NCBI GenBank assembly: GCA_964648985.1 | Contig: CAZYMS010000001.1 | Coordinates: 1,215 to 65,214, forward strand | Length of the DNA stretch: 64,000 nucleotides | DNA from: an uncultured Candidatus Saccharibacteria bacterium | GTDB taxonomy: Bacteria > Patescibacteriota > Doudnabacteria > UBA920 | Direction of reading: 5' to 3' | Shown: positions 1-64,000 of the stretch, piece after piece | Layout: each line of letters opens with the position of its first letter | How positions within the stretch are numbered: the first letter of the stretch is position 1 | Translations under genes and position numbers: made by a program | The notes under the pieces: generated by a model | Seen by the model: the letters and a program-made list of their open reading frames with translations, nothing else | Databases searched by the model: none | What the model was told of the DNA's origin: nothing

Positions 1-1
1 C

Positions 2-2584
2 AGCTCTTCTGGCCTGTCCGCGCACGAAGCAATGCGGCGTATTGAGTATTTTGGCACAAACGAATTACCAAAACAAAAACCAGAATCGTATGCTCTAATT
101 TTTGCCCGCCAATTTGCGAGCCCCCTTATTTATCTTCTCCTCGGAGCCGCAGCCATTATTGCTGTTATGGGCGAGTATGTAGATGGGACCATTATTGCCA
201 TAGTGCTATTGCTCAACGCTATTATTGGTAGCATACAAGAAGGAAGGGCAGTTAAAACACTGAACAGCCTTACCAAACTTATCACCACCAAAGCAACCGT
301 ACTTAGAGAAGGACAGGAAATAATAGTCCTTGATAAGGAACTAGTGCCGGGAGACATAATTATACTGCGAGAAGGAGAAAAAGTACCGGCTGACTGCAGA
401 ATACTTGAGCAATCTTCGCTTAAAGTAAACGAATCCGCCATAACTGGCGAATCGGTTTCTGTAGAAAAAAATACTGAGGTTATTGCCGCAAAGGGAACAA
501 CACTACCCCTACCCGACCAACATAATATGCTTTTTTGCGGCACATTAGTCACCTCCGGAAACGCTAAAGCAGTAGTAGTAACAACAGGGGCACACACGGT
601 AATGGGCAGGATATCGGGCAGCATACAACACATTCAGCGTGAGATACCCCTTCAGCGACAAATTCGCCACTTGGCCAATATACTTATAGTAATGGTGCTG
701 TTCTGCAGTATAGTTTTGTTTCTGGTAGGGCTTGTCCGAGGCATGGAAGTGCGAGAGATATTTGGCACTGTTGTATCCTTAGCTGTGTCCATTATCCCAG
801 AAGGATTACCAATCGCCGTTACACTCATACTCGCTAGTGGTGTATGGCGCATGAGCAAACGTAATGCTCTCGTAAAAAAACTGCAGGCCATAGAGGCATT
901 GGGCCAAGTTGATGTTATAGCCGTAGACAAAACTGGCACACTTACTCAAAACGAAATGACAGTTGTAGGAGTGTTTATAGACAAAGACTCTTACAGCTTT
1001 AGCGGAAGTGGATACGAAGAGCCTGGAGAAGTATTCCTAAATGGTAGTCCCGTAACTCCAAGCGAACACCCCGCACTACTGATGGCGGGAAGAGTGTTTG
1101 CTCTATGCGGCGCGGCGCGCATTTCAAAGGAAGCAGATACCGGAGCCGTAGTAATTGCAGGCGACCCCACAGATGCAGCGCTCGTTATTGCTGCTAAAAA
1201 GTTAGGATTCATACGGGACGAACTCATTGCAGAACACCCACTTATAGAAGAGTTACCCTTTGATTACCGGAGGAAGTTTCATGCTACTGTCCACCAAATA
1301 GGAAAACAATATTTTCTTTCTGCGGTCGGTGCCACTGAAAGCATACTTGCGTTGTGCGATACCCCTAACAAAAAATCTATATTACTTAAAGCGAGTAGTC
1401 AGAGCAAGAAAGGATTGCGCGTTTTAGCTTATGCCTACGCCAATAAGGCGAAACCAACTGCGACTAATGACCTTCCCAAGCTTACATTTGGCGGACTTAT
1501 ATGCATGGTCGACCCTCTTCAGGTGGAAGTGCCAAACGCAGTGGCAGCATTACAGGGAGCCGGCATACGAATAGCCATGCTCACGGGTGATAATGCAGTA
1601 ACAGCAAAAGCAATTGCCGAAGCAGCGGGTATATATACCGAAGGAAGCAAGGTATTAACGAGTAGCGAACTCTATAAGCTTTCAAAAAGCGAACTCGCTT
1701 CACACTTGCATAACACATCTGTATTTGCCCGGGTAACCCCAGAGGACAAGCTACACCTCATAGAGAGCTATAGCAGAGCTCGTCTCACCGCCGCCATGAC
1801 TGGAGATGGTGTAAATGACGCCCCCGCGCTCATTGCGGCAGATATTGGTATGGCCATGGGCAGAAAAGGGACTGAAGTAGCAAAAGAAGCCGCAGACATA
1901 GTGCTGCTGGACGACAATTTTACCACAATTGTTGCCGCAGTTGAGGAAGGTCGTAGCATTTATCTCACCATAAAAAAGGTTCTTCTGTATCTTTTCTCTA
2001 CTTCGATTGGAGAATTATTGGCCGTAAGCGTATCAGTATTCCTGGGCCTCCCCCTACCAGTCATAGCCGTACAGATTATTTGGCTTAATTTTGTAACAGA
2101 TGGCTTCCTCACTGTTGCGCTAGGCATGGAATCTAAAGAGTCTGACCTACTGAGCAAACCATTTAAGAAACCAGGAAGATTTTTACTTGCGCGCCACGAT
2201 CTTGCGCGCATGATATTTATGGGTACGGTAATGGCGGTAGCAACGCTCTATGTATTTATTACAAGCCCCGCAGACTTATTGTATAGACAAACCCTTGCAC
2301 TTACCTTACTCGCCGTAATTCAATGGCTTAATGCTTGGAACTGTCGGAGTGAAAAAAGTATATTTGCAAGCAAGCCATGGAAGAACCCCTGGCTCATACT
2401 TGCTACCACCACGGTTGCAGGCCTACAACTTCTTGCAGTATATTGGGAACCGTTCCAAAGAATACTTAAAACTACTGCACTTACAACCCATGACTGGGGC
2501 ACCGTGCTTTTGTTCAGCCTGTCCATAATTGTAGCCGACGAACTCTACAAGCTCATTCGCTGGCTATTTAAGAAACGATCCTAA
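2..2584 (+). CDS. P-type cation-transporting ATPase (P2/Ca2+-Mg2+-type), 5'-partial (continues upstream of window)
   Basis: DKTGTLT phosphorylation motif, TGDN and GDGVNDAPAL hinge motifs, and 8-10 predicted TM helices. The reading frame upstream of the ORF-track Met is open to base 2 and encodes GLSAHEA, matching the usual GLS..EA..RL..YG.NEL N-terminus, so the true start is off-window. Confidence 0.9.
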   Translation, partial: SSSGLSAHEAMRRIEYFGTNELPKQKPESYALIFARQFASPLIYLLLGAAAIIAVMGEYVDGTIIAIVLLLNAIIGSIQEGRAVKTLNSLTKLITTKATVLREGQEIIVLDKELVPGDIIILREGEKVPADCRILEQSSLKVNESAITGESVSVEKNTEVIAAKGTTLPLPDQHNMLFCGTLVTSGNAKAVVVTTGAHTVMGRISGSIQHIQREIPLQRQIRHLANILIVMVLFCSIVLFLVGLVRGMEVREIFGTVVSLAVSIIPEGLPIAVTLILASGVWRMSKRNALVKKLQAIEALGQVDVIAVDKTGTLTQNEMTVVGVFIDKDSYSFSGSGYEEPGEVFLNGSPVTPSEHPALLMAGRVFALCGAARISKEADTGAVVIAGDPTDAALVIAAKKLGFIRDELIAEHPLIEELPFDYRRKFHATVHQIGKQYFLSAVGATESILALCDTPNKKSILLKASSQSKKGLRVLAYAYANKAKPTATNDLPKLTFGGLICMVDPLQVEVPNAVAALQGAGIRIAMLTGDNAVTAKAIAEAAGIYTEGSKVLTSSELYKLSKSELASHLHNTSVFARVTPEDKLHLIESYSRARLTAAMTGDGVNDAPALIAADIGMAMGRKGTEVAKEAADIVLLDDNFTTIVAAVEEGRSIYLTIKKVLLYLFSTSIGELLAVSVSVFLGLPLPVIAVQIIWLNFVTDGFLTVALGMESKESDLLSKPFKKPGRFLLARHDLARMIFMGTVMAVATLYVFITSPADLLYRQTLALTLLAVIQWLNAWNCRSEKSIFASKPWKNPWLILATTTVAGLQLLAVYWEPFQRILKTTALTTHDWGTVLLFSLSIIVADELYKLIRWLFKKRS

Positions 2585-2674
2585 CGATCGTTTTTTTGTT
2601 CTTGTCCTTATTCGCGCGAATAGTGCCTCAAGGGTTTTGAATTCGCTACAAAGGTAATCCTTGCAGGGGTACGT

Positions 2675-4519
2675 TTGACAAAGAAGAGAGAAATAAGTAG
2701 AATCCTTTTTATGCGCTACACACTACAAAAGGACGCGCTGCTGGAAGCTGCGCGGAGCCACCTGGCGGAAGTCAGGGAAATTTTACAAAACAAGCTTGCG
2801 AAAGCTAAAGAAAATATTGGTGTATATAAGGAAAAGGTTAAAAAACTAAGTCCACCAGACCTTTACACCGCCCAGAGTCTTTTGAAAAAGAATGAACAGC
2901 TGGTAGAAGTGGCCAACGCACTCTATCCCTCACCATATTTTATAAAATGCACAGTTCAGTTCGACAGCCAAGAGAGTAGTCGGATTTTTTATTTCTCAAA
3001 ATTTGCCTTAGCAGAAGAAAATATTTATTCGTGGACCAGCCCTGCTGCAGTCCTTCGGTTTCAAGAACCCGGAACATTTGCCTACGCCTCGCCCGACGGA
3101 ACACAAAAAGGAACACTCCAAGAAAAAGAACAATACCTTATTACTGAGGGACACATTGTGTTCATGGCTGCTGAGAGCACCGAATACGCACGGCAACTTA
3201 TATATCAGGAACACTTCTCTAAACGCAAAACAGACTTTTTGTTACCAGAAATAGTGGAACAGATGGAAGCAGCGCAAGATAAAGCTATCCGCACAGCCCC
3301 ATCACGAAGCTTACTCATTGCCGGGCCCGCTGGATCTGGCAAAACCACTTTGGCACTACACCGCGTGGCCTACCTCCTCCAATCCCCAGACACTGCAGAG
3401 CGATTCACTGCGGAACGTACTTTAGTACTGGTAAATGACCACGGCACCCAGAAATACTTTGCAATGCTCTTACCTGAGCTCGGTATTACTAACGTGGCCA
3501 TAACAACTTTTGCCGACTTTGTATTAGAGAATATTGGACTACATGCATATACATACCAACCAATTGTAGGAGCTACGGAATACGAGCGCAACACATATGC
3601 GCACGAAAAAAATAGTGCTCTACAGGGTAGAGATGCAGTTACATACACCACAAACCCGTGGTCTGTACTCAAAACTACCTATGCAAATATTTTTAATGGT
3701 GAATATAGCTACTTACTTCGCGAGCAAGAATCTAGAAAAGTGCTCGACCGGTTCGATGTAACGCTTTTATTTCGGGCCTATTTGAATACTTTCGGCGGAC
3801 TCACTAACTACGAGACTGAGTACACACAGCTCAAAGGCGGAAAGGTCAGGCGCACAAAAAAGGCAGTATCAAAACAATATTCTCTCGTAATTTTAGATGA
3901 AGTACAAAACTATCTACCCGAGCAACTCCGGCTCATAGCGCAGTGTATTTCATCTGATGGGTCCTGCGTATATGTAGGCGATTTAGCACAACAAACCAAA
4001 CTGTTTACAATTCGGAACTGGGACCAAGTAGGGCAAGATTTTTCGGAAGAAAATACGGTCAGACTTCAAAAAGTATACCGTTCCACTAAACAAATATTGG
4101 AATACATACAAAACCAAGGATTCTCTGTGTCAATTCCTGAGCAAAGCCGTGAAGGAAAAGCCGTGGAGACCTATCAGTATTCTTCGCGTGCCGATATGGA
4201 CGCATTCATAGAAACTATCATAAACAGAAATGCAAATGTAACAATAGGTATATTAACTCTAGATCAAGAAACTGCACATGCGCACAGGGACAAGTACGCA
4301 AAGGCTGGCAATGTAAAAACGCTGAGCATTTCCGAAGCCCAAGGAGTAGAATTTGATGTCGTTATACTTTGCGATTTGAATAAGCTTGCTCAACAGCATG
4401 GTAAATACCCAGAAAACTTAGCATTACAAATTGCTGAAGTTAGTCGCGACTTACTCTATGTTGCCCTCACTCGGGCCATGAATGAACTATATATAGTAAA
4501 TGCAGCTCCGAATATATAA
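2675..4519 (+). CDS. SF1 UvrD-like helicase of the HelD (helicase IV) type
   Basis: N-terminal PYF...FYF...W.SP motif block typical of HelD. Walker A LIAGPAGSGKTT, Walker B VILDEV, and a C-terminal UvrD-like motif VALTRAMNELYIV. Confidence 0.6.
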   Translation: MTKKREISRILFMRYTLQKDALLEAARSHLAEVREILQNKLAKAKENIGVYKEKVKKLSPPDLYTAQSLLKKNEQLVEVANALYPSPYFIKCTVQFDSQESSRIFYFSKFALAEENIYSWTSPAAVLRFQEPGTFAYASPDGTQKGTLQEKEQYLITEGHIVFMAAESTEYARQLIYQEHFSKRKTDFLLPEIVEQMEAAQDKAIRTAPSRSLLIAGPAGSGKTTLALHRVAYLLQSPDTAERFTAERTLVLVNDHGTQKYFAMLLPELGITNVAITTFADFVLENIGLHAYTYQPIVGATEYERNTYAHEKNSALQGRDAVTYTTNPWSVLKTTYANIFNGEYSYLLREQESRKVLDRFDVTLLFRAYLNTFGGLTNYETEYTQLKGGKVRRTKKAVSKQYSLVILDEVQNYLPEQLRLIAQCISSDGSCVYVGDLAQQTKLFTIRNWDQVGQDFSEENTVRLQKVYRSTKQILEYIQNQGFSVSIPEQSREGKAVETYQYSSRADMDAFIETIINRNANVTIGILTLDQETAHAHRDKYAKAGNVKTLSISEAQGVEFDVVILCDLNKLAQQHGKYPENLALQIAEVSRDLLYVALTRAMNELYIVNAAPNI

Positions 4520-4715
4520 CGTCTGATTTCTTATTAAGGTAAGTATTAATTATATTTTTCATGAAACCCTCAGTCATTCCCGCGAACGCGGGGTTTGGGT
4601 CGGCTTACCAGCTGACACGTACTAAATGCGCCGTGAGAACGGCACTGGATTCCCGCATACACGGGAATGACAATACTTTTGGAAGGAACCTATTAGATAT
4701 TAGGAATTAGGCAAT

Positions 4716-4745
4716 AAAAAAGCCGCCTTTGTAGGCGGCTTTTTT
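4716..4745. terminator. Bidirectional intrinsic terminator (A6-GCCGCCT-TTGT-AGGCGGC-T6)
   Basis: Perfect 7-bp GC-rich stem flanked by an A-run and a T-run, immediately 3' of the rpoC stop and downstream of the helicase gene. Confidence 0.7.
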
Positions 4746-4752
4746 GAAACTA

Positions 4753-7700
4753 CTATTCCATATCATCGGATGACGAATCGGACATAGGAGCAGGAGCTGA
4801 GGCAATACTTTCAGCCATCTCCATACCCGAAAAACTATCCATAGTCGGCTGGAACATTTCATCCGCTTCAGGAAGGGCTTTGTCTTTATTAAAGCCAGTA
4901 CCAGCAGGAATGAGCTTACCAATGATTACATTTTCTTTCAGGCCACGGAGGTAATCTGTTTGCGCAGTCACCGCTGCGGAAATAAGTACGCGCGTAGTTT
5001 CCTGGAACGAAGCCGCAGCAAGCCACGAGTCAGTATTCAAAGAGGTCTTGGTAATACCCATGAGAAGCTGCTCGAATTTAGCCGGACGCAGACCTTGTTC
5101 GCGAATTTGCGCATTTATTTCACGAAGCCTAGAGGAGTCAACTGTTTCGCCCACTAAGAGGCTGGTGTCTCCTGAGTCAGTAATGCGAACCTTGGAGAAC
5201 ATTTGGCGAACAATAATCTCGATGTGCTTTTCGTTAATAGATGCACCTTGAGAAGAATATACTTCTTGAGCACCCTTAACTATATAGTCTTGAGCGGCTT
5301 CAGTTCCACGGAGCTGCAATACCTGTTCTGGATTCAAGCTACCTTCCGTAAGCGCCTGACCTTTTACCACCAGGTCGCCGTCTTGCACCTTCAGTCTAAA
5401 CGCGGCAGGGAGTACATATTCTTTGAGCTGATCGCTTTCGTGTACCACGACAATTTTACCAGCTTCTACACGAGCAATACCAGTGTTGGTCGCTTTAACA
5501 GCGCCGCCACTCGCGTCCATATATAGCACCTCGCCATCACTCACCTTTTCACCATCACGTATGCTGGTGTGGACACCGTCCGGCAGTGCAAACGTATCTT
5601 TTGCTACATCGGCAGACTGAATACGAACCAAGTACTCTTTACTGCTCGTTTTTGTTATATACACCTGACCATCTATTTCAGCCATGGTTGCCTGGGCCTT
5701 TGGGTTGCGAGCTTCAAACAATTCTTCTACACGAGGCAAACCTTGGGTAATATCTTCAGCAGAGAAGGCACCACCACTGTGGAAGGTACGCATAGTCAGC
5801 TGGGTAGCAGGTTCACCGATACTTTGCGCAGCTACAATTCCTACTGCACTTCCAAGCTCAACCATACGGTTAAACCCTAAGTCAAAACCGTAGCAAAGGC
5901 GACAAATGCCACGAGTAAGACGGCACTTCAGCACTGAGCGGCACTTTACTTCAAGAATATCTGTGTACTCTTCAGCAATTTTCTTTGCCATGAGCTCGTC
6001 TATTGGTTCGTTGCGCTTAAGCACAACTGCACCACCAGACAACACGTCCTCAGCTACAATCAAGCCGAAGAGACGCTTATCATATGAGCGATTTGTTGGT
6101 ACGGATTCTGTGCGAGCAATAACAGAAAACTCGTCTGTACCACAATCTTCAGCGTTAATAACAATATCCTGCGCAACGTCAACAAGACGGCGAGTAAGAT
6201 ACCCTGCATCAGCAGTTTTAAGCGCAGTATCAGACATACCTTTTCGGCTACCGTGAGTAGAGATAAAGTACTCCAAAACCTGGAGACCCTCTTTAAACCC
6301 ACCACGAACTGGAAGCTCAATAACAGCGCCAGATGGGTTTACCACAAGACCTTTCATACCTGCCATCTGAGTTAGCTGGGAAACAGAACCGCGACCACCA
6401 GACGAGAAAATATAATCTACTGAACTGTGTTCGCGTACAGTTTTAGCAACTTCTTTACCCACTGCTTCAGAAACACCAGCCCAAATTTCAATAACACGGC
6501 CAGAACGCTCTTCATCGGTTAACAATCCTTCTCGGAATTGCTCGTACGCAGCTTCTACTTCTTTATCTGCAGCTTCGAGGAACGCTGACTTGGTTTCAGG
6601 AACACGCAAATCATCCATACCCCAGGATACGCCGGAGCGCTTCATGTAGGTAAAACCAGTACGTTTAATAGCGTCAATAAGCTCGGCAGTACGGTCAGCA
6701 CCAAGCAAACGGTATGCCTCGCGAACTAGTGCCTGAAGTTTTTTCTTGTCAAAAGTTTCATTACGATAACCAAGCTCTGCCGGTACAACTTTGTTGAATA
6801 TAAGACGACCAACAGAAGTTTCAAGCATGGTGCCATCCTCGAGCTGCACCTTTACCGGAGCTTGAATGTGCACGAAGCTATTGTTATAGGCAAGAACTGC
6901 TTCTTGTACAGAACTGAAAATTTTACCTTCACCCTTTGCACCAGGTCTTATCTTAGTAATGTAGTAGCACCCTACAACAACATCTTTATCGGGAGTCATA
7001 ACTGGGTCGCCTGAAGCAGGCTTCAGCAAATTGTGGGCACTTACCATAATTTCGCGAGCCTCACGCTGTGCAGGCTCGGTCAATGGCACATGCACAGCCA
7101 TTTGGTCACCATCAAAGTCAGCGTTAAATGCGGCACACACCATAGGGTGAAGCTGAATTGCTTTACCTTCAATAAGTACAGGTTGGAATGCCTGGAAACC
7201 AAGGCGGTGCAAGGTAGGAGCGCGGTTCAAAAGCACAAAGTGGTCTTTTGTGACCTCTTCCAAAATGTCATACACCTCAGTGCGACCCTGTTCTATGAGA
7301 CGGTTTGCACTACGTACGTTATGTGCATACTCACGAGCAATAAGCTTTGCAATAACAAATGGCTTAAAGAGTTCAAGGGCCATTTTCTTTGGCAAACCAC
7401 ATTGATGAAGTTTGAGTTCTGGACCCACCACAATAACCGAACGGCCAGAATAGTCTACACGCTTACCAAGCAAGTTCTGACGGAAGCGACCCTGTTTACC
7501 TTTGAGCATGTCTGCGAGCGAGCGAAGTTTTCGCTTCTGACCGGTTGAGGCAGTCACCTCTTTACCATGACGCACAGAGTTATCGATAAGAGCATCTACT
7601 GCTTCCTGCAGCATACGCTTTTCATTGCGCGTAATAACTTCTGGAGATTTTATCTCTATGAGTTTTTTAAGACGATTATTTCGGTTAATAACGCGGCGGT

Positions 7701-8724
7701 ATAAATCGTTCAAATCTGAAGCAGCAAAACGCCCCCCATCGAGCTGTACCATAGGGCGAAGGTCTGGAGGAATAACAGGAAGGTTGCCAATAAGCATCCA
7801 CTCCGGTCTGAGACCGGCGGCAATAAATGATTTTGCAACTTTAAGCCGACGAAGTGCCTTCTTCGCTGCTTGTCCTTCTAGGTTTTTTAAAGAAGCCTCA
7901 AGATCGCTTGCGAGGGTTTCAAGGTTTACTTCTTCAAGCAATCCCTTAAGACTTTCTGCACCAATACCAGCAGTAAATACTGGGCCATACTTCAATGACA
8001 AGTCGCGGTATTGCAATTCGGAAATAACCTGCATGCGGCGAATGCTTTTCAGCTCAGAGCGAGCCTGGTCACGAACCGACTCAAGGCTGGAAACCTCTTT
8101 TTGCCAGACATCTTTGAGGCGAGTAACTTCTGCGTCAATCTTAGCAGCGAGGACATCTACGTCTGTACCTTTACCATCCGCCTTCATTTGAGCACGGCCT
8201 TTTTCTATAAGCTGTTGATAGCGAGTTTCAATCTCTTTCTTTTTAGCCTTAAACTCATGCTCTATCTGCTCCATCATGCCAGTACGAGCTTCGTCATCTA
8301 CAGACGTAATAATATAGGCAGCAAAATAGACAACCTTTTCAAGTTCTTGCACACCAAGGTCAAGCATAAGACCAATGCGGCTTGGTACACCGCGAAGGAA
8401 CCAGATATGCGCCACTGGTACGGCCAATTTTATGTGGCCCATACGCTCGCGACGAACAGATGCCTTCGTAACTTCTACACCACACTTATCACAGACAATC
8501 CCCTTGTAGCGAATGCGTTTGTATTTACCGCAATAGCACTCCCAGTCTTTAATAGGACCGAAAATCTTTTCATCGAACAACCCTTCCTTTTCAGGACGTT
8601 GGGTGCGGTAATTAATTGTTTCCGGTTTTGTAACCTCGCCATGGGACCATGACAAGATAGTTTCCGGAGAGGCAAGCTTAATGCGAACCCCCTTGAATTC
8701 TTCAGTTGCTGTTTGGGTAAACAT
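4753..8724 (-). CDS. rpoC: DNA-directed RNA polymerase subunit beta'
   Basis: [14 protein letters not shown] catalytic motif, zinc-finger [23 protein letters not shown], and full-length collinearity with beta'. Confidence 0.97.
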
Positions 8725-8737
8725 AGATTTAGTAAAA

Positions 8738-8767
8738 AGTTCTTAAAGTTTCTAAAGTTCTTAAAGC
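8738..8767. repeat. 9-mer direct repeat x3 (AGTTCTTAA / AGTTTCTAA) in the rpoB-rpoC spacer
   Basis: Read directly from the sequence: aagttcttaaagtttctaaagttcttaaag. Confidence 0.5.
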
Positions 8768-8803
8768 GTCACGAATGACTTGTTACTTTATGAACCTTAC
8801 GAA

Positions 8804-11800
8804 CTAGCGCTCCCGCGCCCCGTTATCACTGAAATCAAGCGGGGGCTCGACTATACCTGCTTGCTGACCTTCGGCCAGTTCACCGTCTATAGAAAGCTGA
8901 TCTTGATGCGTACCCAAGAGTTCCACATCGAGGCCTAAACTTTGTAGTTCTTTTACAAGTACACGGAAGCTTTCCGGTACATTCGGCTTCTTAATAGGCT
9001 CACCTTTTACAATAGATTCGTATGTTTTGCTACGACCCATAACGTCATCGGACTTTATAGTAAGCATTTCTTGAAGCGTATGTGCAGCGCCGTACCCTTC
9101 AAGCGCCCACACTTCCATTTCACCAAAACGCTGACCACCGAACTGTGCCTTACCACCAAGCGGCTGCTGGGTAATAAGCGAGTATGGCCCAATGCTTCTG
9201 GCATGCATCTTGTCATCTACCAAGTGGTGCAGTTTCATCATATATGCCACACCAACAGTGGTACGCTCATCAAATGGCTCTCCAGTTTTACCATCGTAGA
9301 GCTGTATTTTACCATCCTCAGGAAGACCTGCTTTGGCAAGTTCCTGTTTTATTTCTACTTCAGTGACACCATCGAGCACTGGGGTTGCAACCTTATAGCC
9401 AAGTTCACGGGCAGCCATACCGAGGTGGGTTTCCAAAATTTGACCGAGGTTCATACGACTCACCACACCAAGCGGGTTGAGGATTATATCTACCGGGCGA
9501 CCATCGGGCAAGAATGGCATATCTTCTACTGGTACAATCTTTGAAATAACACCTTTGTTTCCGTGACGGCCAGCCATCTTGTCACCAACCTGAATCTTGC
9601 GGATAACAGCGACTGATACCTGTATGGATCGAATAACGCCGGATGGAAGCTTGTCGCCTGCATCACGAGACCATTCGCGAATATTTACTACCTTTCCGTA
9701 TTCACCGTGAGGCAAGTTGAGAGAAGTATCTTTAACATCGCGAGACTTTTCACCAAAAATGACGCGAAGAAGTTTTTCTTCTGGAGTTAGGTCTGTTTCA
9801 CCTTTTGGTGTAATTTTACCAACCAGAATATCGCCAGCCTTAACCTGAGCACCAATGCGAATAACACCGTTCTCGTCTAAATCTTTGAGCTTTTCTTCAC
9901 CAACATTCGGGATATCGCGAGTAACTACTTCAGCACCTAGTTTGGTATCGCGAACATCTATCTTAAAATCTTCAATGTGAATAGAAGAATACCTGTCCTG
10001 CTGCACTAAGCGGCTGGAAAGGATGATGGCATCTTCAAAGTTGTAGCCATCCCAAGACAGGAAGGATACCAATACATTTTGTCCGAGTGCTAATTCTCCT
10101 TCTTCAGTAGAGGCACCATCTGCGAGAATATCACCGACATCAACTCTCTGACCGCGGGAAACACGAGGGATCTGGTTAATACAGGTACCGCTGTTTGTGC
10201 GAAGGAATTTGAGGAGCGGATATTCTTTCTTCTTTCCAGCATCGCTTGTTACTACTACCTTATCGCCCACCACCTGGGTCACCTCACCCGCTTCTTCAGC
10301 AACCACGACCGCACCACTATCACGAGCAGCCTTACGTTCCATTCCCGTACCAATAATGGCAGCCTGCGGCACCAAACAGCTTACCGCTTGACGTTGCATG
10401 TTGGACCCCATAAGCGCGCGGTTAGCATCGTCGTGTTCCAAAAATGGAATAAGTGATGTAGTAACGGAAATAATTTGCTTAGGAGAAAGGTCAACACAGT
10501 CTACATCTTCCGCTTCGCCAATGGTGGGCACGCTGCGCACACGCACCGGCACGCGACCCGGAACAAAATATCCTTCCGCATCTACCTCAACATTTGCTTG
10601 ACCAATGGTGAGCCGTTCTTCTTCGAACGCGTCGAGATATTCAATGGCGTCGGTTAAGCGACCACGGATTTGGATTTGTTCAAGATCCGGCACCTTCTGT
10701 AGTTCTTTTGCAAGCTTTTCAGTAATTTTTTCACCTGCGGCAACAATGGTTGTTTTGTCATGGACAATATCAAAACGAGAAAACTCTCCTATTGCCTCTT
10801 CGCCATTATTGCTCACGGTTTTGTGCACCATTCGATATGGAGTTTCTATAAACCCAAACTCGTTTACACGAGCATAGGTTGCAAGGTGAGATACAAGTCC
10901 AATGTTGGGTCCTTCTGGAGTCGTAATAGGACACAGACGACCATAATGGGAACGATGTACATCACGTACTTCAAAACCTGCGCGCTCACGAGACAAACCA
11001 CCAGGCCCCATAGCAGAGAGGCGACGCTTATGTTCGAGCTCAGCCAAAGGATTGGTCTGGTCCATAAACTGGGAAAGCTGAGAAGAAGAGAAAAACTCTT
11101 GCGTTGCCGCCACTACTGGACGAACATGAATGAGCTGTGCCGGAGTAACAGTTTCAAGGTCAGCCAGCGACATGCGGTCGCGAGCAATACGAGCCATACG
11201 AGCAAGACCTACACGATAGCGCGTCTGAATAAGTTCACCAACTGCGCGAACACGGCGATTAGAGAGATGGTCAATATCGTCAGCCTGGTCTTGGGTATTA
11301 TTTAAACGAATAACTTCGCGGACAGTAGACACCATATCCTCTTTCGTCAGAATAGGACTAGCATTGTCCTGAGGGAAACCCATGCGCTGATTAAACTTAT
11401 AGCGGCCAACTTCGGAAAGATCGTATCGCTCGAAGTTAAAGAACATTGCAGAAATGAGACTACGAGCATTATCTACGGTCGCCAGATCACCAGGTCGAAC
11501 ACGCTTGTACACTTCGCGGAACCCTTCGTCTGCGTTACTGCTTGCATCTTTTTCTAGAGACGCCTGAATGTACTTTGTCTCAGGATCGGTATCTATATCT
11601 TTAAAGGCTTCGAGAATCTCCTCGTTGCTGGACAAACCAAATACACGTAACAGGGCAGTTACTGGAATACGGCGCTTTCGGTCTATTTTTACACCAATAA
11701 CATTTGATGCGTCTGTATCGAGCTCAAGCCATGCACCACGATTAGGAATAACCTTAGCGCCATAGAGGTTCTTACCGCGGAAGTTTTCGCTGCTAAAAAA

Positions 11801-12262
11801 TACTCCGGGAGACTTTATGAGCTGACTTACCACAACACGCTCTACACCATTTATGATGAATGTACCGCGAGGAGTCATAATAGGAAAATCACCAAAGTAC
11901 ACGTCTTGTGTCTTGGTTTTTCCAGTGAGCTTATTTACGAGCTTGGCAGAAACGTAGAGAGGTGCCTCAAATGTGGCGTTGCGCTCTCTGGCCAACACTT
12001 CATCGAACTTGGGTTTATCGAAATAATAATCACCAAACGACAATTCCAGATTTTTTCCGGTGAAATCACGAATGGGATTAATTTCGTTTAAGAGCTCTTT
12101 TAAGCCCTTTTCAAAAAACCAGCGATATGAATTCAGCTGAACCTCGATTAAATTCGGAAGGTTAAGCATTTCATGGGTACGTCCAAAAAAGTTGCGCTTT
12201 TGTTGGACTTCAGTACCGCCAGCCTGTGCTACCTGCACTGCTATCTTCGGCTTGCTTGGCAT
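8804..12262 (-). CDS. rpoB: DNA-directed RNA polymerase subunit beta
   Basis: Full-length beta-subunit homology, including the [18 protein letters not shown] and NADFDGD-partner regions. Lies immediately upstream of rpoC. Confidence 0.97.
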
Positions 12263-12779
12263 GACCTATTTACTTCTCGTGCCCCATTTTTTGCGACAAT
12301 GGGACACCACATCCCGCTAATGATTGGGATGTGTGCTAATGATCTTGTTTTGTTTGGCAAAAGGGGGTGAATCTTCCCAAGATCGTGAGTAAGGAGGTGC
12401 CGAATTATGTACTCTGTAAAATTTAGGATTTTTAAGTTTAAAAATGGACGAAATACATTTTTAAACGCAAAAATAGGCCTTTCCCGCTTGTTTAAGAGCA
12501 GAAAAGACTTCTGGGAATCCCTACCTAATAGAGTACATACGCATATATGTCACTATAATTTGTCAAGTCGCTTTTGTCAAGTCTTTTTGCGACTTTATCC
12601 ACCCCTATCCACAAGTGAGCGAGCGAGCCATTCTAGACTTTTTATCTTGGCAAATGAGTTGCATGAAATATCTATTTATTAGGTTATTAGGTCAATACGA
12701 CAATAAGTCCATCTCGCTCACGTTTATGAGCAATTAGGAGTTAGTCATTTCTTTCGGTATATTCTGATATACTTTCCTT

Positions 12780-13343
12780 ATGATTGCGTACTTAGAAGGC
12801 ACACTTATACACTCTTCGCTTACCTATATAATAGTGAGCGTTAATGGTATTGGATATAAGGTGTTTGCTGTGCCAGAATTGCTAGGAAAACCAGTTGGCC
12901 AGCCAATACAACTATTCACGTACCATAAGAGTACAGATGACGGCCAGTCCCTATTCGGCTTTCCCAATGCCCATACCCTCGATTTTTTTGAGCTTTTGTT
13001 AACAGTTTCTGGCATTGGACCGAAAAGCGCCCTTTCCATCCTCTCTTCCGGAGAGATACACATGCTAAAAGAGGCCATAGCCAAGCAGGATGTTACTTTT
13101 TTTAGCCAAATGGGTGGTATAGGAAAAAAAACAGCTGAACGTATTATTGTTGAACTAAAAGATAAAATTGGTCAGCTCCCCGGGGTAGAAGGCGCCCCTA
13201 CAGGAAGTAGTGATGTTTTTGACGCATTAATAGGCCTTGGATACGGTACAAGCGAAGTACGACACGTGGTAAGTGAGGTAGACAGATCCGCTTCTACTGA
13301 ACAACAGTTAAAACAAGCTTTAAAGCTTTTAAGTAAAACTTAA
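12780..13343 (+). CDS. ruvA: Holliday junction branch-migration complex subunit RuvA
   Basis: MIAYLEGTL... N-terminus, helix-hairpin-helix region GIGPKSALSIL and a C-terminal domain. Typical length. Confidence 0.85.
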   Translation: MIAYLEGTLIHSSLTYIIVSVNGIGYKVFAVPELLGKPVGQPIQLFTYHKSTDDGQSLFGFPNAHTLDFFELLLTVSGIGPKSALSILSSGEIHMLKEAIAKQDVTFFSQMGGIGKKTAERIIVELKDKIGQLPGVEGAPTGSSDVFDALIGLGYGTSEVRHVVSEVDRSASTEQQLKQALKLLSKT

Positions 13344-13487
13344 AAGCAAGTGCCTAATTCCTCCATCGTCGCTAAAGCTATGGCGGACAAGTAATATCTA
13401 ATTTCTAATAGAAGACCAGGGCTTTAGGAGATTTGTATTATATTTAGACATTAGGAATTAGAAATTAGGTATTTCTTTTGGTAATCG

Positions 13488-14552
13488 ATGCACATTCAAG
13501 AAATTACTGATACAGATAAAGATATATACAATGCCTTTGTTGCAAGCAACAACGGCTCTTTTTTGCAAAGCTATGAATGGGGCGAATGGCAGAAAAAAAA
13601 TGGCAGGAATGCAAGGAGATACACGTGCACAGACGAAACAGGCGCAGTACAACTTGCAGCGCAATTTCTAGTATACCCCCTACCCCTTGGACAGTTTTAT
13701 TTGTATTGCCCATATGGGCCAGTGGCAAATTCCCAATTTCCATCCGCCAGCTGGCGGACCAATTTCCAAACGGCGATACAAGAATTAATAGGGCAAATCA
13801 AAAGAGACCATCCAAAAGCATTATTTACCAAACTGGAACCAATAACGGCTTTCAACCTACAACCTACAACCTACAACCTACAACCTAGTTCCCGAATTCA
13901 ACCCGGTTCCACTTTGCTACTAGACCTCACAAAAACTGAGGAGCAATTGCAAATGGAAATGCACCAGAAGACCAGGTACAACATTAAGGTAGCCAATAAA
14001 CATGGGGTAGTTATTAAAACAGGCACAGATACAACAGGTCCTGAAGCAGAAGAAATACTGATGCTCATTACCAAAACCACAGAAAGACAGGCATATAAAG
14101 GCCATTCGCTTTCCTATTACCAAAACTTTTGCAAATTCTTTGCAGAAGCAGTGCAAAGAAAAAATAATATCAGTGAAATTTCCAACTTAGACACTCCCAG
14201 TATGCAGGTACGATGGTATGGCGCTTTTTACCAGGAACATCTTTTGTCGGGTGGTATATTTATTGATTTCGGCAACACTCGAACATATTTATACGGTGGC
14301 TCAAATGATGCAAAAAAAAACATAATGGCCCCCTACGCTTTGCACTGGCACGCCATACGCGATGCAAAACAAGAAGCAATCACACACTACGATATGGGCG
14401 GCCTTGAAACCAGTTCTGGCACCACCCCTGGCTTTGCCCGCTTTAAACTCGGATTCGGCGGTGGGACAACCCACTACCCAACCCCCACAGATATATCTTG
14501 GCACCCTACCAATTACAAAGTCTACAGGATCGCAAAAAAAATATTGAGATAG
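13488..14552 (+). CDS. FemAB-family peptidoglycan peptidyl-transferase (aminoacyl-tRNA dependent)
   Basis: FLQSYEWGEW N-terminal block and KTRYNIKVANKHGV motif typical of FemABX. Adjacent to a Mur-ligase gene. Confidence 0.65.
   Translation: MHIQEITDTDKDIYNAFVASNNGSFLQSYEWGEWQKKNGRNARRYTCTDETGAVQLAAQFLVYPLPLGQFYLYCPYGPVANSQFPSASWRTNFQTAIQELIGQIKRDHPKALFTKLEPITAFNLQPTTYNLQPSSRIQPGSTLLLDLTKTEEQLQMEMHQKTRYNIKVANKHGVVIKTGTDTTGPEAEEILMLITKTTERQAYKGHSLSYYQNFCKFFAEAVQRKNNISEISNLDTPSMQVRWYGAFYQEHLLSGGIFIDFGNTRTYLYGGSNDAKKNIMAPYALHWHAIRDAKQEAITHYDMGGLETSSGTTPGFARFKLGFGGGTTHYPTPTDISWHPTNYKVYRIAKKILR
13853..13887 (+). repeat. Perfect heptanucleotide tandem repeat (CAACCTA)x5, in frame inside the FemAB-like CDS
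   Basis: Five exact copies read from the sequence. They encode NLQPTTYNLQPS. Confidence 0.9.
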
Positions 14553-14598
14553 TGCTAATTTTATAAGCAACCCCGCGCGACTGGGTAATTTAACAATA

Positions 14599-14632
14599 GA
14601 AAAAGTCGTGGCCAAAGCACCGCGACTTTTTG
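14599..14632. terminator. Bidirectional terminator hairpin between convergent genes
   Basis: A5-GTCGTGG...CCGCGAC-T5, one G:U wobble. Confidence 0.5.
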
Positions 14633-15001
14633 TTATTTCACGTTTTGCAGCACATAGCGAGCCATGGCCTGCAATTCAATGATATGTTCACTCTCTATTC
14701 GAGCAACCCCCTTTACATTAGCAAGGAAGTAATTTAAATACCCCTGCAACACAAGTTTCTGTTCCGACTGGGTTATAGCTTGCTGCTCTAAAGCCATATG
14801 TATCCAACTGCGCATAGCTACATGCTTACCTTTACGACAAAGGTAGCGATGATAACTAGGATCACCTGTATTTGTGATAATTTCTGAAGGTATTAAGGTA
14901 ATGCCTTCTCTTAATACCCAAGCAGCATAGCTGCGCAGCTTTTCGATAATCTCAGTACGAATACCATCCATTATAACCTCCACGGCCTTGAACTTTTGCA
15001 A
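14633..15001 (-). CDS. Hypothetical protein (122 aa)
   Basis: ORF only. Lies immediately 3' of the ClpB-like gene on the same strand, separated by a 12-bp-stem hairpin. Confidence 0.4.
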   Translation of the reverse strand: MQKFKAVEVIMDGIRTEIIEKLRSYAAWVLREGITLIPSEIITNTGDPSYHRYLCRKGKHVAMRSWIHMALEQQAITQSEQKLVLQGYLNYFLANVKGVARIESEHIIELQAMARYVLQNVK

Positions 15002-15063
15002 ATAGATAATAAACCTTGCTTAAACTTTTAGCAAGGTTTATTATACGCGAAATTTATTATACG

Positions 15064-17694
15064 TTATTTCGACACAAATTCTCCGGCTTCATTTACATCT
15101 ATAGTTACATCTCCCCCGCGGTCAAGCTGTTTGGAGAGGAGGAGTTTGGCTATAACGGACTCAACATGGTCCTGAATGTAGCGACGGATGGGACGGCCAC
15201 CAAGGAGCGGATCGAAGGCTTCGGTCGCAACTTTGTTAATGGCTGCTTCGGAAAAACCAAGTTTGATTTTTTTCTCGAGCAGTTGTTTGGTCACTGCACC
15301 AAGCTGGATACGAGTAATTCGCACTACTTCATCTGGCACAAGCGGTTTGAAGAGGATAACCCCATCAAAACGGTTAAGGAATTCTGGGCGGTAGTAATTT
15401 ATAAGAATTTTTTCTAGGAGCTCAGATTTAATTGAGTCTATATCCCTCCCCTCGCGTATGCCTGCTTGTATTTCCGGCGTGCCAGCGTTAGAAGTGGCGA
15501 TGATTATGGTATGCGTGAGGTCGAGTGTTTGCCCTGTCGCGGTAGTAATACGACCGTCTTCAAGTACCGCCAAGAAGAGGTTAAGCACATCAGCACTTGC
15601 CTTTTCAAGCTCGTCTAGTAAAAACAAACAAAATGGGTATGTTTTAAGATGGGTTACAAAGGGAGTAACTACTTGCTGCCCTGGGCTACCCACCAGTTTG
15701 CGCATACCATCGTCGCCCCGATATTCAGACATATCAAGCCGGAGCATATAGCGCTCGTCACCGAAATATACTGCGGCAAGGGTCTTGGCGAGCTCTGTCT
15801 TACCTACACCCGTAGGTCCTACAAACAAGAACGAGGCAAGCGGGCGCTGGCCACTTGAAAGACCGCTACGTGCGCGGCGCATACCTTCCGATACAGCAGT
15901 CACTGCTTCCTTTTGACCTATAACACGCTTGCCAATATCATCTTCCAACCGAAGCAGCTTTTCTGCCTCACCCTCAGTGAACGCACTCGTAGGTACGTGG
16001 GTCTTTTCCGCTACAACTTCTTGTATAACTTGCGGTGTAATAAGTTTTGCCGGACCCTTGGCTGCAGTCTTCACTTTGTTCGCCGCCTCTTGGAGCACTG
16101 AAATAGCTTTTTGTGGCTGACCCACATCTTTAAAGTATTCGTCTGTAAGTCGCACCGCTTCTTGTACTGCCTGGTACTCAAAGAAGGCGCCAGTCTGCCC
16201 TTCCAGCTGACTTGCGCGCATACAACTCGCAAGCATAACACCTTGCTCGTTTAAGTCCTTGAGTTCATATGTCACAAACCGCTCATCAAAATTAGCGCTA
16301 TTACGTAGGGTGGTTTGGTAGTCTTCTGCGGTAGTAGTAGCTATAACCCGGATAGAACTATTCTCCAAGTGATTCACCAACACCTCAAGTACGGACAAGC
16401 CTTCACTACCAGAAGCTTTGGCGAGTTGCTGCACATCATCAAGCGCGAAAATAATATTACCACTGTGCTCAGCTTCATGAAAAATATTGAGCAGGGCTTG
16501 CTCTGGGCTCACCTGACTTCCAAGTATGCCGGCAAGCTCTAAACGAACGAGACGCTTATCCTGCAACGCATATGGTACCTGCTCAGATGCCATCCGATAA
16601 GCCAAATCGGCCAGCACTGTACTACGGCCAGTCCCAACAGCACCTTTAACCAGTACACTCTTACCACTGTTGGCCATCAGGTCCATTATAGTGTCTGTAT
16701 CTGCATCGCGGCCGCGTGTAAGAGGTAGGCGATGGTACTTGGCGGCTATGGTTAAGTCAACGCTAAATTGATCCAGGTATGGCGTAGGTACTGCGGTAAG
16801 ACCCTTGTTTATACCTTTATCGCTTTTGTGTCGGGCAAGTTTACGAAATATTTTATCTTCTTCAAAGAGAAGGTCTATGTTGAAAATCCAAGCTGCTATA
16901 ACCTCCAGCTTGTCATAGGAAAGATCCATGTTAAAGAACAGTTTTTGTACGGGATGTTCGTCGGGAAGCTCAGTTGCAAGCGCGCACAAGAGCATAAGCG
17001 GGTCCACGGAACGGTTGCGCAATTTTAGACTTTCGGACAAAGCCACAAAAGGCACCCGAGCAACATACTCGCTCTCTTTTGTAAGGTCTAAGCTAGGTAG
17101 CATTTGCTTGAGTTGATCCGTAAGCTGGTCTGGGCTTACACCAAAACGATAAAACACAAGTTTAATAGATTCGTGTGCAAGCAAGGCAAGAAAAATATGT
17201 ACTGTGGTAGGTTTTTCACCCGCAATTCCAGGGACGGAGTTCCATATCTGCCTAGCACCCTTAGTGAACAAGTGATACACATCCACAGAACGCCCAGAAC
17301 TAGTCCACTTGCTTACGTTCGCCCATGACAAGACCCGCGTTACTTCATATTCAGCCGCAGCCTTGATCCGCCGCGCCCATAAGTACAATGCCCCCACTGC
17401 GCCGATCCAAACAAAAATGTTGAACCAGTGAGGTTGAACAAAAAACAATAAAGTAAACTCCTCTGTACCTACCGTCACTGCACCAAACACAAACGCAACA
17501 GCCCCCATACCGCATACTATATAGAGAACCATGTCTACCAGGCCATTTGCTGCTTCAGCTGCCTTTTCTCCCGCTATACGTATTGAGGAAAAGCTACCAG
17601 AAAACGAAAAGGCTGCGTTGCCATTGTGCGCCTCAAGCGGCCAACCACCGCTTGTCGGAGTATACTCAAAATTTTGTTCTACAGATTCATCCAT
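15064..17694 (-). CDS. Clp/Hsp100-family AAA+ ATPase (ClpB/ClpC-like), N-terminally membrane-anchored, with degenerate D1 motifs
   Basis: D2 Walker A FVGPTGVGKTELAK, Walker B LFLLDELEKA, and a C-terminal GGRPIRRYI block. D1 Walker A reads GAVGTGRST (Lys to Arg) and Walker B reads ALDDVQ (DE to DD). Two hydrophobic helices (LVDMVLYIVCGMGAVAFVFGAV and IFVWIGAVGALYLWA) precede the Clp_N repeats. No IGF/L ClpP-binding loop is seen. Confidence 0.8.
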   Translation of the reverse strand: MDESVEQNFEYTPTSGGWPLEAHNGNAAFSFSGSFSSIRIAGEKAAEAANGLVDMVLYIVCGMGAVAFVFGAVTVGTEEFTLLFFVQPHWFNIFVWIGAVGALYLWARRIKAAAEYEVTRVLSWANVSKWTSSGRSVDVYHLFTKGARQIWNSVPGIAGEKPTTVHIFLALLAHESIKLVFYRFGVSPDQLTDQLKQMLPSLDLTKESEYVARVPFVALSESLKLRNRSVDPLMLLCALATELPDEHPVQKLFFNMDLSYDKLEVIAAWIFNIDLLFEEDKIFRKLARHKSDKGINKGLTAVPTPYLDQFSVDLTIAAKYHRLPLTRGRDADTDTIMDLMANSGKSVLVKGAVGTGRSTVLADLAYRMASEQVPYALQDKRLVRLELAGILGSQVSPEQALLNIFHEAEHSGNIIFALDDVQQLAKASGSEGLSVLEVLVNHLENSSIRVIATTTAEDYQTTLRNSANFDERFVTYELKDLNEQGVMLASCMRASQLEGQTGAFFEYQAVQEAVRLTDEYFKDVGQPQKAISVLQEAANKVKTAAKGPAKLITPQVIQEVVAEKTHVPTSAFTEGEAEKLLRLEDDIGKRVIGQKEAVTAVSEGMRRARSGLSSGQRPLASFLFVGPTGVGKTELAKTLAAVYFGDERYMLRLDMSEYRGDDGMRKLVGSPGQQVVTPFVTHLKTYPFCLFLLDELEKASADVLNLFLAVLEDGRITTATGQTLDLTHTIIIATSNAGTPEIQAGIREGRDIDSIKSELLEKILINYYRPEFLNRFDGVILFKPLVPDEVVRITRIQLGAVTKQLLEKKIKLGFSEAAINKVATEAFDPLLGGRPIRRYIQDHVESVIAKLLLSKQLDRGGDVTIDVNEAGEFVSK

Positions 17695-17705
17695 GGGTGT
17701 AGTGA

Positions 17706-18044
17706 TTACGCGAACAAGCTAAATAGTTGGTAAATAATCATGACAATAGCTAGCGGAAGTGCTAGTACGTGAAATAAAAAAAGGGCAAAAGCAAATACAA
17801 GCCTGGCTGCTGTCCAGAAAAAAATGAAAAAGAGCAAAATAACTCGAAGAAAAATACTAATGATTCTACCTTGCCGGGTAGTATCACCGTATAAAGGCTG
17901 GGTAATATTACGCAAAAAAATAACGAGCCCTGTAGAGCGCAAAATGTAGCGAAACCTTGACTGGCAATGCCGCCACGCAAGCGTAAGTCCTTCGCTATAC
18001 CACCATATGGGAAAGTTAAATATTGAAAGTGGTTGATTGTTCAT
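17706..18044 (-). CDS. Small integral membrane protein (112 aa), upstream and co-oriented with the ClpB-like gene
   Basis: Three to four hydrophobic segments, 12-bp gap to the next gene. Confidence 0.45.
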   Translation of the reverse strand: MNNQPLSIFNFPIWWYSEGLTLAWRHCQSRFRYILRSTGLVIFLRNITQPLYGDTTRQGRIISIFLRVILLFFIFFWTAARLVFAFALFLFHVLALPLAIVMIIYQLFSLFA

Positions 18045-18245
18045 ACTATCATTTTACCACAGATACACAGATTTCACGGACCACATAGATGTTAACGATT
18101 CGCATCTGTGTGATTGGTTTTATCTGTGCATCTGTGGTCTATACAATCTGACTAAAGACTTCCGCCCAAGGCGGGTCCACCCTAAAAACTGCATTTATTC
18201 GCGGAAAGGATTAACGATTAAGGATAGTTCCGCTATACTACCTCC

Positions 18246-19595
18246 ATGATACGTGTGATAAAAAATTTTGCTCGAAAACTTATACCTGCTGGAATATTTA
18301 AGGCTGCCCAGCCGTATTACCATGGTTTACTTGCTACATGTGCCCACTATTATTACGGACAACCCAGCAATAAGCTTATTATAATAAGCGTAACTGGTAC
18401 TAAAGGCAAAACCTCTACCGCGCATATTATCTACCAAACCCTTAACAACTTAGGAGCTCCGTGCGGATTAGTCACCACTGCAGTAATTGATGACGGCTCT
18501 GGACAGCGCATGAACGAATATCGCATGACACAAATGTCCGGCCCAGTTACTCACAATCTTCTTGCGCACATGGTAAAGGCAGGAAAAAAGTATGCGGTTG
18601 TGGAAGTATCCAGTGAAGGACTAGCTCAGCACCGACATCTAGGCGTTAATTTTGATATAGCAGTATTTACCAATCTATCGCCCGACCACGTAGATGCCCA
18701 CGGAAGTTTTCAAGCGTATAAAGAAGCCAAAGGAATACTGTTTAAGACACTCGGTAAGTTACAAGTTACAAGTTACAAGTTACAAGTAAATCCGGTTATA
18801 GCAAAGACAATTGTTTCGAATGTAGATAGTGAGCACGGGTTATATTACCTCAATTTTAAGGCGGATAAGCATATCACGTACGGCATAGAAAATTCCTCAG
18901 CGAATCTAGTGGCGAAGGACATCCAAACTTCAACAAATGGCAGTGTATTCAACTTGTCACTTGTCACTTGTCACTTGTCACTACCCGGCAAATTTAATAT
19001 CTATAATGCGCTTGCTTCAGTGGCAGTAGCTGAGTCGCTCGGGTTCAATAAAGAGGTAATAGCAAAAGCGTTAGAGAAGCTACAGCCAATTCCGGGGCGC
19101 ATGGAAGTTTTACAGGTAGAACCCTTTACCGTACTTGTAGATTACGCTCATGAAAAAGCATCTATGACCGCACTCTATGAGACAGTAAAAAGCTGGCCAC
19201 ACAAACGCATTATTCAAGTATTTGGCGCAACAGGTGGCGTGCGGGATAAATCCAGACGAACCGACCTGGGAACCCTTGCGGGTAAGTTTACAGATATAGC
19301 TATAATTACAGATGAAGACCCATTCGACGAGGACCCACAAACTATAATTGATGATATTGCAGACACAGCAGTAGCAGAAGGTAGGGTTATTGGAAAAGAT
19401 TTATTTAGGAACTCAGATCGCCGCGGCGCCATAGCCCAAGCCCTTTCTCTTGCCAAGCCCGGGGACCTAGTACTCATAACAGGTAAAGGAGCGGAACAAA
19501 AAATCGCCCGTGCCAATGGCCAGTACGAAGAATGGGATGATCGGATAGTTACACAAGAACTACTCTCGGAACTGTCGCGAACCCCTAACCCGTGA
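18246..19595 (+). CDS. Mur ligase family protein (MurE/MurT-like) lacking the canonical N-terminal domain
   Basis: P-loop VTGTKGKTSTAHI, DYAHEKASM, C-terminal ITGKGAEQ. Central and C-terminal Mur ligase domains are recognisable. Confidence 0.7.
   Translation: MIRVIKNFARKLIPAGIFKAAQPYYHGLLATCAHYYYGQPSNKLIIISVTGTKGKTSTAHIIYQTLNNLGAPCGLVTTAVIDDGSGQRMNEYRMTQMSGPVTHNLLAHMVKAGKKYAVVEVSSEGLAQHRHLGVNFDIAVFTNLSPDHVDAHGSFQAYKEAKGILFKTLGKLQVTSYKLQVNPVIAKTIVSNVDSEHGLYYLNFKADKHITYGIENSSANLVAKDIQTSTNGSVFNLSLVTCHLSLPGKFNIYNALASVAVAESLGFNKEVIAKALEKLQPIPGRMEVLQVEPFTVLVDYAHEKASMTALYETVKSWPHKRIIQVFGATGGVRDKSRRTDLGTLAGKFTDIAIITDEDPFDEDPQTIIDDIADTAVAEGRVIGKDLFRNSDRRGAIAQALSLAKPGDLVLITGKGAEQKIARANGQYEEWDDRIVTQELLSELSRTPNP
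18758..18787 (+). repeat. Perfect heptanucleotide repeat (GTTACAA)x4, in frame in the Mur-ligase CDS
   Basis: Four exact copies. They encode LQVTSYKLQV. Confidence 0.9.
18952..18982 (+). repeat. Perfect heptanucleotide repeat (ACTTGTC)x4, in frame in the Mur-ligase CDS; a near reverse-complement of the upstream (GTTACAA)n array
   Basis: Four exact copies. The reverse complement of GTTACAAGT is ACTTGTAAC, versus ACTTGTCAC here. Encodes SLVTCHLS. Confidence 0.9.
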
Positions 19596-19608
19596 GTGGC
19601 ATTCTTTC

Positions 19609-19632
19609 ATAATTCTTAATTCTTAATTCATG
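19609..19632 (+). repeat. Heptamer direct repeat (TAATTCT)x3 spanning the start codon of the TsaB-like ORF
   Basis: Read directly: ataattcttaattcttaattcatg. Confidence 0.7.
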
Positions 19633-19956
19633 ATTCTCCATCTTAATACCACGAAACTTGAACGGATCGAATTCAAGCTACTAGATGGTAAAAAAACCAT
19701 AGCCGAGGATACTGTAGCACTTGAATATCACGAAAACGGTGACATACTTAAACACCTTGAAGCATTTTTGCGAAAACAAAAAGTAAAGAGTTTGGCATCG
19801 GGCTCTAAAAACCTACAACCTACAACCTACAACCTAATTACTGGTATTCGCGTTTCTGCCGGCACCGGTTCTTACACCGGCATCCGTGTAGGGACTTCTA
19901 TTGCGCAGGCACTAAGCCTTGCCTGGAATGTGCCTTTAAAAATTAAGAGCACCTAA
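19630..19956 (+). CDS. TsaB/YeaZ-like protein, N-terminal domain only (108 aa)
   Basis: ITGIRVSAGTGSYTGIRVGTSIAQALSLAWNVPL matches the TsaB GPGSFTGLRIG...A.ALA...P motif region. The ORF ends about 100 aa short of a typical TsaB. Confidence 0.5.
   Translation: MILHLNTTKLERIEFKLLDGKKTIAEDTVALEYHENGDILKHLEAFLRKQKVKSLASGSKNLQPTTYNLITGIRVSAGTGSYTGIRVGTSIAQALSLAWNVPLKIKST
19810..19836 (+). repeat. Heptanucleotide repeat (AACCTAC)x3.9, in frame in the TsaB-like CDS; same unit and phase as the array in the FemAB-like gene
   Basis: Encodes NLQPTTYNL, the same peptide as at 13853-13887. Confidence 0.9.
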
Positions 19957-19965
19957 CTACAAAAA

Positions 19966-19996
19966 ACTAAAAGAGCAGGGTTTCCTGCTCTTTTTC
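19966..19996. terminator. Bidirectional terminator (A-run, GAGCAGG-GTTT-CCTGCTC, T5)
   Basis: Perfect 7-bp stem between convergent gene ends. Confidence 0.6.
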
Positions 19997-20008
19997 TGTA
20001 CACTGTAG

Positions 20009-22447
20009 CTAATTAAATAAATTACTAATTACTGCTCCATACAAATCCCACTCCCCCCATACATCATTTGGGCGTAAATCATACGGGGCACCAAACCCGA
20101 CAAAAGAGTTGTTCGATACTTTATTGCCAAGCCTATCCCGCTCAATTCCGGGATTATTAGCAAAACCGGGAAATGTATCAGCGGGAACTACTACTCGAGG
20201 ACTTGTCCAGCTTATGCCGTTTACAGACGTACTTGTCGCTAAGTTTGCACCGTCCGCGTGCTGTTGACCGATTATTAGCATCCGGAACAGATTACTAGAC
20301 TGGTCATATACCACATCTACTGAGTTCAAAAATTCTCCAGGGTATATCACATTCAGACGATGAACCTGCTTGTCCATCCAACTTACGGGGTCATTGGAAA
20401 TTCGCAAGCGCATACGGTCGGCCGAAGCAATATCTTCAGAATCGTCTGTGTACCACATGTACAACTGCCCTCCTTTTACTACCACGGTTTGTTGACCAGC
20501 GCCGTACCCAGCCTGAGAACGTCCAGGTATTGGCTCCAAGGCTACGGCGGGACGGAGAATAGTCTTTGGATTTTTCGCCCCCACGACCCACGCACCCTCC
20601 ACAGTGTAAATAGCGTAGTCACCATTTATAGTGCTGCTCCTAGCAACATTCACAATGGTTTGATTGCCACCATTTTCGTTTATATGCGCATTTGAGTAAT
20701 ACATGTAGTAATACCCGCCAAAATAGACAATATTCGGATCGCACGCAGCAAAGTTGCTTGTTAAGCCTTCTACGTTTGTAGGAGTGGCAGTCACCTTTAC
20801 AACTGGTGTACTCCAATTAACCCCGTCTGTAGAGGAAATGTAGCGAATAGAATCCCACCCATAGCCGCCATTCGGGCCTGGTTGTGAGCAAAAGAATACG
20901 TGGTATATACCATTTTCTTTTACTATAGCGGGTCCATATGCATGACCAAAATTACCCGCAGACGAATCGGCCATTTTAACATAGTTCGGAGTAACTACTG
21001 GAGTCGCACTACTTATATTTACACTCACTTCATTACTCCACGACCAATCAGTCTTGTTTCGTGGCCTGAACCGTGCTTTGTAAATTCCTGGAGAAGTTGA
21101 AGCATCAATGGGAACAATGACTTTGCCAGCATTGTCTAAGGTGTAAGAACCCCAGGCTCCTGTAGTGGTTTGACCACAGAGGACTTGGGAAGCACAAATT
21201 TTAAGTTGGTAGTCCAGCTGCCGCTGGTTTCCAGTGTAGGTGCCAGTACCGACGTTGGCAGACAGGGTATAGCTCTGACCATGGGTTACAGAAGTAGAGT
21301 CAGCATCATTTACTTTGATAGTTAATTGGGCAATAACAGGAGGAGCCTCGGTAGCTACCACGGTAACAACAAACTGATTGCTCCAGGAAGTTGTAGTTTG
21401 TCCTTTGGGACGAATGCGTGCTTTGTAGGTACCAGGAGCAAGCGTGCCAGGAGTTGATATGGTGGCCTTACCATCAGCGCCAAACCTTACCCCAATCCAG
21501 GGGTATACGGCAGGCTGGCTGCACCCGGGAGTACAGACTATAGATTCAACATCGACTTCTCCTTGGAACGGACTGCTGTTCCGAGTTGTAGAAAGTGTGT
21601 AGCTTTGTCCTTGCGTTACCTGCTGGGCAGAAGGAGTAACTGAAACAGCACCGGTCTCTACTGGAGGAGGATTGAGCTTTGGGAGTACCGTAATAATAAT
21701 CTCATTGCTCCAGGTGGCGGCGGTAGCGCCTGCAGGACGAACTTGAGCTTTGTAGGAACCAAGAGGAAGGGTTGCAGGAACAGGGATAGTGGCTGTACCT
21801 GCTTGATCAAACGTTACCCATGGAGCATAGACTGCAGACGGGTTGCAACGATCGGTGGGGCAGAAGGTAGACTTTACGTCTACGCTACCTTTGAAGGGCA
21901 GTTGACCTTGTATGGCTGAAAGGGTGTAGCTTTGGCCAGGAGTGACTTCTCTTGGACCCACTACAGAGAGCGTAAGAGGAGTAGTTTCTACAATACAACC
22001 TTGAGTAGTGTGCATAATTTGGACAGAGGCAAGTACAGATCGTGTCTCTACCGGAACCCTATTCCATGACTTGTTTTTGTACTGCCATTCGAAACTTGTA
22101 GTAATACCCACAAGAGAGTAGGTGGAACCATTGTTTGTACCAGTCACGGCTTTTTGGCCAGAACCTGCCCCCCGACCTATAATGCTGCCACCAGGATAGA
22201 TACCTTGATAGAGCTCGTACTTTGTTGTAGTGGAAATATTCCAAGATAGCGTAGTGGAACCAGTGACAGCACCAGGACAAACAGTAATAGGATTTGGAGC
22301 AGCTGAAAGGACAGAACCATTGGCCGAAGAAGATAAATTCTTGCCTTTTACATAGTACGCAGAAACAACCGCTGTAGTAATACCTACAACGGCAAGTAGA
22401 GAAAGGCCGAGCCAGTGCGCTCGGGCGAGTTTCCAGAGAGGATTCAT
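20009..22447 (-). CDS. Exported multidomain surface protein: signal/anchor, 3-4 Ig-like repeats, C-terminal 5-bladed beta-propeller glycoside-hydrolase-like domain (GH43/GH32-like)
   Basis: N-terminal hydrophobic segment. An approximately 90-aa module repeated with a (T/H)(Q/P)GQSYTLS ... YKA(Q/R)(V/I/F)RP ... WSN(E/Q) signature. C-terminal DPNIVYFGGYYYMYYS-type propeller motifs. Confidence 0.65.
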   Translation of the reverse strand: MNPLWKLARAHWLGLSLLAVVGITTAVVSAYYVKGKNLSSSANGSVLSAAPNPITVCPGAVTGSTTLSWNISTTTKYELYQGIYPGGSIIGRGAGSGQKAVTGTNNGSTYSLVGITTSFEWQYKNKSWNRVPVETRSVLASVQIMHTTQGCIVETTPLTLSVVGPREVTPGQSYTLSAIQGQLPFKGSVDVKSTFCPTDRCNPSAVYAPWVTFDQAGTATIPVPATLPLGSYKAQVRPAGATAATWSNEIIITVLPKLNPPPVETGAVSVTPSAQQVTQGQSYTLSTTRNSSPFQGEVDVESIVCTPGCSQPAVYPWIGVRFGADGKATISTPGTLAPGTYKARIRPKGQTTTSWSNQFVVTVVATEAPPVIAQLTIKVNDADSTSVTHGQSYTLSANVGTGTYTGNQRQLDYQLKICASQVLCGQTTTGAWGSYTLDNAGKVIVPIDASTSPGIYKARFRPRNKTDWSWSNEVSVNISSATPVVTPNYVKMADSSAGNFGHAYGPAIVKENGIYHVFFCSQPGPNGGYGWDSIRYISSTDGVNWSTPVVKVTATPTNVEGLTSNFAACDPNIVYFGGYYYMYYSNAHINENGGNQTIVNVARSSTINGDYAIYTVEGAWVVGAKNPKTILRPAVALEPIPGRSQAGYGAGQQTVVVKGGQLYMWYTDDSEDIASADRMRLRISNDPVSWMDKQVHRLNVIYPGEFLNSVDVVYDQSSNLFRMLIIGQQHADGANLATSTSVNGISWTSPRVVVPADTFPGFANNPGIERDRLGNKVSNNSFVGFGAPYDLRPNDVWGEWDLYGAVISNLFN

Positions 22448-22494
22448 TTGTATTTTTTGTTAGTTTCTAAGTAATTAACAGAACTCTTTTACGT

Positions 22495-22523
22495 ATTATA
22501 GCATGTATTTCATAAAGAATCAA
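22495..22523 (-). promoter_or_regulatory. Candidate sigma70-like promoter (TTGATT-N17-TATAAT) for the surface-protein gene
   Basis: Hexamers and spacing read on the minus strand about 50 bp upstream of the start. Confidence 0.35.
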
Positions 22524-22551
22524 ATAAAAATTCGGGCATAATAGCCCGAAT
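22524..22551 (-). terminator. Intrinsic terminator after the ABC permease gene
   Basis: 8-bp stem ATTCGGGC/GCCCGAAT followed (on the minus strand) by a U-run. Confidence 0.5.
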
Positions 22552-22566
22552 TAAACAGTATATATG

Positions 22567-23307
22567 CTATTCTTTTAACCTAAACCGCCAGACCGTAAGG
22601 GCAAGCATGAGTGCAAACCAAGCAAACAAAATAAGCAAAGGAATGGTAACTATATCTATTCTGAAAGGCTCTAAATATACGGAGCGTAAACCCTGCGCTA
22701 AGTAGGTAATAGGCAGTACTTTTGCCACCCACTGCAGCGCTGTTGGTAACACAGATACTGAGAAGAACATATTACCAAGCACAGTAAGGGGCAAACCTAT
22801 ACCAGCCGTAATAGGAGCTGCTGCCTGGTAACTACTTGCTACAGTGGAAATGAGCAAGCCAAGCATAAGAAATATACTTCCTCCGAGTATCGTAAAAACT
22901 AACATAGACAGTACATTCCAATAAAATGGAGTGTGAAAAACGAACACCCCAATACCTGTAAGGAGAGCTACTTGAATAAGCATAACCACAAGCCTTGAGC
23001 ACACTACCGCAAGAGCAAGCTCCCACTGGCGAAGCGGTGTTACTACAAAACGCTTTATGACCCCCTGGGCACGCATGTCTACCATCCAATATCCCAGACC
23101 GTATATGCCGCCCTGCATTATAACGTAGCTAATAATACCCGGTAGAACAAAGGCGGAATAATTAAAATCAAGCTTAAAGAAATTGCCGATTGGCAATAAC
23201 GACAACGCAACGTAAATAACAACTGGCAAAGCAACAGTCCAAAATAGGCCCCCAGTATCCCGAAATACAATTTTTAAATTAGCTTTGAGGAGTTCTATAA
23301 ATGACAT
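22567..23307 (-). CDS. ABC-2 type transporter permease
   Basis: Six predicted TM helices, downstream of the ABC ATPase. Start chosen at MSFIELLK to avoid overlap; the ORF track extends to 23412. Confidence 0.7.
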   Translation of the reverse strand: MSFIELLKANLKIVFRDTGGLFWTVALPVVIYVALSLLPIGNFFKLDFNYSAFVLPGIISYVIMQGGIYGLGYWMVDMRAQGVIKRFVVTPLRQWELALAVVCSRLVVMLIQVALLTGIGVFVFHTPFYWNVLSMLVFTILGGSIFLMLGLLISTVASSYQAAAPITAGIGLPLTVLGNMFFSVSVLPTALQWVAKVLPITYLAQGLRSVYLEPFRIDIVTIPLLILFAWFALMLALTVWRFRLKE

Positions 23308-23326
23308 AATGTAGTAGTATTCGAGA

Positions 23327-24274
23327 TTATTCTTCGTATTCCTTACCCGTAAGCTGTAGATACACGTCTTCAAGCGATGCAGTCCGAACCGTAAAACCAC
23401 TAAAACTAACATTATATTTTTTTAATGCCTCTACAACACTACCGATAGTGTCCAACGATGCAATCTCTAGTAAGACTTTTGGGTTTTGATTGTAGACCTT
23501 TGTAATTTGCTCTCCAAGGCCCGTCCAAATACCAGCAGGCAATTCCACTGTAGTTAGAAAACTAACTTGGGTGGTATGGGCGAGGTCATTAATAAGACGC
23601 TTTGGTTCGTCAATCTTTAAAATCTGCCCACGATCCATTATAGCCACGCGGTTACACAGAAATTCCGCCTCTTCCATGTAGTGCGTAGTCAGCACAACTG
23701 TGGTGCCGCGACTATTTATTTGTTTAATCAGGCTCCACATGTCGCGCCTGGCACGAGGATCGAGCCCTGTAGTTGGTTCATCGAGAAATATAATTTCTGG
23801 ATCATTGACCAAACTTGTGGCAATAGTAAACCGCTGTTTCTGCCCACCAGACAAATTTTTCACCCTCTCTTTTGCCTTCTCCTGAAGACCAACAAAACCC
23901 AAAAGCTGCATGGGATCCTTTTTAGTTCCATAAATAGAAGCAAATAAGGTAAGTAGTTCTACTAGCGTGAGCGCAGGCAAATACTCGCTGCTCTGGAGCT
24001 GCACCCCTATCCGCCTTTTAATGGCATGGCTGCTGTCTATATTATCCAAACCTAACACCACAACACTGCCCGAGGTTTGTTTTCGTATGCCTTCTATAAT
24101 CTCAAGTGTAGTGGTCTTACCAGCACCGTTTGGTCCCAAAATACCAAATACTTCTCCTGCATGCACCTCAAACGACACACCCCGCAGCGCCTGAAACAAT
24201 TTTTCTCCGGCTTCGTTCACACGAGATAATTCGTATTCTTTTTTAAGAGCCACGACCTGTATCACATCTTCCAT
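23327..24274 (-). CDS. ABC transporter ATP-binding protein
   Basis: Walker A GPNGAGKTTT, signature LSGGQKQR, Walker B IIFLDEPT. Confidence 0.85.
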   Translation of the reverse strand: MEDVIQVVALKKEYELSRVNEAGEKLFQALRGVSFEVHAGEVFGILGPNGAGKTTTLEIIEGIRKQTSGSVVVLGLDNIDSSHAIKRRIGVQLQSSEYLPALTLVELLTLFASIYGTKKDPMQLLGFVGLQEKAKERVKNLSGGQKQRFTIATSLVNDPEIIFLDEPTTGLDPRARRDMWSLIKQINSRGTTVVLTTHYMEEAEFLCNRVAIMDRGQILKIDEPKRLINDLAHTTQVSFLTTVELPAGIWTGLGEQITKVYNQNPKVLLEIASLDTIGSVVEALKKYNVSFSGFTVRTASLEDVYLQLTGKEYEE

Positions 24275-24385
24275 GCATATATGGTATCACGCATTAAAAA
24301 AGAGCAGAAGTACTCAATGTAAAATGCTACAATACAATAAATACAGGGAATTAAATACCTAGCGCACATAACCTTTAGCATTTGT

Positions 24386-25666
24386 ATGCCAACAACACCG
24401 TTTCCAAATGGTTTTTTCTGGGGGACTTCTACAGCCAGCCACCAAATAGAAGGCAACACCACAAACGACTGGTCAGAGTTTGAACAAGAACAGGCCGCTC
24501 GACTAGCCGCAGAGGCACCTCGGGCATTTGCGAAACGCTCCCCCATTTGGGAACAGATTAAGGCGGAGGCTACGGACCCGCAAAACTATATATCTGGCGT
24601 ATGTGATGACAGCTATAACAGATGGCCGGAAGATATAGCGCTTTTAAAATCCTTGGGGGTAAACTCCTACCGCTTCTCTATTGAATGGTCCCGCATAGAA
24701 CCTGAGTTTGGCCGCATAAACACAGAGGCGCTCGCGCATTACCAAGACATAATTAGCACGCTCAAGGCAAACAATATAGAGCCTTTTGTTACCATTCTAC
24801 ACCGAACCGTACCCGTATGGTTTAGGAATCAGGGTGGCTGGGCACAGGCAGAATCTGTTCGCACATTTACACTCTACGGCAAATTACTAGCAGATACCTT
24901 TGGTTCAAGTATTACCTATTGGACTATTTTAAACGAACCAGTACTAAACGTGGGTGGTGGATATGCTGCAGGGAATATCCCACCGAATAGAAAAAATATA
25001 GCTGCAGCGCTCGCTGCATACCGCAACATGATTCGTGCCCACAACGAAACATACGCGGCCATAAAACAGGTTAATAGTAGTGCGCAAATTGGCTGTGCCC
25101 ACGCAGCAGTATATGCAGAAGCAGAAGACGGGCATTGGTACAACAAGTTATTGGTGAATGCAATACATTACTTTGCTAATTGGAAATTTCTAAACGGCAT
25201 TCAAAACTATACGGACTTTATTGGAATACAATACTACACCCGTGGTGTTATAGGCTTCCGCAAAAGTAAGTATCTTATTCCGCTACCAGGAGAAATACGG
25301 CAGCCCGGACCCGCAAGCGATATGGGACAGGAAATCTATCCAGAGGGCCTGTACAAATATGTGAGCATGGTTTGGCAACGATACAAAAAGCCAATTATAA
25401 TAACTGAGAACGGTATAGCTGACAGAAACGATCAATATCGTGCACAGTATATTACGGACCACATAGGACAAGTGCAAAAACTTCTTGCGAGAGGAATTGA
25501 TATGCGAGGCTATTTTTACTGGTCACTTCTCGACAACTTTGAGTGGGACAAAGGTTTCTGGCCACGATTTGGCCTCGCTGAGGTAGACAGAAATACCCAG
25601 AACAGGGCATTTCGACCAAGCGCAAAAGCATACCAAAAAATCCTAAAATCAAAACTACCAGACTAA
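24386..25666 (+). CDS. Glycoside hydrolase family 1 beta-glucosidase
   Basis: Acid/base TILNEP and nucleophile IIITENGIAD motifs. Length and N-terminal FLWGTSTASHQIEG block typical of GH1. Confidence 0.85.
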   Translation: MPTTPFPNGFFWGTSTASHQIEGNTTNDWSEFEQEQAARLAAEAPRAFAKRSPIWEQIKAEATDPQNYISGVCDDSYNRWPEDIALLKSLGVNSYRFSIEWSRIEPEFGRINTEALAHYQDIISTLKANNIEPFVTILHRTVPVWFRNQGGWAQAESVRTFTLYGKLLADTFGSSITYWTILNEPVLNVGGGYAAGNIPPNRKNIAAALAAYRNMIRAHNETYAAIKQVNSSAQIGCAHAAVYAEAEDGHWYNKLLVNAIHYFANWKFLNGIQNYTDFIGIQYYTRGVIGFRKSKYLIPLPGEIRQPGPASDMGQEIYPEGLYKYVSMVWQRYKKPIIITENGIADRNDQYRAQYITDHIGQVQKLLARGIDMRGYFYWSLLDNFEWDKGFWPRFGLAEVDRNTQNRAFRPSAKAYQKILKSKLPD

Positions 25667-25695
25667 CGCCTGGTAGTTTATCTTTACTAGAACCC

Positions 25696-28386
25696 CTAGC
25701 GATAATACTCGGGAGGAATACAGAAGTTACTTGCCCAACCTGCAGAGTACTGCTTTGACAAAGCCTGATCATTGAACACCAAAGTATATATAGCGTATCC
25801 TGGTGCTTTTACCGTATAAGGAAGACCGGCAAATACAAACGTATTCAAGTTCACTGTTGTCTTTAAAGCAATATCGGGAAGCTGCTCGGTTTGGCCAGTC
25901 ATCGTGTTTACATACACACCTGTAACTTTATCCGTGGGCTTAAGTGCATATCCAGCTGGCGCATGCTCAATCTGTCCAACAGCCTGAATCTGGGTATATT
26001 GATTTTGCGTAGGACACAAAGGTATGCCATTTGACGGAATACTTAGGCTAAGCTTTGTTGTTTTAGCACATGGTCCTGGTTCTGGCAGAGTCCGCATTAT
26101 CTTAGTTACCCCACCGTGGATAAATGTGTATGTATTCTGAGTATTTCCAGCACCGAGCTGAATAGAGATAAGGCCGGAACGTATTGCCACTCCTTGGTAG
26201 TTTTCTGCGGTTGAGCTAAGCGTGCTTTCGCCAGCACCGCGGGCAGTATACTGGAATGTATCGGCTCCAGCTCCGCCACTGGCCGAACATATGTACATAA
26301 CTTCGGGTACGACTGGTTCGGCAACAGGGACCTGGTACGCACCGTTCTTGGCCGCGCCCACTAATTTTAGTTCACTAAATGCAAGGGCAGGAACAGTAGT
26401 AGCACCAGGGCTTAATATGGTCGGAGCACTAAAGTACACTCGAACGAAACGACCAAGACCAGATGTCTGCAACCCCACCCACGCACCTGGAGCGGATGCT
26501 GTGGAAGGAAAATGATGTTCACTAAAACCATCATAGTTATTTGAGTTAGCGTAATCATCGTACACACTGATACCATATCGGACATAGGTACCATTCCCTG
26601 TAAGCTGGGGTTTTAGACAAAGCTTGCTAATTTTGAACTGTTCACCTAAGTCCAAAGTTATCCAGTAACTTGAGGTATTATTTGGACCAGACCATACTGT
26701 ATTCTGGTCGCCATCAATCAACTTTTTCGCATTTGCTGTAGTGTCGCCAGCGACATTTGGAATAATGTTTAGTGGGCGTATATAACTATTGGAATCACAA
26801 GACGCATTCGGGTCGAGCGCTACCGGCTGCGGAGGGGTCGGAGCTGAAACAACCTTTACCGAACACTGCGCACTCTTTGCACCTGAATACACCACCACAG
26901 CAGCAGGATATTCATAGGGTGTTAGACCATCGCTGTAGGCAGCAAAGGAAGGGGTGATAAAAGGCGCAGATACATAATTAATTACTGGAAGAGCGTCCAT
27001 AGCAGTCCAACGGTAACTAGACTCTCCGTCACCGCCTAAGGCAGTAAACTTAATAGGTTTACCGGCTTCAACTGTTGGGCTTGCAGAAGCGCAAGATAAC
27101 GAAACTGGGGCAGGGGGGGCAGGATTCACTGCAGGACAAGTTGTAACCCTAAGCACAGATACACCAGTCGGAAGCAATTGACCATTCGCACGGAGCTCTA
27201 ACACGCCGACCTGAGAAAGATTTGTTTCAGCTGCATTGGCCTCAATAAGCTCGTTAAAGTTAAAGCACCAAGAATTAAAGACAGCAAGGGATGGTATGCC
27301 AATAAGTCCATTATCCCCAACCAAGTATACGGTACCGGCCTTGTTCACCAGCTGACCCACCCTCACCGGAGCAACTGGTGCTGGAGGAGCTGTGGCCGTA
27401 ACCACAATAGTACAATTTGCTTGAGTAGTATAATTATCTACTGTAACAGTCTTGTTGCCCGGCGTACTGTAAGTAACTACAAGACTATTTCCACTCCTTA
27501 TAGAAGAACTTGCTCCAATAGCAGACCACGTGTACGTAACGTTCGCTGTGCCAGTAGCGTTAGTGGTAACTGTAGCTGGCTGACCCACACCTACGCTCTG
27601 GGTTCCTGGAGTACAGGAAAGTGTAGCGGGTGCCGGATTCACTGCAGCAACGGTTACCTGACAAGTTGCAGTTTGATTTCCTGAAGCCACTGTCACAGTC
27701 TTACTACCTGCTGATGCGTAGGAAAGCACATAGCTTGCACCGCTGGCAGTAGCAGGAGTTGCTCCGGTTGAAGTCCAAGTATAGCCACCAACACCACCAA
27801 GGGCGGTAAAGGTAACTTGCTTACCGACCTCTGTGGTCTGTGGGTTAGGATTACAAGTGACCCGTGGGACTTCTAAAGGTGCTGGAGCTACAGGCGCACA
27901 GTCGGTCGCAGCATTTAAACTTATGGTAACAGTTGCGGTACCGTCTTTTATTTGTACTGGGGTTTTCACCTGTCTGTTCCCAGATTTTGTTGTCTGTATT
28001 CGAGTTGTAAACGTCTCTATCCTAAACGCATCACCAACTCTCGCAGCCTGAACTGTGTATTTACCAGAACCCGTTCCCTGTGTAAATGGTTCTGTATTAG
28101 CTCCTTTAAAGAGCTTATAGCCTTTATTTCTTCCGATATTCCAATAGAGGGTCGTTTCTGCTGTAGCGCCGTTGCATACAGAAATCGGATTTGGATCCGC
28201 GTAGATCATCTTAGCACTTGCGTCACTCGTATTTGCTGTTGGCTGACCAAAGGCCACCGGCCCCCCAATAGGGGCACCAATAACAACAGATGCGACAAGC
28301 GCAAGACTACCAATTGCAAGAGAGGCTACAACAGGGATACGATGTGAAACCACCCTGCTCACCCATGAGCGTGCATTTTCCGACAT
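25696..28386 (-). CDS. Large exported surface protein with Ig-like repeats and a discoidin (F5/8 type C)-like domain
   Basis: N-terminal TM/signal. N-terminal module paralogous to that of the 20009-22447 protein (PNPI(T/S)VC.GA...TTL.WNI). DGDQNTVW...YWITLDLGEQFKIS discoidin-like block. Confidence 0.6.
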   Translation of the reverse strand: MSENARSWVSRVVSHRIPVVASLAIGSLALVASVVIGAPIGGPVAFGQPTANTSDASAKMIYADPNPISVCNGATAETTLYWNIGRNKGYKLFKGANTEPFTQGTGSGKYTVQAARVGDAFRIETFTTRIQTTKSGNRQVKTPVQIKDGTATVTISLNAATDCAPVAPAPLEVPRVTCNPNPQTTEVGKQVTFTALGGVGGYTWTSTGATPATASGASYVLSYASAGSKTVTVASGNQTATCQVTVAAVNPAPATLSCTPGTQSVGVGQPATVTTNATGTANVTYTWSAIGASSSIRSGNSLVVTYSTPGNKTVTVDNYTTQANCTIVVTATAPPAPVAPVRVGQLVNKAGTVYLVGDNGLIGIPSLAVFNSWCFNFNELIEANAAETNLSQVGVLELRANGQLLPTGVSVLRVTTCPAVNPAPPAPVSLSCASASPTVEAGKPIKFTALGGDGESSYRWTAMDALPVINYVSAPFITPSFAAYSDGLTPYEYPAAVVVYSGAKSAQCSVKVVSAPTPPQPVALDPNASCDSNSYIRPLNIIPNVAGDTTANAKKLIDGDQNTVWSGPNNTSSYWITLDLGEQFKISKLCLKPQLTGNGTYVRYGISVYDDYANSNNYDGFSEHHFPSTASAPGAWVGLQTSGLGRFVRVYFSAPTILSPGATTVPALAFSELKLVGAAKNGAYQVPVAEPVVPEVMYICSASGGAGADTFQYTARGAGESTLSSTAENYQGVAIRSGLISIQLGAGNTQNTYTFIHGGVTKIMRTLPEPGPCAKTTKLSLSIPSNGIPLCPTQNQYTQIQAVGQIEHAPAGYALKPTDKVTGVYVNTMTGQTEQLPDIALKTTVNLNTFVFAGLPYTVKAPGYAIYTLVFNDQALSKQYSAGWASNFCIPPEYYR

Positions 28387-28501
28387 ATTTATTTTTTATT
28401 TAGTTTATTTTTTGTTTCAGTTCCCTATTTTGGGGAATTTGTAACTTTGTAGAACCATTATATCACAATAATCGTCTTACTGCAAGACATACTCATCGCT
28501 T

Positions 28502-28530
28502 TTGACAGAAACATGCTCGATCAATACAAT
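28502..28530 (+). promoter_or_regulatory. Near-consensus sigma70 promoter TTGACA-N17-TACAAT
   Basis: Exact hexamers and 17-nt spacer read from the sequence. Drives an approximately 130-nt leader ending in an intrinsic terminator, upstream of the DUF62-like gene. Confidence 0.45.
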
Positions 28531-28639
28531 ATTATTAATGCACCCACAAACATATTCAGAAATTGCTGCCACTGCGATAGATATGTCCCGCCCTCCACGG
28601 TAAGGCTTTTTGTATGGATGCGACATTTTAGCCCATTGT

Positions 28640-28669
28640 AGCCTTCGCCGTTGCGAAGGCTGTTTTTTT
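28640..28669 (+). terminator. Intrinsic terminator (9-bp stem AGCCTTCGC/GCGAAGGCT, T7) at the end of a transcribed leader
   Basis: Perfect stem, 4-nt loop and T7 run, 37 nt before the start codon at 28707. Confidence 0.6.
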
Positions 28670-28706
28670 CTCTCATTACTTATTTCTAACTACTAATAAC
28701 TATACT

Positions 28707-29519
28707 ATGCTCCCAACATTCTATATTTCTGACTGCTTTGACGATAACGTGCGCGGCCGGTACGCAGCGCGCATAGCCACTACAGTACCACAAGCAGGAC
28801 CAGTGCAATTTATTGGTGCCCAAAACGACTTAGAAGCTGCGGGCAACCTGGTTGATGTGCTCGACGGACTTGAAGGCGCTGAGTCTATTATATTTGTAAA
28901 TGTTGCACCGCGCGGTACAGTCAAAACCATTTGGCCAAACGGTACCCCCTTTGGGTATACAAAGTTCAATAATGCTCACATATTCACTACAGTAGATGGG
29001 TATACGTTGAGCTTACTTAAAAAAATTTCGAAGCAACCAATTACAGTAGCCGTATACGACATCCCCACGGTAGTAAGCTCGCTCACTCCGGATATTGCTT
29101 TACAAAAACACATAGTTAACAGCCAGTTTAGAAGTTTTGACTTCCTTCCACGTATAGCAGGACATGTACTCAACGGCAACACAGTGCCCTCCACGGAATT
29201 CACAGCCATACCGAATGCACCCGCGGCAGTGTGGTGGACCGACAACTTTGGCAATGCAAAACTTACTCTAACAGCAGAAGAAGCACACTGTACCATAGGG
29301 CAAACTGTTCGAGTAAGAATTGGCAATGCAGACCACTCTCTCATCTACTATAATAGATTAAAAGATTTGCCTCATGGCGAGCTTGGTATATACACAGGTA
29401 GCTCCGGGTTTGGGAACTTGCGGTTCCTAGAAATTACCAAACAAAAAGGTGAATCACTCAGCATAGACACCAGCAAGCCTTTAGGAATTATTTCGGGTAA
29501 TCTTATAACATTCATATAA
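28707..29519 (+). CDS. DUF62-like protein (SAM hydroxide adenosyltransferase / halogenase-fold family), divergent
   Basis: The pattern I.SD....D...G......a......v....g resembles the DUF62 N-terminus. C-terminal D.FGN.kltl...G..v.v.ig...f.....Ge.l.Y..S.G.l.l resembles DUF62 C-terminal domain blocks. The canonical N-terminal DITH-type residues are not conserved. Confidence 0.5.
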   Translation: MLPTFYISDCFDDNVRGRYAARIATTVPQAGPVQFIGAQNDLEAAGNLVDVLDGLEGAESIIFVNVAPRGTVKTIWPNGTPFGYTKFNNAHIFTTVDGYTLSLLKKISKQPITVAVYDIPTVVSSLTPDIALQKHIVNSQFRSFDFLPRIAGHVLNGNTVPSTEFTAIPNAPAAVWWTDNFGNAKLTLTAEEAHCTIGQTVRVRIGNADHSLIYYNRLKDLPHGELGIYTGSSGFGNLRFLEITKQKGESLSIDTSKPLGIISGNLITFI

Positions 29520-29571
29520 ATACCACCTACGTCCACTATGCTTGTAGTGGGCGTTTTGGTATGCTACGAAT

Positions 29572-31638
29572 ATGAAATTTGACCTTCAAAGCAAATACAA
29601 ACCTGCTGGTGACCAACCCGGGGCAATTGCCGGTATCCTTAAATCTCTGAAGTCGGGAAACAAACATCAAACCCTTTTAGGTGTCACGGGAAGTGGCAAG
29701 ACTTTCTCCATGGCAAATGTGGTACAAGACCTGCAGCGCCCTACACTGGTCATGTGTCACAACAAAACCCTTGCAGCACAGCTGGCAAGTGAGTTTCAAG
29801 AATTTTTTCCAAATAATGCCGTACATTATTTTGTCTCGTATTACGACTACTATCAGCCAGAAGCGTACATTCCGCGATCTGATACATTTGTAGAAAAAGA
29901 AACCCAGATAAACGAAGAAATAGACAGGCTCCGCAATGCTGCAACACAAAGCCTACTGACCCGAAAAGACGTACTAATAGTTGCGTCTGTTTCATGTATT
30001 TATGGACTTGGCAATCCCGCGAACTACATGGAGCTTTCTATGGAGATTAAACGCGGACAACAGCTCAAGCGAGATAAACTATTACGCAGGCTTACCGATT
30101 TACAATTTCACCGCAATGACTTTGATTTGAAGCGCGGCACCTTTAGGGCACAGGGTGACACCCTGGAAATAGTACTCGCAAGCGAGGACACACTCATTCG
30201 CTTAGAATTTTTTGGTGATGAACTAGAAAAAATTGAACGGCGCGACGTACTCACAGGAGAAACGTTAGAAGTGCTGGATAGCATACACATATTTCCTGCA
30301 AAGCACTTTGTGGCAACTGAAGACGCGATACATACAGCTATAGAAAATATTCGGAACGAACTCCTTGAGCAGCTGGCGGTACTGCGCGGGCAAGGAAAAA
30401 TACTTGAAGCAGCACGTCTTGAGCAACGCACAAACTTTGACTTGGAAATGCTCACCAATACTGGTTTTGTGGCGGGCATAGAGAACTATTCAAGGCATAT
30501 GGATGGTAGGCAAGCTGGCGAGCCGCCTTCTACGTTGATTGATTATTTTCCCGATAACTTTTTACTGTTCATAGACGAGTCACACCAAACTATTCCGCAA
30601 GTTGGCGCCATGTATAATGGCGACCGCGCTCGCAAAACCACACTGGTAGATTACGGTTTTCGATTGCCCAGCGCTATGGACAATCGCCCACTGCAATTCG
30701 CTGAGTTTGAAAAAAAGGTGGATCAAGTTGTATATGTATCTGCCACTCCGGGGCCCTACGAGCTGCGCAAAAGTCTGGAGGAGAACAAGACGATCTCCCG
30801 TCCTGGCTCACAACTCAAGTCTCACGGCTCAAGTCTCGACCTAAAGGGTGTTACAGTGGTAGAGCAGATCATTCGCCCAACAGGACTGGTAGACCCGACC
30901 ATAGAAATAAAACCAATTAAGAACCAAGTAGACGACTTGCTTGAGCAGATTCAGACGCGCGTAAAAAAACATGAGCGCGTATTGGTGACCACCCTCACAA
31001 AGCGCATGGCAGAAGAGTTAACTGAGTATCTCAAAGAGGCAAATGTAAAAGTACAGTATATTCACTCCGAAGTAGATACAATGGAGCGCATAGAAACACT
31101 GCGCGATTTGCGCTTAGGAGTATACGATGTACTAGTTGGTATAAACCTTTTACGTGAGGGATTGGACTTACCGGAAGTTTCCCTGGTGGCAATACTCGAC
31201 GCAGACAAAGAAGGATTTCTTCGAAGTGAAACTGCCTTCATGCAAATAATTGGTCGCGCTGCCCGCCACTTACACGGCCACGTTATTATGTATGCAGACC
31301 GCATGACCGGCTCCATGGATCGCGCCATAAAGGAAACAACCAGACGCCGCGCTCTGCAACAGAAATACAACGAAGATCACGGTATAACACCGAAAGGCAT
31401 ACAAAAAGCCATAGCAGACACACGCATGGCAGGAAGCAAAGTCCCCGAAACACTTCCCGGCAGCAGCATACAAGAAGTAGACCCGGGCAAGCTTAACAAA
31501 GAGGAACTGAAGTACTATTTGGAAGAACTTGAAAACCAAATGGACCTTGCGGCAAAGAATCTTGAGTTCGAACTCGCTGCAACTCTCCGCGATAAAATAA
31601 CTGCAGCAAAAAAGTTATCAAAATTAAAGAAAAAATAA
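29572..31638 (+). CDS. uvrB: Excinuclease ABC subunit B
   Basis: Walker [10 protein letters not shown], beta-hairpin region, [19 protein letters not shown], and a C-terminal UvrC-interaction coiled coil. Full-length collinearity. Confidence 0.95.
30805..30840 (+). repeat. Imperfect 14-nt (2x7) direct repeat x2.5 in frame in uvrB, encoding an approximately 20-aa insertion
   Basis: ggctcacaactcaagt / ctcacggctcaagt / ctcgac. Encodes ...[12 protein letters not shown]..., lying between the conserved YEL and RPTGL blocks, where E. coli and Bacillus UvrB have only about 12 residues. Confidence 0.7.
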
Positions 31639-31665
31639 CATTATACTCTACATCTTTGAATTCAG

Positions 31666-32853
31666 ATGACATTTAACCTGTCTCGCAACATTACCCTCGC
31701 ATATATCCTCATAATTTCCCGTTTCTCTTGGTTTTGGCTCGGTATATGGGCTTTGTACTATCTCAAATTCACTAATTATACTGGCATTGGGCTTATAGAA
31801 ACAGCAATGATTTTAAGCCTTACCATTCTTGAAATACCAACGGGCGCTGTTGCAGATCTTTTAGGTAAAAAGTGGACACTCTTTTCTTCACTCCTCCTTC
31901 AAGCGGCAGGAGGAATCGTCATGGCAGCAGCGATAAATCTTCCGACTTTACTTATTTCTGTTGTTCTACTTTCTGTCGGCGCAGCACTTTTCTCTGGCAC
32001 ACTCGAAGCGCTCGTATACGACTCACTCAAACAAGATAACCGAGAAAACACCTATGCAAAAATCATTACCAATATAAGCTCACTCCAACTTATAGTACCC
32101 GCACTGTGCGGGGCAATAGGCGGTTTTATGTACGCATACAACGCACGCCTTCCCTACTTGGCAAACGGCATTACGTATTTTTTAGGCGCGCTTCTCTGCA
32201 TATTCATCACCGAGCCGAAGATAGATACAGAAAAGTTTTCCTTTACGGTATTTATGAACCAGCAGAGACATGGGTTTAGGGTGTTGTTTCATACACACGT
32301 TAAACGCATTGTCTTTCTTCTACTTACTGTGGGGGCGATTGCACTTATAACAACAGAAGTACTAGATAACATGCTCAGCATTGAGTTTGGATTCAGGGAA
32401 ACCAAGCTCGGAATTCTGTGGTCCCTTATATATGTAGCTTCAGGGCTTATACTGCAGGTTCCTATACAGAAACTACAAGAAAAGAGTGAAATATTTTTGG
32501 TGCTATTTTTTGGAGCAGTTATTGCGCTTTCTCTGCTTGTGTCTCCTTATGCAGGATTATGGATTGGTGGATTCCTCCTCTTAATCCGTTCTGTAGTGGT
32601 AAGTATGCTGGGTAATACTACTTCGGTTACTATAAATAGATTTACCGAATCACGTTATCGTGCCACAACCTTATCTAGCTTTAACATGGTTAAAAGCGCA
32701 CCGTATTTAATCACCGCACTAGGCATGGGAATAATTGCTGATATATATTCAGCGCGCATACTCGGATTCGGTCTAGGAGTGCTATTGGTTATAGTAATTA
32801 TTATTTGGAAACTTACGGATATAAAATACGCCACTCGCACCATGGCTGACTAG
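31666..32853 (+). CDS. MFS-type transporter
   Basis: About 12 predicted TM helices, with a GKKW-type cytoplasmic loop motif after TM2. Confidence 0.65.
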   Translation: MTFNLSRNITLAYILIISRFSWFWLGIWALYYLKFTNYTGIGLIETAMILSLTILEIPTGAVADLLGKKWTLFSSLLLQAAGGIVMAAAINLPTLLISVVLLSVGAALFSGTLEALVYDSLKQDNRENTYAKIITNISSLQLIVPALCGAIGGFMYAYNARLPYLANGITYFLGALLCIFITEPKIDTEKFSFTVFMNQQRHGFRVLFHTHVKRIVFLLLTVGAIALITTEVLDNMLSIEFGFRETKLGILWSLIYVASGLILQVPIQKLQEKSEIFLVLFFGAVIALSLLVSPYAGLWIGGFLLLIRSVVVSMLGNTTSVTINRFTESRYRATTLSSFNMVKSAPYLITALGMGIIADIYSARILGFGLGVLLVIVIIIWKLTDIKYATRTMAD

Positions 32854-32932
32854 GCGCGCAATTTTAAATACACTTGCGTAATTCTTAAAACCTGCGAAAA
32901 TACTACTAAGTAACAAATTCTACGTAATCCCT

Positions 32933-33469
32933 ATGGACGAAAATCCAACAAACCAAAGTGCACAAACTCCTCCTCATGAACCAGGAGCGCATACCATGTA
33001 CACCGAAGAGCACAAACTACCCCCAAAACTTCCCGCCTATAGCGCCCTTCCCCAAGTAGAAGGCCAACTTGAGGAATACCTCGGACGCCGCACGCCTCAA
33101 CTTCCTGAAAAATGGCGCCAGACTATTGCCAAAATTAGTCCATGGATAACTTTGGTAGTGCTTATTCTCACTATTCCCGCCCTCCTTGCCATACTTGGCT
33201 TTGGAGCAGTGATTATCTCCGCAACAGGCGCGATAGTGCATTACGGAGCATGGGGTTGGTTCCTGTGGATACTCACGCTTGCCTCGCTCGCCTTGGAAAT
33301 AGTAGCGCTACCCGGCCTTTTCAAAAAAAGTAAGCAAGGCTGGAGCTTCATATTTTATGCAGCACTTTTAAGTGGTGCTACTAATATATTGGGAATTAAT
33401 ATAGGCAGCCTCGTGGGGACCCTTGTTTCCTTATACATTATCTTCCAAATCAAAAATCAATATAAATAG
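32933..33469 (+). CDS. Hypothetical membrane protein with Pro-rich N-terminal tail
   Basis: ORF plus four hydrophobic helices. A terminator follows. Confidence 0.4.
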   Translation: MDENPTNQSAQTPPHEPGAHTMYTEEHKLPPKLPAYSALPQVEGQLEEYLGRRTPQLPEKWRQTIAKISPWITLVVLILTIPALLAILGFGAVIISATGAIVHYGAWGWFLWILTLASLALEIVALPGLFKKSKQGWSFIFYAALLSGATNILGINIGSLVGTLVSLYIIFQIKNQYK

Positions 33470-33493
33470 CTCACGTCGTTCATGTTACGTACA

Positions 33494-33518
33494 AATCCTC
33501 CTCTGGGGGATTTTTTTA
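33494..33518 (+). terminator. Intrinsic terminator (stem AATCCTCC/GGGGGATT, T7)
   Basis: Hairpin plus U-run after the 178-aa gene. Confidence 0.55.
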
Positions 33519-33628
33519 TGCGAATAAAATCGACGACATGCCCTCTTTCCGTAAAAAATATAATAAAATTCATTACCGCATATATATGAGTGATATACTA
33601 TATGTATAAGAAAGAATTAATCTAAAAT

Positions 33629-34783
33629 ATGGAAACAAAACATCATTCTGAGGATTTGCACCATGGTGCAACGGATTCTCTAGTCGAAAAAATGAGCCAC
33701 CGAGGATCTTTTGCCGTTCTCTTCGTTGCAGCCTTCTTGGTTGTCGGCTTAGCACTGTACGGCCTTTTCGCGGTAATGAGCAAAAAAGATACTGTCGCAA
33801 TTAATCCGCAGCGGTCAGAAGCGGCGCCCCCGACTCGCCTTGGTGCAAAATTAAACATAACCGTAACCCCTACCCAAGTCGCTCCGGGGGGTAGCTATGT
33901 ACTGCGCGCTTCATACACGGATGGCTTAGAACGGTTGCAGCCATATTTGGGCAAACTAAACTATAATCTACGATTCTGCCCAACGGGTGGCACAGTGTGT
34001 TCAACCAGCACTGGACCATGGGGAGATTACACGTTAACACCTGACCCAACCAACGCCAACGTGGGAATGGTGATTGTAAACCTGCCAAGCAATACTGCAC
34101 AAGGTATATATAACGCTTCGTTCACGCCAATCGGCCTCAGAACGCCTTACGGCGGGTGGCTGTGGAGCGATGAAGTTGCTATTACAGTAGGAGCAACCCC
34201 AGCTCCCGTAACCACTGGCAACCTTATACTCAATGGAGATTTTGAACAACCAAACCTCCCCAACAACGTCGAAGGTTGGGATACAATCGCGCATGGTACG
34301 CCAGGTCTTGCGTGGCGCGTAAACTGGACAAACCCAGCACAACACACTCTTATATGCACGGGACCACGCCTCGAGATACAAGCAGGGGTTAACGGCTGGG
34401 CCGCATCAAGTGGTGAACGATACGCTGAACTTGATGCTGACTGTGGTACGGGCGCAGATCGAGGTATAGTAACTGACGCACTCGTGGATATAAGCCAGAC
34501 CATTGCCACTCAAGTGGGGGGCGTGTATAAAGTATCATTTGCTTTTGCCGCACGCCCAAACACAAATCAATCCGATAATATTTTATCCGTATACTTTGGG
34601 GGACAGCGTATTGCTCAAATAAACAACGACGGGGGCAACTTCAATAACCCTGAATGGCATAATTATTCATATTACGTAACCGCAACTTCGTCCCAGACAG
34701 AAGTACGCTTTTCAGGACGCGATTCCAACGGCGATTCTTATGGCATATTCGTTGACGGCATAGACGTACGACGCATACAGTAA
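33629..34783 (+). CDS. Type-II-anchored secreted protein, paralog A: His-rich N-tail, TM anchor, Cys-containing domain, C-terminal jelly-roll (CBM4_9/DUF642-like) domain
   Basis: Shares the pattern NGDFE.P.LPNNVEGWDTI..GTPGL.W...W.NP..HT..C...LEIQAGVNGW...G.R.AELD.DCGTGAD.GI..DALVDISQ...YKVSFAF.ARP...DN.LSVYFGGQRIA with the downstream gene. Confidence 0.6.
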   Translation: METKHHSEDLHHGATDSLVEKMSHRGSFAVLFVAAFLVVGLALYGLFAVMSKKDTVAINPQRSEAAPPTRLGAKLNITVTPTQVAPGGSYVLRASYTDGLERLQPYLGKLNYNLRFCPTGGTVCSTSTGPWGDYTLTPDPTNANVGMVIVNLPSNTAQGIYNASFTPIGLRTPYGGWLWSDEVAITVGATPAPVTTGNLILNGDFEQPNLPNNVEGWDTIAHGTPGLAWRVNWTNPAQHTLICTGPRLEIQAGVNGWAASSGERYAELDADCGTGADRGIVTDALVDISQTIATQVGGVYKVSFAFAARPNTNQSDNILSVYFGGQRIAQINNDGGNFNNPEWHNYSYYVTATSSQTEVRFSGRDSNGDSYGIFVDGIDVRRIQ

Positions 34784-34794
34784 AGAACGTATAT

Positions 34795-34826
34795 AAAAAG
34801 CCTTGCGGAATTCCGCAAGGCTTTTT
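34795..34826. terminator. Intrinsic terminator (A5, GCCTTGCGG-AATT-CCGCAAGGC, T5)
   Basis: Perfect 9-bp stem. Confidence 0.65.
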
Positions 34827-34902
34827 ATATAGAATTCGGCGGGACACCGCAAGATAAAATATATGATATAATTATTGCAATAAAAAGTAAATACATACAT
34901 GC

Positions 34903-36090
34903 ATGAAAGAAAAACATCACCAATCTGAATACAAGCCCCATGAAGCGGATAGGTTGGCAGTAGAATTAGAAAAAGAAGCAACTGCAATTAGACGGTTTGG
35001 GTACAAAGGTTCATTCGCTGTACTCTTTGTAGCAGCTTTTCTGTTTATTGGTTTGGCCCTCTACGGAATACTCTCTCTGAGCAAAGGCAAGACCGATGTT
35101 AAGTCCCAGCAAGCAGACGCAAGCATGCTGACCACCCTAAACGGGAAGCTCGCCCGCCCAGTAGCCTCTACCAAACAACTTGCAGTAAGCATAACCCCAA
35201 GCCAAACAACACCTGGAGGTAGTTACACACTAACTGCAGCGTACATTAATGAGTACGGGCAAAACACCCCATACAATGGGCTACTTAATTACCAACTCAG
35301 ATTCTGCCCTATCAGTGGAGGGACATGCCAAACCAGCAGCGGTGCATGGGGCGACTACACTCTATCCAACGGAAGTGTAATTGTAAACCTGCCGAGCAAT
35401 ACTGCACAAGGTATATATAACGCCTCCTTTATACCACGCACTCTCGCTGGTTTTACCTGGAGCAATGAAGCAAGTGTGACCGTCGCGAGCGCAAGTGTAG
35501 TGAACCCACCAGCAACTACAGGAAACCTGGTAATAAATGGAGACTTCGAAACCCCTGCACTTCCAAACAATGTTGAGGGGTGGGATACCATCCCAAATGG
35601 CACCCCTGGCCTTGGCTGGAAGCTTGCTTGGGTAAACCCATCTCTACATACTATTACCTGTAACAGGCTTGCATTAGAAATCCAGGCAGGCGTAAACGGT
35701 TGGAATTCAGCAAACGGCAGCCGCCATGCCGAGCTAGACTCTGACTGTGGCACAGGAGCAGATAAAGGCATAATCTACGACGCGCTCGTAGACATAAGCC
35801 AGAACTTAACCACTCAAGCAGGAAAGACATATAAGGTATCATTTGCATTTTCAGCACGGCCCGGCACCGATGCGGGCGACAACAAGTTGTCAGTGTACTT
35901 TGGGGGACAAAGAATTGCCAACCTCTCCGCAGATGGGTATAGTTCTACCAATAACACAGAGTGGCAAACATACACTTACTTCGTTACCGCCACAAGTAGC
36001 CAGTCAGAACTTAAATTCTCTGGTAAAGAGTCTCAAGGCGACTCTCTTGGTATATTCATAGATAATGTAAAAGTGGAACGTGTACAGTAA
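34903..36090 (+). CDS. Type-II-anchored secreted protein, paralog B (tandem duplicate of 33629-34783)
   Basis: Collinear protein similarity. A near-identical nucleotide patch, gtaaacctgcc(a/g)agcaatactgcacaaggtatatataacgc, is present in both genes. Confidence 0.6.
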   Translation: MKEKHHQSEYKPHEADRLAVELEKEATAIRRFGYKGSFAVLFVAAFLFIGLALYGILSLSKGKTDVKSQQADASMLTTLNGKLARPVASTKQLAVSITPSQTTPGGSYTLTAAYINEYGQNTPYNGLLNYQLRFCPISGGTCQTSSGAWGDYTLSNGSVIVNLPSNTAQGIYNASFIPRTLAGFTWSNEASVTVASASVVNPPATTGNLVINGDFETPALPNNVEGWDTIPNGTPGLGWKLAWVNPSLHTITCNRLALEIQAGVNGWNSANGSRHAELDSDCGTGADKGIIYDALVDISQNLTTQAGKTYKVSFAFSARPGTDAGDNKLSVYFGGQRIANLSADGYSSTNNTEWQTYTYFVTATSSQSELKFSGKESQGDSLGIFIDNVKVERVQ

Positions 36091-36097
36091 AGCACTT

Positions 36098-36131
36098 AAA
36101 AAACAAGCCCATATGCGGGCTTGTTTTTTTT
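36098..36131. terminator. Intrinsic terminator (A6, ACAAGCCC-ATATGC-GGGCTTGT, T8)
   Basis: Perfect 8-bp stem plus T8. Confidence 0.65.
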
Positions 36132-36221
36132 GAATATTTTCTGTACAATAGATTCACCGTGTCAAAGGTTTAGTGATTTCTCAATATAATAACTACTATT
36201 TATTTAAGAGCTAATTAGTTC

Positions 36222-36491
36222 ATGCCAAATACGAAATCGGCTGCTAAAGCCATGCGTGGTTCTGCCCGCAAGCGGGTATACAACCTCCGCACCAAAGATA
36301 AATTTAAAGCTGCAGTAAAGACAGTTAAAGACGCTGTTAAAACAAGCAACGCTGACGAGGCCCTTAAAGCTCTCACCGCAGCTTACGCAGCTCTCGACAA
36401 AGCAGCAAAGAAAAAAGTGATTCACAAGAATACTGCGAATCGCAAAAAGAGCCGAATGGCTAAGGCGATTAACAAGCTGAAGAAAGCCTAG
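36222..36491 (+). CDS. rpsT: 30S ribosomal protein S20
   Basis: MPNTKSAAKAMR...IHKNTANRKKSRMAKAINKL matches the S20 N-terminal and C-terminal conserved blocks. 89 aa. Confidence 0.85.
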   Translation: MPNTKSAAKAMRGSARKRVYNLRTKDKFKAAVKTVKDAVKTSNADEALKALTAAYAALDKAAKKKVIHKNTANRKKSRMAKAINKLKKA

Positions 36492-36578
36492 GCAACTATA
36501 TCCCATTCAACCCCCTATGTTAGGGGATGAATAAGAAAAGACCCCCATGCGTGGAGGTCTTTTTAATGCGGGGACACC

Positions 36579-36824
36579 TTATTTTATAATCGATCCATCT
36601 TCCAACCCCACCTCATCCCCATCTGTACCACCATCACTAACATCATCTGGGGTACCAGCTATTTTATCGTTCTCATCAACATCATCAGTAGCACTCGGTG
36701 GTGTGCCGAGATTCGTATTCACGCCAACACGCTCAACATCTTTTGCCGGATACACCACAGCAGGATCACCCGTGTCTATCACTGGGTCTTGTATTTCTTC
36801 TTGGTCAATTACATCGTCTGACAT
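36579..36824 (-). CDS. Small acidic hypothetical protein (81 aa, D/E-rich)
   Basis: ORF only. Preferred over the overlapping Ser-rich plus-strand ORF, whose ATG lies inside a terminator hairpin. Confidence 0.3.
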   Translation of the reverse strand: MSDDVIDQEEIQDPVIDTGDPAVVYPAKDVERVGVNTNLGTPPSATDDVDENDKIAGTPDDVSDGGTDGDEVGLEDGSIIK

Positions 36825-36886
36825 ACTAGGTAGTTATTTTAATAATCGAAAGCATACAAAGTTAGGATCAGAAAAACAGTACGGAA

Positions 36887-37375
36887 TTATTCCTGTGAAT
36901 CTGCAGATGGGCCATATATGGACGGCACCTTACCACCCATAGCTCGGAAATATGTGGAAAGTTGTCCGCGGTGGTGAATAAGGTCGAGCACGAAGCTAAA
37001 CACCATCTTACCTTTAGGCGCTTTCCATTCGTTGGCACCAGCCATGTGCATACGGGCTTCTACATCCCATTCGTCGTCCGACATCTTTTCAGCTATAACG
37101 GCGCTTTCTTTAAAATATTCAGCAAATGATTTTGCAAGCTCCACGGGCGATCCCGCTGCCGGTTTTTCTGTAGCAGCAAAATCTATATCGCCAGTTTCTA
37201 AGATTAGTTTGAGTGTGGCAGCCTCACTCACGAGCACCATAGCAAGCTCTAATGCTGTTTTTGACTTTGGGTCGGGCCGGTAATCTACGTTGGTTTCTGG
37301 TATTGCGTATAAGGCCCGTTCAAAGCGAGGAAGCTCATCTTTAATAGTGTATATATAAAATTCTCGTTCAGTCAT
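36887..37375 (-). CDS. DinB/YfiT-family (DinB_2) metal-dependent protein
   Basis: C-terminal IHHRGQLSTYFRAMGGKVPSIYGPS signature. Start chosen at MTEREF. Confidence 0.65.
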   Translation of the reverse strand: MTEREFYIYTIKDELPRFERALYAIPETNVDYRPDPKSKTALELAMVLVSEAATLKLILETGDIDFAATEKPAAGSPVELAKSFAEYFKESAVIAEKMSDDEWDVEARMHMAGANEWKAPKGKMVFSFVLDLIHHRGQLSTYFRAMGGKVPSIYGPSADSQE

Positions 37376-37471
37376 ATTGTTAAGACAGACGTGAGAAGTG
37401 AGGCGTGAGAAATGAGAGCGGTCTCTGTATTTACTCACGTCTCCAGCCTCATATCTCACTACTGTTTTTAA

Positions 37472-38485
37472 TTATTTCTTATTAATAATATTTACAATTA
37501 ATTTTACCATAACCTCTTTTTGGTCTGGCTTGCTTTCAGCGATTAAAAGCGCCAGGGCTGCGAGTGCGTTATCATTTAATTTGCGCTCGCCTCGTTTATT
37601 ATATAACGCGCGGTTTTCTATTAAGTAGAGAAGAAACAACAAGGACCCGATGCGTTTATTCCCATCTACGAATGGGTGGTCCTTTATAGCAAAGTATAAA
37701 AGATGTGCGGCCTTTTCTTCCAAGCTTTCATAGAGAGGCTTGCCACCCCATGTCTGCTCTATGTTACCGAGCAATCCTTGGAATTTACTACCGGACTCAG
37801 CGCCGAAAATATCACTCGCCTCTCCTTTGGCCATGAGCCGTTTCTTGAACTGCACAATGGACTTACTTACCTTTTCGTAATCGAGCTTATAGACTGACCT
37901 CTTAGTAACATTCTCTATCTCTAACTCATCGTGGTCGTACTTGTTCAGCAGTACCCATGTGGCAGTGTAGTCGGTAATTATGTTGAGGAGTTCTTTTTCG
38001 TAGCCATCGAGCCTATGGGTTTCTACGGCCCCTTGTAAAAGTTTTACCGCTCCTTCAAGCTCTTTCAGTTTTGCCTGCGATTGCTCTTTAAGCCGTTCCT
38101 GGTTTACCAAAAAGCCTTTAAGTAGGTAGTCGCGCAAATGTTGGGTAGCCCAAATACGAAACTGAGTGCCGCGCTTAGATTTCACACGATAGCCAACAGA
38201 AATAACCACGTCTAAATTATAGTAAGTGGTTGGCTTATCTAAGCCAATTTGCAAATTATGCGAATTGGCTTTCTTAAGCGAAGTTCTCGCCTCCTCTAAC
38301 TCCCTTTCCTTATAAATATTACTGATATGCCGAGAAACAACACTAATATCTCTTTGAAACAAAACAGACATTTGCCCCTGCGAAAGCCATACTGTTTCAC
38401 CCTCAAAACTGACCTCTACTGCGGGACCTTGATCATCTTTATAAATAGTAATTTCGCTGGTATTTTGTTCCTTTGTTTCTTTCAT
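37472..38485 (-). CDS. RhuM-family / Fic-domain protein
   Basis: N-terminal RhuM-like block (VEVSFEGETVWLSQGQMSVLFQRDISVVSRHISNIY) and Fic motif HPFVDGNKRIG. Confidence 0.75.
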   Translation of the reverse strand: MKETKEQNTSEITIYKDDQGPAVEVSFEGETVWLSQGQMSVLFQRDISVVSRHISNIYKERELEEARTSLKKANSHNLQIGLDKPTTYYNLDVVISVGYRVKSKRGTQFRIWATQHLRDYLLKGFLVNQERLKEQSQAKLKELEGAVKLLQGAVETHRLDGYEKELLNIITDYTATWVLLNKYDHDELEIENVTKRSVYKLDYEKVSKSIVQFKKRLMAKGEASDIFGAESGSKFQGLLGNIEQTWGGKPLYESLEEKAAHLLYFAIKDHPFVDGNKRIGSLLFLLYLIENRALYNKRGERKLNDNALAALALLIAESKPDQKEVMVKLIVNIINKK

Positions 38486-38489
38486 ATTA

Positions 38490-38525
38490 TTACGTAATTC
38501 TTAATTCGAACTTCGTAATTCTAAC
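38490..38525. repeat. Degenerate heptamer array (GTAATTC/TTAATTC/GAACTTC/GTAATTC/TAACTTG) immediately upstream of the Fic gene
   Basis: Read directly. Related to the TAATTCT arrays at 19609 and 53529. Confidence 0.55.
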
Positions 38526-38678
38526 TTGTTTATTATATAGTATACCTTCGTTTACCCACAGACAACGGCACTTATACACAGACTTATCCCCCTGTCGCTC
38601 ACCACGTCGTTATTGAATGATAATGCCCCACGAGCGACAGGACAAGCCGTTACCACCAACCACCAATAACAACGCTAT

Positions 38679-39347
38679 TTACACCAAATCCACGAAGCGT
38701 AAAAACCGCTCCCCCTTTTCTGACGCACAATACAAACCATTAGTACCCACCTCTACTAGCTCGTGGGATAGTAGCGCACTACAGACAGCTTCCCGCTCAA
38801 GCACAACATCTGTAACCAATTCGTCAAAAACCAATGACCCAAGAAACAACTCTTTGGTGCTGCTTCCCAAATTATATAATTTTAAAAGCGCTTGCTTGGT
38901 ACGCTCTACAAGATATAGGTTTAAATACGCAAATTCATATGTTTCTTTGAGTTCTAGTAGTGCACCGAATGCCACGTCCGCATCTTCTAGTTCTTTATTC
39001 TGTTCATCAATTGTTTCCAAGGCACTATTTACCAGCTGTTCTAGTTCTTCTATTTTTTCTACTTCCAGTTTTTGCAACACCTTTTGTACTTTTGCGTATT
39101 CATCAGTTTTAATAACATCTTTTGACTCATCCTGTTTAGACTGCTCGCTACTTACCTCTACATCTCCCTTGCGAAAACTGATAGATATTTTCCGCACTAA
39201 ATCACTTAATGCTTTTCTGCACATTACAATAAAAACAAGCCCAAGAAAGGCTATCACCCCATACCAAGAGGCTATAATCTGGAGGAGCTGGTTTTGTACC
39301 GCGTATTCCATACGCCATATGGTATACGCACGTATACCTATTGTCAA
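38679..39347 (-). CDS. Hypothetical membrane-anchored coiled-coil protein
   Basis: One TM helix followed by an E/K-rich coiled-coil region. Preferred over the overlapping Ser-rich low-complexity plus-strand ORF. Confidence 0.35.
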   Translation of the reverse strand: MTIGIRAYTIWRMEYAVQNQLLQIIASWYGVIAFLGLVFIVMCRKALSDLVRKISISFRKGDVEVSSEQSKQDESKDVIKTDEYAKVQKVLQKLEVEKIEELEQLVNSALETIDEQNKELEDADVAFGALLELKETYEFAYLNLYLVERTKQALLKLYNLGSSTKELFLGSLVFDELVTDVVLEREAVCSALLSHELVEVGTNGLYCASEKGERFLRFVDLV

Positions 39348-39381
39348 ACCTGCTTATCCACCGAGCGTGGGCAGTATGGAT

Positions 39382-39723
39382 TTATATAATTAAAGGCCGA
39401 AAACCAAACCCGAGTTGTAAAACAAGAGAAACGAGAACTCCTAAAATTGATAATATGTAGGTTGAAAAAATCCAGACTGGCTTTGGTTTAAGCTCAGGAA
39501 ACAGCTTGCGAAGATAGTGGTAGTAAAAAGACTGATACTGTTTATTGCCAAGTTCTGCGTGAGTTAATACGCAACCACCAAATATATAATATTGTAACTG
39601 CAGTAAAAAAACACCACCTACAACATACCAATAACTAAATAATATTGGAGTTGCATACGTAAAGACAATAAATACCAAGTGAAACCAAAATATAAATCCA
39701 AAGTCTTTTTGTGTTTTTAACAT
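39382..39723 (-). CDS. Hypothetical small membrane protein (113 aa)
   Basis: Three to four TM helices. ORF only. Confidence 0.35.
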   Translation of the reverse strand: MLKTQKDFGFIFWFHLVFIVFTYATPILFSYWYVVGGVFLLQLQYYIFGGCVLTHAELGNKQYQSFYYHYLRKLFPELKPKPVWIFSTYILSILGVLVSLVLQLGFGFRPLII

Positions 39724-39733
39724 TTCTTAACTT

Positions 39734-42559
39734 TTATTGCTTTTCCATACCACCCCAAGTATCTCCAACTTTTGCTTCACAGACCACTGGCACCGATAGC
39801 TTTATAGCCTCTTCCATGAGGGGTTTTATGAGTTTTATATATTCTTCTACTTTATTTTCTTTTACTTCAAATACTAGTTCATCATGCACCTGAAGGAGCA
39901 TGCGGCAATCAGATGTGGGGTGTGAACCTTGAGACGAGAGTGCTTTGTTGATATTAATCATGGCCACTTTAATAACATCGGCAGCCAATGACTGAATGGG
40001 AAAGTTAATTGCGGCACGTTCAGCAGCCTGACGGATAAAGAATTGACTGGATTTAATTTCAGGAAACTTTCGCATCCGACCAAGTTCGTTTGTTACAAAT
40101 CCATTGTCTCGGACCTCGGTTTTGATTTTCTCTAAATACTCCTTTACTTGCGGATATGTTTGGAAGTATTTATCTATGTACTCTTTTGCATCCCCATGCG
40201 CTATCTCGCTTATACGATAAGAAAGACCAAATGCAGATAATCCGTACAATATACCAAAATTCACTGTTTTGGCATGACGGCGCATATCTTTTGTAACAGC
40301 ATCTGCGGGTACATTAAATATACCCATAGCAGTTGTTGTGTGAATATCTTTTCCAGAGTTAAATACTTCTAACATATTCACATCCTGCGCTAAGTGCGCA
40401 ACTACCCGAAGCTCAATTTGCGAATAATCTAGACTTAACAGCTTATATCCTTTCTGCGCGACAAAAGCTTTACGAATTTCTGCGCCCACACCCTCACCCT
40501 TAATGGGTATGTTCTGTAAATTTGGATCTATGGAGCTCAGCCTGCCAGTCGCAGCTATTGTCTGATTATAGCTCGTATGAATGCGTTTGGTTTTTGCGTT
40601 CACCATCTCTGGTAGAGAAAGCAAATAGGTGTTTTGCAACTTGGTCAACTCTCTGTACTGCATTATTTTTTCTACAATTGGGTGCTGTCCGAGCAATTTT
40701 TCAAGTTCGCCCGCGGCAGTAGAAAGGCCGGTTTTGGTTTTTTTAGCAAACTCAGACTTTAGCCCAAGCTTAGTAAACAAAATCTCTCTGAGCTGTGTTG
40801 GCGAGTTTATATTAAACTCTTCTCCTGCCAATGTATGTATGTCTTTAGTAAGGCTGTAAATGGTTTTTTCTGCTTCGTCGGATAATTTCTTCAAAAATGG
40901 CACATCGAGCAAAATACCCTCTCGTTCCATATGTTCCAGTACTGATACCAAAGGCATTTCAATATCGTTAAAAATAGACTGCAACCCATCAGTTTTAAGC
41001 CTTGGGCTAAATAGTTCATAAAGGCGATACGTAATATCTACATCCTCTGCTGCGTACCAAGACACCTTTTCTACTGGAACCTGGTCCATGGTTATGGCGG
41101 CTTTTCCTTTGCCTATCAGCTCTTCAATGGGCTGCATCTGGTATCCCAATTCATTAAACGCAAGGGCATCTAAACCGTGCTGGCGAATGCCAGCGTTCAG
41201 TAAGTAGGAAGCTATCATGGTATCAAAATATATTCCACCAAGCACTACGCCGGCATTGGTCAACATGTGCTGGTCAAATTTGATGTTGTGGCCAATTTTA
41301 TACATGTCACTTTCCAGTATGCGAATAAAAGCTTTACGCGCAAGTGCAATACCCACAGGAATATAATAAGCCTCCCCAGGAGCGTAACAAATAGACACGC
41401 CCACGAGTTCCGCATCGATAATATTCAGCGAAGTACTCTCTGTATCTAGTGCAAATACTTTTTGCTTTTCTAGCTTTGCAACAAGTCTGTCCAATTTTTC
41501 CTCAGTATCTATAAGCTGATAGTCTTGCTTGCCGATAGATGGTTTTGTTATTCCGGCCTCCGAGCCGGAATCCAGGTTGTCTGATTCAGGATGGGTTCCG
41601 GATAGCCCTCGAGGACTCGTGGCTTCCGGAATGACAGAAGAAGAGGGGGTATACCCCTTCGGCAATTTATCCACTAAGCTCTTAAATTCAAATTTCTTAA
41701 AGACTTCTACTGCTTCACCAAGTTGCTGCCGACCAAAGTTATAGGGCGGGATTTCTATGTCGAGCGGAACATTGGTAACTATCGTGGCAAGCATATACGA
41801 CTGTCTAGCCGATTCTTCCTGTTCTGTTAATAGCTGGAGTGTTCGAGGCTTAATATTTTCCAACCCCTTACCTGCATGTATCGCTTTGTACAGCGCATCT
41901 ATGCTTCCAAATTCTTTTATTAAATCCGTTGCGCCTTTTTCGCCAATTCCTTTTACTCCCTTAATGTTGTCGGAAGGGTCGCCGCGGAGCGCTTTGTAGT
42001 CAATCATCTGCTTTGGCGCAAAACCATATCGCTCCATAACAGCCGCTTCATCGTAAATAGCAGTGTCGGTAATACCTTTGCGGAGTGTATAAATTTTTAC
42101 ACACTTATTCACGAGTTGTATAGCATCCATATCACCCGTAACAACCATTACCTCGCATGCATCTTTATTTTGTTTGCACAACTCAACGGACAAGGTTCCA
42201 AGTAAGTCATCTGCCTCAAACCCAGCCTTTTCAAAAATAGGAATATTAAGCGCGGTCACCACCTGTTTTACAAGAGCGAATTGTGGTATTAGATCATCCG
42301 CAGTCTTAGCCCTTGTACCTTTATAGTCAGCATATTGCTCATGTCGAAATGTTGGACCTGCTAAATCGAACGTGCATATAATATGTGTTGGCTTTAAGTC
42401 CTTAATAGCCCGGAGCAGTATCATGGTAAACCCGTACACCGCACCAATAGGTTCGCCTGTTTTGGTGATGGTTAATCCTGGAACAGCGTGAAAACCCCTA
42501 TGAACTAAGGCATTTCCATCTATCAGCATATATCTATTCTTCACTTCTTTTGTAGGCAT
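39734..42559 (-). CDS. polA: DNA polymerase I
   Basis: 5'-3' exonuclease N-terminus, 3'-5' exo block, polymerase motifs DYSQIELR and QVHDEL. 941 aa. Confidence 0.92.
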   Translation of the reverse strand: MPTKEVKNRYMLIDGNALVHRGFHAVPGLTITKTGEPIGAVYGFTMILLRAIKDLKPTHIICTFDLAGPTFRHEQYADYKGTRAKTADDLIPQFALVKQVVTALNIPIFEKAGFEADDLLGTLSVELCKQNKDACEVMVVTGDMDAIQLVNKCVKIYTLRKGITDTAIYDEAAVMERYGFAPKQMIDYKALRGDPSDNIKGVKGIGEKGATDLIKEFGSIDALYKAIHAGKGLENIKPRTLQLLTEQEESARQSYMLATIVTNVPLDIEIPPYNFGRQQLGEAVEVFKKFEFKSLVDKLPKGYTPSSSVIPEATSPRGLSGTHPESDNLDSGSEAGITKPSIGKQDYQLIDTEEKLDRLVAKLEKQKVFALDTESTSLNIIDAELVGVSICYAPGEAYYIPVGIALARKAFIRILESDMYKIGHNIKFDQHMLTNAGVVLGGIYFDTMIASYLLNAGIRQHGLDALAFNELGYQMQPIEELIGKGKAAITMDQVPVEKVSWYAAEDVDITYRLYELFSPRLKTDGLQSIFNDIEMPLVSVLEHMEREGILLDVPFLKKLSDEAEKTIYSLTKDIHTLAGEEFNINSPTQLREILFTKLGLKSEFAKKTKTGLSTAAGELEKLLGQHPIVEKIMQYRELTKLQNTYLLSLPEMVNAKTKRIHTSYNQTIAATGRLSSIDPNLQNIPIKGEGVGAEIRKAFVAQKGYKLLSLDYSQIELRVVAHLAQDVNMLEVFNSGKDIHTTTAMGIFNVPADAVTKDMRRHAKTVNFGILYGLSAFGLSYRISEIAHGDAKEYIDKYFQTYPQVKEYLEKIKTEVRDNGFVTNELGRMRKFPEIKSSQFFIRQAAERAAINFPIQSLAADVIKVAMININKALSSQGSHPTSDCRMLLQVHDELVFEVKENKVEEYIKLIKPLMEEAIKLSVPVVCEAKVGDTWGGMEKQ
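41547..41635. repeat. Palindrome-rich ~90-bp element in frame inside polA (termini GTTATTCCGG...CCGGAATGAC), related to the intergenic element at 4573-4671
   Basis: Hairpins TTCCGGC-CTCCGA-GCCGGAA and TTCCGGA...TCCGGAA with a central CCTCGAGG. Encodes the Ser/Gly/Pro-rich linker between the 5'-nuclease and 3'-5' exo domains. Confidence 0.5.
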
Positions 42560-42578
42560 AGCTGTATTATACGCTATA

Positions 42579-42607
42579 CAAAAACTCAGGGAAATCCTGA
42601 GTTTTTG
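42579..42607. terminator. Bidirectional terminator (A5, CTCAGG-GAAAT-CCTGAG, T5) between pilB and polA
   Basis: Perfect 6-7 bp stem with flanking A/T runs. Confidence 0.65.
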
Positions 42608-42634
42608 ATCTAGATACTAGACATTCCCTACGGG

Positions 42635-44284
42635 CTAGTCTCCGGCCACCCTAAACACCTCTTCTACGTCAGTCATGCCCTGCAGTGCTTTTACTAGCCC
42701 ATCTTGCGCCATAGTAAGGGTGCCATCGCTAATGGCCTGTTTCTTTAAATCCAGCATTGAAGCACTCTTGAGAATTAGGTCCTTCATAGCATCATTTACA
42801 TGAATAACCTCATAAATACCAACACGACCCTTATACCCAAGCCCGTGGCACTGATCACAGCCGGCGGAATGATAAAACTCCAAAGGGTCTGGCAAGATAG
42901 TTGCAGCTGCTGGTGGAATAGCTTGTAGTATTGATTGTACATGTTGCAGCAATGCAGGCTCAAGAGTACTAGTGGTTTTGCAGTGCTCGCACAATCGCCT
43001 TACCAAACGTTGTGCAATAACCGCATTGATAGCTGGAGCAATAATGAACGGCTGAGCACCCATAGTCATAAGTCTTGGCACCGCACCAAACGAATCGTTG
43101 GTATGCAAGGTAGATAACACAATATGGCCAGTCAAGGCCGCCTGAAGAGCAGTATCAGCAGTTTCTCCATCTCGAATTTCACCCACCATAACTATATCTG
43201 GATCTTGACGCAAAATAGCGCGAAGCGCCTTAGCAAAACTAAAATCCACATTGTGGTCTATAGGCGTCTGTTGTATACCTTCAAGCTTATATTCAACCGG
43301 ATCTTCAATAGTTATTATTTTCACTCCGGGGTCATTAAGCTCGTTTAAAAAAGCATATAAGGTAGTTGTTTTACCGCTTCCCGTAGGACCGGTGGTTATT
43401 ATCATTCCATTCGGTTTCTGAAGCTCTGTTTCAATAATTTGCTTAGACCTACCCACAAGCCCCAGATCATCTACTTTCAGACGCACCGCGCCTACACCGA
43501 GCAAGCGAAGTACAAGGCCTTCTCCATACGCCGAAGGAAGGCTCGAAACACGGACATCAATGGGAGCAGTGTCCCACAAAAATGTCATGCGGCCATCTTG
43601 AGGTAAATTTGCGACATTTAATTTAAGTTTGGAAAGTATTTTGATACGTGATACCAAAGCTGACTGCAAAGACTTATCTATATGCAGCATATCCTGCAGA
43701 ACCCCGTCCACACGCAATCTAACTTTAATAAGATGGTCCTCCGGCTCAATATGTATATCTGAGGCTTGAAGCTGCATGGCGAGCCCAAACAAACTACCCA
43801 CTAATTCAGTAATATTTGTTCCTTTTTGTAGATTTGCATCTTTTAACCGAGTCGTAATCTCAACATAATTCTGAGATGACAATAGCCTCACCTCTTCTAT
43901 AACATGTGCATGAGGAGTGACGACATTTTTATAGAACGTTAGGGCATAGGTAAGTCCAGACTTAGACACGACATACGTTTTTATGGTAAAGCGACTTGAA
44001 AGTTCGGCAATTTTTGCTTGCAACAGTTGGTTGCGTGGATCGACGGCAGCAATGCGCAGTTCATTATGATCGCGGGAAAATGGAACAGCTTCTGCTTCTA
44101 CAGCCTCGGGCTCAGAAAACAAGCTAAGCGTGTTTAAGTCTGCTGGAAATGCGTGCAAATTTACGTATGGAAGTCCAAATAACCGTGCCTTTTCTTCTGT
44201 ATTCGCCTCTTCCATTTGCCTATTCATCCGACTGAGTGAATCTGATAGTGTTGTTTTGTTTGATTGTAAGAAGTTTTTAGACAT
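42635..44284 (-). CDS. pilB: Type IV pilus assembly / type II secretion ATPase (PilB/GspE family)
   Basis: Walker A ITTGPTGSGKTTTLYA, Asp/His boxes, C-terminal tetra-Cys zinc motif CEHC...CDQC. Confidence 0.85.
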   Translation of the reverse strand: MSKNFLQSNKTTLSDSLSRMNRQMEEANTEEKARLFGLPYVNLHAFPADLNTLSLFSEPEAVEAEAVPFSRDHNELRIAAVDPRNQLLQAKIAELSSRFTIKTYVVSKSGLTYALTFYKNVVTPHAHVIEEVRLLSSQNYVEITTRLKDANLQKGTNITELVGSLFGLAMQLQASDIHIEPEDHLIKVRLRVDGVLQDMLHIDKSLQSALVSRIKILSKLKLNVANLPQDGRMTFLWDTAPIDVRVSSLPSAYGEGLVLRLLGVGAVRLKVDDLGLVGRSKQIIETELQKPNGMIITTGPTGSGKTTTLYAFLNELNDPGVKIITIEDPVEYKLEGIQQTPIDHNVDFSFAKALRAILRQDPDIVMVGEIRDGETADTALQAALTGHIVLSTLHTNDSFGAVPRLMTMGAQPFIIAPAINAVIAQRLVRRLCEHCKTTSTLEPALLQHVQSILQAIPPAAATILPDPLEFYHSAGCDQCHGLGYKGRVGIYEVIHVNDAMKDLILKSASMLDLKKQAISDGTLTMAQDGLVKALQGMTDVEEVFRVAGD

Positions 44285-44361
44285 TTTTGTTTATTTCAAA
44301 TGGTGTCTTGTTTGAAGGTATTTATTGATCTAAATTATCCTTTGCAGATTTGATGACGAGA

Positions 44362-44400
44362 ATAAAAAACACCCTTTGGTTTATTATACACGAAAGGGTA
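44362..44400 (-). terminator. Terminator hairpin after the DHH-family gene
   Basis: ACCCTTT...AAAGGGT stem with a U-run on the minus strand. Confidence 0.45.
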
Positions 44401-44422
44401 CGGGAAGATGTACTACCCATAA

Positions 44423-45595
44423 TTAGACCTGCGTAGGTATAGCCTGATTCAGCGCATCTACTAACTGCTGCTCAATTTTTTCAACAGTAATTGGTGTTTC
44501 TATAATGACAACTTCAAGCCCTGTATCAAGTTTCACATGCTCTACCCCGCTACCACCTAGCACTGCGACCAAGTCATCGACATTAAGCTGAGCATTTTGT
44601 ACCAGAGCAACCTTACTTCCCATAGCGAATGGAACAGCCAGTGCTATAGTAATCATATTATTAACATTTTCATAAAGTTCGGCGAGGACATCTTTAGCTG
44701 TCTCGGGTTTCTCATTAGTTTTTTCAAAGTCCGCTGTAAGCAAAACTGAATATGCGGCAGACCTCCCCTCGAGAACCTTCAAACGAGCTAAACTCCTACC
44801 CCACAACTTAAGAAAACCAAGTCTTTCTGTTTTAAATAGATGTTTAACTACAAGCGGATACTCAGCCCCTGCTGCAATTAAATCTGCAACTACCGCGAAA
44901 GTATCTGGTGTTGTACGAGTACTGCGAAGGCTATCCGTATTTGCAAGAATACCGGCTAAAAGTGCTGTCGCCGCTAACGGCAGGAAAGATTGCTCGTTTT
45001 TTATGGACGATAGCATATGATAAGTCAGCTCGGATACAGAACTAGAAGTCACACTTACTAGGTTCAAAGTGCCGTGGTTTTCATTATGAGGATTTACATC
45101 CATGTTAATCCTGGGCAATGCATAGAATAAATCGGCATGCTCTGAAAAAGTCCTTCCTAACTGTTCAGGACTTTCTACTCCACACAATATAAGAATTTCA
45201 AAGGGTAATTCACTAGGTGCAACGCTCACATCGCTCGGCAGAAACTGGCCTTCTTTAGAACGAAGGTAGATGTTCACTTTACCTGGTAGCGTATCGTAAC
45301 TAAGTTCAGCCAACTGGGCTTTGGTCGTATCTAGGGATATAACAATTTGAGAATATGCAACCTCCAGAGCGTGAACTTGAGTGCTCAGCTCCAAGAACGA
45401 AAGCTTGTGTGGAACTACGCCATCACTAATAACTTCAACTGTTTTACCCAGCGAACGCAGAGCGGCTTGCATGCCTAGCGCAGCCGCCGCTGCGTCAATA
45501 GTGGGAACAGCAGGCAATATAATGCCAATTTTGGTGTATTTCTCTAAAAATGATGTAATAGTTTGTAATGTAGTTTCATCCATATACTTCAACAT
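44423..45595 (-). CDS. DHH/DHHA1-family protein (NrnA-like) with non-canonical catalytic motifs
   Basis: Overall NrnA-like architecture. The DHH-motif position reads LPAVPTIDAAAAALG and the DHHA1 GGGH position reads GGSGVEH. Confidence 0.45.
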   Translation of the reverse strand: MLKYMDETTLQTITSFLEKYTKIGIILPAVPTIDAAAAALGMQAALRSLGKTVEVISDGVVPHKLSFLELSTQVHALEVAYSQIVISLDTTKAQLAELSYDTLPGKVNIYLRSKEGQFLPSDVSVAPSELPFEILILCGVESPEQLGRTFSEHADLFYALPRINMDVNPHNENHGTLNLVSVTSSSVSELTYHMLSSIKNEQSFLPLAATALLAGILANTDSLRSTRTTPDTFAVVADLIAAGAEYPLVVKHLFKTERLGFLKLWGRSLARLKVLEGRSAAYSVLLTADFEKTNEKPETAKDVLAELYENVNNMITIALAVPFAMGSKVALVQNAQLNVDDLVAVLGGSGVEHVKLDTGLEVVIIETPITVEKIEQQLVDALNQAIPTQV

Positions 45596-45765
45596 AGCCT
45601 AACTCAGAAACCGTCTTGCTTAGGGGTAAAAAGCTATACTCTTTCGAGTCCATGAAAGCTCTACACTATACCTCATTTTACTTATGAGGTCAATAAAGTG
45701 TACTATAATATAGAGTAAGTTATAAATCTTTAGCCATTCCAAGCTCCAAGGTTAGGTATGGTATG

Positions 45766-45800
45766 GCTATATAATATAAACTATATCGCTATTATATAGC
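45766..45800. promoter_or_regulatory. 11-bp perfect inverted repeat GCTATATAATA-N13-TATTATATAGC ending 2 nt before the tsaE start codon
   Basis: Read directly. An operator-like palindrome overlapping the presumed -10 and RBS region. Confidence 0.35.
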
Positions 45801-45802
45801 TC

Positions 45803-46201
45803 ATGCACAAGACTTTTAGCACAACCGTTAAGAATACGGAAGCCCTAGCAAAAACAATTGCAAAGACCGTTACCGGTGGTGAGGTATTTGCCCTTATTGG
45901 ACCACTCGGCGCCGGCAAGACAACATTTACTAAACATTTAGCAAAGGCTCTGGGATATGCAGGTAGGGTGAGCAGCCCAACATTTGTACTCTTACAAACA
46001 TATCCGTGTAAAAACCCAAAAAATAATGGGACTCTATTTATCCACCACCTAGATTTGTATCGAATAGAAGATGCTTCAGAGGCTATTCAAAGCGGAATCA
46101 CGGAGCAATGGGGGGCAGCCAACAGCGTTACAATAGTTGAATGGGCAGACAAAGCTCCAAGTCTTATACCGAAAAACGCAATTACCATACATTTTAAATA
46201 A
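45803..46201 (+). CDS. tsaE: tRNA threonylcarbamoyladenosine biosynthesis ATPase TsaE
   Basis: P-loop GPLGAGKTTFTK and SPTFVLLQTY block typical of YjeE/TsaE. Confidence 0.8.
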   Translation: MHKTFSTTVKNTEALAKTIAKTVTGGEVFALIGPLGAGKTTFTKHLAKALGYAGRVSSPTFVLLQTYPCKNPKNNGTLFIHHLDLYRIEDASEAIQSGITEQWGAANSVTIVEWADKAPSLIPKNAITIHFK

Positions 46202-46203
46202 TC

Positions 46204-47451
46204 ATGACCTTTTCTTTTTCTTCCAAAGTTACATATACAATTCTCGCCTTAGCAGCAGGGACCGCGTTTATATATAGCGGCAATATTTCTTACGCGCGTG
46301 CAGTGCCGGTCAAAGAAATAATAAAAATTGCCAACGATTCAACTGAATCCCAAATCGCATTGGACGAAAAAACAATTGACGAGCTTACTATACCATCTCC
46401 CCTATCTATGGTGAGTATTGCAAAAACACCACTATTCCTAGAGAGGCAATCGCTTAAGCCGCAGGCGCGAGATACAATACAAACAAAAATTGAGCCACAT
46501 AATATTTATAATTGGACAGTTATTCACGCAAAAGACACAGCCACTGAAGCTGAAGATGCAAAGATGGTTATTGAAAATAATCGCGTAGTAGCTTTTTCTC
46601 CTGGAAAAGATGGGCTAACACCAGACATGCGCAAAACAAGCATAGCGCTTTTGAACACTTTGGCAGCTAAAAATCCTGCGGTTAGCGTTATCGGAATTAG
46701 GCACAAACCTCAAAACGCACTCGCAGATACCAACACGCTGGGAATTAATCAGTTGCTCAGTGGCGGTATTTCAGATTTCTCCAACAGCTCGAAGAATAGA
46801 CTTGCAAATATAGAAGCTGGAATACAACAAGTAAAAGGCGTAATTGTGAAGCCCGGCGAAACATTCAGCTTTGGAGAGTATTTAGGTGATGTAACTGCAG
46901 CCAAAGGTTTTAAACCAGAAATTGTTATTAAAGCAGAAGGACTTGTACCCGAACTTGGAGGGGGTATTTGTCAAGTTTCCTCAACCCTATTTCGAGCAGT
47001 CATGCAGTCGGGCATGCGGATTACACAGCGTCGTAACCACGCGTTCTCAGTGAGCCACTACTTTCCTCCAGGAACCGATGCCACAATTTACACCCCAGCT
47101 ACAGATTTAAAATTTATAAACGACACCCCTGCCCATGTGCTCATTTGGCCATATTATATAGATAAAACCCACTTAGCCTTTGACTTATATGGGACAAGAG
47201 ATAATAGAAGCGTGGTAGTGGACGAACCAATCCAGTGGGATAGAAAGTCTGACGGCTCCATGAAAGCCTCGTGGACACGGCACGTAACAAACAACGGCGT
47301 GACCCGTGATGATGTACTTAAATCTACCTACTTACCACCGGCGTTATTTAAAAAAGAAGAGAAGTTTGTTATTGCTGCGCCAGCCACCCCGCAACCCGAG
47401 GACACTATAACACCCCCTGTGAATACGCCCCCGCCTAGCTCAGCTAACTAA
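46204..47451 (+). CDS. VanW-domain protein with N-terminal TM segment
   Basis: GGGICQVSSTLFRAVMQSG...RRNHAFSVSHYFPPGTDATIY VanW signature. Confidence 0.75.
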   Translation: MTFSFSSKVTYTILALAAGTAFIYSGNISYARAVPVKEIIKIANDSTESQIALDEKTIDELTIPSPLSMVSIAKTPLFLERQSLKPQARDTIQTKIEPHNIYNWTVIHAKDTATEAEDAKMVIENNRVVAFSPGKDGLTPDMRKTSIALLNTLAAKNPAVSVIGIRHKPQNALADTNTLGINQLLSGGISDFSNSSKNRLANIEAGIQQVKGVIVKPGETFSFGEYLGDVTAAKGFKPEIVIKAEGLVPELGGGICQVSSTLFRAVMQSGMRITQRRNHAFSVSHYFPPGTDATIYTPATDLKFINDTPAHVLIWPYYIDKTHLAFDLYGTRDNRSVVVDEPIQWDRKSDGSMKASWTRHVTNNGVTRDDVLKSTYLPPALFKKEEKFVIAAPATPQPEDTITPPVNTPPPSSAN

Positions 47452-47463
47452 ACACGTTTAAAA

Positions 47464-47490
47464 GAAATCCCCGCTGCCAGACGGGGATTT
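47464..47490 (+). terminator. Terminator-like hairpin (AAATCCCCG-CTGCCAGA-CGGGGATTT, U4)
   Basis: 9-bp stem after vanW. Confidence 0.45.
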
Positions 47491-47535
47491 TAAATGCTTT
47501 GCAGCTATTGGATAATCATTTACAATACTATTATT

Positions 47536-48564
47536 ATGATAGAATCATCGAACGAAAATTCTGAAAAAGTTATTGCAGGCACTGTAGAGCCAGATGAAAC
47601 CGCACTTGAACAAACCCTACGACCACATGTACTTACCGAATACATTGGACAAACTCAAATTAAAAACAATCTTGGAGTGGCAATTGCTGCAGCAAAACAA
47701 CGAAATGAACCGGTAGAGCATGTCTTGTTGTACGGTCCGCCTGGCCTGGGAAAAACTACGCTAGCAAGCATTATCGCAAAAGAGACAGGAAGAGAACTAC
47801 GCATAACTTCCGGTGCCAGCCTGCAACGAGCTGGAGACCTTGCAGCAATCCTCACAAACTTGGAACAAGGCGACATTCTATTTATTGACGAGATTCATCG
47901 TCTTCACATTACTGCGGAAGAAATTCTCTACCCTGCCATTGAAGATCGCGTGTTAGACATAGTTGTCGGTAAAGGACCGGGGGCGCGGAGTATTCGCATG
48001 CAGCTACCAGCATTTACCCTGGTTGGAGCGACCACGCGAGTAGGCCTTATCTCTGGACCGCTCCGCGACCGATTCGGACACGTATACCACCTTGAGTATT
48101 ACACTGACGAAGATTTGCAACATATTATTGAACGGTCCGCACGGATATTGGAAATACGGTTGTTACAAGAGGCTTCTACAGAAATTGCGAAACGAAGTCG
48201 AGGAACACCACGAATAGCAAACCGCCTCCTTAAAAGGGTACGAGATTTTGCACAGCTTAAAGGCCGTGATACCATAACTGGAGACGATACTATGGAAAGC
48301 CTAGAACAGCTGGGCATTGACCCTCTTGGCTTAGATAATGGCGACCGCTTAATTATGGAAGCTCTTATTAACAAGTTTAATGGCGGTCCAGTCGGACTAC
48401 AAACCCTTGCCATAGCAACTGGCGAAGCAGAAGATACTATAACGGACATATACGAGCCTTACCTTATTCGTGAAGGACTTATACTTAGGACCCCTAAAGG
48501 ACGCCAAGCAACAAAACGCGCATACGAACATATGGGGAAAGTACCCCCAAATACTCTTGTGTAA
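47536..48564 (+). CDS. ruvB: Holliday junction branch-migration ATPase RuvB
   Basis: LLYGPPGLGKTTLA Walker A, DEIHRL Walker B, sensor and winged-helix blocks. Start moved to MIESS, downstream of the hairpin. Confidence 0.9.
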   Translation: MIESSNENSEKVIAGTVEPDETALEQTLRPHVLTEYIGQTQIKNNLGVAIAAAKQRNEPVEHVLLYGPPGLGKTTLASIIAKETGRELRITSGASLQRAGDLAAILTNLEQGDILFIDEIHRLHITAEEILYPAIEDRVLDIVVGKGPGARSIRMQLPAFTLVGATTRVGLISGPLRDRFGHVYHLEYYTDEDLQHIIERSARILEIRLLQEASTEIAKRSRGTPRIANRLLKRVRDFAQLKGRDTITGDDTMESLEQLGIDPLGLDNGDRLIMEALINKFNGGPVGLQTLAIATGEAEDTITDIYEPYLIREGLILRTPKGRQATKRAYEHMGKVPPNTLV

Positions 48565-48572
48565 AAAAATAC

Positions 48573-48785
48573 ATGCCATCATTACTACCTGACAACATAT
48601 CGGGAATACTTATTGCAGTGTACCTGCTTTTGGTCGCTTTTTTAGGTATTTTCAGCCTAATTACCATAGGCATTTTTTTTAAAAACGCGGAAAAGCGTTC
48701 CGTGGCCACCAGCATTAGTACTGTATACGCCATTTTATTTTTACTCGTTGTTATTTTTTCAGTACATACACTGGCTAACTTATAA
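48573..48785 (+). CDS. Small two-TM membrane protein (70 aa)
   Basis: ORF with two hydrophobic helices. Weak support. Confidence 0.25.
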   Translation: MPSLLPDNISGILIAVYLLLVAFLGIFSLITIGIFFKNAEKRSVATSISTVYAILFLLVVIFSVHTLANL

Positions 48786-48790
48786 ATCTC

Positions 48791-49369
48791 ATGCACAAAC
48801 TTTTTGAGTCACAACTCGATGACGAAAAAATATATTTAGTTATACGAGAACATCCAATCTTGCTATGGTTTCGGATAGCTCTCATAGTGTTCTTGTTTAT
48901 TATTGGCATTGCCGCTCAAATTTTGGTACCTCGCATTATCCCCGATTTCTTCAGCGAACTTGCGCTGGGTGTAATTTCTTTACTGTTTTACGTATATTAT
49001 TTAGGGCTTCTTTTGGGATCTTTGTTGGTCTTTGTCTTTTACTACCTTTCTCTCCAGATTGTTACTGATCATCGCATGGTAGATGTGGACCAAAGCGGCC
49101 TATTTCGAAGAAAGGTAACGGAAATACAAATTGAAAATGTAGAAGAAGTAACGAGCAGCGCTCACGGACTACTTGCAACCATATTCAATTTTGGTAATGT
49201 ACTTGTTCAAACAAGTAGCGCACAAAATGAATTTCAGTTTGAAAACGTCGCCCGCCCAGAACAGGTAAAAAAGCTTATTTTAGATATATACGAGCAACAT
49301 CGAAAGATGGCGGTAAAAATTACCGAGACCCCATCACCGAACCCCCTACCAATGCCACTTAATCCGTAA
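48791..49369 (+). CDS. Membrane protein with bacterial PH (YdbS/YdbT-like) domain
   Basis: Two N-terminal TM helices followed by a region resembling bPH_2. Confidence 0.4.
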   Translation: MHKLFESQLDDEKIYLVIREHPILLWFRIALIVFLFIIGIAAQILVPRIIPDFFSELALGVISLLFYVYYLGLLLGSLLVFVFYYLSLQIVTDHRMVDVDQSGLFRRKVTEIQIENVEEVTSSAHGLLATIFNFGNVLVQTSSAQNEFQFENVARPEQVKKLILDIYEQHRKMAVKITETPSPNPLPMPLNP

Positions 49370-49500
49370 GTGGTATACTATCAAAGACTAGAAGCATACA
49401 AAGACTCCCAGAAATATATAAGCTATTGCGCTGCCCCATAATGACATATGGGCCAATACTCTTATAGTTTTCAGAGTCTTTATTAATCTCTGTAATAATT

Positions 49501-50550
49501 ATGATTCCTGTAATCCTCTGTGGTGGCGTTGGCACTAAAATGTGGCCAGAAAGCCGCCAAGATTCTCCCAAACAGTTCCTACCACTTTTTAATGGTAAAT
49601 CGCTTTTTCAGCTTAATTGGGAAGCACTGCGTTTAAAATTTGCACCAAAAGATATATATATTCAAACAAACGAACTACAGGCACAACTGGCCAGAGAGCA
49701 AGTAAGCGAAATAGTTGAAGAAAATATATTTCTTGAGCCAGAAATGCGGAACCAGGGACCTGCAAGCGGCCTTGCTGCGGCTATGCTATACAAACAGTTT
49801 CCCGATGAGCCGTTTATGATCGTTCAGGCAGATGTATTGCGCCTGCCTAGTAGTAAATTTATTGAAATGATAGAGGTGTGCGACAGACTCGCCAAAGAAA
49901 CTGGAAAATACATTACAGGGGGCATCGCGCCTACGTACGCTGTTATGGGAGTGGACTACTTAGTACCTGGTAAACGTGTATCGGAAGATGGTGAGGTAGG
50001 CGTATACAGCGTAAACAAATTTCTCTGGCGCGCCACAAAAGAAGAAACTAGCAAGTACATTCACGAAGGAGCACTTATCCATGCGAACCACACCTGTATG
50101 ACACCTCGGGCTTTTCTTGAAATGCTTAAAAAATACCGCGCTGACTGGTATGAACCACTCATGCACATGGTTCAAGGAAAAAATATAATCACCGAGTACA
50201 CTAAAATGCCTGCAGGACCCATAGAAGAAGTAACTCAAAAAGTTCACGCAGCGGGCGAGTCTCTAGTAGTACAACTCCCCTTTGATTGGATTGACTTTGG
50301 CACCTGGGAATCGCTCATGAACTTTGCCGCACCGCAAAAAACTACTGATGCCGCCCATATAGAAGAAATAGATTCTTCAAACAACTTCGTACGAGTACAA
50401 AACGGTAAGCAAGTTGCTCTGGTTGGTGTACAAGATTTAATAGTGGTAGATACCGAAGACGCTCTTCTAATTTGTCATAAAAACAAGTCTGGTAAAGTTG
50501 GAGAAATAGTTAATAGCCTAAAAAAACAAGGCAAAGAAAAGCTACTCTAG
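49501..50550 (+). CDS. Mannose-1-phosphate guanylyltransferase (nucleotidyltransferase domain only)
   Basis: N-terminal VILCGGVGTKMWPESRQDSPKQFLPL sugar-nucleotidyltransferase signature. Confidence 0.7.
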   Translation: MIPVILCGGVGTKMWPESRQDSPKQFLPLFNGKSLFQLNWEALRLKFAPKDIYIQTNELQAQLAREQVSEIVEENIFLEPEMRNQGPASGLAAAMLYKQFPDEPFMIVQADVLRLPSSKFIEMIEVCDRLAKETGKYITGGIAPTYAVMGVDYLVPGKRVSEDGEVGVYSVNKFLWRATKEETSKYIHEGALIHANHTCMTPRAFLEMLKKYRADWYEPLMHMVQGKNIITEYTKMPAGPIEEVTQKVHAAGESLVVQLPFDWIDFGTWESLMNFAAPQKTTDAAHIEEIDSSNNFVRVQNGKQVALVGVQDLIVVDTEDALLICHKNKSGKVGEIVNSLKKQGKEKLL

Positions 50551-50564
50551 TAGTAAATGAAGAT

Positions 50565-50600
50565 AATAAATACACCCCTCGTATGAGGGGTGTATTTATT
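50565..50600. terminator. 16-bp perfect palindromic hairpin (AATAAATACACCCCTC-GTAT-GAGGGGTGTATTTATT) between convergent genes
   Basis: Read directly. Overlaps the stop region of the YbaK-like gene. Confidence 0.6.
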
Positions 50601-51105
50601 TAGATACAGAAAAATTGAAAACTAAATCTGGTGTAACGATTTTAAAATAATCTTCAGATGAGAGACTTATGCTTGTATCTAATTTCGCGGCATTGAACGC
50701 AATACGGGGAAAATTTTTAAGCGACTCAGAAACGTATAATTTTTGCACTTTATCAAAAATTTGATTACCAAAGGGCGGCATACAACCTGGCACCACACCT
50801 GCAATATCGACAAGCTCTTCTTTGGTAGAAAAACGAAACTGTTTTAATTCAGGTAGTCCACTCTTTAATTTTACCTTATCTATAACATGCGTACCGGGCA
50901 AAACAAACACCACAAATTCACTTCCACTTTTAAAATCCACCTTGCACAGCAAAGCTTTCGCGCCCACAGCATCGGGCATACCAGCCTCTTTGCGAACACG
51001 CGCAGACTCTTCGCTCGTGCGACATTCGGGATGAGAATATACGAAGTATTCTATGCCGGCAACGATAAACAATTGCTGTATTTTTTGAAATGCAATTTCA
51101 TTCAT
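50596..51105 (-). CDS. YbaK/ProX-type aminoacyl-tRNA deacylase domain protein
   Basis: Size and central/C-terminal blocks resemble the YbaK family. Only moderate similarity by eye. Confidence 0.45.
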   Translation of the reverse strand: MNEIAFQKIQQLFIVAGIEYFVYSHPECRTSEESARVRKEAGMPDAVGAKALLCKVDFKSGSEFVVFVLPGTHVIDKVKLKSGLPELKQFRFSTKEELVDIAGVVPGCMPPFGNQIFDKVQKLYVSESLKNFPRIAFNAAKLDTSISLSSEDYFKIVTPDLVFNFSVSK

Positions 51106-51145
51106 ATAGTAGCGTGATATATAGGCCTTATACGGCTATATATCC

Positions 51146-52237
51146 CTATGCCTTATATTCTTCTTCCTGTGCGCTCGGGGTTAAAGTAACGTGCTGCGCT
51201 GCCATTTCAAGTGGGTGGGTGGTAGTAATAAAAGTTTGGAACTTTCCTTGCAGAAACTTAAGCAAGAAGGTACGACGCTGCTCGTCGAGTTCAGACAACA
51301 CATCATCAAGGAGCAGCACAGGCTTGTCTTCTCCTTTACTTAGATACTCAAGCTCAAGAACTTTAAGAGAAAGAATCTGACTACGAAGCTCACCGCGCGA
51401 AGAAAACGGGGAAAGAAATAAGCCATCGCTCTTTAAATTAAAATCATCACGGTGCGGTCCAACAAGGCTCGTAGAAAGCATAATTTCTCGTTGCGTTTGG
51501 TCCGCGAGTAGCTTACGGAGCGCAGCCTCAACCTCTTCCATGGTAGACCCTGGAAGAGTTGCGTATTCTACTTCAACTGGACGGTGGAAACCTGAGATGT
51601 TGCTGTAGATATCGGCAAAGTGTTGATTCAGGAAACTGATAAAACGTTTCCTATGCATAATTATAGGGACACCCAATTTTACTATTTGCTCATTCCAAGC
51701 AATCAGATCGTCGTGAGAGGCTGCCCCACCTCGAATCTGCTGCAATACTCTATTTTTCTGACTTAGTACTTTTTTATAATTTGCAATATCTTCCAAATAC
51801 TGTACGTCTTTCTGTGAAAGGACCATGTTCAAATACCGGCGTCTGCTTTCCGGACTTGCTGTAAACAGGGCAACATCCTCAGGCTCAAAGATAACTACAT
51901 TCAAAAACCCTTGCACTTCTCGGCGGCGCTTTACGACTCCATCCAATTTAAAGTTAGCGTAAATTTTATCCCGCTGTTCTAAAAATATTTCAATAGTATG
52001 GTCCTGCCCTCTGCGCTCCACCACTACACGCACTTCAGCGGTAGTAGTATTCTTCATGAAAATAAACTCTGAATCATCACGAAATGACTTAAATAGGGAC
52101 GCGAAATAAACGGACTCGAGCAAATTAGTCTTACCAACTGCATTTGGCCCCGACAATACTACTAAATCACTCGTAATATCGAGCTGTAATTCTGGGTAAT
52201 TTCGAAAATTCTTGATGGATATCTGTTTAACTCTCAT
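51146..52237 (-). CDS. recF: DNA replication and repair protein RecF
   Basis: Walker A LSGPNAVGKTNLLE, the ABC-like signature region and a Walker B LLLDDVLSELD. Start at MRVKQISIKNF. Confidence 0.85.
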   Translation of the reverse strand: MRVKQISIKNFRNYPELQLDITSDLVVLSGPNAVGKTNLLESVYFASLFKSFRDDSEFIFMKNTTTAEVRVVVERRGQDHTIEIFLEQRDKIYANFKLDGVVKRRREVQGFLNVVIFEPEDVALFTASPESRRRYLNMVLSQKDVQYLEDIANYKKVLSQKNRVLQQIRGGAASHDDLIAWNEQIVKLGVPIIMHRKRFISFLNQHFADIYSNISGFHRPVEVEYATLPGSTMEEVEAALRKLLADQTQREIMLSTSLVGPHRDDFNLKSDGLFLSPFSSRGELRSQILSLKVLELEYLSKGEDKPVLLLDDVLSELDEQRRTFLLKFLQGKFQTFITTTHPLEMAAQHVTLTPSAQEEEYKA

Positions 52238-52345
52238 ATTGTAAATATATAGCATGTCCGAAACAACGAATATACCCGAACCCACGAATATCAACGAATT
52301 GAATTCGTAGTTATTCGTGGATTCGCCCATTCGTAGATTCGGATA

Positions 52346-53452
52346 TTATGTTTTAATGGGCATTACAAGATATATATAATTTTTATCCTCTGGGCTTTGC
52401 AATATTACGGGCGTGGTTGGATTGTTTAGCTTAATATGCACGCTCTGAGAAGTCAAAAACTGAAGCATATCGAGAAGATACTTATGATTAAACAAAATAG
52501 TATCTTCTCCCCCAGTTACTTCAGCTGCAACCTCTACAGTACCCTCTCCTGCATCTTGAGAACGGGCCGAAAGCGTCAACCCACCCCCCGGGCTATACAC
52601 AACGGATATACCGCTTGCACTCTTAGCAAACACAGAAACAGCCTTAAGTGCTGAAATTAATTCAGTACGAGAAGCTGTGATTGAAACTGTGAATTCTTTG
52701 GGGATAATTGCTTCATACTCTGGGTAGCGGGCATCCACCAAACGGGTTGTAATTATAGTTTCATTAACTGAAAAAACTGCTTGATTATCACCAATATTAA
52801 CCTTAAACTCACCGTTTGAATTATGCAAAAGACGGAGCACCTCGCTCGCAGCCCTGGCGGGGATAATAATACTGAAATTGGGGAAAACTTCAGCACCAAC
52901 CTTAAGCACCACCTTACTTTCAGCAAGCCTGTACCTGTCAGTGCCTGCAAGTACAATTTCGTTCTGACCTGAGCGGGTCATAAATACTCCACACAGCTCA
53001 ATTTGCGTTTCATTTGTCGACACCGCAAATAGAACGCCCTCTAACGCATGGAAAAAGTCCTGAGAAGGTAGGGAAATGGCATTCTCGCTTACTGTATCGT
53101 TAATGACTGGAAAATCTTCCGCAGGGACCGTTTTAAGCACTGTACGGTACTTCCCTACTGAGAGTCTTAGACCTTCTGTAACTGTTTCCAATGTAACGGG
53201 CTCTCCTGGAAGATTATTTACCACTTCAACCAAAAGTCGTGCTGGCAGGCATACAACACCATCTTCTTCAACTTTGCAGCGAACAAACTGAGATATCCCT
53301 ATTTCTAGATTTGTAGCACTTATTTTTAACAGACCATTCTGTGTTTGAAGCAGTACATTTCCTAGTACGGCCAAAGTACTACTAGCAGCCACTGCCCTAC
53401 TACAGACGGCAAGTGCATTTTTTAGATTTTCTTGCACCACAACAATTCTCAT
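52346..53452 (-). CDS. dnaN: DNA polymerase III beta sliding clamp
   Basis: Three-domain beta-clamp collinearity (N-terminal ...LAVLGNVLLQ...). Position between dnaA and recF. Confidence 0.85.
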   Translation of the reverse strand: MRIVVVQENLKNALAVCSRAVAASSTLAVLGNVLLQTQNGLLKISATNLEIGISQFVRCKVEEDGVVCLPARLLVEVVNNLPGEPVTLETVTEGLRLSVGKYRTVLKTVPAEDFPVINDTVSENAISLPSQDFFHALEGVLFAVSTNETQIELCGVFMTRSGQNEIVLAGTDRYRLAESKVVLKVGAEVFPNFSIIIPARAASEVLRLLHNSNGEFKVNIGDNQAVFSVNETIITTRLVDARYPEYEAIIPKEFTVSITASRTELISALKAVSVFAKSASGISVVYSPGGGLTLSARSQDAGEGTVEVAAEVTGGEDTILFNHKYLLDMLQFLTSQSVHIKLNNPTTPVILQSPEDKNYIYLVMPIKT

Positions 53453-53503
53453 AGATTATTATTAAATAAATATATAAATAAATTAGTAATAGTAATAAGG
53501 GCG

Positions 53504-53697
53504 GTGGATATGTGGACAAACCGGAATAGAATCAAGAATTATGAATTAAGAATTAAGCGAAAACATATTTTTTATCGACAATGAGTTCGAACAACTTGTG
53601 TATAGTCCGTGTGAGTAAATGGGGAAAAGTGCGGACTTTGTCTTTGGGGCATGAGTTATCAACCACCTATTAGGGGTTTGTACTGTGCTTTTCCACA
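53504..53697. promoter_or_regulatory. Cluster of DnaA-box-like 9-mers in the dnaA-dnaN intergenic region
   Basis: tgtggacaa and gtggatat (overlapping, 53504-53519), ttatcgaca (53572-53580), ttttccaca (53689-53697). Each is one mismatch or fewer from TTATCCACA. Confidence 0.45.
53529..53560. repeat. Degenerate heptamer array (GAATAGA/ATCAAGA/ATTATGA/ATTAAGA/ATTAAGC) upstream of dnaN
   Basis: Read directly. The reverse complement matches the TTAATTCTTAATTCAT motif at 19609. Confidence 0.55.
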
Positions 53698-53731
53698 AGA
53701 TATTTCTTATGCTTGATTCATGATTCTAGTC

Positions 53732-55093
53732 TTATGTCGTATAAAGTTTATCCAAGATAAGGTCTACTTCTTGTTTGAATGATTCTTTTTCCGTAAGCAT
53801 GTTTTGGATTTTTTCTACTGCATGCATTACGGTCGTATGATCTCTCCCCCCAAAGAACTCTCCTATACTGGGAAATGAGCTGGAAAGCTCTTGTCTGGCA
53901 AGAAACATAGCTATTTGTCGCGGTTTTACGAATTCTTGTCTGCGAGACTGTTTTATGAGGTCTTCACCGGTTACGTTATAGAATTCAGCCACTAAGGAAA
54001 CTATCTTTTTTACCGTAACGCCTTTTTTCTTATTATTCATCATGCCCTGAAGCATGCTTTGAGCTTGTTCAAGACTTACAATGCGGTTTTCCATGTCTTG
54101 AAATACCAACAGCCTGTTAAGTGCTCCTTCAAGCTCACGTACATTGCTTTGGATATTTTCGGCAATATAATAGACTATTTCTTCCGGTAGGTTGGTTCCA
54201 CGTTTTAAAAGTTTGGTTCGGAGAATTGCCATGCGGGTTTCTAGGTCCGGAGCTTGGATATCTGCGACCATCCCCCACTCAAAACGGCTTACGAGCCTTG
54301 CCTCAATTGCTGGTATTTCCTTTGGCAGGCGGTCTGCAGTAATTATTATCTGCTTACCTTTATCCCTGAGTTCATTAAAGGTATGAAAGAATTCTTCTTG
54401 CGTTCCCTCTTTTCCCGCAATAAACTGGATATCGTCTATAAGAAGCATGTCTACGGTGCGGTAATGCTGCTTAAAATCATCCATTTTTTTGGTGGAGATT
54501 GCATTTATGTAGTCGTTGGTGAATTTTTCACTCGTCAAATATAAGACTTTTGCCCGTGGATTTTCTGAAATAAGCTTGTTGGCAACTGCATGCATAAGGT
54601 GAGTTTTGCCAAGACCTACTCCCCCGTAGATGAATAATGGGTTGTATTGGGTCCCTGGGTTCTTGGCAACTGCAAGGCTTGCGGCGTGCGCAAGTTCGTT
54701 GTTTTTGCCTATGATGAATGTGTCAAAAACGTACTTAGGGTTAATGTTCGATTGAGCAGTATTTGTAACTTGGGTCGGATATGCTGGAGCTGTTTGGAGG
54801 GGGTCGCTTGGTTGCAGATTTTGAGTAGGTGTGGGTGAGGTTTTCACAATTGTTCCTACTTGGTACTTGATAGTTTTTATTTCCGGAGCAATACCTTTTA
54901 GTGCTTTAAGCATTTCAGTATTGTATTTGCTCGCTATCCAGTCGCGATGGTATGTGGAAGGGACTGCAACAGTAATATTATCGTCAGTTTTTTCAATAAT
55001 ATGGGTATTTTTAAGCCAAGTATTAAAATTTGCTTTAGATAGTGATACTTCTAGATGGCCCAAAATTGCTTGCCAGATCTGTTGGTTGTTCAT
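53732..55093 (-). CDS. dnaA: Chromosomal replication initiator protein DnaA
   Basis: AAA+ Walker A GGVGLGKTHLMHAV, sensor blocks, C-terminal DNA-binding domain ...FGGRDHTTVMHA. Confidence 0.95.
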   Translation of the reverse strand: MNNQQIWQAILGHLEVSLSKANFNTWLKNTHIIEKTDDNITVAVPSTYHRDWIASKYNTEMLKALKGIAPEIKTIKYQVGTIVKTSPTPTQNLQPSDPLQTAPAYPTQVTNTAQSNINPKYVFDTFIIGKNNELAHAASLAVAKNPGTQYNPLFIYGGVGLGKTHLMHAVANKLISENPRAKVLYLTSEKFTNDYINAISTKKMDDFKQHYRTVDMLLIDDIQFIAGKEGTQEEFFHTFNELRDKGKQIIITADRLPKEIPAIEARLVSRFEWGMVADIQAPDLETRMAILRTKLLKRGTNLPEEIVYYIAENIQSNVRELEGALNRLLVFQDMENRIVSLEQAQSMLQGMMNNKKKGVTVKKIVSLVAEFYNVTGEDLIKQSRRQEFVKPRQIAMFLARQELSSSFPSIGEFFGGRDHTTVMHAVEKIQNMLTEKESFKQEVDLILDKLYTT

Positions 55094-55443
55094 AAAAAAG
55101 AGTACATACGTAATTAAGGGTAATGAATTAAGTAAAAATACCTTTATTTATTACGTAATACTTACTTGCTTGATTCTGATTTACTTATCTTATCAAGGTA
55201 GTTATCAACATGCTAGCAGGCAATAATACTGCTTATATAAGCGGATTAGGTGTTTAACTGTTGATTGCCTGTGGATTACTTGTGATTTTTGTGGATATTG
55301 ATAGTGAATAATGGGTTAATGAGTTTAACCTGTTTGGTTATTTATAGGTATTTATATATAGATATAGTATGTTGATAGCAATGAGTATTATCAAATCCTA
55401 TAAAGCAATCTAATACATAATGAATTAACGATATATAGTCTAT
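55094..55443. promoter_or_regulatory. Candidate oriC segment upstream of dnaA: DnaA boxes plus AT-rich unwinding region
   Basis: ttatcaaca (55202-55210), tgtggatta (55270-55278) and tgtggatat (55290-55298), each one mismatch from the consensus, followed by a very AT-rich stretch at about 55300-55440. Confidence 0.45.
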
Positions 55444-55469
55444 AAAAACCCCTTATTTAAGGGGTTTTT
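55444..55469. terminator. Bidirectional terminator (A5, CCCCTTA-TT-TAAGGGG, T5) after the giant gene
   Basis: Hairpin flanked by A and T runs, 8 bp 3' of the giant ORF stop. Confidence 0.6.
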
Positions 55470-55476
55470 ATATCAA

Positions 55477-58400
55477 CTATTCAGTTACTATCTCGGGTTC
55501 CGGGTCAACTGCGGGGGTAGGTTCGGGGGCCGGTGTTTCACTTTCTGCGCCATCACCACCTTCCTCAGTGGTGGGGGATGGAGGGTCTGTTTGGTGTGTA
55601 TTTTCTGGTGGGGTATTGTTTTGTACTACTGGTGCCTGCTGAACGATTTGTGTTACTTGCTGGAAAGTGGACAAAAGCATGACCCGAATAGAGCCTGTAT
55701 TGTCGGGGGTGCTATCTAGAGAAATTCCAAATACTTGACCCTGGGCTTCCGATGGAAGCTTTGCAGCTTTTCCAGCAAAGGTTGATGCAGTAAGCTTGTC
55801 GCCTAGAGATACGCTCCCATTCACAAATACCTTTTTGTAGGTTCCTGTTATGACGATGCTTACATATTCACCTGGTTTAATAGTTGTTGGGTCGTCTGTA
55901 ATAGGGGAGTCAGGGCTTATATTAAAGTCTGAAAGGTTGCGGTCTGCTACGCCAACAATAATTGTGTTTGCACCTGCTACTGCTTTTGCAATGGTGAGAG
56001 TGGGTTGGTCACCCAGTATTGGTTCCTCTGTTGCGCCAGTAAGCATAAGTAAGTCCCCTTGGTGTATGGTTTCGTTGCTGGTATTCTTTGCCACTATTGC
56101 GGTAGAACCTAATATTCTACCAAGCACAGCAACGTCTTTCTTTACAACCAAGGTGCCCGTGAGTATGGCAGTGCCTTTGGTGTTTATGGTAAAGAGGGAA
56201 GTATCTGCATTGGTTATTTCCAGTACTATGCCACTTGCGAGGTTTGCATTAATATGAACGGTACCATCGTTTGCCACGAGGAAGTTGTCCATGCCGTCCT
56301 TTTGTAGCTGTAAGAGATTACCACTATCCTTTTGATTTATTATGAACGAAGTATCGTGGCCTTCAATTGTTCCGCCGCCAACTTCATTTATTACCTGTCC
56401 ATCTTGTTCTCCAACAGTAAAGGTAAATGATGGTTTGGAGACATTGCCTTTAGGGTCTTGAATAAGAGAGGTGTTGTTTAATTCTTTGGTTGCATTTACC
56501 AAAGCAGCAAGGATTGGGCGGTCCGATAGAGATAGATAACCTTGTGGGTCAGTATCTACTGCCTCAGGGATTGCTGTTTGGATATTCTGAGCGCTGAATC
56601 CAGCATTAAGGAAAGTTTGGTCTAGGCCTGATAGAGCGTTCCAGCGATAGAGGATCGGATCTATTGCCATTATTGACGAAAGGCCGCGGTCAAATGCTCC
56701 TTGTACATCTTTTAGTCGAATATCAGAAGAGCTGGTAAGGTTCCCCGATGCATCTGAGCTCACAGTACCAGTGCCGAAAGCGTGGATACGGAAACCACCT
56801 GCTCCGGAAATGGTTACACGTTGGTTTACGCCATTTGTGAAGAACGCTATGGGGGCGTTGGCTCCATTGTAGAAGTTAAGCGAATTGGCGCCTCCAAAAG
56901 TCGTTTCAGTTGAGCTACTGTAAATCATCTGTCCGCCATATGCATTTGAATCATTTCCCAAGGCGATACGTGCGCTCGCGGAAGATCCGGAATTGTTATT
57001 ATAGACTCTGAGAATGCTATAGGTATTTTGACTCTTTTGAATATCTACCGTGCTTAGCGAATCAGGGGCGGCCGTTCCTATTCCAACTCGACCATCGTTT
57101 TGGATTATCAGTCCCGGGCTGTTTGATGAGTCAATTACGCTTAGTAATGCCGGTAACTTATCTGGGGTGGTGTCATTAGCGTTGTTAGAGAAAGCAGTGT
57201 CAACCGTCAGTGAGGTATCGGACGCAATAGCAGTAACCGTCCTGGTTTCTCCGGTAACTGTGATGCGGTCGCCCACGGCCAATTCAGTAAGAAACGCAGT
57301 GCCGCTGCCAGTAACTGTAGTTGATGCAGCTGGGTCGATATCTCCGGTTAGCTCAGATGTGGCATTTGCTTTAATATTTGCGGATCCGATGAGCCGCAAG
57401 CCTGGTTGACTAGTCACGTTGGAGATTGTTGCAAAATTGGTGCTTACGTCGCTAAATCTATATCTTGCTCCTGTTGTTACTCCACCTGTGCTGAAATCGA
57501 ATCCGCTTACGTTGCTTGTGGCGATTGAACCGTAGGTGTCGTATGCTTCATTGAATGTTTTAATATGATACGGAGCATATCCCACATCGCTTAATGAGCG
57601 TATATACATACCAGTGGTGTAACCGCTTGCTGCAGCATCCCATCCGTCAAAGTTGAAAGTGAATGCGTTTGATGTTGCGCTTTCACCACCCCCGACTGAT
57701 TCGCGGCTGTTGACTACTAGGCCCATGCTAGCGTTCGTGTTGCCCCTTGAGCCGTTACGCACGTATATACCTGCGGTCGACTGTTTTTCCAGTTGTGCTC
57801 CCCAAGCATAGTAGGCAGTAGTACCGTTGTTGATTATGAATGTTACTGTGCCGGTTGAAGAACCGTTAAAGGCTTGGGTAACGGTAAAGCGTTGCCAGCT
57901 AGTAGTAACTGTCACCGTGTTGGCGGTACCGGTTTGGTTCCCGGAGTCTAGTCGTAAGTTTACCGTGCCGGAGCCGGATGACTTTTTGAGCCACACAGAA
58001 CCTGTCCAGGTGGTGCTGGTAGAAGAAGTAGAGAGCCAGTCTGCTTGTTTTACGTTATCGGTAGAGCTTCCACCTGCGCCAATTGTGTCCGCAGTTGTGT
58101 AGCCGTCCGGTCCTGTGGTGCTGTTGGCGGTTATGCTGACACCTGTTTTGGTCCACGCGGCATTGTCTAATTCTTCCGTGTATTTTATACGATTTTCGCT
58201 TCTGCCAAATCCACCCTGTGGCGAGTACATATATCCAGAGTCCAAAAGCAGGTCTGATCCATCCCCTAAGTTTAATCTTTCAGATGGGGTTGTTTTTGCG
58301 ACACCTATATTACCGCCGGCAAATATTGCTGCGTAGTTCGTATCTCCGGAAGTTGGTTCTTCCACGTAGAGTCCAATCTTGGTGGTTGTGCCTGTGCTGT

Positions 58401-61400
58401 GGGTGTTTGAGTTGGCTATGTAAGCACCATAAGAGTTAAGTGTGCCTCCTGTAGTGAGCCTTCCGTTGGCTTGCGCGAATATACCATAAGAATTTACTGT
58501 TGCGCCGGTAGTGGAATCACTCGAAGTTGGTAAGAAATATCCGCCGTATATATTGGTTGTTCCACCGTTGCTGGCACCCGTGCTGCTGCTAGGGGCAGAG
58601 TAAATACCGTATATGTCCCTAGTATTTGCGGATATGGCACCTGTTGCGTTGGCTGAGAAATATCCGCCATAGAGGGCATATGAATTGCTGGTAGAGTCAG
58701 ATGTGACGTTGGAATACAATCCATAACCAGTTTTGCCTCCGTTTCCTGTCATAGTTAGATTGCTTTGCAAGTTGTAATTTGTTTTATTCGTAGCCGTGCT
58801 GTCGGTTCCGTCAATTTTTATGCCGTATCCGGTGCTAGTACTGCCGGAATAGTCTGGTGCAAAGTAGGCGAGTACGCCGGCAGTACTACCACTTCCTACA
58901 TCCGAAACGACTTTCATAAAACCAGAAGATGTCCCTGTGATAACCCCGGTGGACGTCGGACCAGTAAGTGAAAGGGCGGACCCGGTTGTTAGAGAAGTCA
59001 TGGATATTGCCTGACCAATGCCCACCGTTGAAGAGTTTGCCGCTAAGTTGATAAACGTGGCCGCACCTGTGGTGGAAGTAGAGCTAAGGTTAATAAGGCT
59101 GCCGGTGAATCCGGTGGTGGTTCCGGTCTGGGCAATGTCAATGTATTTAGCCGAGGTTTGGCTTGCGCCGTTGGCTGCGATAGACATCATGGTGCCGGAT
59201 GTAAGGCTGTTGCTGTTGAAGGCAAGGAGTCCGGTCCCCGTGTAAGCGCCACCATTTGCGCTAATGTTCAGTGCGGTACCGGTAGATGCTGTGCCCATCA
59301 CTAATCCCATAAGTTGGCCACCTGCCATAGATCCACCACCAGTGACCTGAATACCGGTACCGCTGGTAATGCCGGTGGTTGATATATTTAAGGCTGTGCC
59401 TGTAAAGCTGGCTGTATTATTTGTAAGGTTTACTAAGGTGCCCGCAGTAGAAGCGGACGAGGTGACATTGAGCAACCCTCCGGTAGAGGTGTATGCTCCG
59501 CTGTGGCTGATTTGTACTAAACCATTTGCGATAGCCGAAGTTCCCGAAGCAGACACTTTCAAAGCGGCGCCGCTTGTAATACCTGAGCCAGCAGCTATGT
59601 TTGTAATTGTACCGGTTGTTATGCCGGTGCCAGACACGCTTTGTACAACACCGCCTGTGGTTGCGTTGCCTGTGACGTTGAGTAGGCCGCCGCTGCCAGT
59701 GTATGCCCCACTTGCCGTGAGTTGTACTATACCGTTTGTTACTGCGCCAGTGGTGGCGGAAGTAACTTTTAAGGCTGAGCCGGATGTAAGGCCGGTAGCA
59801 GAAGAGGTGATAGAGAGGTTGTCTGTTGTGGTGGTAGCACCCCAGTCTAATGTTTGGGTAGTAGTGCCCATGTTTATGGCGCCATTGCCGCTGGGGTCGC
59901 CAATAGCGTCAAATGCCGTTGCCGCACCCGCGCAGCCTGTACAAGAAGTAACCGTTAAGGCGCCACCACTGGTAAGTTTTGCGACACTTGTATTTGCGAC
60001 TTGGAAGTCGAAAAAGTTACCCGTAAAGCTTGCAGGATTGGCCCCGATGTATGTTCCGTTGGTCGAGCCGCTGGAAAGAGCTGTGTTTGAAAGATTGAAT
60101 AATGCATGCGTTGCAGAGGCGTTTATAGCCGTACTAATAGAAAGGGGGTCTACCGGGGTGCCCGTGCCAATGCCAAGCCCTGTCGAGTTCCAAATTCCCG
60201 TGGTTGAGTTGTTAACGCTGAAGGTAATGTTGCCACCGCTTGATCCAGAAACACCAGCTCTTAATAGAAGGTTGCTTGCGCCGCTGTCTCCATTGTTTCC
60301 AACTGAGACAGTTGCCGCTGGTTGGTACCAATAGCCAGAAGTGGCACTAAAATTGGTAATGCCTTGACCGATTGTAGAAATACCACCGGCCTCATTTAGG
60401 CTAAATGCAGTTGTTCCATTAAGTTTTACATCTATTATTCTTCCGTTAAACCCGCTTGGTGCGTTTATACCAAGACCTGTGCCGCTTGTGGACCACCCGG
60501 TAGACGTCGCTCCGCTTGCTTCGACTAAGAGTTGGGGTTTGGTGGTGGTTGAGTCACCACCAGTGAACCACGAGCCACTTAATTTGGCTCCTGGGTTGGA
60601 TGCTGCACCGTTCGATCCAATGTGTAAGAAAGCGGTAGGGGAGGTGGTCCCTATTCCAACATTGCCACCAGTAAATACTGCTCCATAATTGTTGGTTGCG
60701 CCGGTTGGAGCATCAATATATAGCCCATATCCGTTGGTTACGGCGCCTGAACCAGTAGTAAGGTCTGCCGTGCCAATTCTGAGCCCTACCGCATTGGTAA
60801 TGGCTACGCCAGTAGAACCGGCTGCTATGGGAGCAGAAGAAATAGTTACGCTGTTTGCGTTAGTAATCGCGACTTGTGTTGCGTCATTGTCTTGTATGGT
60901 AGGCGCGTTAAATAAGAAGCTGTCCATTGCAGTAGTAACAGCAGTAGAGCCAGTAAGCGTAATAGTAGGGGAGGTAAAGGTCCCCGTCGTATACTCTGCG
61001 CTTGTCGCGCTTGCGACGGTTTGGGCTGGGGCGACGACATGTAAAGCGGAGCTGGGGTTAGTGATGCCAATGCCGATTTCTCCCGCAAAATAGCTGTCAG
61101 AAGTTGAGGAGCTGTATATGCTGTAATTTCCAGTAGCGGGTACACTAGAACCTAAAACCAGGTTAATGTAGTCTGAGGCACTCGTAGAAGCATACGCGTG
61201 CAAACCTACATTGAGCACCCCGCCACCTGCTACAGTAGCCTGGAATTGACCTGCTATATTTGTATACGCATTGTTTGCTATTGCGTACAGACCTATGTTC
61301 GTATTGTCAGTCCCGCTAGTGCTGTTGGCAAAGTACCCAGTATAGGTAGTTTGGTTGTTAGCACTCGTGCCAGCAGAAGAAACATTTAATGCCTTTTGAG

Positions 61401-64000
61401 TGTTAGACGCAGCGCCAGTACCTGTAACTGCGATAGTAGCCAGAGATCCCGAGGTTAGCGAAGAGCTGGCCAAGGAAAGGGCGGTACCCGTAGTCAGAGA
61501 GTTTGCTACATAAGATAATCCTGTTGTAGTGGTGCCCGTAAAGTTTTGGGTCCAGGTATTAGCTCCTTGGTTAAGAACAAGAGCCGCATCCAGGTCCATG
61601 GTATCTTCAAAGTCTGTGTAGTCTAGGGTGTCGTCATCTACTTCACCTCCAGAAATTGTAGTACCCAGTACTGTCTGTAAATCGCCGCTTGAGAGTTGCA
61701 ATCCGGTGCCTACAAACTCATCTATTGCGTCACTGCCAATAGTAATGGTTTGAGCTGCAGCTATGGTGATGCCTGCATCAAAGGTTGTGGCGTTGGTTAT
61801 ATTTCCGCCAGACACAGTAAGGTCTCCTGCAAACGTACCGTTGCCGGATGAATCTATAGTGAGTTTATCGCTTGTTCCAAGCGCTGAACCAGAAATCTTA
61901 AATTTGTCGCTATCGGAATTGTCGATTCCTATAGTAAACGTGTTTGTGCCATCTGCGAGTTCAAAGCCGATTTGCGGATCGCCCGTGCTTGTGTTTCCGA
62001 TACTTATTTGAATAGGGCTGGAAGAGGAGCCTAATACTTCTAGTTTTTGATCCGGTGTAACATCGCCAATACCGACATTGCCATTCGTATCAATGCTTAA
62101 GAACGGATTGGTCCCGGGTGTGGTGCCGTCGCCAATTTGAAAGGTGTCATCATCATCGCCCCCTGCGTCATCTTGTACTCCCATCCAAAAATCAGTATCA
62201 GTAGCGGTGGTTGCGTTGAGTACCAGGCTCGGATCTGCTTTTGTGATGGTTTGGTTTGCGCTAAATACATTGGCCTGGTTTAAGTAGGCGACATTGTTCA
62301 ATGTTCCCGCTGTGTTAATGTTCGTCCCACTAAGCAAATAGTTGGCTGCGTCAAATGAGGTGTAGCCACTATCATCACCGAGCCTTGCTTGCAGTGTCGC
62401 GCTGCTCCGTTTAAGGGCAGGGAAGGAGGTTGTTGCTCCACCAAAAATAAGTAAGTTAAATGCGTTTGTGGCGCTATTTTGCAATAATAAATTAGAGTCA
62501 GCAGGAGAGCTTATAACACTGCGACCGTTAAATCCAATATACCTACTTGCTGCGGCGTATATGTCGTTTCCGCCGAATATAGTACTGGCGGTTGTTACCG
62601 TACCATCACTTTGTACAGAGAGTTTGCTAACGCCGCCGGTCTGCAAATCTAACAAATATTTGCCTGCGCTCCCGGTCGCTGTTTCAGTGGCGTTTACTAG
62701 AAGGGCGGTATATCCCCCAGCTCCGCTTTGGTTAATGACTGGTGCTATGCGTGCAAAAGTTTGAGCTGCCGTGCCAGTCAGTTCGCCAGTCGCTCCGGCA
62801 CTATTTACATCGAATGCCACAGGTGTAGAGGTGTTGTTAGAATCTGCTGCTTGTTGTACATGGAGTTGGGAAGTCGGCGCATTTATACCAACGCCAACAT
62901 TGCCTCCAAAGTAATTATTTCCCGCAGCGGCGTATAAGGCGTAGTTTGCTGCCCCATTGGTGGCAGATAGGTCTAACGCTATGTTTATACCACTTCCACT
63001 TTTGCTATTGCTAACAGATGCGCCATAGGTAAGATTCCCGTTTGAATTTCCAGAGTTTGAGACATTTAGTACTTGTTGCGTAGATCCTGAAGTGTTATCG
63101 GAAGTCGAACTAAATGTAATTACTGCCCCTGAAGTTACAGTACTGCTTGTCGCGTATAGGCCCGAGCCGCTTCCGCTCCCACTTGTAACTGAGCTAGAAA
63201 TAATAACCGATCCAGTGCCATTGGGGGCGATAAGCAGTGCTTCGTTTGTGCCGGTAGTAATATCTGTGGTAACGCCATTGAATTTCAGTCCGCCAGAAGA
63301 ATCTATTTGGAATAAATCTCCAGAGCCCACTGTTAGTAAGGCTGCTGGTGTGGTGTCGCCAATACCGATGTTTGTGCCATTTGTGAATAATACTGTTTGA
63401 TCATCTATGGTTGTGCCTGTTGATGGGTAATATCCAAAATAACCAGCAACACCACTGGCCACGGTTCCGGCGCCACATGCACCCCAGGAAGGAGCTGCGC
63501 TCGTATTGCCTGTTAAACATTGTCCTGTAGTACCTGCTGCGGTTACCTGAACAGCGCTCGTGCCATTGCCGTAGAGTACGCCATTTGTAGTGAATGTATT
63601 CGCACCCGTACCACCTTGTGCAACAGTCACCAGGGCATTATCCGTTAAGATGGTTGCTGAAGCGTTTGGTAAGGTAAATGTTTTGGTAGAAGTGGTAGGG
63701 CCAGTGAATGCAGTAAAGCCATTACCCGTACCACCATTGGCAGCTCCGAGAATGCCTGATACTTCAGCGGTAGCTAAATCTACTGCGGTCGAAGTAGAAC
63801 CACTACCCGTAAATAAGGAGGCGGTTAAAGTATCTGATACATATGCATCAGTCAGGGCAGTGCCGTTCCAAGTGCCTGTGGTAATTACTCCAGTGTTGGC
63901 GGTAACAACTAAACCATTGTAGGAAGCAGCTCCTGTGACAGCACCAGTCAGGGTAAGGGTGGTAAACGACCCACCAGCAGTACAAGCAAACGCACCAGTA
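55477..64000 (-). CDS. Giant (>2,840 aa) Thr/Gly/Ser/Ala/Asn-rich fibre-like surface protein with internal S74 intramolecular-chaperone domain and Pro-rich C-terminus; 5'-partial (continues past window end)
   Basis: The minus-strand frame stays open, with no stop, from 63630 to base 64000. I translated it by hand: ...TILTDNALV(GTG-start)TVAQGG. A CBM/LamG-like jelly-roll segment is present. An S74 block SSSDIRLKDVQGAF...ILYRWN...FSAQNIQTAIPEAV lies at about 56510-56740. The C-terminus is PAPEPTPAVDPEPE. Confidence 0.8.
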   Translation of the reverse strand, partial: TGAFACTAGGSFTTLTLTGAVTGAASYNGLVVTANTGVITTGTWNGTALTDAYVSDTLTASLFTGSGSTSTAVDLATAEVSGILGAANGGTGNGFTAFTGPTTSTKTFTLPNASATILTDNALVTVAQGGTGANTFTTNGVLYGNGTSAVQVTAAGTTGQCLTGNTSAAPSWGACGAGTVASGVAGYFGYYPSTGTTIDDQTVLFTNGTNIGIGDTTPAALLTVGSGDLFQIDSSGGLKFNGVTTDITTGTNEALLIAPNGTGSVIISSSVTSGSGSGSGLYATSSTVTSGAVITFSSTSDNTSGSTQQVLNVSNSGNSNGNLTYGASVSNSKSGSGINIALDLSATNGAANYALYAAAGNNYFGGNVGVGINAPTSQLHVQQAADSNNTSTPVAFDVNSAGATGELTGTAAQTFARIAPVINQSGAGGYTALLVNATETATGSAGKYLLDLQTGGVSKLSVQSDGTVTTASTIFGGNDIYAAASRYIGFNGRSVISSPADSNLLLQNSATNAFNLLIFGGATTSFPALKRSSATLQARLGDDSGYTSFDAANYLLSGTNINTAGTLNNVAYLNQANVFSANQTITKADPSLVLNATTATDTDFWMGVQDDAGGDDDDTFQIGDGTTPGTNPFLSIDTNGNVGIGDVTPDQKLEVLGSSSSPIQISIGNTSTGDPQIGFELADGTNTFTIGIDNSDSDKFKISGSALGTSDKLTIDSSGNGTFAGDLTVSGGNITNATTFDAGITIAAAQTITIGSDAIDEFVGTGLQLSSGDLQTVLGTTISGGEVDDDTLDYTDFEDTMDLDAALVLNQGANTWTQNFTGTTTTGLSYVANSLTTGTALSLASSSLTSGSLATIAVTGTGAASNTQKALNVSSAGTSANNQTTYTGYFANSTSGTDNTNIGLYAIANNAYTNIAGQFQATVAGGGVLNVGLHAYASTSASDYINLVLGSSVPATGNYSIYSSSTSDSYFAGEIGIGITNPSSALHVVAPAQTVASATSAEYTTGTFTSPTITLTGSTAVTTAMDSFLFNAPTIQDNDATQVAITNANSVTISSAPIAAGSTGVAITNAVGLRIGTADLTTGSGAVTNGYGLYIDAPTGATNNYGAVFTGGNVGIGTTSPTAFLHIGSNGAASNPGAKLSGSWFTGGDSTTTKPQLLVEASGATSTGWSTSGTGLGINAPSGFNGRIIDVKLNGTTAFSLNEAGGISTIGQGITNFSATSGYWYQPAATVSVGNNGDSGASNLLLRAGVSGSSGGNITFSVNNSTTGIWNSTGLGIGTGTPVDPLSISTAINASATHALFNLSNTALSSGSTNGTYIGANPASFTGNFFDFQVANTSVAKLTSGGALTVTSCTGCAGAATAFDAIGDPSGNGAINMGTTTQTLDWGATTTTDNLSITSSATGLTSGSALKVTSATTGAVTNGIVQLTASGAYTGSGGLLNVTGNATTGGVVQSVSGTGITTGTITNIAAGSGITSGAALKVSASGTSAIANGLVQISHSGAYTSTGGLLNVTSSASTAGTLVNLTNNTASFTGTALNISTTGITSGTGIQVTGGGSMAGGQLMGLVMGTASTGTALNISANGGAYTGTGLLAFNSNSLTSGTMMSIAANGASQTSAKYIDIAQTGTTTGFTGSLINLSSTSTTGAATFINLAANSSTVGIGQAISMTSLTTGSALSLTGPTSTGVITGTSSGFMKVVSDVGSGSTAGVLAYFAPDYSGSTSTGYGIKIDGTDSTATNKTNYNLQSNLTMTGNGGKTGYGLYSNVTSDSTSNSYALYGGYFSANATGAISANTRDIYGIYSAPSSSTGASNGGTTNIYGGYFLPTSSDSTTGATVNSYGIFAQANGRLTTGGTLNSYGAYIANSNTHSTGTTTKIGLYVEEPTSGDTNYAAIFAGGNIGVAKTTPSERLNLGDGSDLLLDSGYMYSPQGGFGRSENRIKYTEELDNAAWTKTGVSITANSTTGPDGYTTADTIGAGGSSTDNVKQADWLSTSSTSTTWTGSVWLKKSSGSGTVNLRLDSGNQTGTANTVTVTTSWQRFTVTQAFNGSSTGTVTFIINNGTTAYYAWGAQLEKQSTAGIYVRNGSRGNTNASMGLVVNSRESVGGGESATSNAFTFNFDGWDAAASGYTTGMYIRSLSDVGYAPYHIKTFNEAYDTYGSIATSNVSGFDFSTGGVTTGARYRFSDVSTNFATISNVTSQPGLRLIGSANIKANATSELTGDIDPAASTTVTGSGTAFLTELAVGDRITVTGETRTVTAIASDTSLTVDTAFSNNANDTTPDKLPALLSVIDSSNSPGLIIQNDGRVGIGTAAPDSLSTVDIQKSQNTYSILRVYNNNSGSSASARIALGNDSNAYGGQMIYSSSTETTFGGANSLNFYNGANAPIAFFTNGVNQRVTISGAGGFRIHAFGTGTVSSDASGNLTSSSDIRLKDVQGAFDRGLSSIMAIDPILYRWNALSGLDQTFLNAGFSAQNIQTAIPEAVDTDPQGYLSLSDRPILAALVNATKELNNTSLIQDPKGNVSKPSFTFTVGEQDGQVINEVGGGTIEGHDTSFIINQKDSGNLLQLQKDGMDNFLVANDGTVHINANLASGIVLEITNADTSLFTINTKGTAILTGTLVVKKDVAVLGRILGSTAIVAKNTSNETIHQGDLLMLTGATEEPILGDQPTLTIAKAVAGANTIIVGVADRNLSDFNISPDSPITDDPTTIKPGEYVSIVITGTYKKVFVNGSVSLGDKLTASTFAGKAAKLPSEAQGQVFGISLDSTPDNTGSIRVMLLSTFQQVTQIVQQAPVVQNNTPPENTHQTDPPSPTTEEGGDGAESETPAPEPTPAVDPEPEIVTE

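Follow-up and report, generated by a model that had tools for sequence, protein, structure and literature searches.

The uvrB gene (excinuclease ABC subunit B) lies near the middle of the window, by which we mean the whole 64,000-nucleotide stretch of Candidatus Doudnabacteria DNA that was analyzed, and its product is identical to the database protein P0272. Equivalog models, Pfam architecture and structure alignment identify this open reading frame as UvrB. The protein scored 1025.6 bits against the NCBIfam equivalog NF003673 (cutoff 743) and 1000.7 bits against TIGR00631 (cutoff 750.1), passing both, it contains the Pfam domains ResIII, UvrB_inter, Helicase_C, UvrB and UVR, and it matches solved UvrB structures with E values of 1e-250 or better. 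Along its length it is colinear with the structures 2fdc, 1d9z and 3uwx, with the sole exception of residues 402-428. The features of this region, together with the perfect heptanucleotide arrays found in other genes of the window, are collected in Table 1; gene calls are open-frame proxies throughout.

Table 1. Features of the uvrB linker region and perfect heptanucleotide arrays elsewhere in the window
Feature	Coordinates	Strand	Basis or remarks
uvrB, excinuclease ABC subunit B	29572..31638	+	688-aa ORF
N-terminal edge of the insertion, K400 S L E E N405	30769..30786	+	Conserved clade-wide; extends helix 395-402 in the model
Linker insertion, residues L402-T428	30775..30855	+	Structure-alignment breakpoints, segment lengths, coil in the model
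Possible remnant of "array 1", GAGAACAAGACGAT	30781..30794	+	By-eye comparison with GAGACAAGAGACAA in L164
Degenerate heptanucleotide array, five units: CTCACAA CTCAAGT CTCACGG CTCAAGT CTCGACC	30807..30841	+	Read by eye; encodes S413-D423
14-nt (2x7) tandem pair	30807..30834	+	Copies 30807-30820 and 30821-30834, 12/14 identical (direct-repeat search)
C-terminal edge of the insertion, D423 L K G V T V V430	30838..30861	+	Conserved clade-wide; fits sister-clade (D/E)L(K/R)xITV
(CAACCTA)x5 in FemAB-like gene			Perfect, in frame
(AAGTTAC)x4.6 in murE			Perfect, in frame
(ACTTGTC)x4.4 in murE			Perfect, in frame
(AACCTAC)x3.9 in tsaB-like gene			Perfect, in frame

The alignment to the Geobacillus/B. 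caldotenax UvrB breaks into two segments, query residues 2-401 against chain residues 4-404 and query residues 429-677 against chain residues 407-652, and leaves the 27 residues L402-T428 opposite only 2 residues (P405-G406) of the Geobacillus protein, a net gain of 25 residues. The site is flanked by motif III (VSATPG) and by RPTGL, and the spacing from YEL to RPTGL amounts to 36 residues in the window protein, as compared with 11-12 in Bacillus and E. coli. The in-frame insertion between conserved blocks that had been read from the window alone (the original prediction) is thus present, although it is somewhat larger than the approximately 20 extra residues, and the spacing larger than the about 33 residues, that had been proposed. 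The same prediction had assigned it to a surface loop of domain 3, whereas the structure alignment places it between domains 1a and 3: judged by its aligned position, the site is the connection running from motif III, at the end of the RecA-like domain 1a, to the first strand of domain 3. These two RecA-like domains are named here after established UvrB structures, in which their interface binds ATP and is crossed by single-stranded DNA (PMC3458569). An AlphaFold2 model of the window UvrB built with 76 homologues (mean pLDDT 76) predicted a helix at residues 395-402 followed by a coil at residues 403-424, and pLDDT fell to about 50 at residues 411-420. The edges of the insertion are kept across the clade, with K400-S-L-x-E-N at its start and (D/E)L(K/R)xITV preceding VEQ at its end, and K400, S401, L402 and N405 are each conserved in at least 90% of the 76 homologues.

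Positions 30805-30840 read ggctcacaactcaagtctcacggctcaagtctcgac, in agreement with the original prediction, and the five successive 7-mers at 30807-30841, 35 nt in all and in frame, each begin with CTC. Tandem Repeats Finder (TRF) reported at 30814-30837 a weak array of period 7 (3.4 copies, 76% matches, score 34). When self-match was calculated along the whole of uvrB, the maxima at lag 7 (17/24) and at lag 14 (12/14) both fell at 30805-30807, and only 0.15% and 0.35%, respectively, of 2000 codon shuffles of the gene reached these values anywhere. Because so few shuffles reach them, the 7-nt repeat can be taken as real but degenerate, its copies agreeing at 12 of 14 positions in the tandem pair and at 76% in the TRF alignment. 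The array therefore has at least three head-to-tail copies and a 7-nt period beyond chance but lacks near-perfect unit identity, which is 76% here versus 100% in the window arrays at 13853, 18756, 18952 and 19810; the tract is interrupted, and its longest perfect lag-7 stretch is short. The 14-nt pair is a two-unit higher-order repeat, comparable to a perfect 14-mer repeated 2.3 times in the linker of the Doudnabacteria locus L009. Regarding the proposal that a 14-nt (2x7) repeat encodes the extra segment, the pair does exist, but of the 25 residues gained the array codes for no more than about 11 (S413-D423), under half of the insertion. A search of the window for a 17-mer of the repeat, allowing up to 3 mismatches, returned its own two tandem copies and CTCACnn-type units at 37393-37450 only, the latter being a separate heptamer structure and no copy of an element.

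The distribution of the long linker was then analyzed in homologous proteins. The named proteins among the best 120 homologues (72-94% identity) are from Candidatus Doudnabacteria, and in 120 of these 120 the segment from VSATP to RPTGL measures 46-92 residues, the window protein having 51. Among GTDB genomes, those of Bacillota, Chloroflexota and other CPR lineages have a segment of 26-27 residues, and within the Doudnabacteria it is 28 residues in the most distant members (L018 and L019), 34 in L014, L016 and L017, 38-41 in L013 and L011, and at least 46 in the nearer clade. A length of 26-27 residues was also found in 74 of 95 diverse UvrB representatives, among which independent insertions of 37-148 residues occur at the same site in a dozen unrelated lineages; the Peribacteria genome L074 likewise carries an independent insertion there. 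The representative search at 50% identity, a level at which UvrB is too conserved for the clade to be separated, made these sporadic same-site insertions visible. From the lengths compared, the linker site is generally permissive and the insertion of the window is a clade character, old rather than recent. A large sister clade has a Lys-rich, non-repetitive linker of 46-54 residues and of stable length, which within 90% clusters varies by substitutions only. These data bear on the origin by repeat expansion that had been suggested for the insertion: such an origin is supported for the array core but not for the insertion as a whole, either as a product of the 14-nt repeat or as a recent event, given its presence in 120 of the 120 nearest homologues and the non-repetitive version of the sister clade. 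The counter-evidence that the original prediction itself had named, a widespread insertion of non-repetitive sequence, was found in half, since the insertion is clade-wide and non-repetitive in the sister clade, yet it does not extend to the phylum (28-41 residues in basal Doudnabacteria and 26-27 in other CPR).

The linkers of relatives turned out to be rich in arrays of the same kind. TRF detected 9 arrays of period 7 or 14 in the 2,949 nt of linker from 20 Doudnabacteria loci, whereas the array density of the lineage itself would predict about 0.5; the 9 arrays are located in the window, L001, L002 (two), L005, L008, L009 (two) and L015. Arrays lie at the orthologous uvrB site in L081, L164, L082, L002, L165, L166, L009, L005, L001, L015 and L087, and several of them are perfect. 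The L081 linker contains a perfect (CTCACGG)x4.9, translated as LTAHGSRLTAH, and that of L164 a perfect (GAGACAA)x4.3, whereas L002 has (AGAGAAA)x4.3 plus (CTCTACC)x3.3 and L082 has (AAACCTC)x3 plus two copies of GGGTAGA. The prediction that the core periodicity is 7-based and of the same kind as the other intragenic arrays of the window was thus borne out, with perfect arrays standing at the same position in relatives. Between L081 and L164, whose proteins are 94% identical, the CTCACGG array of L081 constitutes a 24-nt gain, and the perfect GAGACAA array of L164 has a decayed counterpart in L081, so that an array appears to have been born between proteins of this degree of identity. As its units also begin with CTC, the window array is probably orthologous to "array 2" of L081, L082, L002 and L165, although the likeness could be convergent, the orthology having been judged by aligning short repetitive sequence; a possible remnant of the accompanying "array 1" is given in Table 1. 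Largely from this comparison with relatives, the window array would be read as a decayed member of the lineage's heptamer arrays. Against this reading counts the nearest relative, L001, which carries a different unit (AAATTGG). A census of nucleotide indels between the window and L001 or L082 was uninformative at about 80% nucleotide identity. At the peptide level, 10 of 111 distinct inserts showed period-7 runs of at least 3 matches, more than at any other period from 3 upward, which gives moderate support.

In metagenome contigs, the search for related loci gave nothing above 70% identity; at or below that level, L087 and L088 contain GCTAACA arrays in the linker and L085 a palindromic insert. 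The exact linker flanks of the window, sought in the same kind of contigs for length polymorphism, gave 0 matches. In-frame palindromic elements occupy the uvrB linker site in L004, L006 and L010, with fold z values of -4.1, -4.1 and -3.2, respectively. We also observed an in-frame palindromic element in the polA gene of the window, where one arm of the L006 element recurs.

The comparison of close relatives revealed that the loop core is hypervariable. Leaving aside the loop, the window protein (P0272) shares 96.5-96.9% identity with P0001 and P0271, and their loop cores bear no relation to one another; for P0005, P0277 and P0279 the corresponding identity is 98-99%, and their three loop peptides differ. 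At the DNA level, the flanks of the latter three are 84-91% identical and the loop aligns in register as two arrays, the units of which differ as whole arrays from one genome to another: GGGAAAA, GGGCTAA and GAGAAAA in array 1, and CTCTAGT-CTCTAAT, CTTAGCA and CTCTACC in array 2, the genomes being in the same order for both arrays. The loop peptides look unrelated because the bases of the unit are read in all three phases, one homogenized substitution altering up to three of every seven codons. The same behavior was observed in murE, where orthologous arrays of equal length have AAGTTAC as their unit in the window, while L003 has AAATTAC and both L009 and L164 have AAGAGAC; in relatives farther away, murE lacks the array and is 8-11 residues shorter at that point.

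Arrays of this type are enriched in the whole lineage. With a sampling of about 20 kb per genome, the window and the Doudnabacteria loci contain 10-12 non-redundant period-7 TRF arrays per 100 kb versus 1.3 in 61 other bacterial loci, an enrichment of about 8-fold in the lineage of the window, and period-14 arrays number 5-6 per 100 kb versus 1.3 in those 61 loci; in the loci of other CPR bacteria the density is only slightly raised. Doudnabacteria with a short linker (28-34 residues; L014 and L016-L019) had 0 arrays of period 7 or 14 in 65.5 kb, whereas the lineages with a long linker had 49 in 233.7 kb, a density that predicts about 14 in 65.5 kb; the growth of the linker and the array process thus go together in the phylogeny. 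All 12 of the perfect arrays of at least 26 nt in the sampled loci are in frame inside long open frames, a proportion that is not significant at a coding density of about 88%, and intergenic TRF rows may represent AT-rich low complexity. The perfect lag-7 runs have a bimodal length distribution, with a tail at 14-21 nt, none at 22-25 nt, twelve at 26-35 nt and none longer, and the 35-nt uvrB array of the window falls within the upper mode. Some units recur in different genes, such as AACCTAC in three genes and AAGAGAC in both murE and uvrB of one genome, and the sharing of units within genomes is weakly significant (P = 0.027). The discrete array lengths, with none of 22-25 nt or above 35 nt, together with the recurrence of units in different genes, hint at something beyond plain slippage. 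We tentatively entertain, as a rather speculative reading, that in this Doudnabacteria subclade an active and possibly templated or copy-and-paste process places arrays of four to five 7-nt units, about 28-35 nt in length, in genes, essential ones included, that the arrays stay homogeneous over species-level divergence through a 21-nt accordion or another form of conversion, and that the uvrB hinge is one hotspot of this process.

Taken together, these results make it likely that the uvrB insertion is a tolerated, disordered interdomain spacer whose core has been made and remade by the heptamer-array process of the lineage. The 25 extra residues would be a spacer peculiar to the lineage and free of structural constraint, located in the hinge of the two RecA-like motor domains, and a basic version of this spacer would have arisen in an ancestor within the Doudnabacteria. 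In the subclade of the window, the center of the spacer would have been repeatedly rewritten by a genome-wide process that makes 7-nt arrays, typically of 4-5 units and 26-35 nt. Since 7 cannot be divided by 3, the frame would survive only when the array grows or shrinks by three units (21 nt, 7 codons), and three units read in all phases would give the peptide a period of 7 residues. Cycles of in-frame contraction and re-expansion would homogenize the array, so that its unit would drift in concert between species, and the window copy would be an array that is no longer homogenized, in which point mutation has produced two alternating unit variants and hence the 14-nt periodicity. Steps of 21 nt would explain the mode at 4-5 units (one or two seed units plus three), the perfect homogeneity of re-expanded arrays and the fact that relatives devoid of them are about 7-8 residues shorter. 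The loop itself most likely has no sequence-specific function and would persist since the site accepts almost any hydrophilic peptide. Both the 21-nt accordion and this neutrality are what we infer from the comparisons, and the one clean gain that was seen, the 24 nt of L081 versus L164, is not a 21-nt step and counts against the accordion. Selection may act on some of the insertion, as is suggested by the conservation of its edges (KSLxEN and DLKGITV) and by the sister clade, whose Lys-rich linker is stable in length.

The latter observations are also the ones that speak for an adaptive role of the whole insertion, i.e. a functional extension of the linker, such as a basic flexible arm that touches DNA, UvrA or UvrC or that tunes the movement of domains 1a and 3, for which the repeats would be merely raw material. 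The clade-wide conservation of the edge residues, the sister-clade linker that is constant in length and changes by substitution alone, the hydrophilic and basic character of the loops, and the vicinity of the ATP-binding cleft between domains 1a and 3, which single-stranded DNA crosses (PMC3458569), all fit such an arm. We regard it as unlikely, because the sequence and length of the core (46-92 residues for the segment) change wholly between proteins that are 96-99% identical elsewhere, the core can be replaced by translated palindromic elements, the center of the model is of low confidence and devoid of secondary structure, and the insertion is absent from most bacteria, other CPR included. 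Less probable still is that the 7-nt periodicity of the window is a chance resemblance within an old and ordinary lineage-specific indel, the window copy having never been shaped by the repeat process. The low TRF score (34, with 76% matches) in a window that has many low-scoring TRF rows would agree with chance, as would an insertion that is clade-wide and non-repetitive in many relatives; however, the lag-7 and lag-14 maxima of the whole gene sit exactly in the insertion and are reached by only 0.15-0.35% of the codon shuffles, the five CTC-initial units resemble those of the perfect arrays that L081, L082 and L002 carry at the aligned position, and the length of 35 nt fits the mode of the perfect arrays.

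Heptanucleotide tracts drive phase variation in some pathogens, and uvrB could be imagined as a contingency gene in which slippage of the 7-nt unit toggles nucleotide excision repair and generates transient mutator subpopulations. Slippage by a single unit would indeed shift the frame, 7 not being a multiple of 3, and the uvrB genes of L081 and L164 carry perfect arrays of nearly 5 units. This is very improbable, since the interruptions of the window tract would suppress slippage, every uvrB examined is in frame with no frameshifted allele among cluster members, and arrays also reside in essential genes (murE, for example), which a cell could not switch off and survive. We give hardly any credence to the window insert being a miniature palindromic element (MITE-, REP- or RPE-like) inserted in frame, even though strong hairpin elements occupy the exact site in L004, L006 and L010 and another lies in the polA gene of the window. 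The only inverted repeat found was a pair of 9-nt arms, 89% complementary, that straddles the insert, and folding of the DNA at 30775-30850 refuted the palindromic reading for the window (z = +1.24; an equal or better fold in 186 of 200 shuffles). The tolerated spacer remade by heptamer arrays thus continues to be our preferred explanation.

Several known systems share some of these traits. Lineage-specific conserved indels are insertions at a fixed position of a universal protein that mark a clade; unlike them, the uvrB loop keeps only its position and edges, its length and sequence being hypervariable within the clade. With phase-variable loci it shares an intragenic tract whose unit length is not divisible by 3, but it differs from them in being interrupted, in that no out-of-frame alleles were seen and in that the arrays also occur in essential genes. 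Over-represented heptanucleotide repeats have been described in bacteria, such as the STRR of cyanobacteria (Calothrix), GGGNATC in Xanthomonas and Nostoc, which prefers 4 units, and TAACTGA in Beggiatoaceae, with 2-6 copies (PMC4692102, PMC4679880). The arrays of the Doudnabacteria are like these in the 7-nt unit, the lineage specificity, the scattering over the genome and the few units per array. In those cases, however, one dominant unit prevails, the repeats are mostly intergenic and those within ORFs are at protein termini, whereas the Doudnabacteria arrays have many varied units, lie in frame in housekeeping genes (uvrB, murE, femAB-like and tsaB-like) in 12 of 12 perfect cases, and change their unit in concert between species. 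The tandem repeats of Borgs are similarly perfect intragenic nucleotide repeats, fast-evolving and genome-specific, that leave the frame intact; those of Borgs add disordered peptide (PMC9879509), and the coil with pLDDT of about 50 at residues 411-420 of the window UvrB may likewise represent a disordered segment. Borg intragenic units are always divisible by three (PMC9879509), whereas the uvrB unit is of 7 nt and the frame is kept per three units; moreover, the repeats here reside in core cytoplasmic enzymes of a CPR bacterium, and those of Borgs in extracellular or membrane proteins that an extrachromosomal element encodes. Rickettsia palindromic elements and intragenic MITEs (PMC10969869) also place repetitive DNA in frame at permissive sites of unrelated housekeeping genes, and they find a parallel in the inserts that L004, L006 and L010 carry in uvrB and the window carries in polA, not in the uvrB array of the window, which is a direct tandem array without hairpin potential and far shorter than the Rickettsia elements (about 150 bp). 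In the literature searched, neither heptamer arrays in CPR bacteria nor the UvrB insertion had been described.

The hinge between the UvrB motor domains can thus accept 12-66 extra residues of almost any sequence, a tolerance that is useful for the engineering of UvrB and for the alignment and phylogeny of CPR proteins. The results point as well to a lineage-specific mutational regime in which 7-base arrays, in frame within core genes and evolving in concert, generate hypervariable loops in conserved proteins. The over-representation of heptamers has long been known in some bacteria without an explanation, and a clade in which the arrays are abundant, diverse in unit and discrete in length, and are absent in basal relatives, provides a tractable comparative system for studying the mechanism.

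Two perfect heptanucleotide arrays lie within the murE-like gene, which encodes a Mur ligase. At the AAGTTAC site, the orthologous arrays in other Doudnabacteria were of equal length and composed of other homogeneous units (AAATTAC in L003 and AAGAGAC in L009 and L164), and at the second site, ACTTGTC in the window, the units were unrelated, i.e. AGCTTCT in L003 and AATTCAT in L010. These unit changes represent concerted evolution within an essential gene. The perfect array of the FemAB-like gene encodes the peptide NLQPTTYNLQP; its site in L003 holds a decayed array (CCTACAG CCTACGG), and this site differs in relatives that are more distant.

Features of the window and of loci from other genomes
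Feature	Locus and position	Strand	Context
(CAACCTA)x5, perfect, in frame	window 13853-13887	+	FemAB-like ORF 13488..14552
(AAGTTAC)x4.6, perfect	window 18756-18787	+	Mur-ligase (murE-like) ORF 18246..19595
(ACTTGTC)x4.4, perfect	window 18952-18982	+	Mur-ligase (murE-like) ORF 18246..19595
(TTCTTAA)x4.6, imperfect	window 19606-19637		across murE-like stop and tsaB-like start
AACCTAC array	window 19810-19836	+	tsaB-like ORF 19630..19956
AACCTAC array	L002 14305-14334	-	third, different gene, other genome
AAGAGAC x4.3, perfect	L164 4933-4962		murE
GAGACAA x4.3, perfect	L164 11224-11253		uvrB
(GTGAGnn)n then (CTCACnn)n, heptamer-like, inverted	window 37385-37460		immediately downstream of minus-strand gene 37472..38485
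Palindromic element, in frame	window 41543-41650	-	polA ORF 39734..42559
Palindromic (REP/MITE-like) element, in frame	L004 2692-2790		uvrB linker
Palindromic (REP/MITE-like) element, in frame	L006 8310-8395		uvrB linker
Palindromic (REP/MITE-like) element, in frame	L010 11243-11306		uvrB linker
Palindromic (REP/MITE-like) element, in frame (by eye, not folded)	L085		uvrB linker
Independent hinge insertion	L074 8931-9083		uvrB

The same unit can be arrayed in more than one gene. AACCTAC in the tsaB-like gene, whose orthologues are 13-15 residues shorter at the array position, is the cyclic equivalent of the FemAB-like unit, and the peptide LQPTTYNLQP is common to these two genes and the third one in L002. 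The cyclic unit of the murE-like/tsaB-like junction array (AAGAATT) was found again at window positions 53528-53557, and L164 has one shared unit (AAGAGAC/GAGACAA) arrayed in two different genes of a single genome. Overall, within-genome sharing amounted to 5 pairs versus 1.75 expected (P = 0.027). The inverted structure at 37385-37460 is a terminator-like hairpin made of CTCACnn units, the unit type of the uvrB array.

The UvrB hinge also receives sequences of another kind. The palindromic elements in L004, L006, L010 and L085 all occupy one shared hinge site, those of L004, L006 and L010 showing strong folding (DNA fold z = -3.2 to -4.1), and translated element motifs (VIPAKAGIH, PGMT, LPQDD and PPLKGG) were observed in the UvrB homologues P0002, P0011, P0013, P0024, P0036, P0037, P0074 and P0075. 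The palindromic element in the window polA gene encodes SSSVIPEATSPRGLSGTHPESDNLDSGSEAGIT; one of its arms matches over about 27 nt the element inserted in L006 uvrB and was also found in polA of L082, and L001, the closest relative, gave no alignment over this stretch. Because UvrB of unrelated lineages (Peribacteria and others) carries independent insertions of 37-148 residues at the same position, as seen in L074 and in proteins P0125, P0134, P0150, P0174 and others, this hinge position is an indel hotspot in UvrB generally.

When all Doudnabacteria loci (the window, L001-L013, L081, L082, L164 and L087) were sampled for DNA matching itself at a 7-nt offset, the lengths of the perfect runs were bimodal, with runs of 14-21 nt, none of 22-25, 12 of 26-35 and none longer; a second mode comparable to that of period 7 was not found in these loci for periods 5, 6 and 8-11. 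The basal Doudnabacteria L014, L016, L017, L018 and L019 have short UvrB linkers (28-34 residues), and no period-7/14 array was detected in their 65.5 kb, compared with about 14 expected if arrays were as dense there as in the long-linker lineages. The heptamer-array process appears to start within the phylum.

Follow-up and report, generated by a model that had tools for sequence, protein, structure and literature searches.

A giant gene beside the replication origin of an ultrasmall Patescibacteria bacterium encodes a putative surface fibre related to the MAT family

The mosaic adhesive trimer (MAT) fibres of Bdellovibrio bacteriovorus are defined by a signal peptide, a conserved beta-rich N-terminal domain of ~130 aa directly behind it, a capping loop (V-G-G/N-pi-x-x-P-x-x-x-L), and a tip that is an S74 domain containing SDxxxK or an alternative to it (PMC10769870). 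Their display at the cell surface and their binding of glycans have been demonstrated (Caulton et al. 2024, PMC10769870); in Bd3182, a protein of 922 aa, the serine of the motif is Ser782 (PMC10769870). In the literature searched, host choice by episymbionts among the ultrasmall bacteria is linked only to type IV pili and a few lectin-like or dockerin-containing proteins, and no paper connecting MAT or S74 fibres with Patescibacteria was found.

A stretch of 64,000 nucleotides from an ultrasmall Patescibacteria bacterium (the 64-kb window, which is the whole stretch of DNA analysed) ends within a giant gene located upstream of dnaA. Profile matches place the product of this gene among the relatives of the MAT fibres, a family described in 2024 (PMC10769870).

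The open frame and its setting beside oriC

The locus comprises the following features:

55477..64000, minus strand: 3' 8.5 kb of the giant fibre gene (aa 1-2840 in window numbering; stop codon at 55477-55479; 5' end beyond the window)
55449..55464, no strand assigned: hairpin CCCTTATTTAAGGGG with T-runs on both strands, 13 nt past the stop codon (terminator scan)
55202..55298, no strand assigned: cluster of three 9-mers resembling DnaA boxes in the intergenic spacer that separates the giant gene from dnaA, the upstream half of a bipartite oriC
53732..55093, minus strand: dnaA (Pfam), followed by dnaN (52346-53452) and recF (51146-52330)

Translation of the minus strand from 55477 to 63999 yields 2,840 sense codons and one stop codon without any internal stop. 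Because the frame is open as far as the window edge, the GTG at 63630 in the ORF track is internal, in agreement with the first-pass annotation, which had described one uninterrupted frame of more than 8.5 kb running past this GTG to the edge. A Logan contig (L001; run SRR13208906) differs from the window at a single one of 20,269 nt compared (position 46215, outside the gene) and runs 354 nt beyond the window edge, where neither a stop codon nor a frameshift interrupts the frame over 118 more codons (protein of at least 2,958 aa). The NCBI protein P0001 (2,890 aa) matches the window gene at 100%, with an internal GTG as its annotated start, and a third contig, assembled from another run, covers the final 2.1 kb of the gene (14 mismatches across the contig's 5.6 kb). 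The gene is stop-free for 8.9 kb in a genome with a GC content of 42-48%. The contig extension proposed in the first-pass annotation lengthened the open frame but did not reach the true N-terminus: the 5' end is not in any retrievable contig, dnaA-anchored contigs stop at the same 354 nt past the window, and JGI metagenomes contain no sequence matching a 43-mer from the end of L001.

The syntenic orthologues P0002, P0004, and P0005 start with GTG, followed by the K/R-rich, hydrophobic, and AQA|T regions of a Sec-type signal peptide. L001 is collinear with residues ~164-355 of P0002 (83% identity), and its end extrapolates to P0002 residue ~143. The orthologues imply a further ~142 residues, Sec signal peptide included, which would bring the full protein to about 3,100 aa; the signal peptide itself is deduced from the orthologues because the gene's own N-terminus is missing. 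The signal is followed by a domain ('INFQGKLT...FEFKLYD...LWTE') that is conserved in the orthologues and in about 34 of 84 giant homologues and matched no family in Pfam. Most of these 84 homologues begin with a hydrophobic segment or with an HTH domain and then a TM segment, suggesting that the N-terminus is the cell-proximal end. The giant frame belongs to a genuine gene of some 3,100 codons.

The composition of P0001 is dominated by T (15.1%), G (13.4%), S (11.8%), A (10.7%), and N (7.4%), which together account for 58% of its residues, as had been anticipated from the richness in Thr, Gly, Ser, Ala, and Asn noted at first reading. The GC3 of the gene is 0.43, compared to 0.34-0.42 in housekeeping genes, and horizontal acquisition of the gene was rejected on this basis. 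There are no DNA-level repeats involving the gene in the 64-kb window and no tandem repeats within it; the window holds no gene-linked DNA repeat of the kind expected for the target of a diversity-generating retroelement (VR/TR pair plus reverse transcriptase).

The hairpin downstream of the stop codon is a probable terminator of the giant gene. A second cluster of DnaA boxes is located at 53511-53697; both clusters, which occupy the two spacers flanking dnaA, together hold six of the 21 one-mismatch boxes of the window within about 0.66 kb, and the GC skew flips near 53-53.5 kb. This, together with the position of dnaA, dnaN, and recF directly downstream, bears out the adjacency to the origin claimed in the first-pass annotation. 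The synteny survey suggested there showed that the order giant gene-dnaA-dnaN-recF is kept in three related genomes (L057, L058, and L011). The giant gene is transcribed head-on to replication, and the window contains neither tRNA genes nor Rfam elements. In relatives, the region upstream of the giant gene carries a cluster of WxLIP-like surface proteins and no phage genes. Among labelled relatives, the nearest is a 'Candidatus Doudnabacteria' MAG, with a DnaA identity of 81%; many loci that share modules with the giant gene are labelled Ca. Saccharibacteria.

An association with the PilB-family ATPase, also claimed at first reading, had to be abandoned on gene order. PilB (42635-44284) is about 11 kb away and separated from the giant gene by nine housekeeping genes in mixed orientation (dnaA, dnaN, recF, YbaK-like, nucleotidyltransferase, bPH-domain, ruvB, VanW, and tsaE). 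Its far side adjoins polA, and further pilus genes were not detected in its immediate neighbourhood.

Stalk, tip, and S74 domain

The N-terminal two-thirds of the window protein contain the stalk-like features:

63475..63807, minus strand: stalk module of the 'GGTG...TFTLPNASATILT' type, aa 65-175, common to ordinary phage tail-fibre ORFs
63328..63378, minus strand: capping-loop unit 1, MAT-type, GTNIGIGDTTPAALLTV, aa 208-224 (motif scan, alignment A3, profile match to MAT structures)
62857..62907, minus strand: capping-loop unit 2, GGNVGVGINAPTSQLHV, aa 365-381 (motif scan, alignment A3, MAT profile match)
62032..62082, minus strand: capping-loop unit 3, GNVGIGDVTPDQKLEVL, aa 640-656 (motif scan, alignment A3, MAT profile match)
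61033..61083, minus strand: capping-loop unit 4, GEIGIGITNPSSALHVV, aa 973-989 (motif scan, alignment A3, MAT profile match)
60619..60669, minus strand: capping-loop unit 5, GGNVGIGTTSPTAFLHI, aa 1111-1127 (motif scan, alignment A3, MAT profile match)
60136..60186, minus strand: capping-loop unit 6, degenerate, STGLGIGTGTPVDPLSI, aa 1272-1288 (motif scan, alignment A3)
59050..59832, minus strand: degenerate tandem repeats of ~70 aa (TSG-x-ALKVT...GGLLNVT), aa ~1390-1650 (autocorrelation peaking at 70 aa)
58267..58317, minus strand: capping-loop unit 7, GGNIGVAKTTPSERLNL, aa 1895-1911 (motif scan, alignment A3)

The stalk module at aa 65-175 is the part of the protein most widely found in other giant homologues. 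The stretch at aa ~1390-1650 is the only clearly periodic one, and its repeat is undetectable in the DNA. A motif scan identified eight capping-loop units (GNVGIGTxxPxxxL), the last of which lies in the segment preceding the S74 domain; their consensus in the window (V-G-I-G-T-x-x-P-x-x-x-L) exceeds the published loop by one residue. When a profile built from the protein's own eight units was searched against 177,635 distinct PDB sequences, only tips of Bdellovibrio MAT fibres were matched, with five structures: 8OND (Bd2133; E 1.3e-14), 8OJN (Bd3182), 8OML and 8ON4 (both Bd1334), and 8OL4 (Bd2439). Relatives in PDB are detected by profiles only; single-sequence phmmer searches of PDB with the whole protein and with its C-terminal 950 aa returned noise (TREX1 and a xylanase CBM, E about 0.1-0.5).

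The region between the stalk and the S74 domain contains three further elements:

57745..58197, minus strand: CBM-like jelly-roll beta-sandwich (conserved W..PDG..TAD...WGAQLE), aa 1935-2085, a candidate glycan-binding domain
57166..57351, minus strand: promiscuous 62-aa mini beta-barrel, GDRITVTGETRTV..., aa 2217-2278 (match to Ca. Brocadiales FlgE)
56728..57129, minus strand: pre-S74 segment, aa 2291-2424, with capping-loop unit 8 (GRVGIGTAAPDSLSTVD, 57043-57093; motif scan, A1 profile)

The AlphaFold model of aa 1935-2084 has a pLDDT above 90, and its top Foldseek matches in PDB are CBM22, CBM4, and CBM16, followed by the TSP4 tailspike of CBA120 and the tail fibre of Pa193 (E 3.5e-6 to 1e-4). 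The model was built on an alignment of 40 sequences (window segment plus homologues), 31 of which match PHROG 5939 ('tail protein'). The mini beta-barrel is 84% identical to a duplicated insert in FlgE hook proteins of Ca. Brocadiales and weakly matches the Pfam Dna2_Rift barrel. The A1 profile of the pre-S74 segment matches Bd3182, Bd2133, and other MAT tips, and also the tips of phage fibres; this segment is the predicted distal tip of the mature fibre after cleavage. Monomer models are poor in the stalk-like parts, this segment included (mean pLDDT 60.8 over aa 2291-2800).

The C-terminal region consists of four elements:

56440..56727, minus strand: Peptidase_S74 intramolecular chaperone auto-processing domain, aa 2425-2520, with Ser2425/Lys2430 in SDIRLK (56710-56727)
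56110..56427, minus strand: post-S74 sub-domain A, beta-rich, aa 2525-2630, a separate recurring unit (exhaustive search, query positions 10-115)
55675..56082, minus strand: post-S74 sub-domain B ('beta-tulip'), aa 2640-2775, with a decoration-protein-like fold
55480..55644, minus strand: acidic low-complexity Pro/Thr/Glu tail, aa 2786-2840 (12 P, 12 D/E, and no K/R per 55 aa)

Pfam PF13884 matches aa 2425-2481 with 28.5 bits in the whole protein and 31.6 bits in a tile (gathering cut-off, 22 bits). SDIRLK at aa 2425-2430 corresponds to the S-D-x-x-x-K dyad as defined in PMC10769870, and both residues of the dyad are retained in 28 of 32 aligned homologues. The predicted fold matches the chaperones of MyRF, T5, and K1F, with MyRF (7DC3) as the best structural match. 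Sub-domain B resembles the trimeric, capsid-binding decoration proteins of phages and the base of the phi29 head fibre in its predicted model; that of sub-domain A is of low confidence (pLDDT about 50-56). The tail, which is probably disordered, is kept by homologues in composition but not in sequence after domain B.

Ten overlapping tiles of 420 aa searched against Pfam at E up to 1 yielded nothing besides S74, and neither the giant protein nor two orthologues matched NCBIfam. These tiles contain no Pfam match to a trimeric autotransporter adhesin (YadA-type beta-barrel, head/neck/stalk), and Pfam detected no SLH or S-layer domains; PF05658 was found in distant homologues only. The giant protein has no lipobox, no C-terminal TM segment, and none of the features of a sortase-type anchor (no C-terminal LPXTG, a maximum 19-aa Kyte-Doolittle value of 1.5, and no K/R in the tail).

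The S74 domain, the jelly roll (CBM/LamG-like), and the Pro/Glu-rich C-terminus, all of them noted in the first-pass annotation, are thus recovered by the Pfam score, dyad, and fold, by the CBM matches of a confident model, and by the composition of the last 55 aa. Its view that the protein was not recognisable as a characterised family no longer holds, given the matches of the eight-unit profile to MAT fibres; the orthologue MBL8030725.1 already bears the NCBI name 'tail fiber domain-containing protein'.

Proposed function and alternative readings

There is a marked discrepancy in conservation between the giant gene and its neighbours. Compared to L057 or L058, identities are 95-97% for DnaA, 91% for DnaN, and 96% for RecF, but the giant protein aligns over only 32-47% to any single orthologue, in blocks that are 40-87% identical, and lengths range from 2,411 to 4,117 aa. 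The homology is block-wise, with breakpoints at module borders: the block homologous to P0005 stops two residues ahead of capping-loop unit 7, and a C-terminal cassette common to P0004, P0005, and P0085 starts at aa 2423, two positions N-terminal to the catalytic Ser. Close relatives have almost nothing that corresponds to the CBM region. The locus is fixed beside dnaA yet mosaic among genomes with 95-97% identical DnaA.

It is fairly probable that the giant protein forms an adhesive fibre of the MAT/phage-tail-fibre kind: very long, homotrimeric, exported by Sec, nucleated by S74, self-cleaved, and equipped with a variable glycan-binding tip. By analogy with the orthologues, an N-terminal signal peptide (..AQA|TV) would carry the chain over the single membrane, and the conserved N-terminal domain would hold this end at the cell surface. 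Three chains would fold from the C-terminus, with the S74 chaperone nucleating a long beta-rich stalk with eight capping-loop units. Once the trimer has formed, Ser2425 and Lys2430, whose motif and fold are present, would cleave before Ser2425 and free a C-terminal fragment of 416 aa (chaperone, domain A, the decoration-protein-like domain B, and the acidic Pro-rich tail). Cleavage would uncover a distal tip (aa ~1935-2424) formed by the CBM-like jelly roll, the mini-barrel, and the last beta-helix unit, which may bind glycans on the surface of a host or prey. Scaled from a Bdellovibrio model, the length of the fibre can be crudely estimated at roughly 0.2 micrometre. The mosaicism shows that modules, most of all the tip and the S74 cassette, are swapped by recombination among relatives, and they have parts in common with phage tail fibres; such exchange of modules suggests that the locus would act as a variable host-range determinant.

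A role in host interaction at the cell surface, already proposed in the first-pass annotation, is the best reading of the sequence and gains from the Sec-type signals of the orthologues and from the homology of the repeat unit to prey-recognition fibres of Bdellovibrio. This kinship makes the giant protein a candidate for host recognition in ultrasmall bacteria. Binding of a host is suggested by analogy; CBM-like domains occur also in enzymes and coat proteins.

A more far-reaching version, in which a phage-derived MAT-type fibre of ~0.2 micrometre (roughly cell-sized) is the primary host-range determinant of patescibacterial episymbionts and the S74 domain is a MyRF-like switch that frees a decoration-protein-like C-terminal module with a function of its own, appears rather doubtful. 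It is based on the fixed oriC locus, the swapped tip/S74 cassette common with phage fibres, and the internal position of S74. If it were true, phage-style receptor-binding logic, beyond type IV pili alone, would be central to host choice in CPR bacteria.

Unlikely, too, is a general envelope or coat fibre akin to the 'fibrous' layer of Vampirococcus, serving in spacing, protection, or as a phage decoy rather than in host recognition, with its variability reflecting evasion of phages or grazers. A fibrous coat made of giant membrane-associated proteins has been proposed for CPR cells (PMC8080830), the low-complexity Thr/Ser/Gly-rich composition and the acidic tail would be in line with such a coat, adjacency to oriC would mean a high gene dosage, and hypervariability suits a target of phage adsorption equally well. 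However, the nearest characterised relatives are adhesins with demonstrated glycan binding and surface display (PMC10769870), and SLH or S-layer domains were not found by Pfam. Moreover, variability is highest in the CBM-bearing distal region and not in the stalk, a pattern as for a receptor-binding protein.

The preferred reading of an adhesive fibre has to account for the position of the S74 domain. In phage fibres and in Bdellovibrio MATs, the canonical cases, S74 makes up the terminal ~130-155 aa; here, 416 aa follow Ser2425 (about 320 residues follow the S74 domain), so the plain view of a 'disposable chaperone' may be incomplete. This is the basis for a MyRF-like release switch, in which the C-terminal module (A, B, and the Pro-rich tail) is a functional anchor or cargo and trimerisation-dependent cleavage frees the fibre from the module, or the module itself, beyond discarding a chaperone. 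The motif is followed by 200-700 aa in 47 of the 81 retrieved homologues that have it, a sample biased because the query contained the post-S74 region. Without S74, the A+B module is also found as the C-terminal part of other giant proteins and of short ones, and the best structural match, MyRF, has an internal ICA that releases an N-terminal trimer from its membrane anchor. The resemblance of domain B to trimeric capsid-binding proteins would fit as well, but the models of both A and B are of moderate confidence only, the sequence behind S74 contains neither a TM segment nor a known wall-anchor motif, and the family-wide N-terminal signal or anchor segments favour the opposite end as the cell-proximal one. 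Such a switch is distinctly unlikely.

That the gene encodes a tail fibre of a phage or prophage, or a tailocin fibre, lying in the chromosome (i.e., a receptor-binding protein of a virion and not a cellular fibre) is highly improbable. The S74 chaperone has virion counterparts, relatives of the CBM domain match PHROG tail proteins, domain B has a decoration-protein-like fold, PHROG 33119 (long tail fibre) is matched weakly, and stretches 50-78% identical to aa 65-175 are present on 29 IMG/VR contigs, in tail-fibre ORFs of 210-2,500 aa (three truncated by the contig end). By contrast, all but one of these ORFs lack GNVGIGT units, IMG/VR yielded nothing closely related to the C-terminal 550 aa, and the orthologues open with Sec signal peptides instead of a virion-attachment domain. 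The gene is not part of a phage or prophage structural cluster but adjoins dnaA, dnaN, and recF, with the WxLIP-like surface cluster upstream in relatives; its GC3 is native, and its position is kept in three related genomes. An assembly chimera or a decaying pseudogene is hardly conceivable: the contig terminates within the gene, the NCBI start of P0001 is an internal GTG, and repetitive giant genes are prone to misassembly, but two independent assemblies differ at a single one of 20,269 bases, a position outside the gene, and a third contig concurs closely, a stop-free frame of 8.9 kb exists at 42-48% GC, no DNA-level repeats could cause collapse, and three relatives hold intact full-length orthologues whose architecture at start and end is the same.

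Comparison with known fibres and giant proteins

Very large, exported, repeat-rich proteins with a proposed role in host contact are known from other episymbionts with small genomes, namely the giant membrane proteins of Vampirococcus and the giant genes of Omnitrophota. Unlike the protein described here, they feature WD40, PKD, DUF11, integrin, or fibronectin domains, or SecA-like regions plus antiparallel beta-helices, and no S74 or MAT units have been reported. The similarity to the ICA of MyRF (7DC3) concerns, apart from the fold, only the internal position of S74: MyRF is a transcription factor of the ER membrane with a TM helix after the ICA, whereas the giant protein has neither a TM helix nor a DNA-binding domain.

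With phage fibres and tailspikes (K1F endosialidase 3GW6, T5 pb1 4UW8, and the S16/T4-type tips 6F45 and 8JOV), the giant protein shares the S74 fold and Ser-Lys motif, a chaperone that follows a beta-helical tip, a CBM jelly roll of the phage-tail type, and modular recombination. It differs in its location outside a phage genome, in the Sec signal (in orthologues) that replaces the virion-attachment N-terminus, in being several times longer, and in the additional post-chaperone module.

The closest parallels are with the S74 subgroup of Bdellovibrio MAT fibres (Bd3182, Bd2133), which are cellular fibres and not part of a phage. Both have phage-fibre-like beta-helix units with a V-G-x-G-x-x-x-P-x-x-x-L loop, an S74 domain with SDxxxK, and mosaic, swappable tips, and the relationship is documented by direct profile-to-sequence matches with E down to 1.3e-14. 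The succession of signal peptide and conserved N-terminal domain, here known from orthologues, is a likeness in layout. At about 3,100 aa, the giant protein is about three times longer than known MAT fibres (about 430-1,900 aa for those listed in PMC10769870), has eight capping-loop units, and carries a non-terminal S74 with about 320 further residues behind it (A, B, and tail), unlike MATs. It is encoded by one copy in the window, at a conserved oriC-adjacent locus, whereas Bdellovibrio, a diderm predator, has 21 dispersed paralogues; the organism that carries it is a single-membrane Patescibacterium. Length, monoderm organism, the decoration-like fold after S74, and the mosaic locus beside dnaA set it apart from known MATs. 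If it is a host-recognition adhesin, Bdellovibrio and Patescibacteria, which are unrelated small predators or parasites, would share one phage-derived receptor-binding architecture, either by convergence or by inheritance, and the giant gene upstream of dnaA would be an easily found target; its mosaic pattern represents a natural experiment in the exchange of modules between cellular fibres and phage fibres.

Domain anatomy and family of the giant protein

As judged from its sequence, the giant minus-strand gene (window 55477-64000) encodes a putative MAT-like, S74-containing fibre of a Patescibacterium, resembling the mosaic adhesive trimer fibres of Bdellovibrio; the locus is internally hypervariable but conserved in its position next to oriC. 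Its function is proposed by homology. The available protein comprises the following features (minus strand; window residue numbering):

aa 65-175: stalk module, 50-78% identical to tail-fibre ORFs (210-2,500 aa) on 29 IMG/VR contigs
aa 208, 365, 640, 973, 1111, 1272, 1895, and 2303: starts of eight GNVGIGTxxPxxxL capping-loop units
aa ~1390-1650: degenerate ~70-aa repeats
aa 1935-2085: jelly-roll beta-sandwich, predicted-structure pLDDT above 90
aa 2217-2278 (window 57166-57351): 62-aa mini-barrel (LTGDIDPAASTTVTG...GDRITVTGETRTV...)
aa 2291-2424: pre-S74 segment, bearing the last capping-loop unit
aa 2425-2520: Peptidase_S74 domain, Pfam scores above cut-off
aa 2525-2630: domain A, the first post-S74 sub-domain
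last 55 aa: acidic Pro/Thr/Glu tail

The first-pass annotation had recognized a CBM-type jelly roll, an S74 chaperone domain, and a Pro/Glu-rich C-terminus in a protein rich in Thr, Gly, Ser, Ala, and Asn (T 15.1, G 13.4, S 11.8, A 10.7, N 7.4% of P0001, the NCBI protein of this gene), and each of these is borne out. CBM22, CBM4, and CBM16 give the best PDB matches to the jelly-roll model, ahead of phage tailspikes and tail fibres. The sequence relatives of this segment are about 400 aa long, and PHROG 5939 ("tail protein") matches 31 of the 40 aligned sequences (this segment and its homologues). The S74 domain (model pLDDT 85-95) contains SDIRLK, which fits the SDxxxK motif, with Ser and Lys conserved in 28 of 32 homologues. 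In homologues, the acidic tail after sub-domain B is conserved in composition but not in sequence. No LPXTG motif, transmembrane segment, or lipobox is present in the available part of the protein.

A Y-G-x-Y-rich stretch usually precedes each capping-loop unit, and the viral tail-fibre ORFs that share the stalk module are, with one exception, without such units. The ~70-aa repeats have no detectable counterpart at the DNA level. The mini-barrel matches inserts in FlgE, a flagellar hook protein, from Candidatus Brocadiales (84% identity to one copy, 70% to a second) and looks like a promiscuous mini-domain that moves among unrelated extracellular filaments.

The relationship to MAT fibres is most evident in the case of the capping-loop units. 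A profile of the protein's own eight units has exactly five matches among 177,635 distinct PDB sequences, all of them Bdellovibrio MAT fibre tips: 8OND (Bd2133, E 1.3e-14), 8OJN (Bd3182), 8OML and 8ON4 (both Bd1334), and 8OL4 (Bd2439). The previous statement that the protein was not recognised as a characterised family has to be withdrawn. In the PDB, a profile of the C-terminal region matches Bdellovibrio MAT tips, phage fibre tips, and MyRF, a eukaryotic protein. MATs are trimeric cell-surface fibres with a signal peptide, a conserved N-domain, and the capping-loop motif V-G-G/N-pi-x-x-P-x-x-x-L; they carry either a self-cleaving S74 domain with SDxxxK (Ser782 in Bd3182) or an alternative adhesive tip, and they are displayed on the surface, with glycan binding for one member (PMC10769870). 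The table of MAT relatives from other predators in the same study lists no Patescibacteria, and the literature searched yielded no publication connecting MAT fibres with this phylum.

Some 84 giant proteins of 1.6-4.9 kaa have blocks in common with the window protein; most of them come from Patescibacteria MAGs. The GNVGIGT unit occurs in 145 of the 441 retrieved proteins, in up to 13 copies each. At their N-terminus, most of the 84 carry either a signal or anchor segment or an HTH domain with a transmembrane segment after it, which supports an N-terminus held at the cell. The HTH class (P0007, P0012, P0014, P0018-P0020, P0025, P0030, P0033, P0062, and P0066) has a cytoplasmic N-terminal HTH (PF12728, PF00376, or PF13411) and a transmembrane segment at about 100-280 aa, without a signal peptide; its members would be membrane-anchored giant fibres with a DNA-binding-type N-terminus. 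Giant fibre ORFs at three further loci (L033, L034, and L036), which share N-terminal modules, end in a different conserved beta-domain, finishing ...(F/S)NW(W/L)I(V/F)(N/K), as an alternative to the S74+A+B arrangement.

Mosaicism and the post-S74 module

A survey of relatives for synteny with dnaA located the giant gene at the same place in three related genomes. The orthologues are P0002 (locus L058; 4,117 aa), P0004 (L057, from GCA_964490395.1; 3,529 aa), and P0005 (L011, a "Candidatus Doudnabacteria" MAG), which shares a 90%-identity cluster with MBL8030725.1 (2,411 aa, "tail fiber domain-containing protein"). All three start with GTG and have a basic n-region, a hydrophobic core, an AxA cleavage site, and then a conserved domain, which in P0002 spans aa 42-210; the encoded N-terminus reads M-AK(Q/H)NLKTILNFRKRTKLYALLAL.GVALNW.PLFA..AQA before and TVPKYINFQGKL after the cleavage point. 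By extension from these orthologues, the window protein presumably has a signal peptide as well.

DnaA, DnaN, and RecF of the window are 95-97%, 91%, and 96% identical, respectively, to those of L057 or L058. Yet the part of the giant protein that aligns with any one orthologue is only 32-47%; the aligned blocks are 40-87% identical, and orthologue lengths span 2,411 to 4,117 aa. Block borders coincide with module borders: the C-terminal cassette common to P0004, P0005, and a further homologue (P0085) begins two residues ahead of the catalytic Ser, at aa 2423, and the P0005 block stops at aa 1893, just two residues short of unit 7. Close relatives have hardly any counterpart of the CBM-bearing region (aa ~1930-2200), so the distal part is the most variable. 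This concentration of variability in the distal tip disfavours a generic coat fibre, which is an unlikely reading.

In 47 of the 81 S74-bearing homologues retrieved, 200-700 aa follow the S74 motif, a proportion biased by a query that included the post-S74 region. The A+B module is found also without S74 and may act as an additional clamp in folding, serve as an anchor, or be a released product. To our knowledge, the only characterised internal ICA domain (as the S74 domain is also called) is that of MyRF; a MyRF-like release module is an improbable explanation of the giant protein.

Genomic setting and the missing 5' end

The giant gene is followed on the same strand by dnaA (53732-55093), dnaN, recF, and a YbaK-like gene. 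Its placement next to the origin is upheld by the DnaA boxes, as 6 of the 21 one-mismatch boxes in the 64-kb window sit in two short spacers flanking dnaA, and by a sign change of the GC skew at about 53-53.5 kb. In L057, the skew stays negative throughout the upstream block and on through the giant gene and dnaA, and switches at the dnaA-dnaN spacer, which places the giant gene on the lagging strand, transcribed head-on to replication. Such placement is unusual for so long a gene. Over window 53453-64000 and L057:1-20600, GC skew puts oriC at the dnaA-dnaN spacer; the head-on block, at least 20 kb in all, takes in the giant gene and dnaA and also, in relatives, the whole upstream surface-protein cluster. 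A hairpin with T-runs begins 13 nt past the stop codon of the giant gene.

In the relatives, the region upstream of the giant gene contains a cluster of genes for exported proteins and no phage genes. The cluster (L057:663-6961, L058:795-7096) encodes six such proteins, 306-375 aa long. Three of these, paralogues of one another, match or weakly resemble WxLIP_PGBD and have a signal peptide, a C-terminal transmembrane anchor, and a basic tail; two others, with the C-termini ...TYVATGNF or ...TYITTAQF, call to mind Gram-positive WxL surface-complex loci. Farther upstream, one protein combines CHB_HEX_C, Fn3_assoc, and dockerin domains. The GC3 of the giant gene (0.43) is close to that of housekeeping genes (0.34-0.42); its higher overall GC stems from second codon positions, i.e., from amino-acid composition. 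A prophage tail-fibre gene is very improbable: its neighbouring genes, the synteny conserved in relatives, the native GC3, and the orthologues' signal peptides all contradict it.

The observations of the first-pass annotation stand, and so does most of its interpretation; besides the family assignment, the exception is the proposed tie to a PilB-family ATPase. PilB (42635-44284) is about 11 kb away, nothing links the two, and nine genes in mixed orientation intervene (dnaA, dnaN, recF, YbaK-like, nucleotidyltransferase, bPH-domain gene, ruvB, VanW gene, and tsaE); its far side adjoins polA, and no other pilus genes were found adjoining it. A 390-aa ORF directly upstream of PilB (44423-45595) has no Pfam match and may be a divergent pilus-assembly protein.

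Elsewhere in the window, two DUF642-domain paralogues in tandem (384 and 395 aa; 33629-36090) share stretches of 72-86% identical DNA; the window has no other DNA repeats of 40 nt or more. Another candidate surface or glycan-binding protein (896 aa; 25696-28386) bears an F5/8 type C (discoidin, galactose-binding-like) domain. A RhuM-family virulence domain and a Fic/DOC domain are combined in one protein (37472-38485), adjoining a DinB-family gene and polA.

Minus-strand translation of window 55477-63999 runs through 2,840 sense codons without interruption and ends in a stop. The frame is open at the window edge, as initially reported, so the listed ORF start, GTG at 63630, is internal. The public protein collection includes P0001, a protein of 2,890 aa encoded on a 101-kb contig, which is 100% identical to the window protein. 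L001, a contig of the same locus from an independent Logan assembly (SRR13208906), reaches 354 nt beyond the window edge; rather than meeting a stop or frameshift there, the frame stays open for 118 further codons, giving at least 2,958 aa. The sole in-frame start among these codons (window 63850-64000 and L001:1-354) is the GTG used by NCBI for P0001 ("MALAAISS"), which looks like a product of the contig end, not the real start. Both assemblies appear to break within the 5' part of the gene.

The first residue of P0001 corresponds to residue 211 of P0002 (87% identity), and L001 aligns to residues 164-355 of P0002 (83%). Collinear extrapolation would place the first residue of L001 at residue ~143 of P0002; with ~142 residues thus missing, a complete protein of about 3,100 aa is expected, and the 2,890-aa annotation is probably short by about 210 aa. 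An assembly artefact is very improbable, as the two assemblies differ at just one base in 20,269 nt compared, outside the giant gene.

Proposed assembly and comparison with known fibres

In the proposed mechanism of the MAT-like fibre, the protein would be exported via Sec with its N-terminal end retained at the cell, as the orthologues suggest. The trimer would then fold from C- to N-terminus, nucleated by the S74 domain, in keeping with its family membership. Self-cleavage before Ser2425, predicted from motif and fold, would free a 416-aa fragment and expose a tip (aa ~1935-2424) whose fold points to glycan binding. Scaling ~2,640 mature residues from Bd3182 (922 aa, ~550 Å model; PMC10769870) would give, by crude extrapolation, a fibre of roughly 0.2 micrometre.

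The S74 domain is terminal in phage fibres and Bd3182, whereas about 320 residues follow it in the giant protein. In phage receptor-binding proteins, the distal part is the most variable; the variable distal part of the giant protein likewise resembles the "tip swapping" proposed for Bdellovibrio MATs.

Follow-up and report, generated by a model that had tools for sequence, protein, structure and literature searches.

The window, i.e., the 64,000-nucleotide stretch of DNA analyzed here, originates from a Saccharibacteria (CPR) genome and harbors a giant fiber-protein gene, which is located directly upstream of dnaA, dnaN and recF (Table 1). Other neighbor genes are ruvB, tsaE, polA and rpoBC, and the sign of the GC skew flips near 54 kb. 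Counted over the whole window, DnaA boxes are not more frequent than expected by chance (21 vs an expected 17); a local clustering of these boxes near dnaA is suggestive. The arrangement on the dnaA side is kept in two related genomes, L004 (GCA_964612745.1) and L006 (a Ca. Saccharibacteria MAG). Adjacency to dnaA was also considered as a general trait of proteins that carry the C-terminal cassette described below, which was rejected because distant metagenome relatives are found without it. A scan of a genome collection with the single giant protein returned only one related locus. The giant gene is a chromosomal, cellular gene.

Table 1. Positions of the features in the window
Feature	Position	Strand	Basis or remark
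dnaA, followed by dnaN and recF	53732..55093 (dnaA)	-	Pfam
Giant fiber-protein gene	55477..64000	-	Stop codon 55477-55479; frame open to window end
Acidic Pro/Thr/Glu-rich C-terminal tail	55480..55662	-	ORF aa 2657-2717
Domain B', beta-tulip	55663..56112	-	ORF aa 2507-2656; AF2 pLDDT above 90
Linker and beta-rich domain A, ...SFTFTVGEQDGQ...FIINQKDSGNLLQLQKDGMDNF...	56113..56466	-	ORF aa 2389-2506
S74 intramolecular chaperone / auto-processing domain	56467..56727	-	ORF aa 2302-2388; Pfam core 56557-56727
C-terminal helix of the S74 domain, RPILAALVNATKELNN	Domain end	-	AF2 helix, model residues 87-102
Lys2307 codon, predicted general base of the Ser-Lys dyad	56710..56712	-	Codon checked; alignment
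Ser2302 codon, predicted nucleophile	56725..56727	-	Codon checked; alignment to solved S74 domains
Pre-cleavage strand region, ...FGTGTVSSDASGNLTSS	56728..56844	-	ORF aa 2263-2301; common to phage tail fibers with S74

Residue numbers refer to the minus-strand open reading frame (ORF) 55477-63630, which carries the S74 segment and whose numbering runs to residue 2717. The GTG at 63630 was ruled out as the true start because the frame is still open up to the end of the window; the N-terminus of the giant protein is therefore found outside the window. Extension by a Logan contig gives a length of at least 2958 residues, and the orthologues comprise 3529-3683 residues (P0070, 3529; P0069, 3683). 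The residues T, G, S, A and N make up 58% of the giant protein, seven copies of the motif GxVGIGxxxPxxxL are spread along the chain, and a search of the whole protein against NCBIfam gave no match. Because its own N-terminus is located outside the window, we infer secretion from the orthologue P0069, which displays a signal-peptide-like N-terminus (MAKQNLK...LFASQAQA) and a conserved N-terminal region. By analogy with phage fibers and the Bdellovibrio MAT fibers, the protein most likely serves as a fiber for the cell surface or for attachment and would be held at its conserved N-terminal end.

A first-pass annotation of the DNA had recognized the S74/CIMCD hallmark of phage-fiber chaperones at positions 56510-56740. 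A plus-strand reading of this segment was rejected because the translation is full of stops, which places the feature on the minus strand, where ...SSSDIRLKDVQGAFDRGLSSIMAIDPILYRWN...GFSAQNIQTAIPEAV...YLSLSDRPILAALV is found at ORF residues 2300-2378. From the end of this segment to the stop codon there are 339 residues, in agreement with the "about 330" of that annotation. The hallmark is real: residues 2302-2358 score 28.6 bits with Pfam PF13884 (Peptidase_S74), compared to a gathering cutoff of 22 (E = 1.8e-6), the match spanning positions 1-57 of the 58-position model, and a profile of 26 homologues matched solved S74 domains in the PDB, i.e., the tail fiber 8jov (1.3e-11), the long tail fiber 6f45 (4.6e-7) and the MyRF ICA 7dc3 (1.8e-6). 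These matches came with the homologue profile; a direct phmmer search of the PDB with the C-terminal 457 residues gave nothing significant. The match in PHROGs is a long tail fiber distal subunit, and Foldseek matched the structural model of the domain to the MyRF ICA 7dc3. The AF2 monomer is of only moderate confidence in this part (pLDDT 70-85).

The Ser/Lys dyad expected of such a domain is present as well (Ser2302/Lys2307), with a predicted scissile bond Ser2301|Ser2302. In endoNF the dyad is S911/K916 in the arrangement S-D-x-x-x-K; in MyRF it is S587/K592, and the structure 7dc3 carries the S587A mutation (PMC8326128). In the alignment, S2302-D-I-R-L-K2307 occupies exactly the columns of SDERLK in 8jov and SDRRIK in 6f45, and its Ser and Lys those of S587A and K592 in 7dc3. 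Both dyad residues are invariant in the 26 homologues, and the domain has the full set of 11 clade-invariant residues. A point against the explanation favored below is that Ile takes the place of the Glu found in the common S-D-E-R-L-K motif, although P0014, P0021 and P0022 also have this Ile.

The distance from the Ser to the end of the terminal helix, for which AF2 predicts 16 residues, is 87 residues, compared to 87-97 in the shortest complete terminal S74 proteins. The domain is complete including its C-terminal helix, which would form the trimeric coiled coil. We also considered that a shortened S74 helix might be compensated for by domain B', but this idea was rejected because several complete terminal S74 domains have equally short helices. 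Judged from its sequence, the segment is a genuine S74 intramolecular-chaperone domain with an intact Ser/Lys dyad.

The S74 module is a phage-fiber module in a cellular gene and is related to those of phages; the first-pass annotation had suggested that it may be a domesticated phage-fiber module. Using blastp, ORF residues 2263-2385 were covered by phage fiber proteins of the contigs L008, L012, L014 and L016 at 47-55% identity; these contigs are bona fide phage in that major head genes and tail genes are encoded on them as well, and the matching modules are terminal S74 modules of metagenomic phage tail fibers. The homology includes the approximately 40 residues that precede the Ser and ends exactly at the C-terminus of the phage proteins, and identity to IMG/VR viral contigs reaches 64%. 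The four phage fiber proteins comprise 594-1042 residues, i.e., the giant protein is several times larger. The classical phage architecture, in which S74 resides at the extreme C-terminus of a fiber or spike, does not apply here: 416 residues separate Ser2302 from the stop codon, of which 329 lie beyond the S74 helix. In 61 of the 62 viral homologues the corresponding distance is 87-133 residues, whereas more than 200 residues follow the Ser in 21 of the 54 closest cellular (CPR) homologues, with Ig-like domains among these downstream parts. The view that additional protein behind S74 is unusual thus holds when compared to phages, but not when compared to the CPR homologues or to the precedent of MYRF. 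Domains found behind S74 in close homologues include Bact_surface_Ig-like, Big_3 and weak H_lectin matches, while in the close terminal homologues P0017, P0031, P0038 and P0050 a hydrophobic helix and a basic tail follow straight after the S74 helix. This difference between a terminal position in phages and an often internal one in CPR suggests that cells have elaborated on the phage mechanism.

The region behind S74 had been described as a further domain of about 330 residues with a Pro-rich tail. The tail is real, but the remainder is not a single domain; instead, it forms a conserved cassette with the tail, in which domain A is beta-rich and domain B' is a beta-tulip, and the tail itself is acidic. 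Searches of the downstream 331 residues with Pfam and PHROGs gave nothing significant. Domain A, which has no Pfam match and is poorly modeled (low to mixed confidence in the AF2 monomer), was found in an exhaustive HMMER search always behind an auto-processing chaperone module, and it is repeated in some proteins. For B', Foldseek matches in the PDB were phi29 gp8.5 (6e-5) and the decoration proteins of HFTV1, Pam3 and TW1, as well as the C-terminus of phi29 gp12 (3gqh; E 0.087, prob 0.89); in BFVD it matched a "Preneck appendage protein (barrel)" at 1e-7. An hhalign comparison of B' with the G2-like family gave a probability of 99.4% (E 2e-21), and that family aligns in turn to phi29 gp12 with a probability of 81%. 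The catalytic Asp/Glu positions of G2 hold Ile and Lys in B' (hhalign alignment), and PF11962 gave no match in the C-terminal 331 residues even at E values up to 10. B' is homologous to the phi29 gp12/Peptidase_G2 auto-chaperone "barrel" but non-catalytic. The beta-tulip fold trimerizes in phage decoration proteins.

About 12 of the last 51 residues are Pro, and the tails of the orthologues are of similar composition but different sequence. Neither LPXTG or another known anchor motif nor a transmembrane helix was found in the last 416 residues, where the maximum Kyte-Doolittle 19-residue mean is 1.51 with the peak inside the beta-tulip domain. The cassette is absent from the phage collections INPHARED and IMG/VR. 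When only the cassette was used as the query, a word-indexed search for homologues retrieved no more than 2 proteins, and the exhaustive HMMER search found more. At about 75%, the conservation of the cassette exceeds that of the S74 module and the tip. Such conservation, as well as the Ig- and lectin-like domains behind S74 in homologues, is odd for material that is merely discarded and speaks against the explanation favored below.

In the dnaA-adjacent orthologues the slot that precedes this ~75%-identical cassette is occupied by the S74 domain described here, by a second S74 subtype or by a G2 module. The second subtype, found in L006 (P0070), is only 33% identical to this S74, while L004 (GCA_964612745.1) harbors a phi29-gp12-type G2 module that retains the catalytic D-Y-A-E motif. 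In 29 further cluster representatives a DxAExY motif is located 139-212 residues upstream of domain A, and DxAE modules precede domain A at four metagenome loci as well; the G2-like module of the relative P0094 passes PF11962 (27.5 bits compared to a cutoff of 25). The phi29 cleavage motif, read from EU771092, is SDFAEYF, where D-x-x-E corresponds to D692/E695, and the G2-like modules align to gp12 exactly at this S691|D692-F-A-E695 motif. That two unrelated self-cleaving chaperones, each with its catalytic residues, occupy one and the same slot argues for autoprocessing as the function under selection. A search of the literature that combined S74 or G2 with CPR or Patescibacteria found no matching work.

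Several known systems resemble parts of this architecture. Phage S74 fibers (the K1F endosialidase CIMCD, T5 pb1, the S16-type long tail fiber 6f45, and 8jov) belong to the same Pfam family and share with the giant protein the S-D-x-R-x-K dyad, the G-F-x-A-Q...P-E-A-V core and the terminal helix, but in these fibers the domain is terminal, whereas here it is internal in a cellular protein that is encoded on the chromosome and comprises about 3000 residues or more. The mosaic adhesive trimeric (MAT) fibers of Bdellovibrio bacteriovorus, which attaches to other bacteria, carry a signal peptide and modular tips that are swapped between paralogues, and autocleavage of the MAT fiber Bd3182, which has an S74 domain with SDxxxK, was shown experimentally (PMC10769870). 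The likeness to this S74 subgroup is that of a cellular, signal-peptide-bearing mosaic fiber with S74 and SDxxxK, the signal peptide being here that of the orthologue. In contrast, MAT fibers are about 1000 residues long and end in S74, while the giant protein is approximately three times longer and has a conserved cassette behind S74; the two organisms are also unrelated. In MYRF, an internal S74/ICA domain with a long C-terminal region behind it cleaves only as a trimer (PMC3742443, PMC8326128). Here the likeness consists of the internal S74 domain and the further C-terminal region, along with the sequence-profile and fold matches to 7dc3; however, the downstream part of MYRF is a transmembrane anchor with a lumenal domain, whereas the giant protein lacks a transmembrane helix, which some bacterial homologues possess. 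Finally, B' has the same fold as the phi29 gp12 auto-chaperone (Peptidase_G2, PF11962, 3gqh) and the decoration proteins phi29 gp8.5, TW1 gp56 and lambda gpD. It differs in its Ile/Lys residues, its failure to match PF11962, its position behind S74 rather than directly behind the fiber, and the lack of a capsid context.

Taken together, these data are best explained by a model, to which we assign a moderate probability, where the S74 segment would be a functional intramolecular chaperone and auto-processing domain in a secreted Saccharibacteria fiber. Its most likely function would be to chaperone trimerization and then to sever the last 416 residues of the chain. We infer the following sequence of events. 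Three chains would meet at their C-terminal ends, where the S74 domains, probably aided by B', would trimerize and act as a template on which the upstream fiber tip folds from C to N. After trimerization, the Ser2302/Lys2307 dyad would cut the Ser2301|Ser2302 bond, such that the 416-residue C-terminal fragment (S74, A, B' and the acidic Pro-rich tail) would detach and a new fiber tip be exposed. The released cassette may have a role of its own, and the fiber would act in attachment.

In an alternative model, which we consider unlikely, S74 would trimerize the chains without cutting, or cut but stay bound. It would then be an internal trimerization node, and the mature fiber would in fact end distally in A-B', e.g., in a binding or capping domain. 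Such an arrangement is consistent with the typical surface and binding domains (Bact_surface_Ig-like, Big_3, weak H_lectin) downstream of close S74 homologues, with the well-conserved cassette and with the absence of G2 catalytic residues in B', as a result of which B' would remain attached at the very end. However, the Ser, the Lys and all clade-invariant residues are kept here, and the module that fills the slot instead in relatives still has a catalytic motif, D-x-A-E, of its own. We know of no non-cleaving S74 domain with an intact dyad. Furthermore, the cassette is constant while the unit of tip and S74 varies; if the cassette were a receptor-binding end, one would expect the reverse.

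A release switch as in MYRF would also account for the internal position of S74: the cassette would tether nascent chains at the envelope until a trimerization-gated S74 cut releases the fiber or frees its tip. The acidic Pro-rich tail is similar to the segments with which surface proteins of Gram-positive bacteria span the wall. The hydrophobic helix and basic tail at the end of P0017, P0031, P0038 and P0050 correspond to the MYRF topology (PMC3742443, PMC8326128). We nevertheless judge this possibility to be distinctly unlikely for the giant protein, given that its last 416 residues lack a transmembrane segment as well as LPXTG and any other known anchor motif, that binding of A or B' to envelope components would have to be assumed and that the tail sequence is not conserved among orthologues. 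That the gene is a prophage or recently transferred phage tail-fiber gene, or the motif a chance match, is highly improbable despite the identity of up to 64% to IMG/VR contigs and the PHROG tail-fiber match, considering the neighbors dnaA, dnaN, recF, ruvB, tsaE, polA and rpoBC, the same gene position in two other genomes, the size (at least 2958 residues, with a signal-peptide-like start in an orthologue, vs 594-1042 for the phage fibers), a cassette not found in INPHARED or IMG/VR, and a Pfam score above the curated cutoff.

Saccharibacteria and other CPR live attached to host bacteria, and their attachment machinery beyond type IV pili is poorly known. A giant mosaic, phage-fiber-like surface protein that is conserved beside the replication origin, and whose unit of tip and chaperone is swapped between close relatives, is a concrete candidate for such machinery. 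With the favored model of chaperoning and cleavage, the function of the released C-terminal piece itself becomes directly testable. A broader, speculative reading, to which we assign a low probability, is that CPR have turned the interchangeable phage auto-chaperones S74 and G2 from terminal, disposable aids into internal, trimerization-gated break points, where the cassette would hold the giant fiber at the envelope or cap its tip, and cleavage would arm or release the fiber. In this broader reading the cassette is here composed of A, a dead G2 beta-tulip and the tail, and in other homologues of a transmembrane helix. If true, this process would be a bacterial counterpart of MYRF signaling in the contact between episymbiont and host. 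The interchange of S74 and G2 before one constant cassette is, in addition, a natural experiment, which marks exact module boundaries that are usable for fiber engineering.

The Peptidase_S74-like domain that the first-pass annotation proposed is present in the giant gene, i.e., the ORF that encodes a probably secreted fibre-like protein. The peptide placed at 56510-56740 is found there, but on the minus strand; translation of these coordinates on the plus strand yields stops. The motif spans residues 2300-2378 and leaves 339 residues up to the stop, in agreement with the proposed ~330 aa. In a Pfam search with the whole protein the sole match was PF13884, Peptidase_S74, at residues 2302-2358 (model 1-57 of 58; score 28.6 bits, gathering threshold 22; E = 1.8e-6), which confirms the assignment, and PHROGs matched residues 2295-2384 as "long tail fiber protein distal subunit". 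In an alignment of 26 close homologues (40-59% identical), the S, D, R and K of S-D-x-R-x-K and seven other positions are invariant, and none of these residues is missing from the window protein. The profile of these homologues matched the solved structures of a tail fibre (8jov, 1.3e-11), a long tail fibre distal subunit (6f45, 4.6e-7) and the ICA domain of the eukaryotic protein MyRF (7dc3, 1.8e-6), where the Ser and Lys columns coincide with SDERLK, SDRRIK and the MyRF S587A/K592 positions. Experiments on MyRF showed both S587 and K592 to be indispensable; their equivalents in endoNF are S911/K916 (PMC8326128). The predicted dyad, Ser2302 and Lys2307, is thus present and aligned with those of solved S74 domains. 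A predicted helix, RPILAALVNATKELNN, closes the domain (AF2, model residues 87-102); the 87 residues from Ser2302 to the helix end equal the length of the shortest complete terminal S74 proteins, and the module is therefore full-length.

The ORF is cut by the window edge, with the reading frame open as far as base 64000. On a Logan contig with an identical dnaA, the protein reaches at least 2958 aa, and orthologues are 3529 and 3683 aa long; one of these homologous proteins, P0069, begins with a signal-peptide-like MAKQNLKTILNFRKRTKLYALLALVGVALNWIPLFASQAQA|TVP, behind which the N-terminal region is conserved. T/G/S/A/N make up 58% of the giant protein, seven copies of GxVGIGxxxPxxxL are spread along it, and conserved and replaced blocks alternate as a mosaic between it and its orthologues (blastp). 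A mid-protein stretch resembles a carbohydrate-binding/jelly-roll module and has no match in Pfam, NCBIfam or PHROG. The G+C content is 0.47-0.51 across the giant gene (56001-64000) compared to 0.40-0.41 just downstream (50001-56000), and also reaches 0.48 in parts of the window; the raised value probably reflects the Gly/Ala/Thr/Ser-rich composition rather than a foreign origin.

Features of the giant gene and its surroundings (window coordinates)
Feature	Position	Strand	Remarks
Giant ORF	55477-63630	minus	2717 aa as listed
Ser2302 codon	56725-56727	minus	
Lys2307 codon	56710-56712	minus	
Domain A			FIINQKGSGNLLQLQ...; start of cassette
Domain B'			usually C-terminal domain of its protein; GD..-..GV.D-..G.Y..V-..GD.LT.S...G.A.K...G.V.G..L
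Jelly-roll-like stretch	~57740-58190	minus	ORF aa ~1815-1965; ...AAWTKTGVSITANSTTGPDGYTTADT...YYAWGAQLEKQ
DnaA-box-like 9-mers	55202-55298		giant-gene stop to dnaA
DnaA-box-like 9-mers	53511-53697		dnaA-dnaN
Surface-related protein	25696-28386	minus	896 aa; F5/8 type C and PKD-like domains
Surface-related protein	20009-22447	minus	812 aa; weak GH43 match
PilB-type type IV pilus ATPase	42635-44284	minus	

Behind S74 lies a cassette that ends in an acidic Pro-rich tail. An exhaustive HMMER search gave 229 cluster representatives that match residues 2387-2665 and split this region into two domains, A and B'. In an AF2 model built from a 34-row alignment, pLDDT was >90 for B' and 70-85 for S74, while the linker and early A were poor. 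Foldseek groups B' with beta-tulip capsid decoration/cement proteins, the best being phi29 gp8.5 (E 6e-5), followed by capsid-associated chains of HFTV1, Pam3 and T1 (down to E 2e-3), TW1 (E 1.2e-2) and, more weakly, lambda gpD; it also matched the C-terminal auto-chaperone of phi29 gp12 (3gqh, prob 0.89) and a BFVD "Preneck appendage protein (barrel)" (1e-7). The cassette was not found in the phage collections. In the homologues P0085, P0005 and P0004, what follows domain A or S74 is not B' but a region that weakly matches H-type lectins (PF09458; E 1.6e-3 for P0085).

Matches in deposited phage genomes are confined to the S74 part and lie in tail-fibre genes, at 33-38% identity. IMG/VR yielded 191 stretches that code for relatives, the identity reaching 64%, and three of the best loci (L008, L012, L016) are on genuine phage contigs, where the fibre gene has major head and tail genes as neighbours. 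Their fibre proteins are 47-55% identical to ORF residues 2263-2385, a match that starts ~40 residues before the Ser and stops at the S74 helix end. Of the 62 viral homologues in which the distance from Ser to stop could be measured, 61 fall at 87-133 aa and one at 191 aa, whereas 21 of 54 protein-database homologues have more than 200 aa there. Many of the long-tailed homologues sit on long cellular contigs, some named Candidatus Paceibacterota, and the regions after S74 include Bact_surface_Ig-like and Big_3 domains. The earlier view that further protein behind S74 is unusual therefore holds relative to phages, where S74 is terminal, but not for cellular CPR proteins, where internal S74 is common. 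S74 domains in cellular bacterial fibres were already known, such CPR proteins being labelled "tail fiber domain-containing" by NCBI, as were internal ICA domains, for which MYRF is the precedent. One homologue (P0009, 662 aa) carries two separate Peptidase_S74 stretches, then an Ig-like domain.

On balance we favor a model in which the module acts as in phage fibres and the Bdellovibrio MAT fibres, i.e., cellular fibres with an S74 module (PMC10769870): it would nucleate and check trimer formation of the upstream fibre and then cut before Ser2302, freeing a 416-residue fragment. Because its fold trimerises in decoration proteins and gp12, B' may serve as an extra trimerisation clamp that departs together with S74. 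That the cassette instead remains on the fibre as its distal end seems unlikely. Slightly less likely still is a release switch of the MYRF type, with the cassette as envelope tether: several homologues (P0017, P0031, P0038, P0050) have a hydrophobic helix and basic tail right behind the S74 helix (e.g., ...LFGLIAVLLVAIVWTRKK), an "S74 then membrane anchor" topology like that of MYRF, in bacteria, but the C-terminal part of the window protein contains no transmembrane or anchor motif. Prophage origin and a chance match are both effectively excluded.

The window is an ordinary bacterial chromosome (rpoB, rpoC, polA, clpB-like, pilB, tsaE, ruvB, P-type ATPase), and its RpoB shares a 90%-identity cluster with a protein from an uncultured Candidatus Saccharibacteria bacterium (contig CAZBAS010000001.1). 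On the strand of the giant gene, dnaA, dnaN and recF follow directly behind it. Two relatives, a Saccharibacteria MAG (L006; protein P0070) and GCA_964612745.1 (L004), likewise have a giant gene immediately before dnaA-dnaN-recF. The GC skew switches sign near 54 kb, by dnaA, and DnaA-box-like 9-mers (one mismatch) cluster around dnaA; the giant gene thus probably abuts oriC. Over the whole window, such 9-mers are not above chance (21 found, 17 expected).

The syntenic orthologues differ in the slot directly before the cassette. The cleavage motif of phi29 gp12 (EU771092) is S691|D692-F-A-E695-Y-F, and 29 cluster representatives have a gp12-type D-x-A-E-x-Y/F 139-212 residues before domain A; it also occurs in the L004 orthologue (as CADYAEIY) and in four more distant metagenome loci. 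Aligned as a profile, these modules fall on gp12 exactly at 689-745, cleavage motif included. With hhalign the match to gp12 has prob 81%, and the P0094 module is above the Pfam cut-off for PF11962, Peptidase_G2. The L004 orthologue is split into two overlapping ORF calls (2103 and 411 aa; L004 3712-11236) that break inside the G2-like domain and together fit its consensus, which suggests a frameshift due to an assembly error or a pseudogene. B' is itself related to the G2-like family (hhalign, prob 99.4%, E 2e-21), with Ile and Lys at the G2 Asp and Glu positions in the window protein. A, B' and the Pro-rich tail are ~75% identical between the window protein and P0069/P0070 and ~50% identical to the L004 product, but they are preceded by the S74 described here (SSSDIRLK), by an S74 of a second subtype (CTSDRRLK; identity to the first only 33%) or by a catalytic G2 module. 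The three syntenic orthologues thus bear one cassette behind three different modules.

Since S74 stands directly before A in only four orthologues (P0068-P0071) among 150 representatives with cassette domains, the G2-cassette arrangement looks ancestral, and S74 looks like a replacement that arrived with its preceding tip segment. In P0089, a G2-type DxAE module occupies the slot directly before A, and S74 lies ~300 residues further towards the N-terminus. In the literature searched we found no description of a dead-G2 beta-tulip cassette behind S74, of an exchange of S74 and G2 in one slot of the syntenic giant genes beside oriC in Saccharibacteria, or of numbers that set the terminal S74 of viruses against the internal S74 of cells. 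That two unrelated autoproteolytic chaperones, each with its own catalytic residues kept, share one slot is the strongest comparative argument for autoprocessing as the property under selection.
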